IMG/VR virus record: IMGVR_UViG_2721756095_000004
Location: 35,705-99,704 of that record
Strand: one strand, 5' to 3'
DNA length: 64,000 nt
DNA from: a virus
Lineage: Duplodnaviria; Caudoviricetes
The translations under genes and the position numbers were made by a program. The notes under the pieces were generated by a model, which ran no database searches, was not told where the DNA came from, and saw nothing but the letters and a program-made list of their open reading frames with translations. Of this stretch, positions 1 to 64,000 are shown piece by piece (the first letter of the stretch is position 1; each line of letters begins with the position of its first letter).

Positions 1-1065
1 CTCCGGGTTAATGGTGCTTTCTATGGCGGGTGGAAAACCATCCGCATCGAGCGCGGTATCGAGCAGATTGCCGGCACATTCGAGCTGAGCGTGACCGATC
101 GCTGGGCGGAACAATCAGCGGTGCGGCAAATAAATCCAGGCCAACCATGCGAAGTGAGAATTGACGAAGCCGTGGTAATTACCGGTTACGTCGACACAGT
201 GGCGCCGCAATACGATAAGCAGCAGCACACCATTACTGTGAGCGGCCGTGACAAGACTGGAGATCTGGTTGACTGCTCAGCGATTCACAAGAGCGGACAG
301 TGGTCCGGCCGCAAGCTGGACCAGATCGCCGCCGATCTCTGCCAGCCGTTCGGGATTACGGTTTTTCGCAATACAGACGTCGGGAGTGCTTTCAATCCCC
401 CATTTTCAATAGAAGAAAGCGAGACGGTATTCAACTGCCTGGAGCGCGCTGCCCGGATGAAAGCAGTGCTGCTGGTATCCGACGGCCTGGGTAACCTGGT
501 GCTTACTCGTGCCGGCTCCGGCGCTTCGGTGGCAGTGCTGACCGAAGGCGAAAATATTCTCGCCGGCAAGGGAGAATACTCGTGGATAGACCGGCACAGC
601 CGCTATGTCGTCAAGGGCCAAGGTGTGGGCACCGATGATTTTAACGGCCCGCAGGTCGCGCATCAGCAAGCTGAATCGATAGACTCAACAATTACCCGCT
701 ACCGGCCATTGACGGTGCTGGCCGAAGACCAGGGCACAGGTGCTACCCTTTCCCAGCGGGCGCAATGGGAGCGCAACGTGCGTATGGGACGCGGCAATCG
801 CGCCACGATTACCGTGCAAGGCTGGGCGCACGACGGCAATTTGTGGAAGCCGAACACAATGGTGCATTTGCGATCGCCCATGCTTTATGCAGACCATGAT
901 TTGCTGATCGCCTCGGTGGTTTTTCTCCTTGATGAGCAGGGTACCCGCACGGAGCTGCAGCTCGTGCGCCGCGAAGCCTTTGACCTGGTAGCCGGAGTTA
1001 GCCTGACCGGCAAGCAGAATAAAGCCAAAAAGGCAAAAAGCGATGATTGGAGTATCGGGTTTTGA
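1..1065 (+). CDS. Mu gp44-like baseplate hub (5' end outside window)
   Basis: Frame open from base 1 (LRVNGAFYGGWKTIRIERGIEQIAGTFELS...); GRDKTGDLVDCS, GENIL and VQGW..W.PN motifs. Confidence 0.88.
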   Translation, partial: LRVNGAFYGGWKTIRIERGIEQIAGTFELSVTDRWAEQSAVRQINPGQPCEVRIDEAVVITGYVDTVAPQYDKQQHTITVSGRDKTGDLVDCSAIHKSGQWSGRKLDQIAADLCQPFGITVFRNTDVGSAFNPPFSIEESETVFNCLERAARMKAVLLVSDGLGNLVLTRAGSGASVAVLTEGENILAGKGEYSWIDRHSRYVVKGQGVGTDDFNGPQVAHQQAESIDSTITRYRPLTVLAEDQGTGATLSQRAQWERNVRMGRGNRATITVQGWAHDGNLWKPNTMVHLRSPMLYADHDLLIASVVFLLDEQGTRTELQLVRREAFDLVAGVSLTGKQNKAKKAKSDDWSIGF

Positions 1066-1493
1066 TGCGCGCTATTAATAAGCTGCTGGCGCCACTGACC
1101 CGCCGGGTACGGCTGATGGTCGGGCGCGGGGTGCTTTCCCTGGTAAACGATGGGCTCAAGATGCAGGGCGTGCAGGTTCAATTGCTCGCTGATGAAGTGC
1201 GGGATCTGGAGCGTTTCCAGGACTACGGCTTTACCTCTGTACCTCATGTCGGGGCGGAAGTTGCGGCGGTATTTGTCGACGGCAACCGGGATCACGGCAT
1301 TGCCATCCGCATCGATGACCGGCGCTACCGCGTCAAGGGACTGAAGTCCGGCGAGGTGGCCATCTATACGGATGAGGGTGACAAGGTTGTAATGAAGCGT
1401 GGACGTATTATCGAGATAACTGCGGGCACGAAAGTGCGCATGGTGACACCGCTTCTCGAAGTGACGGGCGAGATCAAGGGTCTTCAGCCGTGA
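1065..1493 (+). CDS. Mu gp45-like baseplate spike (gpV family), short C-terminus
   Basis: TGATG overlap with upstream gene; ERFQDYGFTSVP, DRRYR, GEVAIY motifs; no terminal HxH. Confidence 0.85.
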   Translation: MRAINKLLAPLTRRVRLMVGRGVLSLVNDGLKMQGVQVQLLADEVRDLERFQDYGFTSVPHVGAEVAAVFVDGNRDHGIAIRIDDRRYRVKGLKSGEVAIYTDEGDKVVMKRGRIIEITAGTKVRMVTPLLEVTGEIKGLQP

Positions 1494-1942
1494 GCGATAT
1501 TCGCACATTATTCTTCGGGTTCGAGCGGGGCGCGGATTATGCGCTCGATGCCCTTGGCCTGACGTCAGACGATGGGCTGGAAACCGCCGTAATCCTCTCG
1601 CTTTTCACAGACCGCCAGGCTGAGCCGGCGGACATCATCCCGGATGGCACAACTGACCAGCGCGGCTGGTGGGCGGATGCTTTTGCCGATGTGCCGGCGG
1701 ACAAGATAGGCAGCCGATTATGGTTGCTCCATCGGGAAAAACAACTCCAGTCCGTGGTGAACCGCGCACGTGAGTATGCCCAGGAGTCGCTCGACTGGCT
1801 GGTGGATGATGGCGTGGCCAAGGCAGTGACTGTCACTGCAGAAGTCGTGCGCACGGGTGTGTTAGGTCTATCCATCGAGATTGTCCGGCCCGATAGCACT
1901 GTTGCTAAATTCCGTTTTGATAATTTCTGGAAGGCTGCGTAA
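1490..1942 (+). CDS. Mu gp46-like baseplate protein
   Basis: LETAVILSLFTD, RGWWAD, GSRLWLL.REK motifs. Confidence 0.9.
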   Translation: MSDIRTLFFGFERGADYALDALGLTSDDGLETAVILSLFTDRQAEPADIIPDGTTDQRGWWADAFADVPADKIGSRLWLLHREKQLQSVVNRAREYAQESLDWLVDDGVAKAVTVTAEVVRTGVLGLSIEIVRPDSTVAKFRFDNFWKAA

Positions 1943-2989
1943 ATGCCATTTTCCCGCCCTACACTTGCCGATCTGATAGAGCGTTCGATTTCCGATATCG
2001 AAGCGCGCCTGCCAGGCGTGGACGCCCGCCTGCGCCGATCCAACCTCAACGTTCTCTCGCGGGTGCATGCCGGAGCAATTCATGGCCTGTATGGCTATCT
2101 TGACTGGCTGTCCAAACAGGTGATTTACGACACCGCCGAAGCGGAAATCCTCGACCGCTGGGCAACGATCTGGCTGGCACAGCCGCGCAAGGCCGCCGTA
2201 TCGGCCATTGGCGATATAACTTTTACCGGTACCGATGGCGCGGTGATACCGACGGGAACTCTGCTGCAGCGCGCCGACGGCGCGGCATTCACCACCAATG
2301 CCGCTGCTACCATTTCCGCAGGCACCGCCACCGCCGCAGTCACGGCTTCGCTTGCCGGTACCGCTGGCAATACGGATGCCGCCGCGACGTTAAATATGGT
2401 GGTGCCGATTGCCGGGGTTAACGCCGCCGCCACCGTTGCTGTGGGCGGACTTTCCCAAGGCTCCGACACTGAGGCGGATGCCAATCTGCGCGCCAGGCTG
2501 ATAGCGCGCATCCGGCAGCCGCCGCACGGCGGCGCGGATTATGACTATATCGCCTGGGCGCTTGAAGTCGCTGGCGTAACCCGTGCATGGGTGTATCCGA
2601 AGGAGCTCGGCCTTGGCACCGTTACGGTGCGCTTCGTGCGCGATGATGATGCAAGCATCATTCCAGACGCCGCCGAGGTGACAGCGGTGCAAGACTATAT
2701 CGACGCTCGCCGTCCGGTAACAGCTGTGGTAACGGTGGTCGCGCCGGTAGCGGCGGCGCTGAATTTTACCATCTCGGCAGTTACGTCAGTCCGGGACGCG
2801 ATCGCTGCTGCGCTTACTGACATGCTGCTCCGTGAGGCCGAGCCGGGCGGCACCATCCTTCTCTCGCGCATTCACCAGGCTATCAGCGTCGCGGCGGGAG
2901 ACAACGATTACACGTTGAATGTGCCGAGTGCGGACGTAACGCATACCGCAGGCAAATTGGCGACGATGGGGACCATCACATGGGCATAA
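1943..2989 (+). CDS. Baseplate J / Mu gp47-like wedge protein
   Basis: MPFSRPTL start, PPHGGADYDY..WALEV.GVTRAW, RRPVTA. Confidence 0.92.
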   Translation: MPFSRPTLADLIERSISDIEARLPGVDARLRRSNLNVLSRVHAGAIHGLYGYLDWLSKQVIYDTAEAEILDRWATIWLAQPRKAAVSAIGDITFTGTDGAVIPTGTLLQRADGAAFTTNAAATISAGTATAAVTASLAGTAGNTDAAATLNMVVPIAGVNAAATVAVGGLSQGSDTEADANLRARLIARIRQPPHGGADYDYIAWALEVAGVTRAWVYPKELGLGTVTVRFVRDDDASIIPDAAEVTAVQDYIDARRPVTAVVTVVAPVAAALNFTISAVTSVRDAIAAALTDMLLREAEPGGTILLSRIHQAISVAAGDNDYTLNVPSADVTHTAGKLATMGTITWA

Positions 2990-3564
2990 CGGCTGACGAT
3001 TATCTGAGCCAGTTGCAATCGTTGCTACCGCAGGGGCAGGCATGGCCGCGCGAACCGGACGCCACGCTTACCCAGTTGATGGCAGCGCTGGCCGAGGAAT
3101 TTGCCCGTTTTGATGCCCGCACCCAGAGGCTGTTCGACGAAGCCGACCCGCGCACCACGGTCGAGCTATTAGCCGACTGGGAGCGGGTGGCGGGACTGCC
3201 GGAAGCCTGCCTGGCTGCAATCGCCCAGACGACGGGAGAGCGTCGCTCTGCGCTGCTCTCCAAACTGATCGGCGTGGGTGGACAGAGCAGGCAGTATTTT
3301 ATTGGTATTGCGGCCGCGCTCGGATATACGGTCACCCTAACCGAGTTTCGGCCATTCCAAGTTAATTCAGAAGTAAACGATGCCCTCCGGGGCGAGCAAT
3401 GGCGGTTTGCCTGGCAGGTCAATTCCGCATTGATTACGGTGCGCGCCTCCACCGTGGCCGCAGCGGTTAATGATCCGCTTCGGTCGTGGGGGAATGCGGC
3501 GCTGGAGTGTGTTATTTCAAAATACAGCCCGGCACATACGAAAGTTTTATTCGCTTACACATAG
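2980..3564 (+). CDS. Mu gp48-like (YmfQ/DUF2313) baseplate protein
   Basis: LLPQGQAW, EADP.T..ELL.DWER..GLP, PAHT...F.Y end. Confidence 0.9.
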   Translation: MGITADDYLSQLQSLLPQGQAWPREPDATLTQLMAALAEEFARFDARTQRLFDEADPRTTVELLADWERVAGLPEACLAAIAQTTGERRSALLSKLIGVGGQSRQYFIGIAAALGYTVTLTEFRPFQVNSEVNDALRGEQWRFAWQVNSALITVRASTVAAAVNDPLRSWGNAALECVISKYSPAHTKVLFAYT

Positions 3565-3580
3565 AAAGAAGAGGAACAGC

Positions 3581-4390
3581 ATGGACAATAGAAAGTTTCA
3601 GACCGCCGCTTCCGCCAGCCCGCCGCCCGCCGAGGCAGCCCCATCGACCGGGTACCCGACCGATGGCAACCCGTCCCTCGCACTGCCGGCCACCGTGCCG
3701 GGCGCCGCGTGGTTCCACCAGATTGGCGAGGAGCTGCGAAACCTGCTGACACAGGCGTCCATCATACCCAGCGCTGCCGATCTTACGCAGCTGCATGCGG
3801 CCATAAAAACATTGTTCAGCAACGCGACGATCACCAGCGCCGGTGCCGCGCCGACCTTTACCCTGACACCGTCACCAGCGATTGCCGCGTACGTCGCCGG
3901 GCAGCGGTATCGGATCAATTTTCATGCTACCGGAACCACGGGTAGCAACACGCTGAACGTGTCTGCGCTGGGTGTCAAGAACCTGAAACAGTACGATGCC
4001 TTCGGTGCGAAAGTGCCAGCGATGGTCGTGTCTGGACAATTGACAGATGTCGAGTATGACGGCGTGGATATGGTGATCCTTGACCCATTGATGGTTGACT
4101 TTTCGAGGAAGCCTATCTCTGCAAATGATTATCAGCTGCTACCGAGTGGATCTATTATTCAATGGGGAATCAATGCGCAAAACATAACCGCTGGAATAGA
4201 GAGCGCAGCCGTTATGTTTCCGATCACTTTCCCGAATGCCATTTTTGGTATTTTTATTTGTCATATCGGCGCGATAGAGACTGTAAATGTAATCATTTCC
4301 AACACAACTCCACATACCACATCGAAGTTTCACTGGAAATCGAATCATACCGGAAGCCAATCTCATTTCTGGTTCGCCATAGGACGCTAA
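3581..4390 (+). CDS. Short tail fibre with gp53-like C-terminal domain
   Basis: RBS GAGG before ATG 3581; N-terminal T.GNP...PAT.PGA.WF.QI.EEL fibre anchor; C-terminal LPSG.IIQWG...FP..FPN...W.AIG. Confidence 0.8.
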   Translation: MDNRKFQTAASASPPPAEAAPSTGYPTDGNPSLALPATVPGAAWFHQIGEELRNLLTQASIIPSAADLTQLHAAIKTLFSNATITSAGAAPTFTLTPSPAIAAYVAGQRYRINFHATGTTGSNTLNVSALGVKNLKQYDAFGAKVPAMVVSGQLTDVEYDGVDMVILDPLMVDFSRKPISANDYQLLPSGSIIQWGINAQNITAGIESAAVMFPITFPNAIFGIFICHIGAIETVNVIISNTTPHTTSKFHWKSNHTGSQSHFWFAIGR

Positions 4391-4404
4391 TAAGGATAAC
4401 TGCC

Positions 4405-4941
4405 ATGTTCTACTCACCATCAACCTTCGGTTTTTACCACCCTTCTATACACGGCGACAACATTCCTGTTGATGCCGTCGAAATCACTATTGATGAGCAT
4501 GCCGCACTGCTCTATGGCCAGTCCCAAGGCAAACGTATCGTTGCAGACCAGTTGGGCCGCCCGGTTCTCGCCGATCCCCTGCCGCCGACCGCTACCGTGA
4601 TGATTGCCGCCGCGCTGGCACGCATCAATGCTGCCTATGAAGGGGCAGTAGCGTCAATGACAGCGGGCTACCCGGAAGATGAGGTAAGAAGCTGGACAAA
4701 GCAGGAAACGGAAGCCAGGGAGTGGCTTAAGGACCCGGCCACGGCAACGCCATGGATTGATGGGGCGGTCTTGGCACGTGGCATAGCGAAGGCCGATCTC
4801 GTTACCAAAATTATCGAGAATGCTAACCTTTTTGCGCCCATGCACGGTGAGCTGACCGGGAAAAGGCAGAAACTCCGGGATCAAATAGGGGCACTCGGAG
4901 CAAGTCCTACGCAGCAGCAGCTGGACGCAATTCGGTGGTGA
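4405..4941 (+). CDS. Tail fibre assembly chaperone
   Basis: MFYSPST.GFY...IP.DAVEIT...GK.I....G.P.L N-terminus; YP..E..SW..Q..EA; follows fibre gene. Confidence 0.8.
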   Translation: MFYSPSTFGFYHPSIHGDNIPVDAVEITIDEHAALLYGQSQGKRIVADQLGRPVLADPLPPTATVMIAAALARINAAYEGAVASMTAGYPEDEVRSWTKQETEAREWLKDPATATPWIDGAVLARGIAKADLVTKIIENANLFAPMHGELTGKRQKLRDQIGALGASPTQQQLDAIRW

Positions 4942-4966
4942 CTGCAATGAAAGTAAAGAAGAGAGA

Positions 4967-5096
4967 GCGGCCGAAATCATGCTGTAACATGGTCCCGGCC
5001 GCCGTAACCCACAGGACACACCTGTGAGCCACAGCCAAGGCTCCCTGCCAGTCGACCGGCAACGGGAGTCTAGCATAACCATGAGAGAGGCTCACA
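4967..5096 (+). promoter_or_regulatory. Structured 5' leader of the methylase gene
   Basis: Stems GCGGCCG/CGGCCGC (4967-5002), CACAGG/CCTGTG (5010-5026), GGCTCCC/GGGAGTC (5039-5070); TGTGAGCC 5023-5030 is complementary to GGCTCACA 5089-5096 abutting the ATG. Confidence 0.55.
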
Positions 5097-5858
5097 ATGC
5101 ACAACCCTATTATTCCGTGGATCGGCGGTAAACGCCGCCTGGCAAACAAGATCATGCCGCTTTTCCCAGCCCATGAATGCTATGTCGAACCGTTTGCCGG
5201 CGCGGCCGCGTTGTATTTCCGGAAGGCGCCGGCACAGGTCGAAGTGCTCAACGACATCAATGGCGAGTTGGTGAATTTATACCGAGTGGTCAAGCATCAT
5301 ATGGAAGAGCTTGCCAAGCAATTCAAGTGGGCGTTAACCAGCAGACAAATATTCAAGTGGCTGCAGGCAACACCAGAGGAAACGCTGACCGATATCCAAC
5401 GTGCGGCCAAGTTCTATTACCTGCAAAAACTGGCATTCGGCGGCCGAGTGGAAGGCCAGACCTTTGGCACAGCCACTACCTCACCGCCCAGACTTAACTT
5501 GCTACGGCTTGAGGAGGATCTGAGCCAGGCTCACCTGCGCTTGGCCAGAACCTACATCGAACATCTGGATTGGCAGGAATGCATCAGCAAGTACGACCGG
5601 CCGCACACTCTTTTTTATCTCGATCCGCCGTACTGGGGGACCGAGGGATATGGCGTCGGGTTCGGTCTGGAGCAATATGATGAGATGGCGAAACTGGCCA
5701 AGACGATAAAGGGAAACATGATCATCAGCGTCAACGATATCCCTGAGATGCGAAACGCCTTCGCTGGACTGACGATGGAGTCAGTCGATATCAACTACAC
5801 GGTCGGTGGAGCGCAGAGGTGCGGGAAGCGTGCCGAGCTGATCATCAGGAGTTGGTGA
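5097..5858 (+). CDS. DNA adenine methyltransferase (Dam/D12 family)
   Basis: WIGGK, YVEPFAGAA (motif I), NDIN, YLDPPY (motif IV). Confidence 0.93.
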   Translation: MHNPIIPWIGGKRRLANKIMPLFPAHECYVEPFAGAAALYFRKAPAQVEVLNDINGELVNLYRVVKHHMEELAKQFKWALTSRQIFKWLQATPEETLTDIQRAAKFYYLQKLAFGGRVEGQTFGTATTSPPRLNLLRLEEDLSQAHLRLARTYIEHLDWQECISKYDRPHTLFYLDPPYWGTEGYGVGFGLEQYDEMAKLAKTIKGNMIISVNDIPEMRNAFAGLTMESVDINYTVGGAQRCGKRAELIIRSW

Positions 5859-5943
5859 GCATCGGCATGTTAAGTTTTCTGACCATTCTGTATGGTGTGA
5901 TTTATTAACACCGGCGCAGGAGGAGGTGGATGGCCGTTAAAAT

Positions 5944-5961
5944 GGCGGAAACGTTTCCGCC
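5944..5961. repeat. Perfect 18-bp palindrome GGCGGAAACGTTTCCGCC near the Mu-like end
   Basis: Directly visible; function unknown. Confidence 0.8.
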
Positions 5962-5964
5962 CTC

Positions 5965-6012
5965 AGTCCCAAATTACGCGCAAAATAGTCTCAAGCAAAA
6001 CGCGCGTTTACA
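5965..6012 (+). repeat. Probable transposase-binding repeats and terminal CA of the Mu-like prophage
   Basis: AGTCCCAAATTACGCGC (5965-5981) and AGTCTCAAGCAAAACGCGC (5987-6005), then GTTTACA; Mu-family ends terminate in CA-3'. Confidence 0.6.
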
Positions 6013-6019
6013 GCCCAAC

Positions 6020-6056
6020 AAAAAGAAAAGGCTCACGATAGCAATCGTAAGCCTTT
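6020..6056 (-). terminator. Intrinsic terminator of the original tRNA-Ile2 locus
   Basis: Minus strand AAAGGCTTACGAT-TGCT-ATCGTGAGCCTTT then TCTTTTT, just 3' of the tRNA CCA. Confidence 0.8.
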
Positions 6057-6063
6057 GTAAAAT

Positions 6064-6109
6064 TGGTGGGTCTGGCTGGACTCGAACCAGCGACCAAGGG
6101 ATTATGAGT
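6064..6109 (-). other. att core: displaced 3' half of tRNA-Ile2 (CAT)
   Basis: Minus strand ACTCATAATCCCTTGGTCGCTGGTTCGAGTCCAGCCAGACCCACCA = anticodon loop, T-arm, acceptor 3' strand, CCA; no D-arm or 5' half beyond 6110. Confidence 0.88.
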
Positions 6110-6317
6110 TACTCTTTCTGCTGGTTGAATATAAATGAAATCAATAATATCAGATACTTACAAGATGCGACAAAAGCAATAAACCGCTAAAAGTGCTATT
6201 GGATGGCAAAATAATCCGCACCAACATTTGTCATAAGTTAATTTGGCACAATTCCACCAGATTAAACCAGTGCTATACTCCCCTAATGGTCCCGTCCATC
6301 CTCTTCTTCATAGCCCG

Positions 6318-6467
6318 ATGCTGACATTCTTAGCCGCCCTTCTCGGTATCGCCATGGTCCTTGTCATGACCCCGGCCCTTATCGGCGCGATTCTGAAACA
6401 CAGTGACGCGCTCCCAATTGTCGGGATCATGTTTGCGGCAATAATAATCTTCGGCGTTATCTGGTAG
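6318..6467 (+). CDS. Small two-helix membrane protein (49 aa)
   Basis: Two hydrophobic stretches; upstream TGCTATACT extended -10-like motif; convergent with the large ejection gene. Confidence 0.5.
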   Translation: MLTFLAALLGIAMVLVMTPALIGAILKHSDALPIVGIMFAAIIIFGVIW

Positions 6468-9400
6468 CCTCGACATAGCGCTTATTGAAGTCGGACATTA
6501 GCACCCTTTTCCGCTCCGCCAGTTCTTTCAATTTTTCCCGCTTATCATCCGGATTCGATTTCTCGATCGCGCGTTCACGTTTCCGCATGTTTTCCAGAAT
6601 GTTCGATACGAACTTTGCCCGACCGGAGAGTTTAAGTTCCCCATATTCATCACGCAGCGCAGCCCGCTTTTCTGGATCGCCGCGGAAGTTCTTTAACTCC
6701 TCTTCCGCCAGGTTCACGCTTTTGAGGTTCTGGTAGAACTTGCGCTCAGTCTGGTATTCCGGTTTCGCGCTCAGAAAGATATTAGCGAACGGAACTTCCT
6801 TTGCCTGAATCTCTTCATCCTGGGCGGCTTTTATCGGCAGGCTGAATGCTTGCAGATAAGTGCGCCCAGCGCCGCCGGCAAGCGATGAAACCGCAAAGTC
6901 CAATAGCGCGGGGTTGGTATCTATGAATCCAGGCCGAACCTCATTCCCCCCCGTTGCATCGTTCAGAAACTCAGTCAGCCATTTAGCCGGCGCGCTGGTT
7001 GATTTAAACCCCATTTGATATTCAGGCTTCGGCACACCAAAGGGCGATTGCTCGCGCCTCATCGGATTGCCAGCGAAGTTCTTGTTTTCGCCCCACTGCA
7101 CAAGAGGATCGCCGATGGTCGGCGCAATTAATTGTGTTACTGAACCTGCCTGCCCTACCGGGCTGAACGCATCGAAGAATACGGCTGCGAGCTCAACCGC
7201 GCTATTTGCAGGACTATAGTTCTCCCTGAACATACCCTCGCTCATCTTCCGGCCAACCGAGGCAAAGAAGTTGTAACCGTAAGGCATGGGAACAGTTACC
7301 GGCCTGCTGCCCGCCATAAAGACAAAGTTCATGGCTTTTGTATGTTCGGGCAATTGGTCGTAATCGTTCTCACCATCGTCGTCATCGTCACCCGCCATTG
7401 AACGAGCAAGAATATCCATAAGGAAGCCGGAAGCGACTATGCCGCCCACGATCTTCTGAACTTGCTTATTGCCCAATGCTTGGATGAGCCTTGCCGTGCC
7501 CTGAATGGATGCGTTCATGAACATGTACCACATATTCAGTTCCGTGCTCTTGGCGCCCTTCAGATTAAAGTTAACCGTGAGCCCCTTGGCAACTGAGCTG
7601 CTTTTACCCTCCGATAACCCGCGCTTGCGCGCATTCACGTAAACCGCCAGGCGGATTCCATTCTCGACGGCACTATTCGCGTCTTCGATCAATTCCCACC
7701 AGTCCTTCGCAAGCCGCCGGGTAAAATTCCACTTGCCCGGCCCCATGACCTCAAGTTGATTCCTGAGCTTATCTGCCCGCTCGCCAATGTCCCGGTAGTT
7801 GTCCATCCAGCCAACTTGCCCGCCGGAATCCCTGAATTCCCGGGCATCTTTCGCCCACTGAGAATTCATGTTGCCGCGGGTTAATTGCCACATGCCCCGG
7901 ATAGCCTTTGGCACATCCGCAAATACCTGTCTTTTCATCCCCGCAAGTTCGGTATCTGACAAATTGACATAAGCCGTCTGCAGGTCGCGTAAGAAGTTAC
8001 GAGCAACAAACACCGGGTTTGCCGTGGTATTCATCGTTGCCAGAAAGCGCGTGAATTTACCGACTGCCTGAGTCACTTCCCCGAGTTGCTGAGTGCTCAG
8101 ATTCTTGATGGATGAGGCAAGCCGCATTGCTGCCGGATTCTGTTTATTGAATTCGATGGTATGCTCTTCGCCGTCGATCTTGAACGTCAACACTTCATCG
8201 CGCTGCTTATACAAGGGATCAACACGCTCGACTACAAGTCCTGTTACCGGATCCATTTCGCGCTTGGTATCCTGATCATCCACCTTCCACAGCTCCGGAT
8301 CCGGGTGCGCCATAACGAATTCAAATAAAGCATTGTCCACTCTGGATTTCTCGGCCCGAATAATTGCAGTTTCATGCTGCGCAACCACATGAGCGAGAAT
8401 GTCCGTTACCGCCCTATTCGATCCGGTAGCCCGCTTGCTTTCCTTGCCTCGGATATTAAAGCCCCGGCCTACAGGCGGATTCGTGTTTCCACCAACTTCA
8501 TCGCGATGTAAAGGAACATAGTGATCGTACTTCGCCTCCCATGCGGCGATCATCTCGGGAGTCTCCAAACCGGCATCCACGATCACTTTTCTGGTTGCAG
8601 TAGTTATCTCATCAACCATGGATGAAGCGCGCTGCAGGGCCTCTAATTTGCCCGTTTCCTTGACTTTCTGGATTACTGCTTTTGCCGCGGCGTCACTCAT
8701 TCCAGACAATGCCGTATTGTCGCCATCGAACGGTTTCATATTTTGCAACCGCTTCAATTGCTCAATTGACTGCACGTAATCCTGAACGGCTTTTTTCTTC
8801 CGCAGCTCAGATACTTCTCTATCCAACAGAATCTCGTCGGTGGGATCGACAAGACCATCCTCAACGTCAGATTGCGCCTGTCTCAACTCGCGCCGCTTCT
8901 GGATGAACTCGACAACATTTTTATCCTTGGCCAGCCTGTCACGAGTCGCCGCAAGTTTCTTGATGCGCTCATCCAACTCCTGAACGGTCGGGTTGATGTC
9001 CTTCATGGCCGCATTGCGGGATGGAGCGTGCATCGCGTGCAGGAACTCTTCAACCTCCTCATATTTCAGATTACCGTCATGGATAGCCTGAATAAGCGGA
9101 TCACGCATATCATCATGGAAGTCATCGGTGCGCGCGCGAACACGGCCAGGATAGTTAATCTCAGCAAGCGATGCGTCCATATCCTCATTCACCGGCCCCG
9201 CTTCTTTCTGAATATCCCGAAGATCCATGAACCGATCCTGGAAGTTGAATATCAGAGAGTCAACGATACGGCTGGTTCTGGAGGGGCCGGATGAGGCGTT
9301 ATTGTCGGGCCGGGATGGTTTGCGGCTGAACATCGTTCCGCTCGACGCTTCCCTATAAGCCTCAGCCTGCTTGTCATCAAACAGCGATACCTCGTTCTCC

Positions 9401-12400
9401 GCCATTCCAACAACTTCCGCCCCAGCCACCAACTGTTCAACCATCTCATCAGTAAAGGTGAGATTAAATCTCTCCGCGATCCATTGCTTGATGAAGCGCA
9501 CGAGTTTCTTCCAGCCGTTAAGCGCCTTTGCCCGGTCAATCGACATATCGGCAAGAACTTCCTCGACGGCCGTTTCCTTGGACATGTCTTTGTGCAATCG
9601 CATCATCCGGTCCGCGGCATCGCGTACACGCTTATTCGTCGCGTAGATTTGCCGCATGATCGGATCAATACCGGGACCAAACATCTTCCTAAACCCACGG
9701 TGACGCGCCTCATGCATTGTCACCAGGAAAACCTCGAACGCATCATTCAGTTGGTCGGCGACGAGCCATATTTCGTCTGGGGCAGGAATGTAAACGCCAC
9801 GCACACCCCCTGCATTTTGAGACTTGATCTGCTCCTTAACGGCTTTCGGCAAGTCGCTTTGGGTGGCGGCAATATTGATCTTCTTGAACCCGGCTTGTTG
9901 CAGGGGCTCAATGAGTTTCTCGACGCCGGAAACAGAAAGGCCACCGCGATGGGTGGCCTGTTTGGATTTGGTGGATGCTGCTTTTAGGCGCTTACGGGTT
10001 TCGGCGATTCTTTCACGGTTGAATTTAATGCCTTCATCTGCTATATTAGAATTACTTTGGCCGCGAGCGATGGGGTCGTCCTGACTGGAACTTGCTTCAG
10101 GATTGGCAGCGTATGCGGGCTGTTTTCCAGTGACAGCGAGTGTGGGTTCGCTCCCACTCCAAAGCACCTTCATCCCTTTCTGTAGTTGCTTCTCAAGATA
10201 ATCTCGGCTGGTTGGAAACGCCGTGTTTATCCGGTAATAGTCTCCGTTCTCGCTCGGCTCAAGCTGCACAAACATCACATCTTTCCGGCCATTCTCTACA
10301 GCAACAAGTAGCTGACGGCCGCTAGCATGAAGAATTTCATTGAAGTTCTTCGCTACATGCGCGACAAAAGATTCAACTGATTCAAACCCGGCGTTCCTAA
10401 TCTGTTTTCCATGGTTGGCCTCTATATGCACGAGGCCATGCCCTGAGCCATCAGGCTTGTGTACCCCATGCGCGAGGCGAATGGGCGCGGCCTGGCGCTT
10501 AATCTTGCTCCCCACTTCCTTGTTTATATGACCAAAGTCAATCCCGCCGTCTGGGGTCTCTACAAAATCCGCCGGTTGTGGCGCGCGACTGAATTTTGGC
10601 GCATCAGTAGTTGATTCCTTCGCCTTCACCGCCTCCGCAATCTGCCGCAAAATCTTCGCCGCTTCAGCATCAGCCTTCTCGAACGCCTTGGCTTGCAGGC
10701 TGAAATACCTTCCCTCTACTTTCGCATCCGTGCGCTTGCCTTCCATCACTTCCTTGGCGCGTTCAATTGCTTTGGACAAGTCCTTGCCACCTTGTCTGGC
10801 AGCGGCCCGGCGCTTGATAAGGGATTCTACGTGTGAGCGGACGGGGTGGGCGGCTTGTGTCCCTGCGGATGCGCGCTCAACTACCGAATCCTTTTTGTTT
10901 GGAAGGGTGTTATGTACACGCGATCGCTCAACATTAGCCCAGCCGCCATCTTTATCCTTCGCGACCTTTCGAACGGTCACAGACCAATTGCCATCATTCC
11001 AATCGAACGACTCTACCCGGTCATACGTCCCCCAGTAGTTGCTGCGGATGATACTGCCGGGACGAAAATGCTCCTCCAGTTCGGCGCGCAAACTGGACTT
11101 CTTCGGTTTTGGCGTCTTCTTTGCAGGCTGGACGGCTTGCTTTCCCTCTGCTACGCTTTCATTCCCTGCGGGAGATTTCGCCTCGCGTGACTTGCTTTCG
11201 ATTGAGGGCTTGGGCGCGGGGCGGGTCTCCCTGGCAGGACCAGATTGCGATATGGGATTCGTCGTACCGTTCGTAACTGACTGATCTATATTCGATGTCG
11301 GAATCACGACATCGGCCTGAGTTTTAACTCCCTCGAATTCGGGGGAATTAGCTGCCCGCTCCGCCATCGCCTCTGCAACCGGCCTGACCTCAACAGTTCC
11401 ATTCTCCCCCGCCACAGCAGCCGCAGCCCGTTCAACTCCCGGCCTTCCATCGGTCGCCACGTCCTGAATAACCGTTCCGTTCGCATCCCGCGCAGTGACA
11501 ACCTGATCCGTTTCCGGCTTCTCATCAATCCCATACCCCAGCGCCTCGCCCATGCGATTATCGAGCGCAGCTTGCAGGGTAGCGTCATCGCGATATAGAA
11601 GAGTTCCCCGGCCCGGTATCTCTGCGGCCTGTACGCCTTCCGGTAGAGTGTCAGGCATAGGCTCGCCGGGAGTCAGCAACACGCCAGGCTTACGGCCTTC
11701 AGCAAGCGCGTCCATTTGCGCGTTGAGCGTTTCAATGCGCTCGGGAGTTGGCGCGTCAACCATATTCCCGACGTCAGGAACATGGTCAGGCTCTTCATCG
11801 AAAACATCATCCTGAATCGCATCAGGAGCCGCCTGCTGGCTTTGCCGAATCTCGTCAGCCTTATCCTTGCCCGTAGAAATAATGCGGTCTACGGCCTCAG
11901 AAGTGGACTCAGGGGCGTTCGCAATTTCAGGATCAATGCCTTCCGTTGCCCGGCGGCTCAATTCAGCCTGTGCCGCAGCTTTTGCACGCTCTCCGCCACG
12001 GGCAGCGGTGTATTTCAGGACGGAATTGGAAACTTCTGTTATTGGTTTGCCGAGAATGGTTGCTGTGTGATCAGCATCTTCTTGTGCCGGGTTTCCGCGG
12101 AATACTGCGCCAGTTCCGCCGCCCATTACCCCGCCGCCAATAGCGCCCATGGCGCCGCCGAACAGCGTTTCATCTATATTCTCTGGCGTGGTCGGATTGT
12201 CAAATGCAGCAAGTTGCTCGACTGGATTCTGAACTAGCTCTTCCGTGCCTTCCGCCATCATGCCTTTGCCGATGCCCTTGCCGATCGATCCTTTCAGGGT
12301 AGTGGCCGCAAACTTCTCGGCCAACTTCGCCCTACCCTCTTTCGTCATCGCGGCAAGCGCCCAATTCTGCGGACCAAAGCGGGATTCGATAGCGCCCACG

Positions 12401-13293
12401 GTTGCGGCACCAAGCGCGGCAACAGCCTTCGCTTTCGCGGAATCCTGATTATTCGGATCGCTCAGAATCTGCTTGTCACGAATACCGCCGAAGGAAGGTA
12501 GCGCGGCAATAGCGGCAGGCCCGAGCCATGACACAACCTGCCCGGCGGCGGCAACCAGCGGCGCAGCGGGACCGGCCAATGGGGATAATGCGGTAATGCC
12601 CTGGCCTACTGCTCGGGCTCCAACAATACCGGCCATGGATGAGGCTGCGTTGCCCGAAGCTTCAGCCACGGCGGTACCGGGCTTGTCGGCAATATCATCA
12701 AGGCTATTTACCGCCGTGGGATTGGCGTCGATGATTCCCTGCCCTGCACGTTTAAGAGCATTGTCTTGATCGACTCCGGGGATGAAGTCGGCGGCGACTT
12801 GACCGGCGCCCTTGATGCCGGCGCCAGCGGCGCGCGCAGCCGATGCAACAAATCCGCCTTCCTCTTCCGGTTCTGTGTTGGCCAATGCGCCTGCTACAGC
12901 CTGTTTATTGCCTTGCGCCTTTGTATCATTCGCGGCCGCATTGCGAGTTCGCGCAACAATCCCTGTATCCGGTTCGCTCGATCCTTGCGGCGTTTCGGAA
13001 GCCATCCGATTGTAGAAGTCCCGGCGTACCGGAGCGCCTTTGACTTGAGGCGCGGCAAGTCCAGCGGTTTCAGCAGACCGTTCCTCTGCTTGCTCCGCAA
13101 TACTCTTCTTGGGCGCGAACATGGAGAGGCCGGCGTCGATGGCGCTCGATACAGCAGACTTGCCCTTCACCATCAGCGAAGCGTCAGGATTAAGGTGCGC
13201 TTCATTCTTCTGGATAGCGGCGGCGATGTCCGCATCGGACATATCGGCAGGGAATTCCAGCACGTTACCCCAGGCTTCTACACGTTGAACCAT
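6457..13293 (-). CDS. Large polyvalent ejection/internal virion protein (2278 aa): BECR-like nuclease, HExxH metallopeptidase, LPD38-like C-terminus
   Basis: Last gene of podoviral late operon; Gly/Ala-rich N-terminus; GHGLVHIEANH; MHEARHRG..EEVLA; HYVPLHR, NPVF..RNF.RD, N..YMFMNASIQG, P.PYGY, NKNF.G.P. Confidence 0.8.
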   Translation of the reverse strand: MVQRVEAWGNVLEFPADMSDADIAAAIQKNEAHLNPDASLMVKGKSAVSSAIDAGLSMFAPKKSIAEQAEERSAETAGLAAPQVKGAPVRRDFYNRMASETPQGSSEPDTGIVARTRNAAANDTKAQGNKQAVAGALANTEPEEEGGFVASAARAAGAGIKGAGQVAADFIPGVDQDNALKRAGQGIIDANPTAVNSLDDIADKPGTAVAEASGNAASSMAGIVGARAVGQGITALSPLAGPAAPLVAAAGQVVSWLGPAAIAALPSFGGIRDKQILSDPNNQDSAKAKAVAALGAATVGAIESRFGPQNWALAAMTKEGRAKLAEKFAATTLKGSIGKGIGKGMMAEGTEELVQNPVEQLAAFDNPTTPENIDETLFGGAMGAIGGGVMGGGTGAVFRGNPAQEDADHTATILGKPITEVSNSVLKYTAARGGERAKAAAQAELSRRATEGIDPEIANAPESTSEAVDRIISTGKDKADEIRQSQQAAPDAIQDDVFDEEPDHVPDVGNMVDAPTPERIETLNAQMDALAEGRKPGVLLTPGEPMPDTLPEGVQAAEIPGRGTLLYRDDATLQAALDNRMGEALGYGIDEKPETDQVVTARDANGTVIQDVATDGRPGVERAAAAVAGENGTVEVRPVAEAMAERAANSPEFEGVKTQADVVIPTSNIDQSVTNGTTNPISQSGPARETRPAPKPSIESKSREAKSPAGNESVAEGKQAVQPAKKTPKPKKSSLRAELEEHFRPGSIIRSNYWGTYDRVESFDWNDGNWSVTVRKVAKDKDGGWANVERSRVHNTLPNKKDSVVERASAGTQAAHPVRSHVESLIKRRAAARQGGKDLSKAIERAKEVMEGKRTDAKVEGRYFSLQAKAFEKADAEAAKILRQIAEAVKAKESTTDAPKFSRAPQPADFVETPDGGIDFGHINKEVGSKIKRQAAPIRLAHGVHKPDGSGHGLVHIEANHGKQIRNAGFESVESFVAHVAKNFNEILHASGRQLLVAVENGRKDVMFVQLEPSENGDYYRINTAFPTSRDYLEKQLQKGMKVLWSGSEPTLAVTGKQPAYAANPEASSSQDDPIARGQSNSNIADEGIKFNRERIAETRKRLKAASTKSKQATHRGGLSVSGVEKLIEPLQQAGFKKINIAATQSDLPKAVKEQIKSQNAGGVRGVYIPAPDEIWLVADQLNDAFEVFLVTMHEARHRGFRKMFGPGIDPIMRQIYATNKRVRDAADRMMRLHKDMSKETAVEEVLADMSIDRAKALNGWKKLVRFIKQWIAERFNLTFTDEMVEQLVAGAEVVGMAENEVSLFDDKQAEAYREASSGTMFSRKPSRPDNNASSGPSRTSRIVDSLIFNFQDRFMDLRDIQKEAGPVNEDMDASLAEINYPGRVRARTDDFHDDMRDPLIQAIHDGNLKYEEVEEFLHAMHAPSRNAAMKDINPTVQELDERIKKLAATRDRLAKDKNVVEFIQKRRELRQAQSDVEDGLVDPTDEILLDREVSELRKKKAVQDYVQSIEQLKRLQNMKPFDGDNTALSGMSDAAAKAVIQKVKETGKLEALQRASSMVDEITTATRKVIVDAGLETPEMIAAWEAKYDHYVPLHRDEVGGNTNPPVGRGFNIRGKESKRATGSNRAVTDILAHVVAQHETAIIRAEKSRVDNALFEFVMAHPDPELWKVDDQDTKREMDPVTGLVVERVDPLYKQRDEVLTFKIDGEEHTIEFNKQNPAAMRLASSIKNLSTQQLGEVTQAVGKFTRFLATMNTTANPVFVARNFLRDLQTAYVNLSDTELAGMKRQVFADVPKAIRGMWQLTRGNMNSQWAKDAREFRDSGGQVGWMDNYRDIGERADKLRNQLEVMGPGKWNFTRRLAKDWWELIEDANSAVENGIRLAVYVNARKRGLSEGKSSSVAKGLTVNFNLKGAKSTELNMWYMFMNASIQGTARLIQALGNKQVQKIVGGIVASGFLMDILARSMAGDDDDDGENDYDQLPEHTKAMNFVFMAGSRPVTVPMPYGYNFFASVGRKMSEGMFRENYSPANSAVELAAVFFDAFSPVGQAGSVTQLIAPTIGDPLVQWGENKNFAGNPMRREQSPFGVPKPEYQMGFKSTSAPAKWLTEFLNDATGGNEVRPGFIDTNPALLDFAVSSLAGGAGRTYLQAFSLPIKAAQDEEIQAKEVPFANIFLSAKPEYQTERKFYQNLKSVNLAEEELKNFRGDPEKRAALRDEYGELKLSGRAKFVSNILENMRKRERAIEKSNPDDKREKLKELAERKRVLMSDFNKRYVEATR

Positions 13294-14600
13294 TAATCAA
13301 AACCTCCGGTGCGAGGATTGTATTTTCGGACTGCGCCAGCCTTCGGCGCGGGCGAACCTTGACCTGATTGCGCAAGGAAAGCATCAACATCTTTGGCTGA
13401 TTCTGCGGTAGACATGCCAGCTTTCACATTCGCCTCTATGAGCGACATCCTCCATGCTTCGGATGACTTGTCGCCATTCGTCTTAACTTGCCGCCATCCT
13501 TCTGCCGGGCTGTCAACGATCCCCTTCTCAACAAGATACTCAACCATCTGGGCGTCAGAAGGGAGTTTTCCGCCGCGCCCCCCGAGCGCACCAGAATTAC
13601 GCTCTTCCCTGATGCTCTTCGTCTCTTCGCCCAACTTGCCAACCTGAGCGTTTCTGACTCTCACGCTTGCATCGTTATCACGTACGCTGGAGTCATAATT
13701 CCGAACCTGAGCATCTGACACGCTCCGCTTCCCTTCCGATTCGCTACGGTCCATCTGGTGCTTGAGAAATTTATCGACATCAAGTGTGGTTTGCAGCAGG
13801 TCGCCAATGTCCATAACCTTTTCGCCCGCACCGGAAATATTAATCTTCCACATACGCGGATTATTCGGGTCCGCAGGCGTAGGTCTATCTTCCAGTTTGA
13901 TCCCGCCCTTTGCCAACGAGTCAATGGCCTCGTCCACTTGGCCGCGCATCAGTTGCATACCGCCTTCTATCAATCCTTGTTTCTTTGCTGTGTAGGCGCG
14001 CTCAAGGAACGGCTTGAACCTGTCACCCATGCCGTGCGCTTCAGCAATTGCACTCAACCGGTTCAGCTTGTCCGGGTTGCTGAGAAGATCAGTGCCTAGC
14101 ATTTGCCGGGTTAATTCCTGAGTCATATTCGCCGGATCGATTTCTTGCTGCTGTTGCGGCTGTTGTTGCTGTTGTGGACGCGACGCCTGGGCGAGTCCGC
14201 CAACTTGATAAGCGGCCGCATCGTTACCAGCGAACGCCTCGTCTGGAATCTGCACTACACCGCCTTCCGCAAATCGCTTGAGCGATACGAGTCCGCCCTG
14301 AGCAAAGCCGGGCATGCGCTTGAACCCCGGGTCCATCATTACGGGTTGTTGTGGAGCAGCGGCATTCATGGGCTGACCGCTTCCATCGGTACGAAAGGTC
14401 ATCAATTCTGCACTGGTCGCCTTTTTCCATTCCGCTTCACTGGCAGCCGCTTTATCCCGGTCTGCTTTCTTCCACTCATGTTCTGCGGCGTCACGATCAG
14501 CAAATCCCTGGCGCAAATCCATCAAGCCTTTCTGATTCATAAGGCCGACACCAGAAGTAATCCCTTGTGCCAAACCGCCCGCGAATCCACCTGAAGCCAT
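13293..14600 (-). CDS. Internal virion / DNA ejection protein (435 aa)
   Basis: Middle of three coupled Gly/Gln/Ala-rich genes after the GNAT; MASGGFAGGLAQG start; TAATG coupling on both sides. Confidence 0.7.
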   Translation of the reverse strand: MASGGFAGGLAQGITSGVGLMNQKGLMDLRQGFADRDAAEHEWKKADRDKAAASEAEWKKATSAELMTFRTDGSGQPMNAAAPQQPVMMDPGFKRMPGFAQGGLVSLKRFAEGGVVQIPDEAFAGNDAAAYQVGGLAQASRPQQQQQPQQQQEIDPANMTQELTRQMLGTDLLSNPDKLNRLSAIAEAHGMGDRFKPFLERAYTAKKQGLIEGGMQLMRGQVDEAIDSLAKGGIKLEDRPTPADPNNPRMWKINISGAGEKVMDIGDLLQTTLDVDKFLKHQMDRSESEGKRSVSDAQVRNYDSSVRDNDASVRVRNAQVGKLGEETKSIREERNSGALGGRGGKLPSDAQMVEYLVEKGIVDSPAEGWRQVKTNGDKSSEAWRMSLIEANVKAGMSTAESAKDVDAFLAQSGQGSPAPKAGAVRKYNPRTGGFD

Positions 14601-15775
14601 TACGCACCCCCTTTGTTCAGCATTGCCAGTCCACCTGCATTAATGCGATGAATAAAATCTTCCCCGACCAGATTCACGGCTTCCTCATTCAGCACCGCCT
14701 CGCCGTTTGATAACCTGATGGGCTGCTTGCCCTCGATGCTTGCCGGGATGGAATCGCTCGTACCCGTGCCCGGCCCCGAGATCATCCCGCCTTCCGCATA
14801 ACCCTTACGCTTCAATGAGCCAAGCCCGCCGCTGTACCGCCCCGGCGTCAGCCTGTACGCTGCATTGTGGCGAACCATGCCACCCTTGCGCATAGCCATC
14901 AAAGCCATGCTGCCGCCCATGCCGGCGAGTTGCCCCAAACCAGCAAGTCTTTCTTGATTCGCTTGCCATGACTGAAGTTGAGCATTGTGCTGTCCAAGCA
15001 TGAGATTGCCCCCAGCCGTATTTCCGGACTGCGCCCCGCCGAACCAGTTTTGCGCCGAGTTCATCCCGGCGTTGTGTATCCCGGCGCCGCTCGCCATATT
15101 TCCGGTTGCCGAGTTGCCGGCGTTCAAAGCCGCGGCATCAGCGGCTAATCCAGTGTTCGGCATATTCCGGCCAAAGTTGGCAACACTTTGCCGTTGCGAC
15201 ATTCCGAGTAATTCCGTATCGCGCCGAGCCTTGTTCATTGCTCCCGCAGTATCTTTTGCCTGACCAAGGCTGGCCTCCTTCTGTAGCGCCTGAAATCGGC
15301 CTGAATTGGGATTGACGCCCATGCGTCCCATTGCGCGTTCGTTCTGCTCGCGCGCGCCTTGATAGCCGAGCCCCACGTCGGCGGCAGCTTCAGCCGCCAT
15401 GCGGCTTTTGCGTTCGTCAGAATCGAAGTTATTCGCATCCTGGACCATTTTCTCTTCAACTGGAGCAAAGAGGTCACGGTAGATTTGCCATTGTGATTCG
15501 GCGCGGCCAGCATTCGCATCGCCCGCAGCGATTTGCTGATTGACGATTTTCTCAATGAGAGGATCTTGCTTCGCCGCCCGGTCTTTTTCCCAGGCAAGTT
15601 GCTCTCGGGCAACGGCAGCCTGTTCCTTTCCGAGCTCAACGTTTGATTTAGCGGCCTGGCCAATTGCAGGATCCGGCTCAGGCACGTCAGGTGCGCAGTA
15701 GCAAATATTCGGATTCAGGAACTCGATGTCACGCAGCCTTGCCAATCTACGCTTTCTCATCTCACGCATTTGCAA
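14600..15775 (-). CDS. Internal virion / pilot ejection protein (391 aa)
   Basis: AP..P.PDP.IG, MG.NPNSGRF, Gly/Ala/Asn-rich helices; C-terminal GPGTGTSDSIPA..LSNGE.V. Confidence 0.7.
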   Translation of the reverse strand: MQMREMRKRRLARLRDIEFLNPNICYCAPDVPEPDPAIGQAAKSNVELGKEQAAVAREQLAWEKDRAAKQDPLIEKIVNQQIAAGDANAGRAESQWQIYRDLFAPVEEKMVQDANNFDSDERKSRMAAEAAADVGLGYQGAREQNERAMGRMGVNPNSGRFQALQKEASLGQAKDTAGAMNKARRDTELLGMSQRQSVANFGRNMPNTGLAADAAALNAGNSATGNMASGAGIHNAGMNSAQNWFGGAQSGNTAGGNLMLGQHNAQLQSWQANQERLAGLGQLAGMGGSMALMAMRKGGMVRHNAAYRLTPGRYSGGLGSLKRKGYAEGGMISGPGTGTSDSIPASIEGKQPIRLSNGEAVLNEEAVNLVGEDFIHRINAGGLAMLNKGGA

Positions 15776-16373
15776 CCTCCAATATTTTAGAGAGCCCGTT
15801 TTCTGTGTGTCTGTAACCGATCATCTGGAAAAATCTACCGGCCTTGTTGATTACCTTCACGCTCACGTTAATCTCGCGAACGCCTATCTGTTGCAGCGCC
15901 CTTTCCCCGTATTCGATGAAGCGCATCGCCGTGCGCCCCTTTCGCGCTTCCGGCATTAGGAAAAGAGTATCCTCTCGTGAAAAGAGCGTTTGGGTATGCA
16001 TCGACTTGCTTACATAAACCGAGAAATTCCCGAGCAATCTTCCTTCTTTTCGCAGCGTGAACACAACTGCGCGCCCAGCCCGCTCATGGCGGAAGAAAGT
16101 CTCATAGTCCGGATTGAATTCAATCGAATGACGGTGCTGTTCCGTCTGCTTCCAGTGCTCGACATGAAGAGGTTTCATTTCCTCCAGAATATCCTCAAGT
16201 TTTTCGTGCGCAAACACGAACTCGCCGCACTGCTGCGGCTTGATCCGGTCCAGCACATCAAAAGAAACAAGTGTCGGAATTTGGTCGGCGGCGAGCATCA
16301 AATCTGCTGCCAGATCAGGTGTTAGAGATTGCCCGATATTCGCTTTAAGAATCTCTACTAAATGATGATTCAA
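15762..16373 (-). CDS. GNAT-fold acetyltransferase-like protein of the ejection module
   Basis: EDTLFLMPEARKGR..M motif A-like, FFQMIGY; position as T7 gp13 / P22 gp14. Confidence 0.7.
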   Translation of the reverse strand: MNHHLVEILKANIGQSLTPDLAADLMLAADQIPTLVSFDVLDRIKPQQCGEFVFAHEKLEDILEEMKPLHVEHWKQTEQHRHSIEFNPDYETFFRHERAGRAVVFTLRKEGRLLGNFSVYVSKSMHTQTLFSREDTLFLMPEARKGRTAMRFIEYGERALQQIGVREINVSVKVINKAGRFFQMIGYRHTENGLSKILEVANA

Positions 16374-16417
16374 TCGGCTCTCCTTGCGATAACATATTGT
16401 AACATAATAGTAATTCC

Positions 16418-16762
16418 TTAACTATCGAATCTATTGATAAGACTTTCGAGCGAGCTTCTTACGCTATTGACATATGAATAAAGCGCCTCGCATTCGGCTT
16501 TTGTCGGAATGGTGGAGAAGGTCAATTCCTCAAATTTAGGTACAGTGATTTTGTTACCGCGACGCCCTGTGAGAATTTCCAAAAGGGTTTTGAGCCACGG
16601 CGCGGTTCCGACTGGAATGCCAGGTTTCTTGATTGCCGTCGATACCGCCATCGATGACAGGAACGCATCGGCAACGATTCCTTTGTCAACCGCTTTGCCC
16701 GCGAAGCTACCCCTCCGGCGTATTCCATATCCACCGGAACCTAACCTTGATTTAGATGCCAT
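16418..16762 (-). CDS. Hypothetical virion-module protein (start uncertain)
   Basis: In operon orientation; KKP.IP...LEILTGRRG, C-terminal coiled coil. Confidence 0.5.
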   Translation of the reverse strand: MASKSRLGSGGYGIRRRGSFAGKAVDKGIVADAFLSSMAVSTAIKKPGIPVGTAPWLKTLLEILTGRRGNKITVPKFEELTFSTIPTKAECEALYSYVNSVRSSLESLINRFDS

Positions 16763-17240
16763 GACTATTAGTCTGATCGCCGCCAAGATACCGTGCGGCT
16801 TTCATCAGGACACTCGCATCTTCGTCGAAACCGCCAAGCCCTGTATTGCATCCATGACACAACAAGCCACGCACTACTCCTGTGGCGTGATCGTGGTCAA
16901 CATGAAGCTTCTTGCCTACACCATTTTCAGGTGGCTTGCGACAAATGGCACATAATCCATTCTGCGCAGCCGCCAAGGCATCGTATTGATCCACAGTCAG
17001 TCCGTAGCGACGCAAGTTATACCTTCGCTCGCGTTCTCTAAATGCTGCTTTGTCTTTTGCCTTTTCTCTTTCCCGGTATTCCGCCTGCGCTTTAGCCGAA
17101 TACTCTTTGTATTCAACAGTGCCGCGGATTTTCTTTTCACAATCTATGCATCGCAAACGGCGCCCACGTGCCGTCTTGGCTTTCCAAAACTGCTCGGGCG
17201 TTTTTTTTAGCTTGCATGTTCCACAATCAAGTAATGGCAA
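16752..17240 (-). CDS. Endonuclease VII-family (His-Me finger) nuclease
   Basis: YGLT..Y......Q.G.CAIC...LHVDHDH.TG.VRGLLC..CN.GLG.F.E. Confidence 0.9.
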   Translation of the reverse strand: MPLLDCGTCKLKKTPEQFWKAKTARGRRLRCIDCEKKIRGTVEYKEYSAKAQAEYREREKAKDKAAFRERERRYNLRRYGLTVDQYDALAAAQNGLCAICRKPPENGVGKKLHVDHDHATGVVRGLLCHGCNTGLGGFDEDASVLMKAARYLGGDQTNSHGI

Positions 17241-18774
17241 AGCGATCTCCGGAAGTCGGGCTTGTGGTCAAAGCTGTTACTGTGATCGTCGGCGTGGCAG
17301 ATGCCGTGCTGGCGGTAATGTCCGTGCTTTGGCCGCGTAGCGCTGCGGTCGTCGTATCGTCCGCGAAGGTAAGTAAGCGACCTTTGAACTGATCGGCAAC
17401 CGATGCGGCGGGAGTTACTGATGATGTGACAATACTGGTTGTGGTTGATCCAGACCCCACCGTCCCGATCACATTACCCTTGACCGCCCGTTCGAATGCA
17501 TTGAGCGTTGTTGTGGAGTTATTAATCGCTGACAGATTGCCGTCCATGCGCCCACCAACAAGGGCAGCGGGTAAGCGGGTTTGAATATCGTTTGTATCTG
17601 CCTGGATGCTTGCGGTCTCAGCCTTGATTGCCGCAATCTCCGTATCCAGCAGATCATCAATCGCATTGACGCTGGCCTGAGTTGCGAGTGCCGTTAAGCC
17701 CGCGCCCGCCGCGCCGATTACAGCGGTGTCCACTAGGATCGCGTCAACGACTGTCTTGATCGCTGCCACTTCGGTATCAATCAAGTCGTCAACCGTGTCA
17801 ACGCTCGTCTGTGAAGCTCTGCTGGATATAGTGGCATTGATGTTATCGCCCATGATCTTGCCAGCCGTGCCAGCGCCATACGCACCAGGTAAGGCAGTTG
17901 CCCAAGGATCACCAGCGGAACCTGATGCATTCAGAGCATACCCTGTGCTGCCAGCGGTCAAGTGGCCGGACAGAACCTCATCCCATACCGCATCAGCAAT
18001 CCCGGCTTCGGTCAGGCTTCCTCCGCCTACCGTGCTCACCTGCGCATCAAGGTTCGTTTCGATCAGCAGGCCATAACTGCCGGCGCTACCGTAGGTAGCT
18101 GTCGCCGCATCCCATACCGCCGTAGCTACTACGGAAGCGCCCATGTCAACCAGGCCGCCAGCAGTGATGGACATTGCGCTGAAATTCGTCGGGAATGCCT
18201 GGGTAAGCGAATATCCGGTTTTACCAACGTTCCAGTCGCCCTTGCCGTTAAGCGCACCAGCGGCGATGCCGGCAGCCGTAATCCACCCAGCAGTAATGGA
18301 CGGAAGATTGGTTAGATTTGTTACGGTCGTGATCGTGCCGGCAGTAATATTCGTCGGGCTCGCCACGCTTGAGGGGAAGGTAACGCCAGCCGCCGCAGTA
18401 ATCGTTTGTCCAGCCAATTGAATGGCGGACACGTCCAGATAATCTGTTCCCAGCACCAGCGCATCGTAAACATTAGCGGGCAGAACCATGAATTCACGGC
18501 GAACCGCGAGCGCGCCCGCTACATGGACGTTTATTTCCAGTTTTCCAAGGGTATTGGTATCTGTCGCATCGAGCACGGTGTAGTAGCGCCCATTGGCGAT
18601 GTGGGTAGCTCCACCTGAATTTTTGCTCGATTCTGTCGTACCGCCTTCTTTCCATAGCTTAATATCAGTGTTGGCAATGGTGAGCGCGGTTTCGGCGCTG
18701 TCCCCATCTAGCTTATCTAAAAACGGCCCCAGTAAAACCTCTTGACTTGCCGTTGACTGTCTTAACCAAAGCAT
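17227..18774 (-). CDS. Fibre-like structural protein with internal repeats
   Basis: RBS GAGGAG before MLWLRQ; Thr/Ala/Gly-rich; repeats AVWD and ASQTSVDTVDDLIDTEVAAIK / ATQASVNAIDDLLDTEIAAIK. Confidence 0.65.
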   Translation of the reverse strand: MLWLRQSTASQEVLLGPFLDKLDGDSAETALTIANTDIKLWKEGGTTESSKNSGGATHIANGRYYTVLDATDTNTLGKLEINVHVAGALAVRREFMVLPANVYDALVLGTDYLDVSAIQLAGQTITAAAGVTFPSSVASPTNITAGTITTVTNLTNLPSITAGWITAAGIAAGALNGKGDWNVGKTGYSLTQAFPTNFSAMSITAGGLVDMGASVVATAVWDAATATYGSAGSYGLLIETNLDAQVSTVGGGSLTEAGIADAVWDEVLSGHLTAGSTGYALNASGSAGDPWATALPGAYGAGTAGKIMGDNINATISSRASQTSVDTVDDLIDTEVAAIKTVVDAILVDTAVIGAAGAGLTALATQASVNAIDDLLDTEIAAIKAETASIQADTNDIQTRLPAALVGGRMDGNLSAINNSTTTLNAFERAVKGNVIGTVGSGSTTTSIVTSSVTPAASVADQFKGRLLTFADDTTTAALRGQSTDITASTASATPTITVTALTTSPTSGDRFAIT

Positions 18775-18836
18775 GGCAACTCCTCGCAAACTATAGTATT
18801 ATTCGTATTTCCATTATCGATGAATGAGCCACGCAT

Positions 18837-19514
18837 ATGAGCTTTAAATTTGTTGAAGATAAATGTAGGTGTGGATGCGGAACTGCACTTGGATGGGTGA
18901 GTAAATCTACCTATTACCGTCTCATTGGTGGTTACGGGAATGCGGGGTGGATAAAGGGACATCGCGGCAACGGCTCCCTTAATTGCAACTGGAAAGGCGG
19001 GGTAGCTCATCCTGCAAACGGATACAGACTTATCAAGAGACCGGGCCACCCCAATGCAAGAAAGAGCGGGTACATTCTCGAACACAGGGCGGTTGCATCC
19101 GAGAAACTTGGGAGACCGCTTACCCCAAACGAAATTGTTCATCACGTTAATCATGTGAAGCTGGACAATTCGACAACTAATCTGGAAGTCATAACGCCGC
19201 GCGACCATATAAAAGAACATGACCCAAATCAATTTAAGAGGGTTGAGAAGAAGCCTAAAACATGCATAAGTTGTGGAAAGAAGTTCATAAAACCGATAAT
19301 TGGAAACCATAAACGAGCGAAGTTCTGTTCTATGAAATGCCGCAACAGCAAAGGCAGTACCGCTGTCAGGCGTAAGATTACGCTCGCGGATGAAGCGGAG
19401 ATTCTTCGCCTTCGTGGCAACACGCCACGGAAGGAGATCGCCAAACGCTTTGGGCTCACTGAAGGCGGCATAAAAGGTGTGTATAAGCGCAACATCCATT
19501 ACATGATCCCCTGA
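18837..19514 (+). CDS. HNH homing endonuclease, antisense to late operon
   Basis: NWKGG, HPNA...GYILEHR.V....LGR.L...E.VHHVN..K.DN...NL; CxxC..FCSxxC and C-terminal HTH. Confidence 0.9.
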   Translation: MSFKFVEDKCRCGCGTALGWVSKSTYYRLIGGYGNAGWIKGHRGNGSLNCNWKGGVAHPANGYRLIKRPGHPNARKSGYILEHRAVASEKLGRPLTPNEIVHHVNHVKLDNSTTNLEVITPRDHIKEHDPNQFKRVEKKPKTCISCGKKFIKPIIGNHKRAKFCSMKCRNSKGSTAVRRKITLADEAEILRLRGNTPRKEIAKRFGLTEGGIKGVYKRNIHYMIP

Positions 19515-20152
19515 TTGCGATAGTGATTAACAAATACTGGAATTGCCGCTCCCCCGCCGCCGCCCCCAGCCTCGTCCGCGCTGAAGTTGTCTATATGAAG
19601 CTGCTCGGCATTTATGGCGGTGCCGTATGCATTATTAAATGCCCGTATACCTGCTTTTCCTGCGGAAGTAATTCCTGTATCAGTAGCCTCAATCGTCGCC
19701 ACGCTATCCACGTATAGCTTAATCGCGCTGCCCGACATATCGAGCTTGAGATTGTATGTATTGCCCGGAGTCAGCGTGGCAGCTACGGCGCTTCCGAGTT
19801 GCGTCGCCGCGCCAGAAACGAACCTATACATTTGCCAGCCGGCGCCGATTGAGTGCCTGGCGTGGTAGAACGTATTTACGGAGGTTGAGGCCCTTCCTAC
19901 CACCCCGACGAGATTATTTGTGGCTGTGTAAGACGCTACGTAGATGTCGATTGATACGCTATAGTCGGCTGTCGCCGGGGTAGCGGAGTGGCAATAGGCA
20001 GAACTTGCCGCCCCAACAGGGTCTAGCTGACATCGATTATTCGCAATAAGAACATTATTGGAATAACTCGGATGCCTGCTCCAGTTCGCGCTATAGACCT
20101 GTAGCGTGTCTCCTGTGGTGCCAGTGAAACTATCTGATGCGAACTGAGCCAT
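19499..20152 (-). CDS. Concanavalin A/lectin-like beta-sandwich virion protein
   Basis: D.F start, ADYSV, G..GR, LKL...G..I..YVD, TD..I..AGKAG.R, IDNF.A. Confidence 0.6.
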   Translation of the reverse strand: MAQFASDSFTGTTGDTLQVYSANWSRHPSYSNNVLIANNRCQLDPVGAASSAYCHSATPATADYSVSIDIYVASYTATNNLVGVVGRASTSVNTFYHARHSIGAGWQMYRFVSGAATQLGSAVAATLTPGNTYNLKLDMSGSAIKLYVDSVATIEATDTGITSAGKAGIRAFNNAYGTAINAEQLHIDNFSADEAGGGGGGAAIPVFVNHYRNQGIM

Positions 20153-20577
20153 TACGCTACATCAAAGTTATTTTCGTCGAACGCTGCTTCAAGTTTCTGA
20201 CCTATGCCGCGAATAACATCTCGGTAGCCATCGGAGCCGCTAACGAAATCAGTGTTAATCCCCCGCCTAACAAGAGCTTCGTTCATCCTGGATTTTGTAA
20301 CGTTGTTGATCGCGTTGACTTTGCCGTCTAGCGGAAAATCAGGGAGCGCGTCAACACCTTTTGCGTCGATAACCTTTGCATGATTGTCCGTGTTAACCAA
20401 CACCAGCGTCCAAGTATGTAGCGGATGCCCGGTTACAGGATCGGACGGGATGCTGCCTACCCATGACACGCCAAGATCAGCGATGACGGGACGGAATGGG
20501 CCGGTTGTGGGCGTGGGCGGCACGTCCTGTCCGTCACCGATGATGTCGCAAATGTAGTATTTTTTAGCCATTTTCAT
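20152..20577 (-). CDS. Hypothetical phage protein
   Basis: RBS GGAG, TAATG coupling to next gene. Confidence 0.7.
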   Translation of the reverse strand: MKMAKKYYICDIIGDGQDVPPTPTTGPFRPVIADLGVSWVGSIPSDPVTGHPLHTWTLVLVNTDNHAKVIDAKGVDALPDFPLDGKVNAINNVTKSRMNEALVRRGINTDFVSGSDGYRDVIRGIGQKLEAAFDENNFDVA

Positions 20578-20585
20578 TTCTCCAT

Positions 20586-20610
20586 AAAAAAGCCGCCCAA
20601 ATGAGCGGCC
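20586..20610 (-). terminator. Intrinsic terminator-like hairpin
   Basis: GGCCGCTCATTTGGGCGGCTTTTT. Confidence 0.6.
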
Positions 20611-20632
20611 AGTTTCTTTTAAATCAATGTAA

Positions 20633-22672
20633 CTACGCCTGCTTTAATCCATCCATCGTTTCAGCCAGAACAACCCCTGTCACTTTCACATTACCCGACA
20701 GCACAACCTCAACGTTATCCGCCTTGTACCCACCCGGCAGCCTGAAAGCGCGTGTATTTGTCACCTGTTTCGTATGCTTCAACTGACCATCGGCCCATAG
20801 CTGAAACTGCAAGGAATCTATCGATAAAGGCGGCAAGGCCTCCATCGCATCCCCGCCAATTTCATACTCACCAAGGTACTGGTCAGCCAGCCCGTCATTC
20901 GTCTCGCCGCTTGTCATCAGCGCTTGATTTGCGGCAATGATTGCGTCCTGCGATGAAGAAGCGCCTGACTGCTCCGCTTCTGTCATATCGAAATCAGCAT
21001 CGATCTTTGCCGCGCCATAGTTGATAGGTGGGGCCGTGATGAACTTCTTGCTCTTCCACTCGTAGGATAGTTTCGTCCCTACATCGCCTTCCCAGTGGTA
21101 GATTTTCTTGTCAGCCGCGACGTAGAGCTTCCCGGTCCAAGGGTCAGCCCATATCGCCGTGATTTTCTGATTAACCTTGATGAAAGACGCTGACTCAGCC
21201 TTGTCGATGACAAACATTAGAGAACTGTCGTCAACGGTATACCCGCAGTAATAGCGGTTGTCGGCAGATGCCGCGATGAAGGTATCAGGATTGAGTTCCG
21301 CCCATTCCTTCTGAGTGAATAGGTCTTTGGTCACAATATCCGTACTCACTCCGGCGATCACCAGCCCTTGCGGCGCAGGATAGCCCACGCCGAAGGCAAA
21401 GCTCGCAACACCGCGTTTCGCCATGCACGGCCATGCAACACCCATCTTCTCCATGCCGCCGCCCATCGTCACGGGCTCAACGCCGGTAATGGTGAAGGGA
21501 TTGCCTTTCGTCATTCCAACAAGGGTCGTGCCGATGACGCCTATCGCCACAATGTCCTGATCGTAAGTTTGCCGGTAAGCAGTCGGCCAGGCATAGGGTT
21601 TGAATGGTTCCGAGAAGCAAATCTCGTTGCCGAAGAATCCGCAGGCTATGCCGTTCGCCATGATGATGATGCCCTTCATATCTGCAGGCGGCATAAGCCA
21701 AGTCGTTGAGGGCAACACTTCGCCTAATGCGACAGTTTCATCACTGGCTGTATCGTCATACGTCGTGGTAATCGCGGATATGGTTACAACGTAGTGATAT
21801 TCAGTGCCGGAAGAGGTCGTGAGCGTACGGTAGATGCGCTTGTTCATCGACGCGGTATTGTGGGGCGCTTGCCGCATCCACGTGCCGCCGGAGGTATAAG
21901 TCTGGGTCGTGGATAAAATGATCGTGACTTTATTCGTAGCCGAATCGACGCTCTCAAGCGTGAAGGTTTCGTTTATATCCGTCATGCCAGCTACTGCGGC
22001 GAATGTCAGTGTTTCGCCTTCGCGCAACCCAAATACTGTATCAAGGGTGATCTCAACGTAACCCGCAGAAGGCGTATCCTTGACCGCAGCGGTTACAGTT
22101 CCAGAGTTCGGAGGCGCAGTATCCAGACCTGTTAATGCCCAGGTCGCGCCCGATTCCTTGCCGGTAGCAAGGGTCGATGCCGGAGAAGGCGCTGATTCCT
22201 CGCCCCAGGGCGTAACGAAGGTATAAACGTATGCCCTGGTGACATCAGCGCCAGTGCCGCCAGTTGCAGATACAGATGCGGCGGTAACCGGTGGGGATAC
22301 GCCCAGCACGAAACAACCAGAAGGATACGGTCCCACCCCAGCGGTTGCTGTGTCGTAATTCGATACCCTTGGTTCGCCGTCTCCGGTGTAATAGAAGCGC
22401 CGATCGACATTGTCCGCAATAGGCGAGCGCGCAACGTCCACATCCTTATCCCAGGCCAACCACTTCTCGTTACCGTCCTTCTCCATGCGGAACATCGATT
22501 TAATATCATTGTCGATTACCGGAGCAGCGATGAGCAGCGGACCATTGCGCGGACGCAAGTCACCGGACGTGAGGATGCAGTTCGTCGCAATCTGGGCCTG
22601 ACTAGGGCCAAGCAACTGCTTCGCCAGTCGGGGGACAAGACCGGAGAAACCGGCAATTCGGAAAGCAGCCAT
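20633..22672 (-). CDS. Podoviral tail nozzle / stabilisation protein (679 aa)
   Basis: F.GL.PR....L....AQ.A.NC, RAYVYTFVT.WGEES.PS, FSEP..P.AWP, W.SK.F, FRLP.G. Confidence 0.8.
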   Translation of the reverse strand: MAAFRIAGFSGLVPRLAKQLLGPSQAQIATNCILTSGDLRPRNGPLLIAAPVIDNDIKSMFRMEKDGNEKWLAWDKDVDVARSPIADNVDRRFYYTGDGEPRVSNYDTATAGVGPYPSGCFVLGVSPPVTAASVSATGGTGADVTRAYVYTFVTPWGEESAPSPASTLATGKESGATWALTGLDTAPPNSGTVTAAVKDTPSAGYVEITLDTVFGLREGETLTFAAVAGMTDINETFTLESVDSATNKVTIILSTTQTYTSGGTWMRQAPHNTASMNKRIYRTLTTSSGTEYHYVVTISAITTTYDDTASDETVALGEVLPSTTWLMPPADMKGIIIMANGIACGFFGNEICFSEPFKPYAWPTAYRQTYDQDIVAIGVIGTTLVGMTKGNPFTITGVEPVTMGGGMEKMGVAWPCMAKRGVASFAFGVGYPAPQGLVIAGVSTDIVTKDLFTQKEWAELNPDTFIAASADNRYYCGYTVDDSSLMFVIDKAESASFIKVNQKITAIWADPWTGKLYVAADKKIYHWEGDVGTKLSYEWKSKKFITAPPINYGAAKIDADFDMTEAEQSGASSSQDAIIAANQALMTSGETNDGLADQYLGEYEIGGDAMEALPPLSIDSLQFQLWADGQLKHTKQVTNTRAFRLPGGYKADNVEVVLSGNVKVTGVVLAETMDGLKQA

Positions 22673-22675
22673 CTG

Positions 22676-22798
22676 TTATTTACCTTCCAGCCAGTCAAAG
22701 AACGAAACGATGCTGAACGCAATCACCCCGGCGATCACCGATACGGAAATCAGCCCAGTTAGGATGTCCGAAGTGAAATACTCCATGACTTGATTCAT
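22676..22798 (-). CDS. 40-aa single-helix membrane peptide
   Basis: MNQVMEYFTSDILTGLISVSVIAGVIAFSIVSFFDWLEGK, translated by hand. Confidence 0.45.
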   Translation of the reverse strand: MNQVMEYFTSDILTGLISVSVIAGVIAFSIVSFFDWLEGK

Positions 22799-22938
22799 TT
22801 ATCTTATGCCTAATAGATTGTTTAAGCCATTCCGCATAAATAGACGATAGGCAACAAAAAAGCCGCTATTGCGGCCTATGTCTACCCCTCAACTCACTGA
22901 TTTAAATCGATTGTAGGGCTTCTACGCTTGTCTAGTTT

Positions 22939-23229
22939 TTAAGCAGTTTCGACCGCATAAATCTGTTTGCCAGGTTTCGCCCGGCGATGTCCACCTTTTA
23001 GCCCTAGCGAGCGCAGGTAAGCATAAAAGTGCTTGAACTCGGCCAATGTTGGTCGTTGGCCACACAATCCCATAAACTCATAGACTCCGTTTTCCACGTA
23101 GACTGTTACGACACAGTTGTAAGGCCCAGGGATTGCATTGGCATCATCATGCACGCGCACCAGTCCGACATTCGGGGTAATCCAGTTAAGCGTTGCTCGC
23201 CCGTTACGGTAGTCGTAGTGGTAGGTCAC
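22939..23229 (-). CDS. Hypothetical protein
   Basis: GTGA overlap with endolysin stop. Confidence 0.55.
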   Translation of the reverse strand: MTYHYDYRNGRATLNWITPNVGLVRVHDDANAIPGPYNCVVTVYVENGVYEFMGLCGQRPTLAEFKHFYAYLRSLGLKGGHRRAKPGKQIYAVETA

Positions 23230-23708
23230 GCCAGCCCCATGTACAACTTGTATTCAGTTTCGCGTCGGATGGTTAGGCCCTTGAGTGGCTTGCCGTTGAA
23301 CTTATTCCAGCGCAAGATTTCTTTGCCCGCGCCCTCATAGTCGCCCGAATTAAGCTTGCGAACGAGTGTTGATCCGCAGAAGGCTGACACGCCTATGTTG
23401 TATGTAAGGCTGACCAGCGCATCATACTCATGCTGATAGAGCGAGACCTTAACGCAGCGCTTCACTCCCGCGGCATAAACATCCTCAACCTCATCCATAA
23501 GCCTTATAAGGCTGCGAACAGGGTCAGTCTTATCACCCATCTTGACGCCCGCAGTAGTTCCGAAACCAATAGTAGGTACATCACCGGAAACGGGAACATA
23601 CGCTTCCTCCTCATAACCCTCATGCACGGCAAGCCCAACAAGGGTAGATGCCGTCAGTACCAAGGCAGCGATAGCAGAGCGGGCCTGATTTACGGATGGC
23701 TTAATCAT
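23226..23708 (-). CDS. Endolysin, GH24 lysozyme with probable SAR anchor
   Basis: HEG-x7-GD-VPTIGFGTT, DAL.S..YN.G...FC.STL.RKLN, GL..RR..E; Ala/Thr-rich N-terminal helix. Confidence 0.93.
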   Translation of the reverse strand: MIKPSVNQARSAIAALVLTASTLVGLAVHEGYEEEAYVPVSGDVPTIGFGTTAGVKMGDKTDPVRSLIRLMDEVEDVYAAGVKRCVKVSLYQHEYDALVSLTYNIGVSAFCGSTLVRKLNSGDYEGAGKEILRWNKFNGKPLKGLTIRRETEYKLYMGLA

Positions 23709-23992
23709 TGCGTTCCTCCATTCTTGGCCGCATCGAGCGCAGCTTTAATCTGTGCCACGGCTATTCCCTGATCGGTAGGCCGCGCAAGAAACGCACCGAT
23801 AGCACCGATCAGATACCCGAGGTACTTCAGCACCGGAGCAGCAAGCTCGAGTGCTTCGGGGGTTATGCCAAAAACGCCGGTCGGCAAAAGATGAACTGAT
23901 TCCGACGCGCTAATGATAAGCGCAGCAATGGCCGCAAGCCTTACGCTCCAGGCCTTGGTCATGATTACTTTCCAGTTCTCGACTAGCTTCAT
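23705..23992 (-). CDS. Holin
   Basis: MKLVENWK....AWSVRL start, two TM helices, AR...Q; directly upstream of lysozyme. Confidence 0.75.
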   Translation of the reverse strand: MKLVENWKVIMTKAWSVRLAAIAALIISASESVHLLPTGVFGITPEALELAAPVLKYLGYLIGAIGAFLARPTDQGIAVAQIKAALDAAKNGGTQ

Positions 23993-24255
23993 TTCTTGGT
24001 TTCCAATTCAATCAATCCTTGTAGGGTGTGCGCGGCCTTCTCGATGTCCTGAAAGCCGCCCTTGCTCTGCTCCCGCGCAAGATAAGCGATGGCCGTGCCT
24101 TTCATGTAACCCCTAAACTCTTCCGGCGTCAGCCAGGCACGCAATACCTCCCACGGCTGAAACGCGCCCATATCCTTGTAATGGCTGCCGCCTATCTGCA
24201 CATTTAGCGCCGACTCTTTTTTATTCTCATCGGCAAATTCACTTGGGTATTCCAT
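23989..24255 (-). CDS. DUF3310 / SaV-like protein
   Basis: QIGGSHYK....QPWE....GYMKG.A..Y..R...KGG..DI.KA. Confidence 0.85.
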   Translation of the reverse strand: MEYPSEFADENKKESALNVQIGGSHYKDMGAFQPWEVLRAWLTPEEFRGYMKGTAIAYLAREQSKGGFQDIEKAAHTLQGLIELETKK

Positions 24256-25208
24256 CAGCTATATGCCTTTTTTAAGAACGCGAGACTCACGCTCATAATG
24301 TCGTACCTGCCCGCGTCAACTTCATGCTTCACTATGATTCCCCGCTTATGATCATCGCCCTGCGGCCCAAGATAACTTTCGTCATGTGAGTAACAAGTCG
24401 CGCAAAACAAAGCCGTCTGTTGTGTCTTCTTGTGGATAGCAATATCCATATGCTGAACATGCCCCATCGTTGCAGAGCACTGCCGCTCACGCAGCAAAGC
24501 CGCTGCGGAACTCACCGGCCTGCCCATGACGCCAGACGTGAAGAAGTGAGAATATTCAACGCCGTCCTTCTTGATCACTTTCAGGAACGGGTGAAAATTC
24601 CAGCCATACTCTTCAATACCCAAATCCAGACGGTCAATCTTCCCGCTGTATTCCGGATTGTTATCGGCAACCCGCGTGATGCGTTGCTCGTGATTGCCTT
24701 CCGTAAACTCCATTTCCGGCCTGTATTGCTCATGCCTGGGCGCGGTTCGGTTGTAGTCATGAATAGGCTTTAGCAGCCGCTCCATCGCATCCCGCCCCGC
24801 TTTCACATCCTTGACATACCGCCGCCCCTCGAATGGCAGCTTGCCTTTGTCGTACATGGACAGGCTCGGCATATCCCAGAAGTCGCCAATGTTGATAATT
24901 ACATCTGGCTTCTTCTCAACGATGTAATTCCCGATCCATTCCCAATGGTCGGTATTCACGCCTTCCTTGACTTGCCCATCAGGGATAACAAGGTGCATCT
25001 TGCCGATCCGCTGCCTCGAATGGATCCTTGGCGCTTCTTTCCTGAACGTCGGCTGCAATCCTCTGATTCTCGCGGTGGCGACCCGGCTTTCAAGTGTTCC
25101 TTTCGGTATCCCGCATCCTGCTTTTGCTGCTAAAAAAGGACTCCCGTATTCCTCGATCAGATTCAACGCCTGGATCAGCATCGAATCCGGCAGTCTTGGA
25201 GTTGGCAT
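24255..25208 (-). CDS. Calcineurin-like metallophosphoesterase
   Basis: IPD.Q, IGDFWD, EGNHE, YSH, MGH.Q motifs. Confidence 0.88.
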   Translation of the reverse strand: MPTPRLPDSMLIQALNLIEEYGSPFLAAKAGCGIPKGTLESRVATARIRGLQPTFRKEAPRIHSRQRIGKMHLVIPDGQVKEGVNTDHWEWIGNYIVEKKPDVIINIGDFWDMPSLSMYDKGKLPFEGRRYVKDVKAGRDAMERLLKPIHDYNRTAPRHEQYRPEMEFTEGNHEQRITRVADNNPEYSGKIDRLDLGIEEYGWNFHPFLKVIKKDGVEYSHFFTSGVMGRPVSSAAALLRERQCSATMGHVQHMDIAIHKKTQQTALFCATCYSHDESYLGPQGDDHKRGIIVKHEVDAGRYDIMSVSLAFLKKAYS

Positions 25209-25463
25209 TTATTTAACCGGCTCTCTAGTAACGGTGCGCAAATACCAGTTCACAGCGTTGTTCCCGGCGCACACCAGCAACAGGACGATGTAAGCCCAGC
25301 CGGGCACGAGCTCTTTAAGGAACCCGGTAAAGAACTCCACCCCCGCGATGCACGTAGACAGGACTCCCAATATCCCGTTGTACCAAAGCGTCTTGCTCTT
25401 CTTCTTTGGCTTTGATTCGGGGCCCTGATCTTGATATTGATTTTTCTCGGTTCTCGTGGTCAT
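25209..25463 (-). CDS. Second holin-like membrane protein
   Basis: RBS AAGGAG; KSKTLW.N, two TM helices, N..LR..T..P end. Confidence 0.6.
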   Translation of the reverse strand: MTTRTEKNQYQDQGPESKPKKKSKTLWYNGILGVLSTCIAGVEFFTGFLKELVPGWAYIVLLLVCAGNNAVNWYLRTVTREPVK

Positions 25464-25611
25464 CCCCACACTCCTTATTGCAGTACGCGCCAATGGACTT
25501 TTCGCCGCAGTTCAGACAGTGTCCGTCTTGCTCCGGTACCGGCTTTCTGTGGCGCAATGCCGCATCTCTGTGTATCGCCTCTTGCTGCTCAGCCTTCTCC
25601 GCTTCGTCCAT
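25315..25611 (-). CDS. Phage TraR/DksA-like C4 zinc-finger protein
   Basis: MDEAE.A...E, C.NCGE....YC..EC..D; tail overlaps next gene. Confidence 0.65.
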   Translation of the reverse strand: MDEAEKAEQQEAIHRDAALRHRKPVPEQDGHCLNCGEKSIGAYCNKECGDDHENREKSISRSGPRIKAKEEEQDALVQRDIGSPVYVHRGGGVLYRVP

Positions 25612-25614
25612 GAT

Positions 25615-25857
25615 TTAGCGCTTCAAACTCAACAGGCAATCAAACTTCAAGTGCACCGACTCCTCTGCGTCGCCGGCATCGATGTCTGCGCACGGCTTAC
25701 TCTTTCCGTTACGAATCACGGTTACTTTCTCTTTCGGCTCTTCCCGTGTCGCGCGGACTTCAATCATTGGTGACATCGATGCGAGTTCAGGAATTGGTGT
25801 TTGCGGCGGGACGCTGCAGCCTGCGAGAACACACAGAATGAATAAATATTTCATCAT
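25615..25857 (-). CDS. Small lipoprotein
   Basis: MMKYLFILCVLAGC lipobox; RBS GAGGAG. Confidence 0.7.
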   Translation of the reverse strand: MMKYLFILCVLAGCSVPPQTPIPELASMSPMIEVRATREEPKEKVTVIRNGKSKPCADIDAGDAEESVHLKFDCLLSLKR

Positions 25858-26141
25858 CTCCTCCCGTGCGGCCACTGCTCAATCAGCCGATCCATTTTTG
25901 AATTGAGTAGTTGCATGGATTCACGCTGCTCAACTCTTGTGGATTTGAGTTCTTCACTCAGCCGTTCATTGGTTCGTTCTTGATACATTTCGCCGCGCTT
26001 TAAACTGGCGATGTCGTTTTGTACGGCGTTATATGTCGCTACACCCGAGGCAAGCAGGCCAGCAACAGCAATAATTCCGCTGAACGACAAAGCGTAGGTA
26101 GACGGCCCTCTTGGACGCGGCTTTTCGTCATCACAGTTCAT
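25854..26141 (-). CDS. Membrane-anchored coiled-coil protein (lysis-region type)
   Basis: One TM helix then heptads ending K.DRLIE. Confidence 0.6.
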   Translation of the reverse strand: MNCDDEKPRPRGPSTYALSFSGIIAVAGLLASGVATYNAVQNDIASLKRGEMYQERTNERLSEELKSTRVEQRESMQLLNSKMDRLIEQWPHGRR

Positions 26142-26143
26142 GA

Positions 26144-26314
26144 TTAGGAAATGGCCCACAGAAATATGATCATCACTACGGCCGCGCCCAACAGCATTAC
26201 CGCAGTCCACTTCGATGCTTTCAGCCTGTCCAGCAGAGAATCCGCTCCCTTGTCGGCCTCTGCATTCATCTTCTCCGCGTACTCCTTGAGCTTCTGGCGC
26301 TGGAACATCGTCAT
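26144..26314 (-). CDS. Small C-terminally anchored membrane protein
   Basis: RBS GGAG; C-terminal hydrophobic helix. Confidence 0.55.
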   Translation of the reverse strand: MTMFQRQKLKEYAEKMNAEADKGADSLLDRLKASKWTAVMLLGAAVVMIIFLWAIS

Positions 26315-26376
26315 CTGAATCTCCATAAAAAAAGCCGCTCATTGGCGGCAGTAGTTTCGTTACAGTGCTTTGTTTC

Positions 26377-26649
26377 TTAACGGAAATAATAATACCAAAT
26401 ATCGAATATGAGACAGACCAGGAACCAGAAGAACAAATCAATGCGGCCGATCAGCAGCACGCTCCACTTCTTTTGCTCAAGCTCGCGGATGGTTGCGACT
26501 GCCATCACAAGGATCGTCGCGCCCCATGCCGGTACAGGCTGAGTGAAAGCGATCAGCAGGCATAGGCCGTAGAGCATATGGGCAGCCTGATCCAAACATC
26601 CTGTCCAGAATGTTTTGACGCGCGGCGGGTTGCAGGTGCAGACGGTCAT
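26377..26649 (-). CDS. Small membrane protein, VanZ/YfiM-like pattern
   Basis: DQ..H...G / RE..Q / DL pattern over three helices; ATGA overlap. Confidence 0.5.
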   Translation of the reverse strand: MTVCTCNPPRVKTFWTGCLDQAAHMLYGLCLLIAFTQPVPAWGATILVMAVATIRELEQKKWSVLLIGRIDLFFWFLVCLIFDIWYYYFR

Positions 26650-27032
26650 AATGCGTGTTTCGGCAATTGATCGACGGTGAGGGAGTAAGGGTTGCTCCGG
26701 TCCAGATTGTGAGAGTAAGGATTTAGTGGGGTGCGGCACTCAACCGGCAGTCGCAACAACTGTTGTGTCTGCTCACCCTGTTTCACCATTTCATTCCGGA
26801 ACGATTCGGTGGCCGCAACCCCTTTGCGCGACTCATTGGCTGTGTTGATCATGAGCATTGGCATCCAGGCAATGGCGCAGGCAAAACTATCGGTTTCCTG
26901 CCCGGTGTTGTTGTCCACGCCACGAATTTGCACGTACCATGGGCAGCGATGCAACTCCTGCTCCCCATCCTTATTGACCTTGACCTCTTCGCACTTTGCC
27001 CCAAGTGGGCACTCCGCTTCTTTTACTTTCAT
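26646..27032 (-). CDS. Cys-containing fibre-associated protein
   Basis: CPL...C...CPW....G....G......CA.AW.P...AA.ESFRNEMV; TAATG-coupled to fibre gene. Confidence 0.7.
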   Translation of the reverse strand: MKVKEAECPLGAKCEEVKVNKDGEQELHRCPWYVQIRGVDNNTGQETDSFACAIAWMPMLMINTANESRKGVAATESFRNEMVKQGEQTQQLLRLPVECRTPLNPYSHNLDRSNPYSLTVDQLPKHAL

Positions 27033-27928
27033 TAGTTTTTGCTCGCTATGATCATGTCAATGTATTGCACAGCCATGCTAATGGACGTGCCGGTGAATGT
27101 GTGGGTGTGGGAGCCGCCTCCTCCGGCGCTGTCGCTCGTAACCACCGCGCTAGACCCGTCGGAATTTCCTTTTCCTGGACTGCTTCCACCCCCGCTTAAT
27201 CCGTAATGAGTGGTTGTGTGCGTATGCGCTGGTATCTGCGCTATAGTCAACGTAGTGCCCCCAACCGTGCCGGATACAGGGCGTACTCCGAACGTATCGG
27301 TAAAGGTGTTGGTTCCGCCCGACCCTCCACCTGCCCCACTTACAATTCTTAGCGCCTTGTTGTTATGTGTTGTTACCTGCGTCCACCCGGTGGGCGCGGC
27401 GGCTTGGAAAAAAAACATAACCGTGCCCGTAGGTATAATCTCAGCGCTTGTAGCCACGCCCAACGTTGCCCGCATTGCTGCCGCGTCCGCATCGTCCAGA
27501 AGAGCGCGCGCAGCGGCCGTCAAATCAGCTACAGAAGCAGTCCCCGATCCAGTAAAGTAAGGTAATTTGTCAGCGGCAGAAGCGAGTCCGCCTAAAGCAA
27601 TCAGATTCGCATTCGACAGCGATTCTTCCAACGCGATATTGCAGAGCCCGGCAACGAAATAATCCCCCGCACTCCACGTTCGCGCAGTCGTTCCATCCAG
27701 CCCGCGCCCACCTACGGCAATGGTCATTGCATCGGTCGAACGAGCCTCAATCTTCACTACCTCACGGTTACCGGAAGCGTCTTTGAAGATTCCGTAGAAG
27801 TAGTCTCCGGCGGCTAAGCTAGGAAAGAGCAGACCTTTGCCGGCTTCGACTGTGAAACTTAGACCGGTTGTGCCGCTGGGTGCTGAGCCTACGATTGCTT
27901 TACCGAAATTGGAAAACTTAAGTCCCAT
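27032..27928 (-). CDS. Tail fibre with collar-like domain
   Basis: RG.DGT.A..W anchor, [34 protein letters not shown]. Confidence 0.85.
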
Positions 27929-27931
27929 GTA

Positions 27932-28552
27932 TTAACCCCTTCTCAAGATCGATGTTTGCAGCGGCGATCTTGTGTAATTTCTGGCCGCGCGCATCCCGGC
28001 AGCAGCCGTCTTAATCGTGAATTGCTGCGCGTGATAGGCAGCAAGCTGCGCGCTACTGTACGGCTTCTTGGGCGATAGCATCAGCCTCGACAGAGCCCCA
28101 TGAACAATCGCCTCGCGGTATTCGTTGAACAGCAGATCATCAACGCCTGTTGCGTCAACCGAAGGTTTGAGCGCGACAATCATGGTCAGCGTTCCGGAAA
28201 CGTCAGGCTCAGGCACGAGCGTGAGCGATGTAGCGCCTCCCATGATGTATTCTGGCGTACCGGTTTCGTTGCGCCAGTCGGCAATGTGAATTCCAGACTC
28301 GCCGGTTATCCGTAACTCGTCGTCATCGAACTGTGCGTAAGTGATCGTGTGGATTACGGCTTGAGCAGGAGGAACAAATGCATATGAGGCGGTACCGCTC
28401 GTTACCGCTATGTCGCCGTGGGTTGCTTTGTATGCTAGAGACTGCTCGCAGAACGTGATCGCGGATTGGCGTAGGGCTATGTCAGCGGCGGCAAACGGAC
28501 AGCCAGGGACGTCAGGAATAATCAGATCGTAGAATTCGCTCCATAACTTCAT
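27932..28552 (-). CDS. Head-tail adaptor
   Basis: PGCP......LR..AI.FC, G.P, L.P.P, I..GAL.RL...P.K. Confidence 0.7.
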   Translation of the reverse strand: MKLWSEFYDLIIPDVPGCPFAAADIALRQSAITFCEQSLAYKATHGDIAVTSGTASYAFVPPAQAVIHTITYAQFDDDELRITGESGIHIADWRNETGTPEYIMGGATSLTLVPEPDVSGTLTMIVALKPSVDATGVDDLLFNEYREAIVHGALSRLMLSPKKPYSSAQLAAYHAQQFTIKTAAAGMRAARNYTRSPLQTSILRRG

Positions 28553-28553
28553 A

Positions 28554-28709
28554 TCAATCCACCTGACCCTTAAATGATCCCACTATCAAGGCAGCGATTA
28601 ACAAAAACCAGCCCCACCCATCCACTTGCTTATAAATCAGGAATGCCGCCATACCCATGATTGATACAGGCACAGAGCAGATAACAATGGTCTGGATCAA
28701 TTCCTTCAT
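28554..28709 (-). CDS. 51-aa membrane protein with GWGWFL motif
   Basis: MKELIQTIVICSVPVSIMGMAAFLIYKQVDGWGWFLLIAALIVGSFKGQVD, ATGA overlap, translated by hand. Confidence 0.55.
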   Translation of the reverse strand: MKELIQTIVICSVPVSIMGMAAFLIYKQVDGWGWFLLIAALIVGSFKGQVD

Positions 28710-29038
28710 ACTGGTGCCTCCGCTCCGAATAGTTGAGCGAATGCTGCAGCTCTGCCTGAGTTTGTGTGCTCATCGTCTGCGAGTTCAGCCCTTGCTACGA
28801 CATAATCTGCAAGCGTCTGAACATACTCAGCATCCAGCGGAAACGCATCTCCCAGCAAAGCCTCTCCGGTTGGGAGGCTCGAATACTGCCCCACGAACAA
28901 ATCCGGCCTGCGCTTGGTGACAGCAAGAACGCCATGATTGGCGTAAGCAAGCAAATTAACGTCCGTGTACCGGGCTTTATCGGAATCGTTGAGCGGGATC
29001 CTGGCCAGGTCCACCACGCTTTGGTAGGTGAACGCCAT
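28706..29038 (-). CDS. Head completion / adaptor-like protein
   Basis: AR..LND....R.....LL...N......RPD, L.DYV..RA...D. Confidence 0.65.
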   Translation of the reverse strand: MAFTYQSVVDLARIPLNDSDKARYTDVNLLAYANHGVLAVTKRRPDLFVGQYSSLPTGEALLGDAFPLDAEYVQTLADYVVARAELADDEHTNSGRAAAFAQLFGAEAPV

Positions 29039-29454
29039 CAGTTATCCGTCTCATGTTTACCGAACAGCGCAATGACTCTGTGCCGGATCGTTTCTTCGTT
29101 CTTGCGCTTATCCAGCCGCTCGTTGTATTTCGTTTCAGCGAATTTGATCAGAGCGTCCTTGTCCATGGCATGGAAGTCGACTACAGGAAGTGGCTCTTCC
29201 ACAGCCTTTTCTTCAGTCGACAGGCCTATTTCTTCGGCTTGCGTCGACGTAGTGTCGACATCTTTTTTTTCTGTGTTATCAGGCTCTTGATTTGAGTCGA
29301 CGTTATCCACCGGCGTCCATGTGTCGACGTAGACCAACAGTCTTTCAGCAACCTCTGCGCTTACATTGCGCACTTGCCCGGGCTCCCAACGCAGCCCTAC
29401 GCCGCGTATGCTGTCTACCTTTACGCCTTGGGCTATATATTTAACTTGTGGCAT
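29038..29454 (-). CDS. Hypothetical head-region protein with HeH-like C-terminus
   Basis: M.K..L..FA...Y...LDKR....R; RBS GGAG. Confidence 0.65.
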   Translation of the reverse strand: MPQVKYIAQGVKVDSIRGVGLRWEPGQVRNVSAEVAERLLVYVDTWTPVDNVDSNQEPDNTEKKDVDTTSTQAEEIGLSTEEKAVEEPLPVVDFHAMDKDALIKFAETKYNERLDKRKNEETIRHRVIALFGKHETDN

Positions 29455-29463
29455 TTGCACTCC

Positions 29464-29492
29464 AAAAAAAGGGCAACCCCGAAGAGTTGCCC
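29464..29492 (-). terminator. Intrinsic terminator after capsid and cement genes
   Basis: GGGCAACTC-TTCG-GGGTTGCCC-TTTTTTT. Confidence 0.8.
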
Positions 29493-29510
29493 CACCGCTT
29501 CAAAGGAAAC

Positions 29511-29957
29511 TTACTTGACGCCGGTCGCTTCGCCGGTTGCTATTGCCGTAACCTTGCCCGATGCGAACGTTGCGGCGGCGGCTGTCAGAGTCACTGTTAC
29601 CCACACATCCTTTTCGAACTTCACCGGCTGGAAATTCATCGACGTGCGAGCGGCGCTCCGCAGGATCGTGCTGCCAGCAGCGACGAAATAATCATCGTCA
29701 GCGGTAGGCCCATCAGTCGAATTCACCGGCTCGTAGCCGATCTTGCAGGCCATAAGAGGCGTTGCGTTGCTGTCCAGGTCATCATTCACGATTTCCAGGC
29801 CAGTCAAAGTCATTCCAGCAGGAATGCGAAGTGGTTTGTACACATCAGCCAATGCGCCAGCGGTCGGCGTAACCGAGCCCCAGGCCAGTGCCATGTTTCC
29901 ATACCCGCCCATGTGCATGGGTTTGGTATTCAAGTCTGTTGCGCTAAATGTAGCCAT
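29511..29957 (-). CDS. Capsid cement/decoration protein
   Basis: Follows capsid; IPAG......DLD.....L...IG beta-rich pattern; RBS AGGAG. Confidence 0.7.
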   Translation of the reverse strand: MATFSATDLNTKPMHMGGYGNMALAWGSVTPTAGALADVYKPLRIPAGMTLTGLEIVNDDLDSNATPLMACKIGYEPVNSTDGPTADDDYFVAAGSTILRSAARTSMNFQPVKFEKDVWVTVTLTAAAATFASGKVTAIATGEATGVK

Positions 29958-30022
29958 TGATAAAACTCCTTGCGAATTAAGGGACTAGCGGGCTATGAAA
30001 GCCCCGCTTATGTCATTTCAGG

Positions 30023-31294
30023 TTAGAGAGGGACGGCCGAGTCAACCGCTATCACGCCGAAGTCTGTCGGAACCTTGGAACCGGTGCCGTCGTCGATGGA
30101 GAAGCGGGTTTTCATGTGGCCGCAAACCTTCTCGCCCATGACTTCCAGATTGCTCTCGAAGTTGTACCAGTGCTCTTTCCAGCCGAACTGCATGCCGCTG
30201 GTCTTGGTCTTGCCGTAGGCGATACCCAAGGCTTGCGCGCCAAGCAACAGGCCGCGCTCTACCCCGTAACCGGCGCCGATAGAAGCATTCACAGTCTGAT
30301 CGGTTTCAGTGGCGGTTGCGGCATTGGCCGAAGTGATGATCTTCGTGGACTCGCTCGGGGCAAAGCGCACGGCACGCTCGTTCTTCACCACCAGGATGCC
30401 GTTCCACATTCCAACTTCGCCGGCAAACAGCGGATGGCGAGTGTCGAAATAAGCGGCACGGTTCACGGCGTTTTGCTGGAAAGCGCGGAGAGACCCTTCG
30501 CTCAGCAGAATCGAGTATTGATTCGGCGTTGCGAGGAATACCCACATTTTCGAGGTTTGCGAGGCCTTGTCACCGGCGAGTTTGATGGATTGCAGAGGCT
30601 GATCCATATCGTCGATGAGCTTGCGCAATCCGTCCAGGTGAGCAAGCTTCAGCGCATCGGTAGATACGATGGAGCCCAATTGCTGGCCACCTTGCGTAAG
30701 GTTCGCGCCGTTCACCACATAATGCCGGTTGTAGGTAGGGGCCTTAACCGAGTTAACCATGATCGAGCCGAAGTTCGATGCGCTTTGGAGAGGGATAACC
30801 CAATCCGTACCAATTTGCGATCCCCGGGCACCAGCCAGATGCACGAGCACTTGCTGGGAGTTCAGCCGCGGAAAATAACCAGACAACTGAGCAAGAGCAA
30901 TCTCGCGCAGATTGTGCTTCGTGCGTTGCTGCGACATCGAGCCGCCAGCGTCAATGACCTTGCTGGACAAGTCGATCTTGATTTCCATCGAAGAAAACGA
31001 GAGCGCGCTGCCGCGGCCTTCGCGGTTTACATCTCCCATCAGGGGTTCGCCGCTGATCGTATCAACCAAGTCGAGAGATACAACGTCGCCTGCGCTCTTC
31101 ATCAGGTTGTCGATGCGCACGATCGGCATGCCGGCATGAGTCTGCCCGGCTACCATTTCCATCCCTGAGCTCGGTTCAATCGCCCCGACCAACTGATCGA
31201 TCGCGGTGGAGCCTTTCAGCGTATTGGCAAACAGCGCCGCGCTATAGTGTTTTACTGCTAACGAACTTCCGCTCGCTACGTTTGTTTCAGCCAT
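30023..31294 (-). CDS. Major capsid protein (N4-gp56/DUF4043 family)
   Basis: L.K.AGD.V..DL, MSQQRT.H.LR, HLAGARG, HPLF.G..GMWNGILV, D.GVI..D. Confidence 0.9.
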   Translation of the reverse strand: MAETNVASGSSLAVKHYSAALFANTLKGSTAIDQLVGAIEPSSGMEMVAGQTHAGMPIVRIDNLMKSAGDVVSLDLVDTISGEPLMGDVNREGRGSALSFSSMEIKIDLSSKVIDAGGSMSQQRTKHNLREIALAQLSGYFPRLNSQQVLVHLAGARGSQIGTDWVIPLQSASNFGSIMVNSVKAPTYNRHYVVNGANLTQGGQQLGSIVSTDALKLAHLDGLRKLIDDMDQPLQSIKLAGDKASQTSKMWVFLATPNQYSILLSEGSLRAFQQNAVNRAAYFDTRHPLFAGEVGMWNGILVVKNERAVRFAPSESTKIITSANAATATETDQTVNASIGAGYGVERGLLLGAQALGIAYGKTKTSGMQFGWKEHWYNFESNLEVMGEKVCGHMKTRFSIDDGTGSKVPTDFGVIAVDSAVPL

Positions 31295-31305
31295 TTCAAA
31301 TTTCC

Positions 31306-32250
31306 TTAATCAAATTCGGCTCTCAGGGCGCGCGCTTTATGTTCCGGCATGCTGGTGAGCTTCTTGACGAGTTCCAGAGGACTCAGGTTCTCAAGTTGCT
31401 CACTTTCGGATGCAGGATTTGCGCCGCCTTGAATATCCGATAGGGTTGTGGGTTTCTTCGCCGGTGCAGCGTCAAGCTTGGCTTTCGCCTTGACTTTGAT
31501 CTGCTCCGGCTCATCTGCTTTTTTCGGTGCGGAGGCGTCAGGCATAATGGCGCGCACCCGGCGGGCGACTTCCTCGAATCGTTCAGCGTATGGCTTGCTC
31601 GCCCACTTGCTGGCGGTTCTCAGAATCTCGTCCTGCTTAAGCGCTTCGTCCCAGGCTTCCGGATCGTTGCTCTCCCAATGTGTCAAGTCAGGGTTATTGT
31701 CCTTGGCTTCGGCAACCTGTTCGGCAACGCTCAATTGCTTCACGCGCTCGGATTCCTCCTTTTCGCGTTTCAACTCTTGCAGCGTCTTTTCCAGCTTTTC
31801 GCCTTGCTCTCGGCTTCCTTTGAGAACTGAGGTAATCACTTCGTGGAGTTCCGGCATGTTTTCCTTGATGTTCTCAAGGTGCGCGGCTATGGCATCATCT
31901 ACCTTCGCCTCATCCTTGCCAGTCTTGGCCTCATCCTTAGCCTTCAGCAGTTCGTCCAGTTTGCCTTTGGCATCCTCGAGTTCCTGCCTGAGCGTAGAAT
32001 TCTCCACCCGCAATTCCTTGTGCTTCTCGTAGGGAATAATCCCTTTGCCGCTCTTGTTCAGAACGACCGGCACATCTTCGCCCGCGCCGTTAGCCGCGCT
32101 ATCCACTTCCTGTTCGGGCTCATCCTTTGCCGCTTGCTTGCCTAGAATCTCCTCGATTTTGCTGGGGTCGTTCTCCAGTTCCTCGATTTGTTCCGGCGTG
32201 AGATTTGCTATTTGCTCATCCGTAAGTTGATCTACTTCCATTGCCTTCAT
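31306..32250 (-). CDS. Scaffolding protein
   Basis: Acidic coiled coil upstream of capsid; K.G...IPY, P.TLSDI.GG. Confidence 0.8.
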   Translation of the reverse strand: MKAMEVDQLTDEQIANLTPEQIEELENDPSKIEEILGKQAAKDEPEQEVDSAANGAGEDVPVVLNKSGKGIIPYEKHKELRVENSTLRQELEDAKGKLDELLKAKDEAKTGKDEAKVDDAIAAHLENIKENMPELHEVITSVLKGSREQGEKLEKTLQELKREKEESERVKQLSVAEQVAEAKDNNPDLTHWESNDPEAWDEALKQDEILRTASKWASKPYAERFEEVARRVRAIMPDASAPKKADEPEQIKVKAKAKLDAAPAKKPTTLSDIQGGANPASESEQLENLSPLELVKKLTSMPEHKARALRAEFD

Positions 32251-32373
32251 CTCCACTTCTTAACGCAGTGAGCGCGCCCTTTCGGGGTTAATAAAAGACT
32301 GCGGTATCGCCGTTAGCGCGTGAAACTATCAACAGTTATTCGAAGATTTCGAGTAACTGAAGTTGATACCCAT

Positions 32374-32406
32374 TAAAAAAGCCGCCCGAGTTTCCAGGGG
32401 CGGCTT
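32374..32406 (-). terminator. Intrinsic terminator-like hairpin after the hydrolase gene
   Basis: GCCGCCC...GGGCGGCTTTTTT. Confidence 0.65.
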
Positions 32407-32430
32407 AGTGTGTTGATATTTAAGTAATTC

Positions 32431-33393
32431 TTATCCGATAATAGCCATAGCGTTTTTGGCTGCGGCCCACCAATTACCCGACGCTCCGCCCCAATTGAGC
32501 CAAACTGTAATGTCAGCTCCGCGCAGAGCCGTAGTTCTTGCGTTTTCCAGCATCCTTTCGGTTACGCCCGAATCATCCTCCCCGACGCTCATGTAATCGA
32601 CGCACATGATCGTTTTGGCGGCCATCGGGAAGGCTGTCGCAACCGGCGGTATTCCTGACTGCATATCAGGTATTCGGTGCGTGTCAGAGAGACCGGCATA
32701 CATTCCCTGCCCGATAGACCAGTTAAGCTCGGCCACGACCTCCGCGTCTTCGCTCCCATCGCAATAGTTATAGAAGGGATAAATCTCCTTACCGGGGAAG
32801 CAGCTCTGAATGTGTAAGCACATCTCGCGATGAGCGTCTCTAATCTGCCCTGTCGTCAACCCGGCAACAGGCCATAGCTCGCCAAATCCCCATGCGGATT
32901 CGTCAGGGCCAATACCCTGAAGGGCCGAGTGGTTTCCGACTGCTGCCGCCATCGCTGTAATCAACGCTTTGTAACGCGCCATTACATTCGGATTGTCTAG
33001 CCGCGGAGACCATGCGCTGAATCTGTTTATCCGTAATCCACCTGTTGTTGCATCACCCCCGTAGGTGACTTCATCGTTCAGAATATACGCTGGCAAAGGC
33101 TTCGGCTTGGCGGCGGAAACGGTTTTCGTGAAGATTCGAACGATTACCTTTTTTCCGTATGTAGCCGCGTAATTAAGGGTCGTCGTTAACGCCGAGAAGT
33201 CGTAAACGCCTTCCGCTGTCTCCATCGCTACCCACGAGCAGGGATATAAAATGCCTTCCGTATCCAAGACGCACTGATGATGCCAACTCAGAGATGAGCT
33301 CATCGCAACGTCGTAAGAATCCGGGAGCATCCAGTTTTCGTGATGGCCAGCGAAAGGCGCTACCGGAGCGAGATTGACGACCAACAAACTCAT
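32431..33393 (-). CDS. Glycoside hydrolase-like TIM-barrel protein (clan GH-A-like)
   Basis: W..ME..EG.YDFS.L...L..A...GKK..VR, P.Y, P......Y..LI.A, G...DES. Confidence 0.6.
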   Translation of the reverse strand: MSLLVVNLAPVAPFAGHHENWMLPDSYDVAMSSSLSWHHQCVLDTEGILYPCSWVAMETAEGVYDFSALTTTLNYAATYGKKVIVRIFTKTVSAAKPKPLPAYILNDEVTYGGDATTGGLRINRFSAWSPRLDNPNVMARYKALITAMAAAVGNHSALQGIGPDESAWGFGELWPVAGLTTGQIRDAHREMCLHIQSCFPGKEIYPFYNYCDGSEDAEVVAELNWSIGQGMYAGLSDTHRIPDMQSGIPPVATAFPMAAKTIMCVDYMSVGEDDSGVTERMLENARTTALRGADITVWLNWGGASGNWWAAAKNAMAIIG

Positions 33394-34148
33394 ATCGATT
33401 CGAGAATCACTGAGTAACTGATCAAGTCAAAGGAATCCAAGGCGCTCGCGGTCGCCACGCCGATTGAAACTGTCATAGCCGCGTCAGTATTGATATTGGT
33501 AGTTAGATCAGACGCTGCACCAGTCGTTTGCTGCTGTGGAGCAAGCCACGCGGTAGTACATGCTGTGGTCGCAGTTGCAACAACCAGCTCTGCATCTGCC
33601 CTGTTCTGCTGTAGGTTCGTGGCCGTTAGGCTCAGGAAATACGCCCTTGGGTCAGCGGAAGTCCCGGCAGTGCCGATATAGATAGTCGCCGTGGCTGCAG
33701 CTGTTGCTCCGCGGCGATAGAATAAAGCGCGCAGCCGAAGCGCTGAATGCCCTGGGATAAGCATCTTGGCAGGGATGACAAGAGAGCCGAATCCACCGCT
33801 CAGGTTGAATAGAGCATCGGCTGATCCTGTAATGGTGGCTACTGGAGCCGCTATCGATCCCTGCTTGCCGGCCAGTTTTACTTGACCATTAAGCGGCATC
33901 CATCCCGCCGAGGTCGCCTTCCAGAAAGATCCCGCTTCACCCCCAACATCTGAGATATTGATGACCGTACCGACCGCAGTAACGGAGTAATTCGGGCGCG
34001 TATTCCAAGTGTAAGTCAGTACTAGAGGTAGAGATTCCGCCTCTGCCGCAGATACAAGTTGCGACTCGATCTCAGAGGAAAAATTAACGACATCGCCGGC
34101 GCCATAACGAACGCCCGCTACTGTTTTTGCTTCCAATAATCGAATCAT
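33390..34148 (-). CDS. Head-fibre/decoration-like beta-rich protein
   Basis: MIRLL.....G.RY..G.VV......E..LV N-terminus; Thr/Ala-rich, IPA..L. Confidence 0.5.
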   Translation of the reverse strand: MIRLLEAKTVAGVRYGAGDVVNFSSEIESQLVSAAEAESLPLVLTYTWNTRPNYSVTAVGTVINISDVGGEAGSFWKATSAGWMPLNGQVKLAGKQGSIAAPVATITGSADALFNLSGGFGSLVIPAKMLIPGHSALRLRALFYRRGATAAATATIYIGTAGTSADPRAYFLSLTATNLQQNRADAELVVATATTACTTAWLAPQQQTTGAASDLTTNINTDAAMTVSIGVATASALDSFDLISYSVILESI

Positions 34149-34169
34149 GTCTGTCCTTCGTATTTTTGT

Positions 34170-36197
34170 TTAAATATGCGCGCTATCTATATGCTTTGAC
34201 ACTATTTCCTCTGCTTTAAGCCTGGAGTTAATGTCCAGTTCCCGCGCTTTCAGTTCCGCGTCAACGTCGATCTTCTTATCCTTGAGTTCAAGATCCTGTT
34301 CTTTGATGTCCAACTCGCGGGATCTGTCGGATAGTTGCTGCTGAGTCTTGGTCAACTCGCCCCGCAATCCTTGGATAACTTGATCCCGCTGCTGTATCTC
34401 AACCTGCGCCTGCTGCTGCATGGCCTGCATTTGCTGATCAGACTCAGCGATGCCCGCTACTTGCCGCAGTTGATCAGCAAGCTCATGACGATTCGGCACA
34501 TCGGACAGTTCGAGCATTACCGGATAGAGCACAGCCTGGAACTGAGGCGGCGCTGCCTGCACGATCTGACTCATCGCCTGCAGTTGTTGCGCCCTGAACG
34601 TCGGAGTAGCGGGAATGTCCTCAAGCACGACCTTGACCGCCGCGCTCGCGATGTCGTTCTCTACCGTTCCATCGTCCAACTTGCGATTAAAGTAGATGGT
34701 CTTTTGCTTTGCTCCCTGCTTAACAGCGATAGCCGTAGGCCTGCCGATCATCTCTTGCTTGATTAATGCCAGCAGTTGCTCGCCTACCATCCGCCGGGCA
34801 TAACGGAAATTGTCGTTCGGCTCAGCCAGTACCGTGGATCCCTGCTCGACCAAATTATTGATTGCAACGCCGCTGGTCGCCGAAGAATCAGCCCCGAGCA
34901 TGGCGCGGTAGATGCCGCCAACCTCTTCAATCCGTTTCTTGCGCTCTTGGACCAATTGGAACACTTGAGCCGCAAGAGCGTGTTCCCGGGTGACTCTAAA
35001 GCCGTTCGCGTTGCGCCGTTGCGAATTCAACACAGTCATCGACCTCAGACTGCTCATGTTCTGCGCGACTTCCTGATACGTGTTTTGAGACAGGTCCAGC
35101 GCGTCGTTATCGACCTCTACCTTGACCGAATTCAGGACTTCATAAAGCAGAATATCCAGATCAATGATCTGATCCTGCGGCCCGCGCATATCGCGAATCA
35201 GGCCGTAAGGTGTGCGGCTTCTGTCTTTACGGAAGCACCAGAAAGGCACGTAGGGGAAATTGCTGTGTGGGAGAGGCGTAGGCACGTCCATCAATTTATG
35301 TGGCCCGAGCCATATTGAGACACGCAATCTCGACAGCAGCGCCTTCTGGACCTGCACGAGCCCTTGAGCGACCGCCGCCTGGTGATATGGATTCTCCTCA
35401 ACGTACTCTATGGACTTGCCGTCAGGAAGCGCCAGAACGTGCGCATCTTCGTAATGCCGGTACCAGAGCTCAGACAAGCGCACCATGCCAGAAGATTGAT
35501 TCAGGTAATCCTCTTGATTCCTTCCCCAGGTCTGCTCGATCTCGTACGCCCGAGCCATGTTCGTATCGCCACCGTCGTAAACGTCCAACGTGTTCCAGCG
35601 ATTCCACGAGTTCCCGATCAACTGAGATTCTTCCGGAAACATGCGCAACGCCTGTTCTCGGTCTACCCATTTATCACGGCGCAAGTAACGCGCATCGGAC
35701 AAGTCGGGTTCCCTGGCCGTCCAGTCCCAATGGATCTCGTTTCTATGTACTTCGCGGACCCGATACGGGTACTTCAGCGGATCGAATTCGCGTGATACTT
35801 CAACCCAGCCGATACCGGAGCGAATCATGCTGGAATAGGCGTCGGACATTGCCCGATCAGCGCGGCTCTCGCTTTCTACTTCTTTGATCTTCGCGGACAG
35901 ACCCTCGGCTATCTCGGCCTGCTGTTCATCGTCGGAGGTTACTTTATAATCGGTGCGTGAGCGCGCTTCAAGGCCCAGGACGGCGTTTATCGTCGGCTTG
36001 ATCAGGTTGCTATCTTGCGGCGGAATTCCGGCATCCTTGAGGCGCTGGTTAACCTCGACGCTCGTCTGGGCGCCATCGTAGTAATCGCAATCGGTATCGG
36101 AGTCGAGGCGCCACTTTGGAGAGTTTCTGATGTCGCGGCATATCTTGTCGTATGCGGAAACATCAATATCCTTGGTGATCGGGGCTTCAGTTGTCAT
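34170..36197 (-). CDS. Portal protein (P22-like)
   Basis: YYDG.Q, NLI.P.IN..LG, G.GW.EV, FPYVPF, YGL.R.M...Q, SG.AI; C-terminal coiled coil. Confidence 0.92.
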   Translation of the reverse strand: MTTEAPITKDIDVSAYDKICRDIRNSPKWRLDSDTDCDYYDGAQTSVEVNQRLKDAGIPPQDSNLIKPTINAVLGLEARSRTDYKVTSDDEQQAEIAEGLSAKIKEVESESRADRAMSDAYSSMIRSGIGWVEVSREFDPLKYPYRVREVHRNEIHWDWTAREPDLSDARYLRRDKWVDREQALRMFPEESQLIGNSWNRWNTLDVYDGGDTNMARAYEIEQTWGRNQEDYLNQSSGMVRLSELWYRHYEDAHVLALPDGKSIEYVEENPYHQAAVAQGLVQVQKALLSRLRVSIWLGPHKLMDVPTPLPHSNFPYVPFWCFRKDRSRTPYGLIRDMRGPQDQIIDLDILLYEVLNSVKVEVDNDALDLSQNTYQEVAQNMSSLRSMTVLNSQRRNANGFRVTREHALAAQVFQLVQERKKRIEEVGGIYRAMLGADSSATSGVAINNLVEQGSTVLAEPNDNFRYARRMVGEQLLALIKQEMIGRPTAIAVKQGAKQKTIYFNRKLDDGTVENDIASAAVKVVLEDIPATPTFRAQQLQAMSQIVQAAPPQFQAVLYPVMLELSDVPNRHELADQLRQVAGIAESDQQMQAMQQQAQVEIQQRDQVIQGLRGELTKTQQQLSDRSRELDIKEQDLELKDKKIDVDAELKARELDINSRLKAEEIVSKHIDSAHI

Positions 36198-36470
36198 TAG
36201 CTAAGGAACCAGTCGAACAGTTTTTTGGATGCATCATCGGACAGCCTCGCGGAATCTTCCATTCCATACCCTGACACCCTTACGTATTCGCCGAGCATTG
36301 TCGCTGAGGCATATAGCGAGCTTCTTTTCGCCGATCCGCCATTCAAGGACCAACTCAAGGATCTCGCTTGTGGTTACCCGGACCGGTTCTGCGCGCCCCT
36401 GAAACATTGAGTGCGCGTTAGCGCTCAACTCGATCGCTCGCCGAACTATGGCAACAGGAAACTTGATCAC
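36197..36470 (-). pseudogene. Small gene with probable 2-bp frameshift near 36320
   Basis: GTGA-coupled start frame reads ...EWRIGEKKL; another frame continues SLYASATMLGEYVRVSG...LFDWFLS to a TAATG overlap with the portal start. Confidence 0.5.
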
Positions 36471-37720
36471 GCCCTCCATCCTGGCATCCTGATACCGCGA
36501 GCGCTCGATGCCGGCTTATCCTCTTCAATCGCCACAGCGAAATATCTGAAAGCGTCGGCCGCGTGACTGTGGTAGTCATGCAATGGCCTTCCGCTAAACT
36601 GCTTGGTATCTTTGTCAACTTCGAACCGGTAATGTCTCAACGATTGCAATCCTTCAGCACATTTCTGCTCATCAAAATAACAGCGATTGAACACGGTTCT
36701 GGCGGCGTTGATGCCGTCGAAGATGGAAAGATTCGGCACTATCTGAACTTTCCGTCCGGCTGATACCATCAACTCCTCCACGCTTCGCCCTGTTGAGAGT
36801 GTCTTTGCGCGGGCATCGTGGGGTAAATAATCGGTCCCATATATGTACCCTTTGTTTTGCAACACGCCGATGTAGTGATTCAATGGCATCTGGTTATTAC
36901 TGTAATAATCTATGAGCCTCAGTTCGGCGCCGATGCTCTGCGCGAACCAAATGCTGGTGTTGTCTGCGAAACCAAGATCCCAGAACGTTTGTACTTGCTT
37001 GGCCGCGTCATATGGAGCCCTGCCAATCCGCCCCTCTTCCTGGGCCTGCCTCAATTCCTTCGCGTAAATCGCCCCATCGAGCGTTACCCTGCAGTTTCCT
37101 TCCCAAATATTCTGATAAGCATCCGGATCACGCGCCTTCAGCTCATCCTTTTCCTTCTGCAGCGTCTCAGGAAACCATGGGTTATCGTCCCAATTGATCT
37201 TGACCACGACAGCGTCACTCGGCGGCTTTGCGACAAAACGTTGGTAAGTCTCGTCTGAATCCAACTCAGGGTTGAACGTCAACCATATCTCTGAGCCATT
37301 CTTCCGGATGGTGGGGATCAATACTTCCCAGGATGTTTTCGAAACGGTCTGCGCTTCCTCAACCCAGACTCGATCCACGCCTTCAAATGACTTGATCTTG
37401 GTAACGTTGTTTCTCAGGCCGGCGAATACGAACTCACTGCCGTTGGCTCCCTTGATAGTGGCGTTCTGTATCTCGTAAAACGAATCCAGGCCAAGAGAGG
37501 CGATCTGCGACTGCAATAAGTGATGCACTGACTCAACTATGGAGTTCTGAAACTCACGAGCGCACAGTATGCGAAGCGGTGAAGCGGCGGCTTGGATCAA
37601 TAATGCTCTTGCGACTCCCCACGACTTCGCGCCACCACGACCACCGTAGAGAACCTTGTATCTAGCCGGGTGAAACAGGAACTCAAGTTTCTCGGGGAAT
37701 TCGGCTCTATGGGAGGTCAT
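36467..37720 (-). CDS. terL: Terminase large subunit (PBSX family)
   Basis: YGGRGGAKS Walker A, WVEEAQ Walker B, TFNP, WDLG..D, H.ADAFRY. Confidence 0.95.
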   Translation of the reverse strand: MTSHRAEFPEKLEFLFHPARYKVLYGGRGGAKSWGVARALLIQAAASPLRILCAREFQNSIVESVHHLLQSQIASLGLDSFYEIQNATIKGANGSEFVFAGLRNNVTKIKSFEGVDRVWVEEAQTVSKTSWEVLIPTIRKNGSEIWLTFNPELDSDETYQRFVAKPPSDAVVVKINWDDNPWFPETLQKEKDELKARDPDAYQNIWEGNCRVTLDGAIYAKELRQAQEEGRIGRAPYDAAKQVQTFWDLGFADNTSIWFAQSIGAELRLIDYYSNNQMPLNHYIGVLQNKGYIYGTDYLPHDARAKTLSTGRSVEELMVSAGRKVQIVPNLSIFDGINAARTVFNRCYFDEQKCAEGLQSLRHYRFEVDKDTKQFSGRPLHDYHSHAADAFRYFAVAIEEDKPASSARGIRMPGWRA

Positions 37721-38145
37721 ATTTCGTATGAGTCGCAACCATTCCCACAATCAGACTGAAACACACAAGCAACCTGGACAGCCTCGATTGCAGATTTGCC
37801 GAGATGCATTGCGGCCAACGCAAAGTCCCTGCCTGACCCCGCAGCCCAAAACTTATCCTCAACGGCGATTGGGTATGGTGTCCGTTCGTAGCTGCGCACA
37901 CCGTTCGCATCAGCCACAACAACTGTCGCCCAATCATCTTTGTCTCTCTGGCTACCTGGAAACGTTTCTGGATTGCATCCATTACGAACCCACTCGACCA
38001 TCAGCAGGCCTTGGTCAAGGTTTCCAGCAATCGCCACAACGGAGTCACCAACTCGGTAGATTTTGGTTACGGTGCGAGCAAGGCCGGAATTAATAGACCT
38101 TTTGTCGGCCGCTAGAGTGCGGCCGTCCCAGGCAATGACTGTCAT
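37717..38145 (-). CDS. Ntn-hydrolase / HslV-like peptidase
   Basis: M-T2 nucleophile, TVIAWDG.TLAAD, K, AGSG...A..AM. Confidence 0.75.
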   Translation of the reverse strand: MTVIAWDGRTLAADKRSINSGLARTVTKIYRVGDSVVAIAGNLDQGLLMVEWVRNGCNPETFPGSQRDKDDWATVVVADANGVRSYERTPYPIAVEDKFWAAGSGRDFALAAMHLGKSAIEAVQVACVFQSDCGNGCDSYEI

Positions 38146-38277
38146 TTACTCTGACACATCGGGCAAACAAGGCGGGGCTAAACGCAGCACCACATGACAG
38201 TTAATCGTGGCCGCGAGCCACAACCGCAGGGTTTCGCAATAAACCTTACGAAACGGAACCTTGTAATAACCCTTCAT
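38146..38277 (-). CDS. 43-aa hypothetical peptide
   Basis: RBS AAGGAG; stop abuts next ATG. Confidence 0.4.
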   Translation of the reverse strand: MKGYYKVPFRKVYCETLRLWLAATINCHVVLRLAPPCLPDVSE

Positions 38278-38422
38278 TTTTCACTCCTTTTTAATGTCAT
38301 TTCCCACTTCTGAAAATATAACCCCGCTAATTTCGATACCAACTCAGAAAAAAGGATGATGGTTTCCCACTTCACCCTATACCTGAGTATCAACCGGCTA
38401 ATTTAAATCGCTCATATCGCCT

Positions 38423-38929
38423 CTACGATTGAGGTTTTTGAGCGGGGATGAAGGAAATCTCGATTTTCGATAGAATCGGCTTGTCGGGATCACCGCCTTC
38501 AAGGGCGGTAGTTGTACGATCCCCATATTTCTTTGGAGACAATCTTGCGGCGACCCACTTACGCGCATCGACTCTCAGCCTGGAGCGGGCGATAGCTTCG
38601 TGGTTCGTTACCTCGCGTCCGTCCTCGGCAACAATGACATCGTTTGCGGCGTCATCAGCAATATCAATGATGGCTTCAAAATGAACATCAGCCGAGAGCT
38701 CCTTGGCCTTTATGTATTGCTGCATAAATTCTTGATCAGAATCAAGCCAGTTCCATAAAGCGCGCTGGCTGATACCGAGTTCTATGCACATCGACCTTGC
38801 GGACTTACCGAGAGCGATGCCTTCAAAGATAGCGGAGCGTAAAGCGGGTGTCTTGATCGATGGCGCTCCCGCCTTTCTTTTGACGGTGCCGGGCTTGCGC
38901 TTTTCCGTCGGTTTCTTTTCCCCAGTCAC
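38423..38929 (-). CDS. terS: Terminase small subunit (Sf6-like)
   Basis: IA.G.S....C HTH, F..QY..A, I..IAD, RL..DARKW....L.PKKYG. Confidence 0.93.
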   Translation of the reverse strand: MTGEKKPTEKRKPGTVKRKAGAPSIKTPALRSAIFEGIALGKSARSMCIELGISQRALWNWLDSDQEFMQQYIKAKELSADVHFEAIIDIADDAANDVIVAEDGREVTNHEAIARSRLRVDARKWVAARLSPKKYGDRTTTALEGGDPDKPILSKIEISFIPAQKPQS

Positions 38930-39285
38930 GGCAACGCGTGCAGTAAAGCCGAGCCGTTACGCACGCACTCAATCCTCACAAGGCGCGGCGGGGTAACTGG
39001 CTGCATGTTGAACGAACGCTCCAGCGGTTCCCCGCAACACGCGCACATGCCATTCTGTGAGTCAAACAACTCTTGCCGCTTCCGGTCATTGGCTTCGCAT
39101 CTTTCGAAATCTGCTAGCGCAAAATCATCGGCAACGAAACTGAACGGATCACCGCACCATCTGCCATCCGCAGGCTCTGACTTAAGCAAATCCTCTTCTG
39201 TTGCGTACGGGCGCGTTGAAAAGACAACGCCATCTGAGGTCCGCCATGCGCGCTTCCAAAGGATTACGCCGCTACTTTGCGCCAT
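38926..39285 (-). CDS. Hypothetical protein with CxxC pairs
   Basis: Coupled to both neighbours; Q.G.CACC..P. Confidence 0.55.
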   Translation of the reverse strand: MAQSSGVILWKRAWRTSDGVVFSTRPYATEEDLLKSEPADGRWCGDPFSFVADDFALADFERCEANDRKRQELFDSQNGMCACCGEPLERSFNMQPVTPPRLVRIECVRNGSALLHALP

Positions 39286-39563
39286 TACTTATCTCCTAAC
39301 GAATGATTACAGCCTCGTACCGCAGCCCTGAGCATCACTTCACAGGCAGAACGCTCTTCGATCTCCGACCGCAACGCCCTATTGATCGTCAAGGCGTCGT
39401 CTTTGATGGATACCTTGTCTACCGCATAAGCATCCTTGCACTCAGCGGGAAGCGTGACTTCACACGGTACAGGCACGAGCTTTTCAACTACGTGCGTTTC
39501 GACAACCGGTTTACCTGCGCATCCCACTAGCGCCAGCACCAGGATTAAGCTACTCGGCCGCAC
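39285..39563 (-). CDS. o-spanin-like lipoprotein
   Basis: LVGC lipobox, VPVPC, overlaps upstream i-spanin; RBS GGAGG. Confidence 0.7.
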   Translation of the reverse strand: MRPSSLILVLALVGCAGKPVVETHVVEKLVPVPCEVTLPAECKDAYAVDKVSIKDDALTINRALRSEIEERSACEVMLRAAVRGCNHSLGDK

Positions 39564-39939
39564 GGCGACCTCCCACATATTCCCGCTGCTCCCTCTCTAC
39601 TGCCTGGCACTGAGTCTCACCTGGGCGAACGGGCAACCCGTTACGAAGCTCCGCGGCCAAGTCTGAATGCTTCTTGGCAGATACCTGAGCCAACTTCATC
39701 GCCGCCTGAGCTTCGAGTTCTTTGGCTTCCAGCGCGTCGGTGACTTCTTTTACCCCAGCCTGAACCGTACCAATGTCGGTAGCGCATTTATCGTTCGATG
39801 CTCGCAGCACTACATTCTCTGATCCGAGCCGCTGCACCTCCTTGCCAGAGCGCCAATCGCTAACGACGAAGCCGCCACCGAAAGATAGCGCAGCAAAGAC
39901 AGCGATGATGATTGCAGTGATAGCGGGACTCGCAAACAT
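39550..39939 (-). CDS. i-spanin (Rz-like)
   Basis: N-terminal TM ending GG..V..WR, long coiled coil, Cys near C-terminus. Confidence 0.7.
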   Translation of the reverse strand: MFASPAITAIIIAVFAALSFGGGFVVSDWRSGKEVQRLGSENVVLRASNDKCATDIGTVQAGVKEVTDALEAKELEAQAAMKLAQVSAKKHSDLAAELRNGLPVRPGETQCQAVEREQREYVGGRRAAE

Positions 39940-39944
39940 TGTTT

Positions 39945-40295
39945 CTACAGCTCGCTACGATGGATTAAGGACTGGATGCGGTCCAGGCTTGAGTCGATGG
40001 AATTAATACGCTGATTGAGTTGTTCAAGAAACTCTGGCATAGGGGGCAACGCTGGCTCCGAGCCGTTAACGCTGCCGCTGGATACAGAATCAGGCCGAAG
40101 CACGCCAGCGAAAGCTTTCTCCAAACTGGCAGCGAGCATTTCAAGCCGCTGCGCCTGATGATCTAGACTCTCCAATACGCGTCCGCTGCACTTTTCCCGC
40201 ATTACGGCCTCTTCGTTAAGACCGCTATCCACCCGAATCTTCGCTGCACGCAGACCCACCATTCCGCCGCTGGAGTTCATTTTGTTTTCGCCCAT
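39945..40295 (-). CDS. Hypothetical coiled-coil protein, first late gene
   Basis: ORF in operon orientation; L..VLRP, helical end; start may be 40280. Confidence 0.6.
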   Translation of the reverse strand: MGENKMNSSGGMVGLRAAKIRVDSGLNEEAVMREKCSGRVLESLDHQAQRLEMLAASLEKAFAGVLRPDSVSSGSVNGSEPALPPMPEFLEQLNQRINSIDSSLDRIQSLIHRSEL

Positions 40296-40358
40296 AAAAA
40301 AAGCCCGCCGAAATTGGCAGGCCAGAAATGTAAAAACCCACCGGGTTAGGGGTGGGTT
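40296..40358 (-). terminator. Two tandem terminators at the head of the late operon (tR'-like)
   Basis: AACCCACC..GGTGGGTTTTT and GCCTGCC..GGCGGGCTTTTTTT downstream of the Q-like gene. Confidence 0.7.
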
Positions 40359-40440
40359 AGGTTTCGGAGTGAATATTTCGCACTCTATATAAATACTTCT
40401 ATCACGTTCCCGAGAAAAAGCAAGCCTTATTCGTTTAAAT

Positions 40441-40470
40441 TTGACCCGTAACTAACTGAACCTATATGAT
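40441..40470 (+). promoter_or_regulatory. Sigma70-like promoter for antisense gene 40482
   Basis: TTGACC-18-TATGAT. Confidence 0.5.
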
Positions 40471-40481
40471 GCCCCTCTTTT

Positions 40482-40811
40482 ATGGAGAAGCAACAAATGG
40501 ATATTGATCCACTGCCGATTGGCGACATCCTTCCATGCATCGATATAAATGACGCAGGGTGGGGTGGTTCAGACGTCCGGAAACTTCTGTGCCCAGTTTG
40601 CAGTGGCTCATATAATCATATGGAACCTTCGTATTTAAAGGATGGAGGTGACAACTACGATGCCAAATGGGGCGGAAGAGGAGATCTCACTGTTGTCCCG
40701 ATGTGGGGTGAATGTGGTTCGAAGTGGGAGGTATGTATTGGCTTCCATAAAGGCGAGAGTTTTATGTTCACCCGAGTCTCTCAGTCATGCAAGGATCAAA
40801 AAAACCCTTAA
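40482..40811 (+). CDS. Moron-like hypothetical protein with Cys/His cluster
   Basis: Antisense to neighbours, own promoter; CPVC...H, EC...W.....HKG; start may be 40497. Confidence 0.65.
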   Translation: MEKQQMDIDPLPIGDILPCIDINDAGWGGSDVRKLLCPVCSGSYNHMEPSYLKDGGDNYDAKWGGRGDLTVVPMWGECGSKWEVCIGFHKGESFMFTRVSQSCKDQKNP

Positions 40812-40838
40812 GAGCGCACCGTTCCTTCGATTAGATCG

Positions 40839-41363
40839 CTACGCATAATTCCATTCGCGCGCAATCAACCCGTGCGACTCTAAATCTTCTGCCATATCAG
40901 CCATGGCGCGACTGTGGATCACGTCAAGCATGTTATAAACCCCACGTCGAATAGCAACCACCATGTCATTCCCGCACGCGAGGTCATATCTGATGGATTT
41001 GTGGCTAATGGTTTTTCCAAAGTAACACAACAACAGTTTATACGCCCCTCGCCTGCCGTGAATCCCGGTACCCAGCGCCTGGAATATCCTGTTCATCATC
41101 ACAGTGACATCTTCCGGCTTCGTCATGCCCCCGAACCTCGCCGCGATGTACTCCCGGTAAGCCGGATCCTCTAACCGCTCTGCTATGCCGATTATCGCCG
41201 CGGCTTGAGCGTGTTGCTCATGCACCGATAAGTGCGACAGCAACAGATTCTGACCGGATCGCCGCGGAGTACCGCACATTGCGTTGACGCTCGATAGCTT
41301 TACGATCGGCGTTGCAGAAACCTGATATGCCCAGGCAAGGGCGCTGTGAGCGCTATGAAACAT
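40839..41363 (-). CDS. Late antiterminator Q-like protein
   Basis: Last gene of nin region before terminators; MF.S...AL.WAY, QA..I, C-terminal HTH-like. Confidence 0.6.
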   Translation of the reverse strand: MFHSAHSALAWAYQVSATPIVKLSSVNAMCGTPRRSGQNLLLSHLSVHEQHAQAAAIIGIAERLEDPAYREYIAARFGGMTKPEDVTVMMNRIFQALGTGIHGRRGAYKLLLCYFGKTISHKSIRYDLACGNDMVVAIRRGVYNMLDVIHSRAMADMAEDLESHGLIAREWNYA

Positions 41364-41565
41364 TGCGTAATCCTCCACGTTTGGCGATGCGTACGAGTTC
41401 CCGCAAATGAATTGACCGGCTTTGGCTGTAGTAACGATCCTTGCGCTGCCGTTTTGGTTGCGGTTTGGGTGCGGGCTGGTCCTGGCGGTTTGATCGGGCA
41501 ATAAGGCCATCACAAATCTCTTCTGGCGATCTGTACATCCAAGATGGGAGAATGGCCGTTTTCAT
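41353..41565 (-). CDS. Hypothetical nin-region protein
   Basis: LPSW.Y..P; in operon. Confidence 0.5.
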   Translation of the reverse strand: MKTAILPSWMYRSPEEICDGLIARSNRQDQPAPKPQPKRQRKDRYYSQSRSIHLRELVRIAKRGGLRNVS

Positions 41566-41695
41566 TTCCGCTCTATCTCCCTGATAATTAATCCAGTGCA
41601 CGCAAGGATTACGGGCACCAATGTCGCCGGCTGATCGCCAAGCGACTCGACCACAATAAATAGCAGCGCAGACAAACTCATCCAGGACGAAGTTC

Positions 41696-41866
41696 TCATC
41701 GTTTACGCATCCTGTTAATCACCCGCGACCGCTGAGCCATGCGCTTGATGGAGCGCTCTTGATTGCGTTTGGGTGATCCGGATGGGTTGGCTCTTCTCTG
41801 CTCGCCATGTTGTGGCATTGAAGACATAGCAAAAGCGATCGCGTTTAAGACACTTCTTAAGCTCAT
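41696..41866 (-). CDS. Small basic hypothetical protein
   Basis: ATGA overlap with upstream gene. Confidence 0.4.
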   Translation of the reverse strand: MSLRSVLNAIAFAMSSMPQHGEQRRANPSGSPKRNQERSIKRMAQRSRVINRMRKR

Positions 41867-42159
41867 TTCACCACCTTCAATTTTCCGCTCTCCCATAGAT
41901 AGTTCTGCGTCTTAACGAAAGCGCGTAGCCAAGTTGCCTGCTTGTCTTCCCGGTCCATATAATCAAGCATCTTGTGAGCCGTGTTGCAGAGGAACGCTAC
42001 AGCCCAATCGTTGCTTTTATGCCCATGCCCGCGTCCGAATATCTGACTATCGCTATGCGCCGGATCGCATCCTTGCCAGCCGTGACACTCATGCGGGAAG
42101 TCGGCGAAGCATGGGGCTTTGTGGGCAAGGTCAAGGAACGATCGGTTGCGATAGGTCAT
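41863..42159 (-). CDS. DUF1364/YbcO-like His-Me nuclease-domain protein
   Basis: YR....L, PC......C.G.....AH......G.G.K..D....F.C...H. Confidence 0.75.
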   Translation of the reverse strand: MTYRNRSFLDLAHKAPCFADFPHECHGWQGCDPAHSDSQIFGRGHGHKSNDWAVAFLCNTAHKMLDYMDREDKQATWLRAFVKTQNYLWESGKLKVVK

Positions 42160-42347
42160 CGCTTTCCCATTAATGCGGGATCTGTTGTGTCCACTATTAA
42201 CCTTTCGGCCTGCTTATCTAAAGCCATTTTCATAAAGCGCATTTCTCTTTTGGCGATAACAAGTCTCTCAGCAAGGACTCTTGGATCTCTTGTTTCCTCC
42301 AGAATGTCATTGATTGCACGCTCTCTATCCTCTGCCGCATTACCCAT
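42156..42347 (-). CDS. Hypothetical protein
   Basis: Short helical ORF overlapping upstream gene. Confidence 0.4.
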   Translation of the reverse strand: MGNAAEDRERAINDILEETRDPRVLAERLVIAKREMRFMKMALDKQAERLIVDTTDPALMGKR

Positions 42348-43012
42348 GCCCTAGCCTCCTTTGATGGTGGCGCGTAGGTACCTCGCCAAGCTGAATCGAT
42401 TCCAATGTTTTGTGCGATGTTGGTGCTATCAGCCGATGCGAACGGCAAGCGACTGAAAACGTCAGGGTTGAGCATCCTCAAGCCGTGCAATTTGCAGATC
42501 GGCAAACCGGATCGGTCGCAAATAGCATTCATCGCCTCAGCCATGCGATCCCACCAACGCGCATTTCCTACCGCTGCAAACTCGCCACTGCTCCCGATGC
42601 AAACGCGCGGGAAAGTATTTGCCAATCTGACTAGCCTCTCTATGGATTCGTGCATGTGCCAAACAGGGGCGCCAATCCAGGGCGCGGTAGTGCGCCAGGG
42701 CCACTCTTCTAGCAACTCATCGTTAGCCGCTTCGTCGCCGTCGATAACGTCGGGGATTACGGCAAAGTCGAATGTCGGGACTCGATGCAATCCGCCAACC
42801 CATGCGTAATACCTACTCCAGTCTGTAACGGGCTTCCCGCTTTTCCACGCGCTGAAAGCCCCATTGTCTACAGCAAAGGATTGGCAAATTTCGAGAGCTA
42901 AACTGAGTTGTTCGGGCGAGCGAAAGGAGATGAAAGCATGGCCGGCATTAATCGCCGCAACGGCAGCTGTAGCGCCCTGATTCGTGATCGGCAGCCCGTG
43001 GTAATGAATCAC
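42230..43012 (-). CDS. TGT/DpdA-like TIM-barrel protein
   Basis: DNGAFS, IPDVI.G, PVWH, IGS, LHGL, SADST resemble the transglycosylase motif series. Confidence 0.5.
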   Translation of the reverse strand: MIHYHGLPITNQGATAAVAAINAGHAFISFRSPEQLSLALEICQSFAVDNGAFSAWKSGKPVTDWSRYYAWVGGLHRVPTFDFAVIPDVIDGDEAANDELLEEWPWRTTAPWIGAPVWHMHESIERLVRLANTFPRVCIGSSGEFAAVGNARWWDRMAEAMNAICDRSGLPICKLHGLRMLNPDVFSRLPFASADSTNIAQNIGIDSAWRGTYAPPSKEARAWVMRQRIESVQSMTFWRKQEIQESLLRDLLSPKEKCAL

Positions 43013-43446
43013 GCATACCTCCTATTCATCATTTCCTCATCCTCTGGCCGCTCCGGTTCGCTCCATTGCACACCATGCTCGCTACCATAGGCAGCAACGT
43101 ACTCGATCAGGCTGGCCATGCGCTTTACAGACATCTGCGCCGAGCTTTCCCGGATATTGGCAAACTCTCCTTCCAGCCCAGGCACGATGTCAGCGCCCAA
43201 CCCTGTCGCTATGGCGTGGCCAGAAATAAACAGCACCTTCCACTGATCCTTGGTGAGCGTCCTGCCCATGTATTTCAGTTGGCGCGCCACATCGCCGCAC
43301 ATCGCGTGGAAACGCCCGCTCTGAATTTCCTTGCGCGTCTTTGGTTTAATCTGGCACATGAAATCCGCTGGAGCCCGATCTATGCACTGATGAGCGAATT
43401 GCTTTTGCTTGAGGCCGACTAGAAAGATGGTTTGTTTGTCGTTCAC
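43009..43446 (-). CDS. ninB: NinB/Orf recombination protein
   Basis: TR...Q...FHAM..D.A.Q, WK..F, PGL.G, S..M....M..LIEY..A.G....V.W. Confidence 0.9.
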   Translation of the reverse strand: MNDKQTIFLVGLKQKQFAHQCIDRAPADFMCQIKPKTRKEIQSGRFHAMCGDVARQLKYMGRTLTKDQWKVLFISGHAIATGLGADIVPGLEGEFANIRESSAQMSVKRMASLIEYVAAYGSEHGVQWSEPERPEDEEMMNRRYA

Positions 43447-43610
43447 TTTTGCGCCTCGTCAAGAAACTTCCTGAGCTCGTCTCTCGCGGCCTTCAAACTA
43501 TTAAACGAGGACATCGGCCTATCCGCGAACATCTCGAGCCATTTATGAGCATCCTCAGCGGCAGCCAGAAGGTTCAGGGGATTACCCTCTCCGTCCCATT
43601 CGGCTTTCAC
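43443..43610 (-). CDS. 55-aa hypothetical protein
   Basis: MKAEWDGEGNPLN...; GTGA overlaps on both sides; translated by hand. Confidence 0.45.
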   Translation of the reverse strand: MKAEWDGEGNPLNLLAAAEDAHKWLEMFADRPMSSFNSLKAARDELRKFLDEAQK

Positions 43611-43900
43611 GCCTCCAACTCCTTCACAACTCGCAACACGTCATCCAGCGACTCGACTATTACAGCCTCTCCTCGCCAAGCATCCAAGAACACTCTCTCC
43701 AGTGGCGTAAGTTGCCTAGCGCTGGGCGGCTTGCTGCCATCCTTGACTTCTACAATCACTGTCTTTCTGTTCTTTGCCACAACCAAATCCAAGCATCCCT
43801 TTAGCTGGCTAATGATCAGCACAGAACAGCCCATCTTGCGGAATGCTTCGACTATCTCGGGTTGATTGGCGTCTACCTTGGCGGCGCGGCGGAAGGTCAT
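43607..43900 (-). CDS. VRR-NUC-like PD-(D/E)XK nuclease / resolvase
   Basis: RAAKVDANQ.EIV, DL.V, EVKDG.K......LT..E. Confidence 0.85.
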   Translation of the reverse strand: MTFRRAAKVDANQPEIVEAFRKMGCSVLIISQLKGCLDLVVAKNRKTVIVEVKDGSKPPSARQLTPLERVFLDAWRGEAVIVESLDDVLRVVKELEA

Positions 43901-44064
43901 TTCAGCTTGCACTCGTACAATTTGCCGTTGAGCTTGACTGCGCCGTAATTCTCACAGTCGGCAGATGTAGCGGATTTGTCTGCCACGACGCCAGCGCCGA
44001 ATGCCAAGAAAAATACCGCGACCGAAAGCAGTATCACCATCATCCCTTTCGCAAAATCAGACAC
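43897..44064 (-). CDS. 55-aa membrane-anchored peptide
   Basis: MSDFAKGMMVILLSVAVFFLAFGAG...C...G....GK.YECK; translated by hand. Confidence 0.5.
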   Translation of the reverse strand: MSDFAKGMMVILLSVAVFFLAFGAGVVADKSATSADCENYGAVKLNGKLYECKLK

Positions 44065-44239
44065 TCTCAACCTCCTTCATTATTTTGCGCATAGCATTCA
44101 CGTCATCGATCAACTCATTCGCCTTTGCTTTCCCGCGATGTTTCAGGACGCCTTCGTAATAGGTTTGGCGGCGGGTATCATCCATTTTCATAACGTATCG
44201 GGCCTCGCATTCGCGGCGGTGTTGTTCGGAGTCATTCAC
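44057..44239 (-). CDS. Small conserved phage protein
   Basis: SE.HR..CEARY......R..Y...V...RG. Confidence 0.65.
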   Translation of the reverse strand: MNDSEQHRRECEARYVMKMDDTRRQTYYEGVLKHRGKAKANELIDDVNAMRKIMKEVESV

Positions 44240-45054
44240 GACTCACTCAATTCCGGCTCTTTCTGCGAGCAGACGGAATGCTGTTGCTGCGCATAAGGGA
44301 ACTTGCCCGTTGCCGAGGGATCGAATTCTGTCCATCCGATGGGCCACCCCATGAACCACTCGGCCCACGTTGGGTTCAGCGGGCCACCTATCACTTGTGG
44401 CAGCACTTCTCCCTGCTTGCCACCCGTTCTTTCCATCCTGCTTTTCCCCGGATAACGGTAGTCCCTGGCACAAATTGTGGGATAGAGCTTTACTTGCGCG
44501 CTCAGCTTCGGCTCTCCCCTGCTGTTCCATTTGCCGTTCACCCTGTCGTGCGCATCGTCCGCCGTTAGCGTTTGCCACAATCCAGATTCGCTCTCGCAAG
44601 TGGGGTGCACCAACATCGGCTGCGGATAACACTCCCCATTCCGCATCAAACCCCATCGCGGCAAGGTCAGCGAGCACCCGGTCAAGTCCTCGATTAACGA
44701 GAGCTGGGCTGTTTTCAATGAACGCGAAACGGGGTCGTACTTCGCCAATGATCCGCGCCATTTCCGACCACAATCCGCTTCGCTCTCCTGTGATTCCGGC
44801 GCCCTTTCCTGCAACGCTAATGTCCTGGCAGGGAAAGCCTCCAGATACGACATCAACAATTCCGCGCCACGGCTTTCCGTCAAAAGATTCAACGTCAGAC
44901 CAAATTGGGAAAGGCGCGAGAATTCCATCGTTTTGTCGTTGCGCCAGAACTTGTGCTGCGTAGGCATCACGTTCAACTGCGCAGACTGTTCGCCATCCGA
45001 GGAGCTTGCCGCCGAGTATTCCGCCACCAGCGCCTGCGAAAAGAGCCAGCTCAT
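44236..45054 (-). CDS. Out-of-frame beta subunit of C5 methylase (motif IX); start uncertain
   Basis: LPRWG.M..G, repeated W/Y.T..A.D, LNP.W.EW.MGWP.GWT; GTGA-coupled to next gene. Confidence 0.7.
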   Translation of the reverse strand: MSWLFSQALVAEYSAASSSDGEQSAQLNVMPTQHKFWRNDKTMEFSRLSQFGLTLNLLTESRGAELLMSYLEAFPARTLALQERAPESQESEADCGRKWRGSLAKYDPVSRSLKTAQLSLIEDLTGCSLTLPRWGLMRNGECYPQPMLVHPTCESESGLWQTLTADDAHDRVNGKWNSRGEPKLSAQVKLYPTICARDYRYPGKSRMERTGGKQGEVLPQVIGGPLNPTWAEWFMGWPIGWTEFDPSATGKFPYAQQQHSVCSQKEPELSES

Positions 45055-45058
45055 TCAC
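44243..45058 (-). CDS. DNA cytosine-5 methyltransferase, alpha subunit
   Basis: LFAGAGG (I), GGFPCQ (IV), ENS (VI), H.RERIW (VIII), LGNGQVP (X). Confidence 0.92.
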   Translation of the reverse strand: MNELALFAGAGGGILGGKLLGWRTVCAVERDAYAAQVLAQRQNDGILAPFPIWSDVESFDGKPWRGIVDVVSGGFPCQDISVAGKGAGITGERSGLWSEMARIIGEVRPRFAFIENSPALVNRGLDRVLADLAAMGFDAEWGVLSAADVGAPHLRERIWIVANANGGRCARQGERQMEQQGRAEAERASKALSHNLCQGLPLSGEKQDGKNGWQAGRSAATSDRWPAEPNVGRVVHGVAHRMDRIRSLGNGQVPLCAATAFRLLAERAGIE

Positions 45059-45702
45059 CCAACGCTCCGCAGTTGCTTCATTTCCGGTTGCTCGACCGCA
45101 TCACTCAGCCGCTTGAATCCAATCGAAGGTTTATCCGTCCCGCCGTTGAGCACTTGCCGAGCCTTCAATTCGTTGCCAATCAGCACCGGTGCATCAGCCT
45201 TGAATCCCTGTTTCTCGTTGTGCGCAGTTGCGATTCCCATCAGCTTTGCCGGATATTCCGGGATCTCGCTGCGCACCCGAAAGCCGCGGTAACGGTTCTC
45301 GAATTCCTTTGCAACGAACGGCCATTCATCCTCGTTTTTTGTCCCGAATCCGATCCAGCCGCCCATGTCCTGGATTACTCGATGGATGAGAGGATCATCG
45401 AAAACCACATCAGCATATGTGCCGACGTGCCGCACTGCTTTATCGACCTTCGCCCAGGCACGTAAGGCCGAATCTTGAGTTGAGCCTTGCAGCATGCGGA
45501 TGATGTCGGCGGGCTTTGGCGCGTACTGTCCAGCGTCGGGATTTGCAAGGTGGCGATTGAATGCATCGACTACTGCCGCCAAGTCATAACCCTTCAGCGC
45601 GTTCCACCAGACATCGAGCGCGAAGGTGGAAACGCCTTTTCCGTAGAAACCCATCACGCCGGAAATACCTTCGTGGAATTTAGAAAAGTCATCAGTTTGC
45701 AT
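45055..45702 (-). CDS. Helicase-loader-like replication protein (DUF6475-like)
   Basis: Follows initiator; WW..L..Y, PKPAD, A..AW, V.FDDP.IH.V...GGW. Confidence 0.75.
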   Translation of the reverse strand: MQTDDFSKFHEGISGVMGFYGKGVSTFALDVWWNALKGYDLAAVVDAFNRHLANPDAGQYAPKPADIIRMLQGSTQDSALRAWAKVDKAVRHVGTYADVVFDDPLIHRVIQDMGGWIGFGTKNEDEWPFVAKEFENRYRGFRVRSEIPEYPAKLMGIATAHNEKQGFKADAPVLIGNELKARQVLNGGTDKPSIGFKRLSDAVEQPEMKQLRSVG

Positions 45703-46546
45703 GCTGTCTCTCCCTCAGTTCTGGCGGCATCCAGCCGGCTGTTGCTGCGCGGTTTGATTCTTCGAGTGCTTCTTGTTTGTTGGGTAAGCGGCCATGGTGG
45801 AGAACGAGTTTTGCGGCCTCTTCGCGCTGGCGTTTGACGGTTCCGAGTACGTAGGCAAACTTTGCGTTGCCCTTGGATGCAGCGTTCCTGGCTGCGTAGG
45901 CAAACTCATCTTCCGTTGCCCCGGCTTCCAGCAATGCCAGCAGTGTTGGATGATGCGGATTGCAGCCATGGATGCCGTTGCTCATCATGGTTTTGCAACA
46001 AGCTCCGGCTAATCCTGGTTTGATTGGAATCACACGCGCTTGATCGGCAAGTTCTACGTACTCAGGATGAGTAATAGACTCTGTGTGTATTACCTCTGGT
46101 TTTAATGGTTCTTGGTTTACGGTTCTTGGTTCTTGGTTTTGGTTAGTTGAACATTCGTTGAACGGCTGTTGAACATCTGTTACCCCCCTATTCAACGGCT
46201 GTTGAGAAATAGGCGTTTTGTTCGCCCTTTTTGCAGCGCTTGCGCGGCCCGCCGCAGATTTCGACTCGATATTGCTGTGATACTTCTCGATTTCTTTCTC
46301 ACAGCGTTCCTGATACCAGCCATGTTCTGTTTCTGTGAAAAACTCGGTCAACACCTGTTGAACGGCTGTTACTTCTTCGTCTGTTCTTGCTATAACTTTC
46401 CTGCACAAAGCCTTCATATCGGCGGTAAGCGGACCCTCGGTGTCGTAATAAAGCTCGATTAGGTCACGATAGATACTCCGCTCTGTGCGAGTTAAATGCC
46501 TTGTGGCGCTATTGAAGTCGCCGATGTGATGTGGGTAGTAGTTCAC
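45692..46546 (-). CDS. Replication initiator (YdaU/DUF1376 N-terminus)
   Basis: MNYY.HHIGD....T.HL...E...YR.L...YY..E.PL; internal iterons. Confidence 0.85.
   Translation of the reverse strand: MNYYPHHIGDFNSATRHLTRTERSIYRDLIELYYDTEGPLTADMKALCRKVIARTDEEVTAVQQVLTEFFTETEHGWYQERCEKEIEKYHSNIESKSAAGRASAAKRANKTPISQQPLNRGVTDVQQPFNECSTNQNQEPRTVNQEPLKPEVIHTESITHPEYVELADQARVIPIKPGLAGACCKTMMSNGIHGCNPHHPTLLALLEAGATEDEFAYAARNAASKGNAKFAYVLGTVKRQREEAAKLVLHHGRLPNKQEALEESNRAATAGWMPPELRERQHAN
46107..46206. repeat. Probable replication origin iterons inside initiator gene
   Basis: Three tandem 11-mers GTTGAACATTC / GTTGAACGGCT / GTTGAACATCT at 46146-46178, related copies near 46191 and 46357, adjacent GGTTCTT repeats. 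Confidence 0.7.
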
Positions 46547-48828
46547 GCTATCGCCTCCTCTTGCTCGAATGCGAACAGGGAGTCTTGCTGCGCTATCGAC
46601 TTCATGTTCTTAACTGCTAGGTTAAAGTAGCTGCGCTTGAGTTCGGCGCCAACAAACCTGCGGCCCATCTTTACAGCGGTGTATCCCTCGCTACCGATGC
46701 CAGTGAATGGCGAGAAAACCAGATCTCCCGGTTTGCTCCATAACTCCATAGCTCGCTCAATTACATCAAGTTGTAATGGGCAAATATGCCGCTCGTCCTC
46801 GTTCTCCCTTGCGGATTGGTATTGCAGGGTCCGAGTTGGGTTAATGTCGAACCAGACCGGCGAGGCGTATCGCTGCCAAAGCTCTACAGGGAATATCTTT
46901 TGCTCTTCTTCCGCGTAGTCCAGTAGCTCCTTTTCACATACCTCAAGAACTTCATCCTCATCCCTGTAGTGGCGTATCGGATCTGAGTTAACGCCCGGCT
47001 TACGGAACGTCACGAGGTAATCAGGAACTCCCTGCCGGCTCATGCTCGAGTCCTTGCGGATCGTCTTATGCAACAACCCGAGAGCTTTAGTACGCTGCAT
47101 TGCGGTTACAGGGTCCTTCCAGATGCAGACTTCGGAGTGATATATCCATCCGTGAGCACGGAATAGCCGGATAATGTCGCCCCTGAAATCATCAATACCG
47201 ATGTACCCATGATGCTGCTTGCTGGTCGGGAGATTCATGCAATGCACTGAACACAAGCGCCCCGGCATGGTCACTCTATGCAACTCCTCGACCAAGTAGC
47301 CGAAGTGCTCCATAAACTGTTCTTTGGTCTTGCAATTACCCATGTCCCGATCAGAGTTTGAGTAGGTGTACAGGCTGGCAAAGGGAGGACTGAATACAGA
47401 AAACCCTATCGAGTCGCTTTCCAATTCGCTTGCCACTTCTACGCAGTCGCCCAGGTGTATCGTCCAATCTTTCCCGGTTGCTAAATCCCGCCGGTATTCC
47501 GATTTATCTGCTGTCATGCCGAATACGCTCCTTTGCATGAATTCCTTCATATGCTCCACCATGCGGGCACTCATTTCGTTGTGCTGCTGTTCTTTGCGCT
47601 TGATGTTTTCCAGGATTGGAAGCTCTGCCTGAGACAGGAAAATGTGAACGTTGACCGGTTTTGTTTGCCCGAAGCGATAGCACCGGCGGATAGCCTGATA
47701 CATGGACTCGAATGAGTTATCCAGACCAGCGAAGGCCATGTTATAGCAGTGCTGCCAGTTCATTCCAAAGCCGCACAGGGACGGTTTGCTGATCAGGTCT
47801 CGATGATCGCCAGTCGTAAATCCCTCCATCGCTGACTCTTTGTGTTCGATGGAATCGGAACCAGACACCGTTACCGCGCTCGGGATCAGCTTGCCTAGCG
47901 CCTCGCTCTCGGCGTTCAGATGACACCAAACGAGCCAAGGATCGGAAGAGTTATTAACCAGAGACGCAACGGAGCTAACCCGCTCATCCATGCTTTCGCG
48001 CTTGGCTGCCCGCTGCTCGCTCAGCCCCATTGCGGGCTTGTAGAACAATTGCCCTTCTGCAGCCTTTTCTGTCTCGATGATGTGCTCATGGATAACAAGG
48101 GGCGGCAGGTCGTATGCGCCGTCGTCAAATCCAATGTCCGACGGCATGCGAATAACAACAGCCCAGGTAGATAACCACTCCCAGAACTTAACCTCGCCAT
48201 GGCCCTTGAGACGCCATTTAGTGGTATCGCCGCCGTCATGGGTAAAGAACATGGCAAGCATTTCTTCTCGGCTCATGACACCCACAAACTCAGCTTGATT
48301 GCCAAGTTCCATGAAGTCGTTAGGGGAAGGCGTCGCGGTGCAGGAAAGACGATAAGGCACGAGCTTTGATGCTTCCAGGATCGCGCTGCGAGTCTTGCCA
48401 TCGTGCGATTTGAGGATGCTTGATTCGTCAAGCACCAGGCCAACGAATAACGATAGATCGAACCGATCCAACATCTCGTAATTCGTAATGATGATTCCGG
48501 AGGGGTTTTTGGGCTGGCTGCGGTGGTAGGAAACTTCGATCCCAAACTTGGCAGCCTCCCGGACGGTTTGAAGTGCCACAGAAAGAGGCGCGACTATGAT
48601 TACCGGCCTTCCCGTTTGATCAACCACCAGGCGCGACCATTCACATTCCATAAAGGTCTTGCCGAGCCCGGTATCGGCAAATATTGCCGCCCTGCCCCGA
48701 CCAACTGCCCAGCGAACCAGAACCTTCTGGAAGTCGAACAGATTGGGGTTGATGGCTGCCAGCGATATATCGTGGCCGGTTGCAATCTCTCGTATCTTCT
48801 TGCTTGAGAGAAAGTGTTGGTAGTTCAT
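46543..48828 (-). CDS. SF2 (SNF2-like) helicase fused to N4/N6 DNA methyltransferase
   Basis: DTGLGKT, DESS, TATP, Q..RR..RFGQ; then GDC, SPPF and SPFTGIGS in beta-class order. Confidence 0.88.
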   Translation of the reverse strand: MNYQHFLSSKKIREIATGHDISLAAINPNLFDFQKVLVRWAVGRGRAAIFADTGLGKTFMECEWSRLVVDQTGRPVIIVAPLSVALQTVREAAKFGIEVSYHRSQPKNPSGIIITNYEMLDRFDLSLFVGLVLDESSILKSHDGKTRSAILEASKLVPYRLSCTATPSPNDFMELGNQAEFVGVMSREEMLAMFFTHDGGDTTKWRLKGHGEVKFWEWLSTWAVVIRMPSDIGFDDGAYDLPPLVIHEHIIETEKAAEGQLFYKPAMGLSEQRAAKRESMDERVSSVASLVNNSSDPWLVWCHLNAESEALGKLIPSAVTVSGSDSIEHKESAMEGFTTGDHRDLISKPSLCGFGMNWQHCYNMAFAGLDNSFESMYQAIRRCYRFGQTKPVNVHIFLSQAELPILENIKRKEQQHNEMSARMVEHMKEFMQRSVFGMTADKSEYRRDLATGKDWTIHLGDCVEVASELESDSIGFSVFSPPFASLYTYSNSDRDMGNCKTKEQFMEHFGYLVEELHRVTMPGRLCSVHCMNLPTSKQHHGYIGIDDFRGDIIRLFRAHGWIYHSEVCIWKDPVTAMQRTKALGLLHKTIRKDSSMSRQGVPDYLVTFRKPGVNSDPIRHYRDEDEVLEVCEKELLDYAEEEQKIFPVELWQRYASPVWFDINPTRTLQYQSARENEDERHICPLQLDVIERAMELWSKPGDLVFSPFTGIGSEGYTAVKMGRRFVGAELKRSYFNLAVKNMKSIAQQDSLFAFEQEEAIA

Positions 48829-49130
48829 TGCAGCGCCACCCTCACCGGATGAATGCTGATACCGCTTATGCTGCATTTGCGCGTCGTCTCAAGTCGCTCC
48901 AGGCGCCCTGCTGCAACGAGTGCGTTCACTCGGGCAGATACCGTGCTCAAGTCAATTTCGCCGTGATAGCGGCGGTAAAGGCTCTGTATTTCCTTGAGGC
49001 TGATATTGCCGCCGAGCCAGCCGTGATAGCGAGTTACGATGTCGCAGATACGATCCGCCTGAGTCGCCAGATGCTTGACCGGCAATGCGCGGTAAGCGGC
49101 TATCGAACTGTCTTGCACGGCCGTTTTCAT
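48825..49130 (-). CDS. Winged-helix-like hypothetical protein
   Basis: S..AY, STVSARVN.L...G.L....R.C..SG. Confidence 0.7.
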   Translation of the reverse strand: MKTAVQDSSIAAYRALPVKHLATQADRICDIVTRYHGWLGGNISLKEIQSLYRRYHGEIDLSTVSARVNALVAAGRLERLETTRKCSISGISIHPVRVALQ

Positions 49131-49420
49131 ACCCGCTGATCCTTGATAAGCCGCGCGAGCTTGTACAGGATTTGTGCACTCTCTGGTGTATCAACACCGA
49201 GCGATTCGGCCGATAATTTGCTCATCTCGACCTTGCGGCGATCCTGACGGATGAGCTCTCTGATATATGCGCTTTGCGAAACACCCCGGCCTTCAGCCTC
49301 GTCGCGGCTCCAGGTGAATTCATCCGGAGTTAAAAGGGTAGATACCCGCACGGTGTGGTTTTCACGAAGGCTGAACAGTGTGTTTTCGTCCAGTTTGTCG
49401 CCGTCGATTTCGATGGTCAT
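49127..49420 (-). CDS. Ribbon-helix-helix-like regulator in the cII position
   Basis: V...LT..E......A...G.S.S.YIRELI; RBS AAGGA. Confidence 0.6.
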   Translation of the reverse strand: MTIEIDGDKLDENTLFSLRENHTVRVSTLLTPDEFTWSRDEAEGRGVSQSAYIRELIRQDRRKVEMSKLSAESLGVDTPESAQILYKLARLIKDQRV

Positions 49421-49432
49421 GATTCAATCCTT

Positions 49433-49464
49433 AAAAAGAGCCCCCTCCGAAGAGGGGGATAAAA
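49433..49464. terminator. tR1-like hairpin downstream of cro
   Basis: CCCCCTC-CGAA-GAGGGGG with A-tracts; reads as a terminator on the minus strand. Confidence 0.6.
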
Positions 49465-49568
49465 CCACCCGGCACAAGAGGGGGGGAAACGGCCGGGCAG
49501 AACAGAATGGTGGGAGGTTTCTGCCGTGGTAGAGTTTGGGTTCCATAACAATCACAAGATAAGCATCC

Positions 49569-50039
49569 ATGTACTCAGAAATCTCTGCCGCGCTTCAGAG
49601 CGTCAAAACGTTAATCGACCTGGCCAAGAGCGCCAGTTCTTTCTCCCAACAATTCGAACTGCAAGTAGCTGTCCGTGCAGTCGAGGAAAAGCTTTCTCAA
49701 GCTATCGCTGCGAATCTGGCTAGCACCGAGAAGCAAGCGCTTTTGCTGGAACGTATACGCATGCTCGAAGAAGAAAAACTGCAACTTGAGAACTGGGAAA
49801 GAACAGCGGCCGATTACTCGTTGCAGCAGATCGGCACTGGTATTTTTGCTTATGTTTATAAGCCGGCTGTGGAGACGCCCAAGGAGCGGCACTGGGCTTG
49901 CGCAAAGTGCTTTCATGACCGCAAGCTGCTTGTCCTTCAACGCGAGCACCGGATAGGGTACGTTTGCCACGGTTGCGGGTCGAAAATCTCTGCCTTGAAG
50001 AACGGACAGATAGCAACGATAGATTCGGCTTATGGGTAA
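49569..50039 (+). CDS. Antisense moron: coiled coil plus zinc ribbon
   Basis: Convergent with cro; N-terminal heptads, Y.L.....G.F.Y, CAKC..CHGC. Confidence 0.75.
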   Translation: MYSEISAALQSVKTLIDLAKSASSFSQQFELQVAVRAVEEKLSQAIAANLASTEKQALLLERIRMLEEEKLQLENWERTAADYSLQQIGTGIFAYVYKPAVETPKERHWACAKCFHDRKLLVLQREHRIGYVCHGCGSKISALKNGQIATIDSAYG

Positions 50040-50044
50040 TCGAC

Positions 50045-50242
50045 TCACGCAACCTCCTTTGATTTGGAGGGGGCGCGGAAGACCTCGGGGCGAATTACTT
50101 TTAAATACATGAGCCGGGCATTAGGGATGCCATCTTCGCGCCAACCTGACACTGAAGGCGGTTTGACATTACATAGGCGCGCTACGGCATTGGTTCCACC
50201 AAGTGCATCAATGATTTCATTAGCAAGATTTTCTTTGTCCAT
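50045..50242 (-). CDS. cro: Cro-like repressor
   Basis: IIDALGGT.AVA.LC.VKPPSVS.W...GIP..R; divergent from cI. Confidence 0.88.
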   Translation of the reverse strand: MDKENLANEIIDALGGTNAVARLCNVKPPSVSGWREDGIPNARLMYLKVIRPEVFRAPSKSKEVA

Positions 50243-50249
50243 AGGCAAT

Positions 50250-50308
50250 ACTATAAGGCATACCTAATAGCCTTGTCAAGGCATACCTAACGGACAAACT
50301 GTTAGCAT
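50250..50308. promoter_or_regulatory. OR region: PR, PRM and two operators
   Basis: TAAGGCATACCTAA 50254-50267 and CAAGGCATACCTAA 50277-50290; minus-strand TTGACA-18-TATAGT; plus-strand TGtTAGCAT extended -10. Confidence 0.85.
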
Positions 50309-50315
50309 AATAAAA

Positions 50316-50816
50316 ATGAAAAAATGGAATGACAGGCTTGATTACGCGCTCAAAGTCCGAAATAAAACACCGGCTGAGTTGGCGCGCGCTACCGGAACAA
50401 AACCGCCTTCTGTAAAGGAATGGTTAGATGGAATAACCAAAAATATTGGCGCTGGGAATGCGGTAAAGGCGTGCGGTTTTTTAAAAATTAATATTGATTG
50501 GCTGCTGCACGGAAAGCTTCCAAGCGGACTAGAAGATTCAAGCAAAGCGGCTGATGTCCAAGTTGTCGAAGAGAGCGAGACGGAGCTTTCCGGCGAGCAA
50601 AAGCAGATACTTTCTCTGATAGCCGGCATCGACAAAGAAACTCGGAGCGCAGTTTTAACGATTCTTTCAAAGCTAATACCAGAGAGGCGAAAGGAAAATA
50701 CCTTGCCCAACGAAGGCCGCAGATTGGGTGAAATTAATTACAGAGATAGCGTGACCAAAGGGCGATTGCTAAACCATGGCCATAAGATCAACGAAAAAAG
50801 GAAGAGAGGGACATGA
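50316..50816 (+). CDS. cI: CI-like repressor (XRE HTH, no S24 peptidase domain)
   Basis: RL..A......AELAR..G.KPPSV..W..G, WLL.G; recognition helix KPPSV shared with Cro. Confidence 0.85.
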   Translation: MKKWNDRLDYALKVRNKTPAELARATGTKPPSVKEWLDGITKNIGAGNAVKACGFLKINIDWLLHGKLPSGLEDSSKAADVQVVEESETELSGEQKQILSLIAGIDKETRSAVLTILSKLIPERRKENTLPNEGRRLGEINYRDSVTKGRLLNHGHKINEKRKRGT

Positions 50817-51070
50817 CCGGACCTTTTAGACTCGTCACTAAAACAATCTCGCACGACACGGTAGGGGCGCTTCAAACTCTGCTAGATGAGGCCGAAAAAG
50901 GCGACTTAATTGGTATTGCCTTCGCGGTCATGTACAGCAAAGGTGGATATATAACCGATGCAGCTGGCGAAGCGTACGAAAGCCCGACCTTTGCGCGCGG
51001 CATGGTCAAGGCTCTGGACGATCGGTTACGGGAAATTTTGCGCGAGCTAAGTAGTACCAAAGTCCAATAG
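50813..51070 (+). CDS. Hypothetical protein coupled to cI
   Basis: ATGA overlap; L..LL..A..G.L.G.A pattern. Confidence 0.7.
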   Translation: MTGPFRLVTKTISHDTVGALQTLLDEAEKGDLIGIAFAVMYSKGGYITDAAGEAYESPTFARGMVKALDDRLREILRELSSTKVQ

Positions 51071-51146
51071 CAGCGCAAGGCGCATTCGGCAACAATTCCA
51101 AAGGCGTACACGACAGCGTTTAATGCCGTCCCTCTGGGAAAGAAAA

Positions 51147-51425
51147 ATGACGAGATTGTTGCTGGTTTTATGTTTATTTATCTTTGCCTCCTCAGTTTTT
51201 TCCGCAAATGAAAGTCTTCACCCTGCTATCGAAGCGCAGCAATCGCATGAGTGCCAAAAGTCGATTAAATCCCACGAATCCAAGGAAGTACTCGCGGGAC
51301 GTGGATGCTGCTCCCATCATAGCGGAGTTTGTGGGTGCTCAGGCGGCAGGGCTACTTGCTGCGATGGATCGCTGAGTCCAACATGTGGATGCCACAAGGA
51401 CGAGCGGACCGGTACTCCTAATTAA
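51147..51425 (+). CDS. Secreted Cys-rich protein
   Basis: Signal peptide ending VFS-A; RGCCSHHSGVCGC......CCDG..SP.CGC. Confidence 0.75.
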   Translation: MTRLLLVLCLFIFASSVFSANESLHPAIEAQQSHECQKSIKSHESKEVLAGRGCCSHHSGVCGCSGGRATCCDGSLSPTCGCHKDERTGTPN

Positions 51426-51432
51426 ACGCTCT

Positions 51433-51783
51433 ATGAAAAACGTATTTCTTCTGATAATTTTGACGACCTTTTTGGTCGGTTGCGCTGGGACAATGCTGCC
51501 CGGCCGCATACACGTTTCCCCTGACGACAAGGTTATGGAATTTAGCATCGAAAAAAGTAGCGGCAGGGGAAAGATGCAGGCGTTCGATAAACAGACTGGG
51601 GAAAAATTCACAGGAAATTACTCCGCCTATTACAGCGGCCAGAACGCACGGGGGGAAGGCATGCTGATAGGAGACAGAGGCAAGAAGATCAAGTTACGCC
51701 TTTTAATAGAGCCAGGAATCAGACCAACGGGACGCGGAACCGGATCGGATGGATCAGGTAAGCGTTATGATATTGTCTTTTGA
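51433..51783 (+). CDS. Lipoprotein, small beta-rich domain
   Basis: MKNVFLLIILTTFLVGC lipobox; GE.F.G.Y, G.G...D..G..Y...F. Confidence 0.8.
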   Translation: MKNVFLLIILTTFLVGCAGTMLPGRIHVSPDDKVMEFSIEKSSGRGKMQAFDKQTGEKFTGNYSAYYSGQNARGEGMLIGDRGKKIKLRLLIEPGIRPTGRGTGSDGSGKRYDIVF

Positions 51784-51796
51784 GGGGAGCGTTTAA

Positions 51797-52564
51797 TTGA
51801 AGCGCATTGTTCAATTAGGGCTTTTTATTCTAGCAACCGCCTTTGTTACTCCAACGTGGAGCGGGGGCGGGTTTGCGGGCGGCTTGGCCGAAGGCTTGCA
51901 ACGAGGAATGCAGTTAAATATGCAGCGTCAATTTCTCGAATTGCAACAGCAGCGATCTTCGAAACAGGAGGGCAGCGATGAAGATTGGCTTGAGCAGGTG
52001 CATCAGACCGAAAGCAAGCAGCCGGACGCTAGGGTAAGAATCATGAAGGCAATGGCTACGACTGACCTGCTTGATGATCCCGAAAAACTGTCGAAGATGG
52101 CGGCTATCTCAGCAGATCATGGAATGATGAATGAAGCAATAAAGTTTTCCGAGCTTGCGAGCCAAGCCAAACAACGTGCCCAGGTTGAGGTCATGCAAAA
52201 CCTTATGATGGGCAATGTAGAGCGCGCAATGGATATGGCTAGAAGAGGCGGCACGCCCTTCGCGGACCGTCCTGATAAAGTTCACCCCGCCAATCCGAAC
52301 GATTACCAGTGGCGCGTTCTGTACGAAGGGTCACCAGAAACGGTAATCAACGTGCAGAGTTTGTATGAAACGTACGCACGCACAGCTCCAGTTAAGGATG
52401 TAGCTGGAGTCATGCAGAGCTTTCAGGGTGATCAGGAACGAAATGCTCGCATGGAGCTGATGGAAGAACAAAAACGCGCATTGGAGGAACAACGCAGACG
52501 GGGTTCAACATCGGAACTCAGGGACGCGCTTCTAATAAATGAAATGCTCGCGCCGAGGCATTGA
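51797..52564 (+). CDS. Exported paralogue of the ejection protein at 13293..14600
   Basis: RBS GAGGGGAG plus TTG; 22-aa signal peptide; GGFAGGLA.G and an ungapped 82-aa block with 33 identities (hand alignment) to the virion protein. Confidence 0.85.
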   Translation: MKRIVQLGLFILATAFVTPTWSGGGFAGGLAEGLQRGMQLNMQRQFLELQQQRSSKQEGSDEDWLEQVHQTESKQPDARVRIMKAMATTDLLDDPEKLSKMAAISADHGMMNEAIKFSELASQAKQRAQVEVMQNLMMGNVERAMDMARRGGTPFADRPDKVHPANPNDYQWRVLYEGSPETVINVQSLYETYARTAPVKDVAGVMQSFQGDQERNARMELMEEQKRALEEQRRRGSTSELRDALLINEMLAPRH

Positions 52565-52616
52565 AGGCGCCAAGGGCCAGGGTATTATCTAAACGAGAAA
52601 CACAAGGAGAACAATC

Positions 52617-52886
52617 GTGAAAACTATCGTCGCCGCCCTTCTCGCCTTTTCCCTGCCCGGCATTGCTCAGGCCCAAGGATGGACAAACCCCTACTCGGAT
52701 ACGGCCGAGCAGTTGGAGACGAAAGAGCGTAAGTTGCGCATGGAGCTCATGGAAAAGCAAAGTAAGGCTCTTGACGAGCAGCGGCGAATGATGCGCAGCC
52801 AGGATCTGAGAAACGACCTGCAATCCCTGGAGATGCTGGGCGATAGGTCTGGAGGTATCAGACCTATTCCGCCTATCGGCTATTAA
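52617..52886 (+). CDS. Secreted helical protein sharing a module with the upstream gene
   Basis: RBS AAGGAG; signal peptide ending AQA; RMELME.Q..AL.EQRR. Confidence 0.8.
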   Translation: MKTIVAALLAFSLPGIAQAQGWTNPYSDTAEQLETKERKLRMELMEKQSKALDEQRRMMRSQDLRNDLQSLEMLGDRSGGIRPIPPIGY

Positions 52887-52903
52887 CCCCCTCTTTCCGT
52901 CGA

Positions 52904-53341
52904 ATGCTCACGGCTCTCTTTTTGGCGACCGTGATAGGCATATCCGACGGAGACACCTTAACGGTCCTGAACGAGAGTAAACAACAGATCAAGATCCGTC
53001 TCGCCGAGATTGATGCCCCCGAGAAGCGGCAGCCTTTTGGTGCGCGTTCCAAACAATCCCTTTCTGATCTATGCTTCGGCAAGAAAGCCCAGGTAATACC
53101 CCAAGCAAAGGATCGATATAAGCGCATAGTCGCGCGCATCAAATGCGATGGGACCGATGCAAACGCAGAGCAAGTTGGTCGGGGCATGGCTTGGGTCTAC
53201 CGCCGCTATGCGAAGGATCACGATCTGTATGTGCTGGAGCATAACGCCAAAGTAGAGAAACGCGGACTATGGTCAGAGCCCTCCCCTATCGCTCCTTGGA
53301 ATTTTCGAGATAACCGTCGAAAGAATGTGCGGACGCTTTGA
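52904..53341 (+). CDS. Thermonuclease (SNase family)
   Basis: V..I.DGDT, IRL..IDAPE..Q..G, DRY.R, V..G.AW.Y, RGLW....PW. Confidence 0.93.
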   Translation: MLTALFLATVIGISDGDTLTVLNESKQQIKIRLAEIDAPEKRQPFGARSKQSLSDLCFGKKAQVIPQAKDRYKRIVARIKCDGTDANAEQVGRGMAWVYRRYAKDHDLYVLEHNAKVEKRGLWSEPSPIAPWNFRDNRRKNVRTL

Positions 53342-54020
53342 ACAGTCGGGAACGCGGAAATATTACGCTCGCCACATTGATCCAGACGCGCCTTCACGAG
53401 AATGGGTTGGAGGCGACACTATTCCTCAATATAACGTCAGCCCAGGGCAAGCGCTTCTAGTCCTCCACATGCTGGATGGCACGCTTCATTCTGACCGTAT
53501 CACCTGGGGCTATAGAACACCGCAAGAGGCAGCAGAAAAGAAAAAACCTTGGATCAACGCCAGGATTGAGAAAGCGCTAACTGGGCGCTATTTTCGCCAC
53601 ATGTTCAGGGAAGGCCGAGTGATTATCCCTGCCGGCGGATGGTATGAGTGGACCGTTGAAAATGGCAAGAAGCAGCCGTGGTACATCACGCGGAACGTGG
53701 ATAAACCAATCTTCATGGCAGGGGTAACGAACTTCCGGCTGTACAGTCAGCAAGCTGTTGAGGTGGGATGCGTCATTGTCACAGAGGATAGTGGCGGCAG
53801 CATGGTGGATATTCATGATCGCAGGCCTGTTGTGCTGGGACCGGATGATGCCTTTCGTTGGATGGACCTTGAAACGCCGGTTGAGGAAGCGGCGCATATA
53901 GCCCAGAGCAGATCCTTGCCAACGGAAGAATTTATGTGGTGGCGTGTGAGTACGCAGGTGAACCGGGCCGATCCTGCGAATAATGGACGGCATTTGCTCG
54001 AGCCAGCGCCTCTTAGTTAA
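53325..54020 (+). CDS. SRAP (YedK/HMCES) abasic-site protein
   Basis: MCGRF, YN..P, NAR.E, G.YEW, IHDR.P. Confidence 0.93.
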   Translation: MCGRFEQSGTRKYYARHIDPDAPSREWVGGDTIPQYNVSPGQALLVLHMLDGTLHSDRITWGYRTPQEAAEKKKPWINARIEKALTGRYFRHMFREGRVIIPAGGWYEWTVENGKKQPWYITRNVDKPIFMAGVTNFRLYSQQAVEVGCVIVTEDSGGSMVDIHDRRPVVLGPDDAFRWMDLETPVEEAAHIAQSRSLPTEEFMWWRVSTQVNRADPANNGRHLLEPAPLS

Positions 54021-54663
54021 CGTCCCAGACATCAAAATCAACAGATTTTGGTACTCTTCGCGCAATAAAAAGCCCCAGCGTTTGTACATGCGGCATCTCT
54101 GCATGAATTACTTTTTGGACTGCCTTGAAATGCGAGCCCGTTGTTAACACATCATCAATTATTAGCGCGACAGTCGGTATTGGATTAACAATACTTTGAT
54201 CAATCCGGTAATTTTCAGCTAACTCATCTGGCGGCGGCCGGCCGGTAGTTTGGTCGTGCGAGGGTGATTTCGATTCAAGCTGTATGACAAGCTCGCGGAT
54301 GTCGCTTTTGTAGCCAGCGCACATACTCTGGAGCATACGAAGCAGACGGTCATCGTATAAGGGATCTGTTTTCTTCTTGGACGGGGGGATGGGGACGAAG
54401 GTAACTGATTCAAAAGCGTTCGGTGACAATGCGGCTCTAAAGATTTGGGCCGCCTTAGCTATGGCCTGTTCCTTGTAACGCCACTCGGGACGCCCTTTCC
54501 TGTCAACTTCTTTCTTAAAATTGATTATGAGTTGATTTGTTTCGCTATAGGCAAACCCTTCCCCGGCTGTGTATTCGCCATGGAAATAACATTTGTCCCC
54601 GGGCAGTAAATAGTGATGGTCACGACGGATTAAATCATCGACCTCGATAATTCTCTTATTCAA
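54013..54663 (-). CDS. ComF-like phosphoribosyltransferase (ShosT-like toxin candidate)
   Basis: VPIPPS, IIDDVLTTGS PRPP-binding loop; overlaps DprA-like gene. Confidence 0.85.
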   Translation of the reverse strand: MNKRIIEVDDLIRRDHHYLLPGDKCYFHGEYTAGEGFAYSETNQLIINFKKEVDRKGRPEWRYKEQAIAKAAQIFRAALSPNAFESVTFVPIPPSKKKTDPLYDDRLLRMLQSMCAGYKSDIRELVIQLESKSPSHDQTTGRPPPDELAENYRIDQSIVNPIPTVALIIDDVLTTGSHFKAVQKVIHAEMPHVQTLGLFIARRVPKSVDFDVWDVN

Positions 54664-55540
54664 GCGCCCCTGCTATATCATCGTAAGATCGGACCCTAAT
54701 AGCTCCGATTTTTTCAAATCTTTCAGGCCATGAGAGATTTGGATTTTGGAAGCAGCTATCCAATATGAATAGCTTGCGCCCTTGTTTCAGGGCCGCTCGC
54801 GCTTGAGTAAGAGTTCCGGATGTCTCCCCCGCTTCAATAATAATTGTAGCGTCCGTTAAGGCGGACATCGTGATATTCCTCTCTGGAAAAAACAAACGAT
54901 TTCCGCGATAGGTTTGCTGCGAGTAGCGCAATATCGGGACCTGGCTTATCAGCAAGTAGTTCTCTGCGATATGCTCTTGAAGGTCAACGTTCTCTGCGGG
55001 GTATGACTCTGTGACGGGCGTGCCAATGACAGCGACAGTCTTGCCACCGGAATCTATCGCTGCTTTATGCGCCGCAGAGTCAACTCCCTTGGCCAAACCA
55101 GAAACGACGGTGAAGCCATCTCGAATCAATAGCTTTACGATTTTCTTCGTCCTGCGTAAACCCTCTTCACTCGGGTTTCTCGTCCCGACAACGGCTACCG
55201 ATTTCTTTGAGTTGACCAAGTCCCACCAACCGCGAAAGTAAAAGAACTCGATCGGATTCGCTGCATCTCGTAGCTTAAGTGGGTATTCCTCGGATCCGTG
55301 TACACGAATACCTAAATCTTTTATTCCCGCTTTCTCAATAACCCTTAGTACCTTCGGAAGAACGTCTTCGATCTCATGCTCGGTTACCAATTCAGAAGGC
55401 ACTAGATCGGGGTTATCTCGAAAGCATTGCGCCAGGGTCTTGAAGGAAGAATTTTCGTGCGCCCAGAGCGCCTCGTAGCCCCCCATTTCGCGAATTGGCG
55501 ATATAGGTGGTTTATTTAGGATGTGCTTTAGGTCAGTCAT
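54656..55540 (-). CDS. DprA/Smf-like protein (ShosA-like antitoxin candidate)
   Basis: YP..L, AVVGTR, VSGLA.GVD..AH, FP.RN..MS, EA...SGT..QA. Confidence 0.9.
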   Translation of the reverse strand: MTDLKHILNKPPISPIREMGGYEALWAHENSSFKTLAQCFRDNPDLVPSELVTEHEIEDVLPKVLRVIEKAGIKDLGIRVHGSEEYPLKLRDAANPIEFFYFRGWWDLVNSKKSVAVVGTRNPSEEGLRRTKKIVKLLIRDGFTVVSGLAKGVDSAAHKAAIDSGGKTVAVIGTPVTESYPAENVDLQEHIAENYLLISQVPILRYSQQTYRGNRLFFPERNITMSALTDATIIIEAGETSGTLTQARAALKQGRKLFILDSCFQNPNLSWPERFEKIGAIRVRSYDDIAGALE

Positions 55541-55667
55541 GTCTCTCACAATTATATCCCTTAACAGCCTCATCCCCTAACTGGTTTACCTTCTAGCTTA
55601 GAGGCCCAGACTTTCCCTGGCCCGCCCAACCCCCTCTAATCATCATGGGGCTATTGTATCAAAATAA

Positions 55668-55718
55668 TTAGGTGGTCCTTATTTTTATCTTGACTTAACG
55701 TTAGGCATACCTTATAGT
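55668..55718 (+). promoter_or_regulatory. OL operators and PL promoter
   Basis: TTGACT-17-TATAGT (55690-55718) with operator TTAGGCATACCTTA (55701-55714); second site TTAGGTGGTCCTTA (55668-55681). Confidence 0.85.
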
Positions 55719-55873
55719 TCTCCCATGCCGAACAAAACGGCAACGAACAAATGAATTGCCTTCCATGAGTCGTCGAGCGCGGGAAGGAGCGGAGCAGCAA
55801 GCTTCGTCGAGCGTGGGAGACGTTAATCACATGAGGCCTTTAGATAGGCCAAGTCCGGTATCCCTTGAGCAAG

Positions 55874-55996
55874 GTGACAGCCTGGAAAGACAGGTAAAGA
55901 TTAAACGATCAGCGGCTAAACGTACTACGCCAGTGATGAAAGATAGCCTTTAGGCGACAGCACAAATCTGGTGCGTGACAGCCGGGAGAGTCCGGC
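55874..55996 (+). repeat. Two GTGACAG-hairpin repeats in the PL leader
   Basis: GTGACAGCCTGGAAAGACAGG (55874-55894) and GTGACAGCCGGGAGAGTCCGGC (55975-55996). Confidence 0.7.
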
Positions 55997-56019
55997 AAGA
56001 ATTTAACAAGGAGGCGGAC

Positions 56020-56211
56020 GTGAACGTATACGCAGAAGCGGTAAAAGCAGGCGGGGATTATTGGAGCAATTACGTTCCTGAAACGCTATCCATACCCAAT
56101 GCCATGAATCGAGTAACCCCGGCTCACGCGGACGACCTCCGCATGTACATGGCCGAGAAATATCCAGAAACAAGACGCGCATTTCAGACGATTACCCTCG
56201 GCCCACTGTAA
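56020..56211 (+). CDS. Hypothetical early protein
   Basis: RBS AAGGAGG before GTG 56020. Confidence 0.6.
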   Translation: MNVYAEAVKAGGDYWSNYVPETLSIPNAMNRVTPAHADDLRMYMAEKYPETRRAFQTITLGPL

Positions 56212-56222
56212 GGAGAAACAGC

Positions 56223-56312
56223 ATGGATTGGATCATTTACTGGTTATTTGCATCAGTGATTCTCGGCCCCTTAGCTGGCCAGTTCATCGCAGCTCAGGAT
56301 CAGGAAGATTAA
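56223..56312 (+). CDS. 29-aa hydrophobic peptide
   Basis: RBS AAGGAG; MDWIIYWLFASVILGPLAGQFIAAQDQED. Confidence 0.55.
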   Translation: MDWIIYWLFASVILGPLAGQFIAAQDQED

Positions 56313-56317
56313 GTTCA

Positions 56318-56373
56318 CCGCGGTGCTAGGTGCTGGTATTTACACCAAAGTCCGGTTCGATTCCGGCTCGCGG
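56318..56373 (+). ncRNA. Degenerate tRNA-like element
   Basis: T-arm CCGG-TTCGATT-CCGG, closing CCGCGG/TCGCGG stem; no normal D-arm or CCA. Confidence 0.35.
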
Positions 56374-56482
56374 CTCATACGCATGGTTATTGAAGGGGAA
56401 TATCTGTTACGTGGCCCGGTAGCTGCCGGGAGGGTCGGAGTAGCTTCTGAACGTGGCGGGTCTATTCAGTACCCAGCCGTAT

Positions 56483-56595
56483 GAGTGTGAATGCGCAGGC
56501 TGATGCGCCGCAGTTGTAGCGCCTGATACCGAAGACTAACAACCTGGGTACGAGAAATGCAGGATGCCGGAGTTCAGTACCGGCCACACTCACCA
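56483..56595 (+). ncRNA. tRNA-like structured RNA ending in ACCA
   Basis: 7-bp GAGTGTG/CACACTC stem plus ACCA; hairpins GCGCA/TGCGC and GCCGG/CCGGC with complementary loops. Confidence 0.55.
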
Positions 56596-56614
56596 GTTAC
56601 TACAGGAGGGGAAG

Positions 56615-56896
56615 ATGGCAACACGAGTTTTTCATATGAATGGAATCGATGATGAGGAAAGGCTGCGCGAATTTTTGCGCGACATTCATCCTCGTGGCCT
56701 CTCGATTGTTTCAGACGGCGACGCGGAAGTGTGGCTTCTCAAGCCTACGATCAAGGGCGGCAGAACCATTGGGAGAATTATTGTTAAGGACGACTCCTTC
56801 TCTGATTTGGTTATGGATACATGGCGTCAGGTTATGAAAGAAATCAGTGAGGCGGACAAAAGACGTGCCGCAGAAATGGACGAGGCTCAACCATGA
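56615..56896 (+). CDS. Hypothetical early protein
   Basis: RBS AGGAGG before ATG 56615. Confidence 0.65.
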   Translation: MATRVFHMNGIDDEERLREFLRDIHPRGLSIVSDGDAEVWLLKPTIKGGRTIGRIIVKDDSFSDLVMDTWRQVMKEISEADKRRAAEMDEAQP

Positions 56897-57147
56897 GCGC
56901 CCTAGAAGCCCTCAACTGGCACAGCGCATTAGTAGAGCGCCGCCCTGCCCCGCTTGAGATGACAGCGGAACAGATTAGATCATTCCTGGATGAGCACGAA
57001 GTCGGCGTGTCTTGGACGCCAGCATCAAGACAGACATTGCGCGTTGTCACGCTTACATCGGATTCGTTCCCCACAACAAAAGGCATCACGCTGCATCAAG
57101 CGGTGTGCAGAGCAGAGGCGAAGTTTAAGGAGATAGACGGTGAATAA
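56893..57147 (+). CDS. Hypothetical early protein
   Basis: ATGA overlap. Confidence 0.6.
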   Translation: MSALEALNWHSALVERRPAPLEMTAEQIRSFLDEHEVGVSWTPASRQTLRVVTLTSDSFPTTKGITLHQAVCRAEAKFKEIDGE

Positions 57148-57526
57148 CGATAAGAGCAAGCCCTTTGATTTAGAAGCAGCGAAGGCCGGGAATCCCGTGG
57201 AGTATTGCAACAAAGGCGGCGTCTGGACTGAGGCCGAGTTTGTTGCTGTAAATAGAGCTGGCCGGCTTGTGGTTGTTTTTAAGTCTCCAGACACAAATAC
57301 GTGGATGCCGATATTTGCAGAAGAAGATGATCTCCGCATGGCCGCAAAAAAGGTAACTGTGCGGTATCGAGCTTATCTGTGGAAAGACAAAGATGGGTCT
57401 ATCAGGCCTGGGATCACCGATCCAAAGAAGATGCCATACGCGAACCCTGAGATGGGAGAAGAATTCATAGAGTGGATTCACCGCGACTGGCAAGAAGCCG
57501 AGATCACACCGCCAGAGTCTACCTGA
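57140..57526 (+). CDS. Hypothetical phage protein
   Basis: KPFDLEAAKAG.PV ... DL.M pattern; RBS AAGGAG. Confidence 0.7.
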   Translation: MNNDKSKPFDLEAAKAGNPVEYCNKGGVWTEAEFVAVNRAGRLVVVFKSPDTNTWMPIFAEEDDLRMAAKKVTVRYRAYLWKDKDGSIRPGITDPKKMPYANPEMGEEFIEWIHRDWQEAEITPPEST

Positions 57527-57590
57527 TCCTCCCTAACCATCCCCCGGCATGGGTGTAGACAGCCGGGACTAATTTTAGAAGGAAATCATT

Positions 57591-58520
57591 ATGAATGCAT
57601 CGATTCAAATATTAACCCCTGATCGCCAAACCTTTATTGGAGGTTCCGATGTCGCGGCCATTCTGGGCATATCAAAATGGAAATCGCCCTTCCAGCTTTA
57701 TCACGAAAAGATCGGTGCGTATGTCGAAGAGTCCAACCCACTCCGCGACAAGGTGCTAAATCGCGGGAAAAGGTGGGAGCCGGTTGTCGTTGAAATGCTG
57801 ATAGATGAACTCGAATCACAGGGTCGCGAAGTAAAGATTATTGGGCGCAATGCCCGATACCAAGATCCCCAACACCCATTTCTAGCAGCAGAAATTGACC
57901 TTGAATTACTGATTGACGGCGAAGAGGTAAACGGCGAAATAAAGACCGTTCACCCTTTCGCGGCCAAGGACTGGGGTGAAGAGGGAACCGATGAAATCCC
58001 GGTTTATTACACCGCCCAGGTGATGCACGGCTTGATGATCAAGCCCCGCCGCCGTGCAATTGTCGCCGCGCTAATAGGGGCGGACGATCTACGGCTGCAC
58101 GAAGTTGTCCGCGATGATGATCTTATCACCGGAATAAGGGCAAAGGAAATCGAGTTTTGGCAACGGGTTCAAGATCGGGTCGCGCCCGAGCCGACAGAGG
58201 CAGCGGATGTGAAGTGGCTTTATGGGAAAGACCTTGGAACGGTAGCGGAAGCAGATGATGGTCTAGCTCTGCTATGCCAGGCGCTTAAAGACAAAAAGAC
58301 ATCCTTTAAGACTCTTGAAGAGGAAATCGAGGAGCTATCAACGAGCATAAAGATACGGATTGGCAATGCGGCAACCTTGCTGTATCGAGATCGCCCCATA
58401 GCAACGTGGAAAACACAACAAACCAACCGACTCGATACGAAAGCACTTGAAACGGCTCATCCTGAAATAGCCGTAGCGTTTAGAAAAACAACCGAATCTC
58501 GCGTTCTGAGACTCAAATAA
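57591..58520 (+). CDS. YqaJ-family 5'-3' exonuclease
   Basis: R...IGGSD.AAILG.S.W.SP..LY..K, D...E.KT, Y..Q. Confidence 0.93.
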   Translation: MNASIQILTPDRQTFIGGSDVAAILGISKWKSPFQLYHEKIGAYVEESNPLRDKVLNRGKRWEPVVVEMLIDELESQGREVKIIGRNARYQDPQHPFLAAEIDLELLIDGEEVNGEIKTVHPFAAKDWGEEGTDEIPVYYTAQVMHGLMIKPRRRAIVAALIGADDLRLHEVVRDDDLITGIRAKEIEFWQRVQDRVAPEPTEAADVKWLYGKDLGTVAEADDGLALLCQALKDKKTSFKTLEEEIEELSTSIKIRIGNAATLLYRDRPIATWKTQQTNRLDTKALETAHPEIAVAFRKTTESRVLRLK

Positions 58521-58544
58521 AACACACCGACAGGAGATAGGATT

Positions 58545-59447
58545 ATGAGCACAAATGCCTTGAAATCGGCCGTTACCGGGCAAACCCCGGCGCCTAAATT
58601 CTCGGACTTGAAGCCGAAAGAGCAGATCGCCCACTTGTTGAAGGTGAAGCAAGGCGAGATAGCCAAAATGCTTCCGAAGCACCTGAACGCGGAGCGGCTT
58701 ATGAAGGTTGCTCAAATTGCGGCAACCACTACCCCGGCACTTGCCAAGTGCGATGTGCCAAGCCTGGTAGGAGCCATAGGGCAATGCGCCCAGATGGGAT
58801 TGGAGCCGAATACCGTACTCGGCCACGCCTATCTGGTGCCGTTTAACGTCAAACGTAAGGACGCAGACGGCAACGAAAAATGGGTAAACAGCGTTCAGGT
58901 AATCATCGGGTACAAGGGGCTAATAGACCTTGCGCGGCGCTCCGGCCAGATTGTGAGTATTGCGGCGCATGAGGTATGCGAGAACGATGAGTTTGAACTC
59001 GTGTATGGATTGGACGAAAAACTGAATCACACCCCGGCCATGGGCGAACGCGGAGAGATTGTTGGTTTTTATGCAATCGCCAAACTCAAAGACGGCGGAC
59101 ATGCGTTTGAGTTCATGAGCCGGTATCAGGTGGACGAGATTATGCGGTCCAGCCAAAGCAAGGGCAAGTATGGGCCATGGAAGGATCACTTCACCGAAAT
59201 GGGCCGCAAGACCGTTATACGTCGCCTTGCCAAGTATCTTCCCTTATCCATTGAATTCCAGACAGCTGCCGCGCTTGATGGGATGGCCGAAGGCGGTAAA
59301 GACCAGCACAACGACAGCATTGACGGCGACTTCATGATCATGCCGGACGATGCGCCAGGAGTGGATACTGAAACCGGCGAATGGCAGCCCTCACCCGAAG
59401 AGCAAGAGCAAATTAAGCGGCGTGAGTTGGCAGAGGAAGGAAAATAA
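58545..59447 (+). CDS. recT: RecT ssDNA annealing protein
   Basis: GLEP...LG.AYLVPF, IGYKG.IDLARRSG, PW......M..KT..RRL.K.LP.S. Confidence 0.95.
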   Translation: MSTNALKSAVTGQTPAPKFSDLKPKEQIAHLLKVKQGEIAKMLPKHLNAERLMKVAQIAATTTPALAKCDVPSLVGAIGQCAQMGLEPNTVLGHAYLVPFNVKRKDADGNEKWVNSVQVIIGYKGLIDLARRSGQIVSIAAHEVCENDEFELVYGLDEKLNHTPAMGERGEIVGFYAIAKLKDGGHAFEFMSRYQVDEIMRSSQSKGKYGPWKDHFTEMGRKTVIRRLAKYLPLSIEFQTAAALDGMAEGGKDQHNDSIDGDFMIMPDDAPGVDTETGEWQPSPEEQEQIKRRELAEEGK

Positions 59448-59449
59448 CC

Positions 59450-59716
59450 ATGGCATTCGAGCAGCGCCCCGGCAACGGGGTTTTATTCCGCAACACAAAA
59501 AAGGGTGATAACCCGAAAGCTCCAGACTATACCGGCAACGCGCTATCTCCATCCGGCGAGCATTTCTAGCTTTCGGCCTGGATCAAGGAAGGCGCAAAGG
59601 GCAAGTTTATGAGCATTGCGCTGAAGCCCAAGTTTGAGCCGAATCAGCAAGGCAAGGCCAAGACGAGCGATCCATTCCCGGCTGACGCTGGTGATTTGGG
59701 CGATTGCCCGTTCTGA
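59450..59716 (+). pseudogene. SSB-like (DUF736-like) gene with in-frame TAG at 59567-59569
   Basis: G.LFRN..K....PDY.G......F*LSAW.K....KFMS... ending GDCPF; follows recT. Confidence 0.75.
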
Positions 59717-59730
59717 TGGAGACAGACGAA

Positions 59731-59934
59731 ATGATCAACGACTTCAAAAACTACCAAGCTCGCCCCAAGATTAACAGGGATCGCGTCATAGCCTGCGTAC
59801 TCTTTATCGCGCTCGTAATCGTCCTGTCCGTCCGATTAGAGCCAGCCAGCGCCGAGCCTCAGTTAGCAGTGATTACATACGACTGCGCCCCGGCAATGGA
59901 AATGGGTATGCCGATCCAGGAAGTGCGGCTATGA
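59731..59934 (+). CDS. Small membrane protein
   Basis: RBS GGAG; one TM helix. Confidence 0.5.
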   Translation: MINDFKNYQARPKINRDRVIACVLFIALVIVLSVRLEPASAEPQLAVITYDCAPAMEMGMPIQEVRL

Positions 59935-60269
59935 GCGAACCAATCCAAATAGCCCGCGCTCAGCGTCCTGGCGAACCCATCCCGCACTACTCAACCATGG
60001 CCCTCTTGTGCGGCTGTACTTTCCCTGCTCCCACGCCAGCGAAAAACGAAGTCCCAGAATGGGGTCGAATAATCGGAAGCCGCAAGGGTGCTGCTGTCTT
60101 GAAGCAAAGGCGTGATGAGCGTTTCGAGCCGCATCTACGCACGATCATCAAGATGCTTAAAGACGGTGAATCAGCAGCTGCGATTGGGCGCGCTATCGGA
60201 ATGAGCGAAACTCCGATCCGGAATTACATTCGTGTTAAGAATTTGAGGGAGGTGGAAAGTGAGCGATAG
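59931..60269 (+). CDS. HTH-containing hypothetical protein
   Basis: G.S..AIGR.IG.S...I..Y. Confidence 0.6.
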   Translation: MSEPIQIARAQRPGEPIPHYSTMALLCGCTFPAPTPAKNEVPEWGRIIGSRKGAAVLKQRRDERFEPHLRTIIKMLKDGESAAAIGRAIGMSETPIRNYIRVKNLREVESER

Positions 60270-60723
60270 AGAACAATTCGAGAAGTGGTCGGATGAGAAC
60301 GTAGGGTTCTTAACCCCTTTCAACGCATGGCAAGCCCGCCAGCCCGAGATTGATGCGCTCCGGAAGCAATTGACGGAGTCGGTCGTACTTGATGGAGCAT
60401 GGGAAACATCGAAAGTTCTGGCTGATAAGGTTTACGCACTACAGCAAGAAAACGCCGCGATCAAGGCCGAAGTAGATCGGTTGCGGAATAAGGTAGAAGC
60501 TCCCAGTTTTTTCCTGCTCGGACTGACAAGCTCCCCTAATGTCCCAGAGGTTTTCCGACAAGCCGCTCTTATGCATTACAAGTCACTTCACGCCGCAATG
60601 AAGGAGACGAAAACACCAAAGTTCGATAAAACTTTCTGCTCCAACTGCGGCGGCGAGTTCGGACCAGGGGATCACGGTTACTCATATTGCGAAAGCCACG
60701 AAGGTCAACGGAGGATAGGATGA
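60259..60723 (+). CDS. Hypothetical protein (Ead-like mosaic)
   Basis: RE.FE.W....AWQAR, coiled coil, CSNCG..FGP...G.S.C..H. Confidence 0.65.
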   Translation: MSDREQFEKWSDENVGFLTPFNAWQARQPEIDALRKQLTESVVLDGAWETSKVLADKVYALQQENAAIKAEVDRLRNKVEAPSFFLLGLTSSPNVPEVFRQAALMHYKSLHAAMKETKTPKFDKTFCSNCGGEFGPGDHGYSYCESHEGQRRIG

Positions 60724-61160
60724 AAATACCAGAAGGATGGCCGACCGATGAAATGACGCAGGCCGGGTTCTTAGTATTACCTGCGGGCTTCAACCGTATT
60801 GGCTACGATGCTTTGCGATCCGTACTCCAAGCCGCGCTCGAAGCCGCCCCGACACCGCCAACGCCAGAGGTTGAGCCGGTTGCGTGGATGCACAATGAGT
60901 CACGCCGGGTTGACGTAGTTCATGCCGAGGCAAAAGGATTGTGGCTAAAGGTTTCGCCGAAACGGGTCGAGCACTACACCATTCCGCTCTACACCCACCC
61001 CGCCAACGACGAACTGCTGAAGGCGTTGCGGCAATGTCAGAACGCCCTTGAACCCTACGATGACATAAAGCCGCGTGACTGGAAAACAGACAGGGAGAAA
61101 CTTGCGGCAGCACATCAAGCCGCAAAAGCAATCCTCGCACGATACCAGGAGGGGAAGTGA
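60720..61160 (+). CDS. Hypothetical protein (Eaa-like mosaic)
   Basis: PT.EM..AG, AAP.PP, EPVAW ... PLY.HP. Confidence 0.65.
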   Translation: MKIPEGWPTDEMTQAGFLVLPAGFNRIGYDALRSVLQAALEAAPTPPTPEVEPVAWMHNESRRVDVVHAEAKGLWLKVSPKRVEHYTIPLYTHPANDELLKALRQCQNALEPYDDIKPRDWKTDREKLAAAHQAAKAILARYQEGK

Positions 61161-61774
61161 AAGAGCGCCCAATTTTATTCAGCGCGCCGATGGTTCGGGC
61201 GTTGCTTGAAGGCCGCAAGACGCAGACGAGGCGGATTGTGAAAGGAGCAGCCCTGGAATGGCTCGCGCCTGGAATGTTCACGTGCGAGTGTGTGGCATCA
61301 CCTGAGAATCACCTGTGCCCCCACGGACGGCCGGGCGACAGGTTATGGGTGAAAGAGACGTGGCAAGTATTTAGACCCGGTTCTGAAACACCGATTCTTG
61401 GCCGCATGAAAGAACAACCAGGCGGGATCGTCTGTATGAGCTACGCCGCATCTGAAGATGAGCGTGTAGCAGAATATCCTCACGCAAAGCGGTTTAATGG
61501 ACCTTGGCGCCCATCGATCTTCATGCCGCGGTGGGCCAGCCGCATCCTGCTTGAAATTACCGACATTAGGGTCGAGCGTTTGCAGGATATAAGCGAAGAG
61601 GATGCGATTGCGGAAGGTGTTCAGATCACGGATGAATGGACTGGATGTGCCGAGGACTTGAACGGCAGTCACGTCCAGGCATACCGGCATTTATGGGAAT
61701 CAATCAACGGCGCCGGTAGTTGGGACGCCAATCCGTGGGTATGGGTTGTGGAGTTTAAGAGGATTGAGTCATGA
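61157..61774 (+). CDS. ASCH/PUA-like phage protein
   Basis: MKERPILFS.PMVRA.L.GRKTQTRR, GDRLWV.ET, W.PSI.MPR.ASRI, NPWVWV. Confidence 0.85.
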   Translation: MKERPILFSAPMVRALLEGRKTQTRRIVKGAALEWLAPGMFTCECVASPENHLCPHGRPGDRLWVKETWQVFRPGSETPILGRMKEQPGGIVCMSYAASEDERVAEYPHAKRFNGPWRPSIFMPRWASRILLEITDIRVERLQDISEEDAIAEGVQITDEWTGCAEDLNGSHVQAYRHLWESINGAGSWDANPWVWVVEFKRIES

Positions 61775-61849
61775 GCAAGATCAAGGTATCAACGCTCGAT
61801 GGCGTTTCTTACTCATCGCTGAAGGCTGAAGCGAAGGCGCGGGAAGCAA

Positions 61850-62401
61850 ATGGATAATATTAAATGGAACGAAGGCATGATCGGCAGAGAACTTGCCTTG
61901 AATTATTTCCAGCGGCGGCATTTGGTGGTTGTGCCTAATTGCGGCTGGACTGGCTATGAATGTGACCTGCTTGTTGTAACCAAAAATCTCCGCATTATCG
62001 ACGTTGAGATAAAGATAAGCCGATCTGATCTCCGGGCTGATGTCAAAAAGGACAAATGGTGGAAGACTTATGCCATGGATCCGGTTGCAGGATTTCATCG
62101 TAGGTTAGATGAGCCGGAGCCGAAGACGTGGCCAGAAAAGGTGTGGAAGCATTACTACGCCGCGCCCCTTGAAATATGGGATGAGTCCCTGACAGAAAAA
62201 ATTCCGGCCGCATCCGGCATCCTGCTGCTATACCGCGGACACCATGGAGAGGTTCGGTACGAATGCCGGAGACCAGCAAGGCCAAATCCTGACGCAGAAA
62301 AACTATCACCGGAAAGCGCCGTCGATATAGCAAGGCTAGCTAGCCTACGCATGTGGAACGCGTATCAATCTCTTCAAAATGAACGGGCTCGGGCGACATG
62401 A
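61850..62401 (+). CDS. MmcB-like PD-(D/E)XK nuclease
   Basis: ECDLL......D.EIKISRSD..AD..K, YY..P, G.L. Confidence 0.75.
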   Translation: MDNIKWNEGMIGRELALNYFQRRHLVVVPNCGWTGYECDLLVVTKNLRIIDVEIKISRSDLRADVKKDKWWKTYAMDPVAGFHRRLDEPEPKTWPEKVWKHYYAAPLEIWDESLTEKIPAASGILLLYRGHHGEVRYECRRPARPNPDAEKLSPESAVDIARLASLRMWNAYQSLQNERARAT

Positions 62402-62652
62402 GACAGCACCATGATCTCAAATCCATTCCCGATCACTTTCAGCCGTCAACAGAAGGCCGGAAAACGTTCGAGATACGAAAGGATGACCGGAACTTCCAAG
62501 TCGGCGATACGGTAACGCTCCATGAATATTGCTATGACTATTACACCGGGCGCCAAGTCAGTGGCCGGATTAGCTACATTGACCGATTCGCTCAACAAGA
62601 GGGCTATGTTGTTTTCGCCCTGGAGTGGATCGGGATGTGGATTGTGCAATGA
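62398..62652 (+). CDS. DUF3850 / ASCH domain protein
   Basis: H.LK..P..F.....G.K.FEIR.DDR.FQVGD...L.E. Confidence 0.88.
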   Translation: MRQHHDLKSIPDHFQPSTEGRKTFEIRKDDRNFQVGDTVTLHEYCYDYYTGRQVSGRISYIDRFAQQEGYVVFALEWIGMWIVQ

Positions 62653-62664
62653 GGGGAAGTTGAA

Positions 62665-62850
62665 GTGAGCAAATATTCCACAGACTGGCGCAAAGTGATT
62701 TTAACGATCAATCGCTCACGGAAATGGCCTCGCAAGACTATAGCGGCGCAAGTTGGCGTATCTGAATCCACGATCCGCGACTGGCAGGCCGGAAAGAGCG
62801 AGCCGAGATATTCGTTGGGTATGGAGCTGTTGAGGATTGCGGGGGAATGA
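62665..62850 (+). CDS. Small XRE-type HTH protein
   Basis: DW......IA..VGVS.STI..W..G..EPR...G. Confidence 0.75.
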   Translation: MSKYSTDWRKVILTINRSRKWPRKTIAAQVGVSESTIRDWQAGKSEPRYSLGMELLRIAGE

Positions 62851-63197
62851 GCGACCTTACCGCGCCAGAGGCTGCAGCGTATCTTGGCCTACCTCTCCGT
62901 ACCTTCTATTATTTCGTGCAGCAGGGGCGGATTCCTCGTATTATTTACGGGCCCCGCGTCACGCGCTACGAACAATCAGACCTCGATTCATTCAAAAAAT
63001 CATGCCGATCAGATTCGACAAGAAAAATAAACGCTGGCGTTTCGAGTTCAACCGAATCGTCGGGAACGAAAGGGTCAGACGTTCTTGCCTCCTTCCGGCG
63101 AGCTGGAGTCAGGATCAAGCCCACGCCTACGACCGGCAGGAAAGCGGCCGTATTTACGCTGTCGCTAGTGGACTCGAAAAACCAAAGCCAGAGATAA
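62847..63197 (+). CDS. xis: Excisionase (HTH), tail overlapping integrase
   Basis: LT..EAA.YLG....T.Y..V..G.IP......RY...DLD.F; directly upstream of int. Confidence 0.75.
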   Translation: MSDLTAPEAAAYLGLPLRTFYYFVQQGRIPRIIYGPRVTRYEQSDLDSFKKSCRSDSTRKINAGVSSSTESSGTKGSDVLASFRRAGVRIKPTPTTGRKAAVFTLSLVDSKNQSQR

Positions 63198-64000
63198 TTG
63201 AAGCGGTAAATTTATATCTCGATCACAGAATCCCGCGCCTGAAAAACGGCAAGAAAGCCGCACAAGATTTATTCCTTCTGTACCCTCTCATAAACGGGAA
63301 AAAGCTGGATGAACTTGGCAAAATCGCCAGGCAATACCAGAAAGATAATCCCGCTCTAGCCCCGGCCACTATACGCAACCGTTTATCTTATCTAAAAGCG
63401 GCAGTTCGATATGCCTACAAGCACCACGATCTAGGTGACCGCGACTATACCGATAAAATGATCATGCCAACCGTCAAAAATAAGCGGCAGGTTTATATCA
63501 ATCAGGACGAGCTCCATAACAAGTTGCTGGCGAATTGCGATGATCCGGAAGCGGCCGCAATATTCAAACTCGCCTTTTATACCGGGCTGCGCTGGCGCTC
63601 CGAAATACTCACGCTCACGCCCGAGCAGGTAATCACGACTCACGAGCAAGCATGGATCAGCCTGCCTGACTCCAAGAACGGGACGCCGCACATGATACCT
63701 GTGCACCCTGACGCCATGGACGCGCTCGCGTTCATTCCTTTCAAGTGGGCTGAGACTTACTATTACAAGCGATTCTGGAAGGCGAGGAAGGCTGCGGGGC
63801 TGAATCATTTGCGGTTGCATGACGAGCGGCACTCTCTCGCGTCCGCCCTGCTATCGTATGGCGCCACCCTGGGAGAAGTGGGGGGCGTGTTAAATCATGA
63901 CTCGGTGCAGTCTACAGAAAGGTACTCCCACCTGTATCCGGAGAGGATAAAAGAGCTAATCCTGAGATTGCCTTCGACAAAAAAATCCGCACCCGTGTAA
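63002..64000 (+). CDS. int: Tyrosine integrase
   Basis: TGLR..EI, SKNG, HDERH, LNH, T.RY.H catalytic set; stop at 63998-64000. Confidence 0.93.
   Translation: MPIRFDKKNKRWRFEFNRIVGNERVRRSCLLPASWSQDQAHAYDRQESGRIYAVASGLEKPKPEIIEAVNLYLDHRIPRLKNGKKAAQDLFLLYPLINGKKLDELGKIARQYQKDNPALAPATIRNRLSYLKAAVRYAYKHHDLGDRDYTDKMIMPTVKNKRQVYINQDELHNKLLANCDDPEAAAIFKLAFYTGLRWRSEILTLTPEQVITTHEQAWISLPDSKNGTPHMIPVHPDAMDALAFIPFKWAETYYYKRFWKARKAAGLNHLRLHDERHSLASALLSYGATLGEVGGVLNHDSVQSTERYSHLYPERIKELILRLPSTKKSAPV

What the first reader, a model, noticed from the sequence alone, without database searches (positions are those of the whole stretch)
51797..52564. Signal-peptide-bearing copy of the phage's own ejection protein: candidate decoy superinfection-exclusion system
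Seen: after a 22-aa signal peptide (MKRIVQLGLFILATAFVTPTWS) the protein begins GGGFAGGLAEGLQRGMQL, mirroring the N-terminus MASGGFAGGLAQGITSGVGL of the virion protein at 13293..14600. It then aligns without gaps over 82 aa with 33 identities by hand count (52052-52297 vs 13857-14102; TDLLDDPEKLSKMAAISADHGM vs TDLLSNPDKLNRLSAIAEAHGM, GG....DRP....P.NP), and similarity continues through W.....G..E.V.....L..T. The internal low-complexity segment is dropped and the C-terminus replaced. The gene lies about 37 kb from the late copy, in the cI cassette. Known: podoviral ejection proteins oligomerise into a conduit across the periplasm. Inference: the lysogen exports a truncated mimic that poisons conduit assembly by related phages; divergence with an intact frame implies selection. 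I know of no described exclusion system built from a re-targeted ejection protein, but I could not search the literature. The parent's ejection role is inferred from position and composition.
Basis: partly seen in the sequence, partly recalled or inferred. Interest (0 to 1): 0.93.

Follow-up and report, generated by a model that had tools for sequence, protein, structure and literature searches.

The report
Exported paralogue of a phage virion protein
A prophage of a nitrifying bacterium encodes, beside its repressor and a known anti-phage system, an exported, shortened relative of a protein carried in the phage particle, and this probably blocks DNA entry by rival phages, though that is untested.

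Summary
The 255-aa protein (51797-52564) is a true paralogue of the prophage's 435-aa virion-type protein: BLASTP E 2e-19, and 33 of 82 ungapped identities against at most 20 in 300 shuffles. It has a Sec-type leader. The mature end starts with the same GxxxGxxxGxxxG glycine zipper that the virion protein carries at residue 3.

It is not a recent copy of this phage's own gene. On a 63-row tree, 11 exported relatives plus one fragment form one old clade (support 99). The own 435-aa gene sits deep in another clade.

Exported members are modular: tip only, central domain only, or both. Only two genomic contexts could be read, and both are mobile and defence-rich. One is this repressor-side operon next to ShosTA. 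The other is a P4-like island with Zorya I.

The parent is distantly related to JC1 gp68, which mass spectrometry found in virions. Its ejection role is inferred.

Best reading (0.45): a periplasmic entry-interference factor.

Earlier notes of this scan report similar exported mimics on other DNA. I did not check those notes.

The parts
51797..52564 (+). Gene for the 255-aa exported paralogue (TTG start)
   Evidence: ORF. GGGGAG box 7 nt upstream. BLASTP against the 435-aa protein gives E 2e-19. Three non-self relatives in the 5.8-billion-protein set, 41-60% identical.
51797..51862 (+). Predicted Sec signal peptide, residues 1-22, with the cut after T-W-S
   Evidence: Heuristic n/h/c-region scan. 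All 19 proteins I classed as exported show the same three-part pattern. No SignalP run and no experiment.
51863..51976 (+). N module: glycine zipper (G25, G29, G33, G37) followed by a Gln-rich helix, residues 23-60
   Evidence: G25 F26 G29 G33 G37 are invariant in alignment A1. Matches residues 4-31 of the 435-aa protein, 14/28, E 5e-6. AF2 predicts a helix at 28-59.
52040..52384 (+). M domain, residues 82-196: helical repeat plus beta-hairpin, the part shared with virion proteins
   Evidence: pLDDT 90-97. A domain HMM hits 77 of 89 collected proteins. 12 of the 17 columns conserved at 80% or more in virion-type proteins keep the same residue in the exported clade.
52430..52561 (+). C module, residues 212-255: a long helix found only in the exported clade
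   Evidence: The module HMM hits only exported-type proteins and fragments (10 proteins). AF2 predicts a helix at 202-251.
52617..52886 (+). Neighbouring 89-aa exported protein made of a leader plus a C-module copy
   Evidence: 20/38 identities to the end of the 255-aa protein. tblastn E 2.5e-6.
13293..14600 (-). 435-aa virion-type paralogue, placed just upstream of the giant polyvalent protein gene
   Evidence: Gene order matches GP4, JC1 and SopranoGao. hhalign of its family against JC1 gp68 gives probability 81.5%, E 1.1e-5. JC1 gp68 was found in virions by mass spectrometry (PMC9144972, passages).
14541..14594 (-). N-terminal glycine zipper of the virion protein, residues 3-20
   Evidence: In 31 virion-type proteins the motif begins at residue 2-10. 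AF2 predicts a helix at 9-69.
13782..14114 (-). M domain of the virion protein, residues 163-273
   Evidence: Domain HMM E 3.6e-20. pLDDT 86-97.
50316..50816 (+). cI-like HTH repressor gene, first gene of the + strand block
   Evidence: ORF; the HTH was read by eye and Pfam gave no hit. It faces a cro-like gene (50045-50248, -), which has an 11/12 sigma-70-like promoter at 50279-50250.
51147..51425 (+). Small Cys-rich protein with a leader, same block
   Evidence: ORF. The leader was read by eye. No family hit.
51433..51783 (+). Predicted lipoprotein (leader ending LVGC), same block
   Evidence: ORF and sequence. The lipobox was read by eye. No family hit.
52904..53341 (+). Staphylococcal-nuclease-like gene with a hydrophobic N-terminus, same block
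   Evidence: Pfam SNase E 1.1e-22. Export was not established.
53325..54020 (+). SRAP gene, last gene of the block; the first + strand terminator-like hairpin lies at 54087-54105
   Evidence: Pfam SRAP E 5.5e-45. Terminator scan.
54013..55573 (-). ShosTA anti-phage pair, convergent with the block
   Evidence: PADLOC ShosT E 2.4e-46 and ShosA E 2.8e-101.
14600..15775 (-). 391-aa virion structural protein upstream of the 435-aa gene
   Evidence: phrog_8003 E 3.3e-89.
6457..13293 (-). 2278-aa polyvalent protein, in the position where related phages hold the DarB-like gene
   Evidence: Pfam LPD38 E 5.8e-42. Gene order as in GP4, JC1 and SopranoGao.

Best explanation
The 255-aa protein is most likely an entry-interference (superinfection-exclusion) factor that works in the periplasm.

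Proposed steps, all inferred:
1. In the lysogen the gene is transcribed with the repressor.
2. The protein is exported by Sec and the leader is cut off. The mature protein then starts with the same glycine-zipper tip that the virion protein has at its own start.
3. Behind the tip come a helix, the same folded central (M) domain and a second long helix. The disordered linker and the small C-terminal domain of the virion protein are missing.
4. Waiting in the periplasm, it takes the place of the incoming virion protein on whatever that protein must bind there. The partner could be a host envelope component, a membrane site or another ejected protein. DNA of related podoviruses then fails to reach the cytoplasm.

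I favour saturation of a conserved partner over co-assembly into a poisoned oligomer. The exported clade has its own strongly conserved surface motif, and its tips are more polar than the virion tips.

Shown here: the homology, the shared architecture, the conserved leader, the single old origin of the exported clade, and the mobile, defence-rich neighbourhoods. Inferred: expression, export, the partner, and any effect on phages.
For: 1. Homology. BLASTP E 2e-19 plus the N-terminal match E 5e-6. 33/82 identities against a shuffle maximum of 20.

2. Same architecture in the AF2 models. The 255-aa protein has a helix at 28-59, the M domain at 78-196 and a helix at 202-251. The 435-aa protein has a helix at 9-69, a disordered stretch, the M domain at 156-273 and a helix at 275-336.

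3. Position of the tip. The motif starts at residue 2-10 in 31 of 31 virion-type proteins. It starts at residue 18-36, right behind the leader, in 12 of 12 exported proteins that have it. A tip needed at a free N-terminus in the periplasm argues that the virion tip also acts in the envelope.

4. Polarity. Exported tips are more polar: mean hydropathy -0.11 against 0.49, and 1.83 against 0.94 charged residues per 18.

5. Selection. There are 19 leader-bearing relatives among the proteins collected. They form one clade, support 99. The clade has 36 columns conserved at 80% or more, and 12 of these are shared with the virion group.

6. Context, 2 of the 2 that could be read. Here the gene lies in the repressor-side block with no + terminator before 54087, next to ShosTA. 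In G141 it lies on an island with a P4-type integrase and a DUF3631 primase, about 4 kb from ZorA, ZorB and ZorC.

7. The parent is a virion protein by relationship. Its family matches JC1 gp68 (hhalign probability 81.5%), which was detected in CsCl-purified virions with 9 peptides (PMC9144972). The 255-aa model's best viral fold match (E 5.1e-4) is a 383-aa SopranoGao protein. This is most likely gp07, which lies just upstream of the DarB-like gene.

8. Precedents. Exclusion at DNA entry can act on ejection proteins (P22 SieA, PMC10883804, abstract). An exported entry protein can saturate a host co-receptor (Ff pIII and TolA, PMC7070036, passages).
Against: - There is no evidence of expression, export or any phage phenotype.
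- Only two genomic contexts could be read. The contigs of the other members were out of reach, so the link to defence genes rests on n = 2.
- The central domain is only 31% identical on average to long virion-type proteins and 24% to short ones. That is low for a mimic that must fit the same partner.
- The exported clade does not track the co-resident virion genes, so there is no sign of co-evolution.
- The parent's role in DNA ejection is not shown. It could instead be an internal head protein that helps load the giant polyvalent protein. In that case the periplasmic relative would need another explanation.
- No known defence model matches (PADLOC, 0 families).
- None of 53 cultured relatives has a second copy.
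Confidence: 0.45

Rival explanations
1. Dominant-negative poisoning. The exported protein zips through its glycine zipper or M domain into the oligomer formed by incoming virion proteins and yields a dead-end conduit.
For: The glycine zipper G-x3-G-x3-G-x3-G is invariant in the exported proteins that carry it. It sits at the mature end exactly as in virion proteins. Both proteins have long flanking helices suited to oligomers. Exported proteins with the tip alone exist: P0059, P0075, P0078 and P0079.
Against: Six exported members lack the tip entirely and keep only the M domain (P0031-P0036). The central domain is only 20-43% identical to long virion-type proteins. There is no co-variation with resident virion genes.
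Confidence: 0.15
2. A lysogenic-conversion envelope protein with no role against phages. In this reading a periplasmic helical-repeat protein, once borrowed from a virion gene, now changes envelope properties of the host.
For: The block holds several other small exported proteins of unknown family: a Cys-rich protein, a lipoprotein and the 89-aa protein. Weak fold matches of the M domain are to TPR-like periplasmic regulators such as NlpI and LpoP (probability 0.16-0.33). The exported clade is strongly conserved on its own terms. No defence model matches.
Against: It would be a coincidence that the mature end reproduces the virion tip in 12 of 12 cases. It would also be a coincidence that both readable contexts are mobile elements beside known defence systems. 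The family was found only in one genus and its mobile DNA: 29 of 42 genus genomes, and 0 of 400 other genomes sampled from the order.
Confidence: 0.22
3. It is made for the element's own lytic cycle. It acts by the same competition, but late in infection. It would stop progeny from wasting their DNA on already infected cells or on envelope debris. My recalled comparison is the phage T5 lipoprotein Llp.
For: The mechanism would use the same homology and export features. Timing of expression is unknown.
Against: The gene is on the repressor's strand, opposite to the early-right and late genes. One member sits on an island without virion genes.
Confidence: 0.1
4. A decaying remnant of a duplicated virion gene without function.
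For: One family member, P0035, ends in unrelated sequence after the M domain. A degenerate fragment with a stop codon was seen in G167.
Against: The frame is intact and the leader is conserved. 36 columns are conserved at 80% or more across a clade whose members are on average only 51% identical. The AF2 model of the M domain is confident.
Confidence: 0.03

Closest known systems
Ff (f1/M13) pIII superinfection immunity (PMC7070036, passages seen; it cites Boeke 1982 and Riechmann and Holliger 1997)
   Same: A virus entry protein with a leader is made in the resident cell. It is exported and blocks later infection by occupying what the incoming particle's copy must bind in the periplasm (TolA).
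   Different: In Ff the same gene serves in the virion and in immunity, and the phage is filamentous. Here it is a separate, shortened, long-diverged paralogue in a tailed-phage immunity region and on a satellite-like island. The partner is unknown and nothing has been tested.
Phage P22 SieA (Leavitt et al. 2024, PMC10883804; abstract and outline seen)
   Same: It is prophage-expressed and blocks DNA injection of related podoviruses. It acts on the conduit made of ejection proteins, and escape mutations lie in gp16 and gp20.
   Different: [quoted passage not shown] The 255-aa protein has a cleavable leader, no further hydrophobic segment, and is itself a relative of a virion protein. PHROGs gave no family for it.
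HXS system, periplasmic effector HxsA (PMC13128918; abstract and outline seen)
   Same: A processed periplasmic protein arrests phage DNA entry.
   Different: HxsA is a host defence effector matured by radical-SAM enzymes. It has a peptidoglycan-binding domain and is thought to bind DNA. No such genes or repeats are present here.
Virion structural protein encoded just upstream of the DarB-like gene in Bcep22/GP4/Lastavirus-type podoviruses (JC1 gp68, GP4 gp69, SopranoGao gp07)
   Same: The N-terminal glycine-rich tip is shared. The central domain is shared (hhalign probability 81.5%; Foldseek E 5.1e-4). The 435-aa protein also shares the gene position.
   Different: Those proteins have no leader, are 383-510 aa long and are part of the particle. 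The 255-aa protein has a leader, lacks the linker and the C-terminal domain, and lies 37 kb away in the immunity region.
Phage P1 Sim, and lipoproteins Ltp (TP-J34) and Llp (T5). All are recalled; none was seen in a call.
   Same: They are exported or lipid-anchored prophage proteins that block entry after adsorption.
   Different: As far as I recall, none is reported to be a relative of the phage's own virion proteins. This was not checked here.

Membership tests
Virion protein family of the gene upstream of the DarB-like gene (435-aa type; distant members JC1 gp68, GP4 gp69) | Central M domain | tested here: met
   BLASTP E 2e-19. Domain HMM E 1.5e-64 for the 255-aa protein and 3.6e-20 for the 435-aa protein. 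12 of 17 virion-conserved columns are kept.
Virion protein family of the gene upstream of the DarB-like gene (435-aa type; distant members JC1 gp68, GP4 gp69) | Glycine-zipper tip at the very N-terminus (residue 2-10) | tested here: inconclusive
   In the 255-aa protein the tip starts at residue 23, behind a predicted leader. It would be N-terminal only after cleavage, which is not shown.
Virion protein family of the gene upstream of the DarB-like gene (435-aa type; distant members JC1 gp68, GP4 gp69) | Gene placed between the phrog_8003 virion protein gene and the giant polyvalent gene | tested here: not met
   The 255-aa gene lies in the repressor-side block, 37 kb away. The 435-aa gene meets this feature.
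Virion protein family of the gene upstream of the DarB-like gene (435-aa type; distant members JC1 gp68, GP4 gp69) | Presence in the virion | not testable with these tools
   Known only for the distant relative JC1 gp68 (PMC9144972, Table 6 passage).
Sec (type I) signal peptide | Basic n-region, hydrophobic h-region, small residues at -3 and -1 | tested here: met
   My own heuristic scan. The 255-aa protein has K2 and R3, a core at 7-21 and T-W-S before G23. All 19 exported-type relatives fit the pattern. No SignalP and no experiment.
P22 SieA-type exclusion proteins | Inner-membrane protein with sequence similarity to SieA types | tested here: not met
   PHROGs, 0 families. No hydrophobic segment beyond the leader. 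AF2 shows a soluble helical protein.
Known anti-phage defence systems (PADLOC 2.0) | Match to any model | tested here: not met
   0 families for the 255-aa, 89-aa, lipoprotein and Cys-rich proteins, and 0 for the G141 homologue.
Ff pIII-type immunity | Exported entry protein binds the host co-receptor in the periplasm | not testable with these tools
Spanin or other lysis protein | Position in the lysis cassette; lipobox or membrane anchor | tested here: not met
   A spanin-like overlapping pair lies at 39285-39939 on the other strand (read by eye). The 255-aa protein has no Cys after the leader.

The most novel reading that the evidence does not exclude
Exported, shortened paralogues of ejection proteins may be a general and undescribed class of phage exclusion factor. 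They would be modular (tip only, central domain only, or both). Each module would jam one contact that the incoming DNA-entry machine must make in the periplasm. They would travel as cargo between prophages and satellites, alongside systems such as ShosTA and Zorya.

As a by-product, the family would identify the virion protein upstream of the DarB-like gene in Bcep22/GP4-type podoviruses as the envelope-acting ejection protein. Its free glycine-zipper N-terminus would work like a fusion peptide.
Probability: 0.3. Interest if true: 0.85.

Novelty: new variant of a known kind. Interest (0 to 1): 0.7.

Why it matters
Blocks at the DNA-entry step are among the least understood phage defences. The few known cases (SieA, Sim, Imm, Ltp, HXS) are unrelated proteins that were each found by genetics.

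If exported relatives of virion proteins exclude phages, such factors could be predicted from sequence alone: look for leader-bearing paralogues of ejection genes. The target would then be known in advance, which makes the mechanism directly testable.

It would also give a first functional handle on the conserved but uncharacterised virion protein next to the giant DarB-like protein in a widespread podovirus group. And it would show that tailed phages use the receptor-interference logic known from filamentous phages and retroviruses.

Tried and rejected
No family or defence-model match:
- tblastn of the 255-aa and 435-aa proteins against 50,697 phage records found nothing.
- Pfam, PHROGs and PADLOC gave no family for the 255-aa protein.

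Contexts of other family members could not be read:
- The search for related loci found no confirmed locus. Alignments A1 and A2 went to genome contigs, viral contigs and metagenome contigs. P0004 went to metagenome contigs (37). P0033, P0004 and P0034 went to viral contigs (103-105). P0035 went to genome contigs (106).
- The contexts of P0002-P0004 and P0031-P0036 therefore stay unknown.

Expression and binding could not be examined:
- The look-up of sequencing runs listed no RNA holder.

Fold and structure searches were uninformative:
- Foldseek against the PDB gave no match at E 0.001 or better, only weak TPR-like rows.
- The VIA wide search was filled by the long C-terminal helix (residues 199-255) and barely tested the M domain.
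- A profile search of PDB sequences gave nothing below E 0.04.
- The Atlas search gave only scores of 0.86 or lower. These included a 0.81 row for PF16928 ejection proteins, which is a lead only.

Other leads dropped:
- A hit to the leader plus tip in G167 proved to be a degenerate fragment with a stop codon next to an amoC-like gene (read by eye). I dropped it.
- A lysis or spanin role was rejected on position and the lack of a lipobox.
- 'Recent duplicate of the own gene' was rejected by the tree.

Literature:
- Searches were read as listings and abstracts. A term search of the review PMC11436027 found 'decoy', 'ejection' and 'tape measure' 0 times each.
- None of these showed an exported paralogue of a tailed-phage ejection protein described as an exclusion factor. 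This is not proof that none is in print. Subscription journals are mostly missing, and supplements were closed and never asked for.

Rows dropped before the tree: hits covering fewer than 88 of the 114 domain positions, and P0005 and P0011. Those two are start-truncated gene calls of this genome's own two long copies. I replaced them with the full ORFs.

E-values are for a set of only 89 proteins.
Full report
WHAT IS THERE

The window holds a podovirus-type prophage running from about 6.4 kb to beyond 64 kb. On the minus strand it has:
- a terminase large subunit gene (36467-37750), a portal gene (34170-36197) and a major head protein gene (30023-31294);
- an internal virion protein gene (20633-22672);
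- an acetyltransferase gene (15762-16373);
- a phrog_8003 virion structural protein gene (14600-15775, E 3.3e-89);
- the 435-aa gene (13293-14600);
- a 2278-aa polyvalent protein gene with an LPD38 domain (6457-13293).

The same order (internal virion protein, acetyltransferase, virion protein, a further virion protein, then the DarB-like giant) is annotated in Ralstonia phage GP4, Burkholderia phage JC1 and Klebsiella phage SopranoGao.

On the other side, a cro-like gene (50045-50248, minus strand) has an 11/12 sigma-70-like promoter. It faces a cI-like gene (50316-50816, plus strand). Eight plus-strand genes follow the cI-like gene, with no terminator-like site before 54087:
- an 85-aa ORF;
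- a Cys-rich protein with a leader;
- a lipoprotein;
- the 255-aa protein;
- an 89-aa protein with a leader;
- an SNase-like nuclease;
- an SRAP protein.

Convergent with this block lies a ShosTA pair (ShosT E 2.4e-46, ShosA E 2.8e-101). Further right are YqaJ and RecT genes and an integrase gene. The layout mirrors the lambda immunity region, with the exported cluster where rexAB sits. That comparison is from my own knowledge.

BLASTP of the 255-aa protein against the 435-aa protein gives 35% identity over 111 residues, E 2e-19. A second segment at the tips gives 14/28, E 5e-6. The hand count of 33 of 82 identities without gaps is exact, and 300 shuffles gave at most 20.

The TTG start has a GGGGAG box 7 nt upstream. 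The first 22 residues look like a Sec leader (my own heuristic). The residues that follow reproduce the G-x3-G-x3-G-x3-G glycine zipper found at residues 5-17 of the 435-aa protein.

The two AF2 models show the same layout.
- 255-aa protein (mean pLDDT 80.9, central domain 90-97): tip, helix 28-59, short linker, M domain 78-196 (helical repeat plus beta-hairpin), helix 202-251.
- 435-aa protein (mean pLDDT 75.8): tip, helix 9-69, disordered 70-155, M domain 156-273, helix 275-336, then a small helical domain at 349-411.

The exported protein is therefore a compact version that keeps tip, helix, domain and helix. It loses the disordered linker and the last domain. Its last helix has no significant sequence match in the virion protein.

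A FAMILY, NOT A ONE-OFF

The word-indexed search found three non-self relatives of the 255-aa protein, 41-60% identical and all with leaders. An exhaustive profile search of 1.84 billion representatives gave 64 proteins at E 0.001 or better. They fall into two kinds.
- Virion-type: 240-656 aa, no leader, glycine tip at residue 2-10.
- Exported-type: 84-278 aa, with a leader. I count 19.

The exported kind is modular:
- leader + tip + M + C module: the window protein, P0002 and P0004. P0003 has the same plan with a truncated C module, and P0029 has tip and M but no C-module hit;
- leader + M, with or without C and without the tip: P0031-P0036;
- leader + tip only, or tip plus another tail: P0055, P0057, P0059, P0075, P0078, P0079, P0082. 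The weaker of these, at E 1e-4 to 1e-5, may owe part of their score to Gln-rich composition;
- leader + C only: the window's own 89-aa neighbour.

The C module occurs in 10 proteins of the exported kind and in no virion-type protein. It is therefore an old part of that lineage, not a local graft in this window.

ORIGIN

A maximum-likelihood tree of the M domain (63 rows, 113 columns, quick search) puts all 11 exported proteins with an M domain, plus the N-terminally truncated P0030, on one side of a branch. That branch has SH-aLRT support 99 and length 0.68.

The prophage's own 435-aa protein is nested deep among long virion-type proteins, 90% identical to P0006 in this domain. The window's exported protein is 35% identical to its own phage's domain but up to 42% identical to other virion-type domains.

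The distant relatives in cultured phages are all leaderless virion proteins. The simplest history is therefore one ancient recruitment of a virion gene to export, followed by spread as mobile cargo. It is not a copy of this phage's own gene, and there is no sign of co-phylogeny.

After recruitment the clade fixed its own signature. It has 36 columns conserved at 80% or more, including a PFADRP..K..P..PND..W stretch. The virion group has 17 such columns, although mean divergence is similar (51% against 48% pairwise identity). Of the 17 virion-conserved columns, 12 keep the same residue in the exported clade.

WHERE THE FAMILY LIVES

In 190 genomes of the family, 31 have a match. In the own genus, 29 of 42 genomes do. 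Nearly all of these matches are virion-type.

Judged by matches that include the leader, only G000 and G141 carry an exported member with an M domain. A third leader match, in G167, is a degenerate fragment.

None of 400 other genomes sampled across the order matched at E 1e-5 or better. None of 53 cultured GP4/Bcep22-like phage records holds a second copy of the corresponding gene. Source names on family members are Nitrosospira.

In G141 the exported homologue (278 aa) follows another small exported protein. Both lie on an island with a P4-type integrase, an AlpA-like gene (read by eye) and a DUF3631 primase. About 4 kb downstream are ZorA, ZorB and ZorC of a type I Zorya system. No virion gene is nearby.

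So both readable contexts are mobile elements beside known defence systems. That is n = 2 and no more.

WHAT THE PARENT IS

The 435-aa family matches JC1 gp68 over the M domain (hhalign probability 81.5%, E 1.1e-5, 106 columns). JC1 gp68 and GP4 gp69 start with a related glycine tip and occupy the same position.

JC1 gp68 was detected in CsCl-purified virions with 9 unique peptides (PMC9144972, passages and Table 6).

The best viral fold match of the 255-aa model is a 383-aa SopranoGao protein (E 5.1e-4, probability 0.99). By length and organism this is most likely gp07, the virion structural protein just upstream of the DarB-like gene.

Virion association of the parent is thus supported through relatives. 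A role in the trans-envelope conduit is not shown. One indirect argument favours an envelope role. Exported relatives keep the tip exactly at their mature N-terminus (12 of 12), and that makes sense only if the tip acts in the periplasm or at a membrane.

MECHANISM

I think the protein waits in the periplasm and competes with the incoming virion protein for a partner.

Exported tips are more polar than virion tips (hydropathy -0.11 against 0.49). That fits a soluble mimic rather than a membrane-inserting one.

Tip-only and domain-only exported forms suggest that each module blocks a separate contact.

The strongly conserved, clade-specific surface and the lack of tracking of resident virion genes make me favour saturation of a conserved partner. 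This is how Ff pIII saturates TolA (PMC7070036). I rank co-assembly into a poisoned oligomer lower and keep it as a rival.

The neighbouring SNase-like gene has a hydrophobic N-terminus. If it is exported, it could destroy DNA released into the periplasm. That is speculation.

P22 SieA shows that exclusion can act through ejection proteins (PMC10883804, abstract). HXS shows a periplasmic block to DNA entry (PMC13128918, abstract).

From recall only: N-terminal glycine zippers drive channel formation in VacA, and deletion mutants of that region are dominant-negative.

WEAKNESSES

- There is no evidence of transcription, export or phenotype.
- Only two contexts could be read.
- Identity to virion domains is low.
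- The parent might be a head-internal helper of the giant protein rather than a conduit part.
- A non-defence envelope role cannot be excluded.

NOVELTY

The principle that a resident copy of an entry protein blocks entry is known from filamentous phages and, from recall, from retroviral Env. Entry-step exclusion by prophages is also known.

I did not find a dedicated, exported, long-diverged paralogue of a tailed-phage virion protein, forming its own modular family and travelling with defence systems, described in searches or in the review PMC11436027.

Earlier AI notes of this scan report similar exported or membrane mimics of ejection-protein pieces in other phages. I did not check them, and they are not independent evidence. 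If they hold, this case has the longest homology reported among them and a family tree.

I rate it a new variant of a known kind, with interest 0.7.

Noticed in passing
G000:C2:350284-370000 (outside the window; part held as L040): The same genome holds a second, related podoviral prophage: terminase 83%, portal 82%, head protein 86% and internal virion protein 78% identical. Its counterpart of the 435-aa gene is a short 249-aa form, only 26% identical, and no giant polyvalent gene follows it. This short form makes up most of the matches found in 29 of 42 genomes of the genus, so the element is either a very common prophage or a domesticated one.
   Followed up: partly
G000:C2:614636-617971 (outside the window; L041): A third virion-type copy (422 aa, 57% identical to the 435-aa protein) lies next to a gene with an LPD38-like region. 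No head genes related to the window's prophage were found there by tblastn.
   Followed up: partly
window 54013-55573: A ShosTA anti-phage pair (ShosT 216 aa, ShosA 305 aa with a DprA-like domain) is convergent with the repressor-side block and overlaps the end of the SRAP gene by 8 bases.
   Followed up: yes
window 1-5858: Baseplate genes of a Mu/P2-like myovirus (gp44-like hub, Baseplate_J, tail fibre) and a Dam-type methylase directly abut the podoviral prophage. Two prophages therefore sit side by side.
   Followed up: no
window 13293-14600: The public gene call for this protein (P0005, 415 aa) starts at an internal Met and cuts off the glycine-zipper tip. The tip is conserved at the start of over 30 relatives. 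The ATG at 14600 overlaps the stop of the upstream gene by one base and is the likelier start.
   Followed up: yes
L039 (G141:C14:173000-192900), 2032-19339: An integrative island has a P4-type integrase, an AlpA-like gene, a DUF3631 primase, three small exported proteins and a type I Zorya system (ZorA E 2.3e-250, ZorB, ZorC). It looks like a satellite-type carrier of defence cargo.
   Followed up: partly
window 52904-53341: The SNase-like nuclease in the same block starts with a hydrophobic stretch and has no basic residue before it. It may be exported, which would place a nuclease in the periplasm beside the putative entry blocker.
   Followed up: no
window 44236-45058: Two open frames of 271 and 272 codons overlap almost fully on the minus strand. 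Only the ORF list was seen.
   Followed up: no
window 52617-52886 and L039 9291-9617: The small exported proteins next to the two exported paralogues both carry NPY-type motifs: one in the 89-aa protein, and several tandem NNPYG-like repeats in the 108-aa G141 protein. Related SPY/NPY motifs lie between the M and C modules of P0029, P0033, P0034 and P0036.
   Followed up: no
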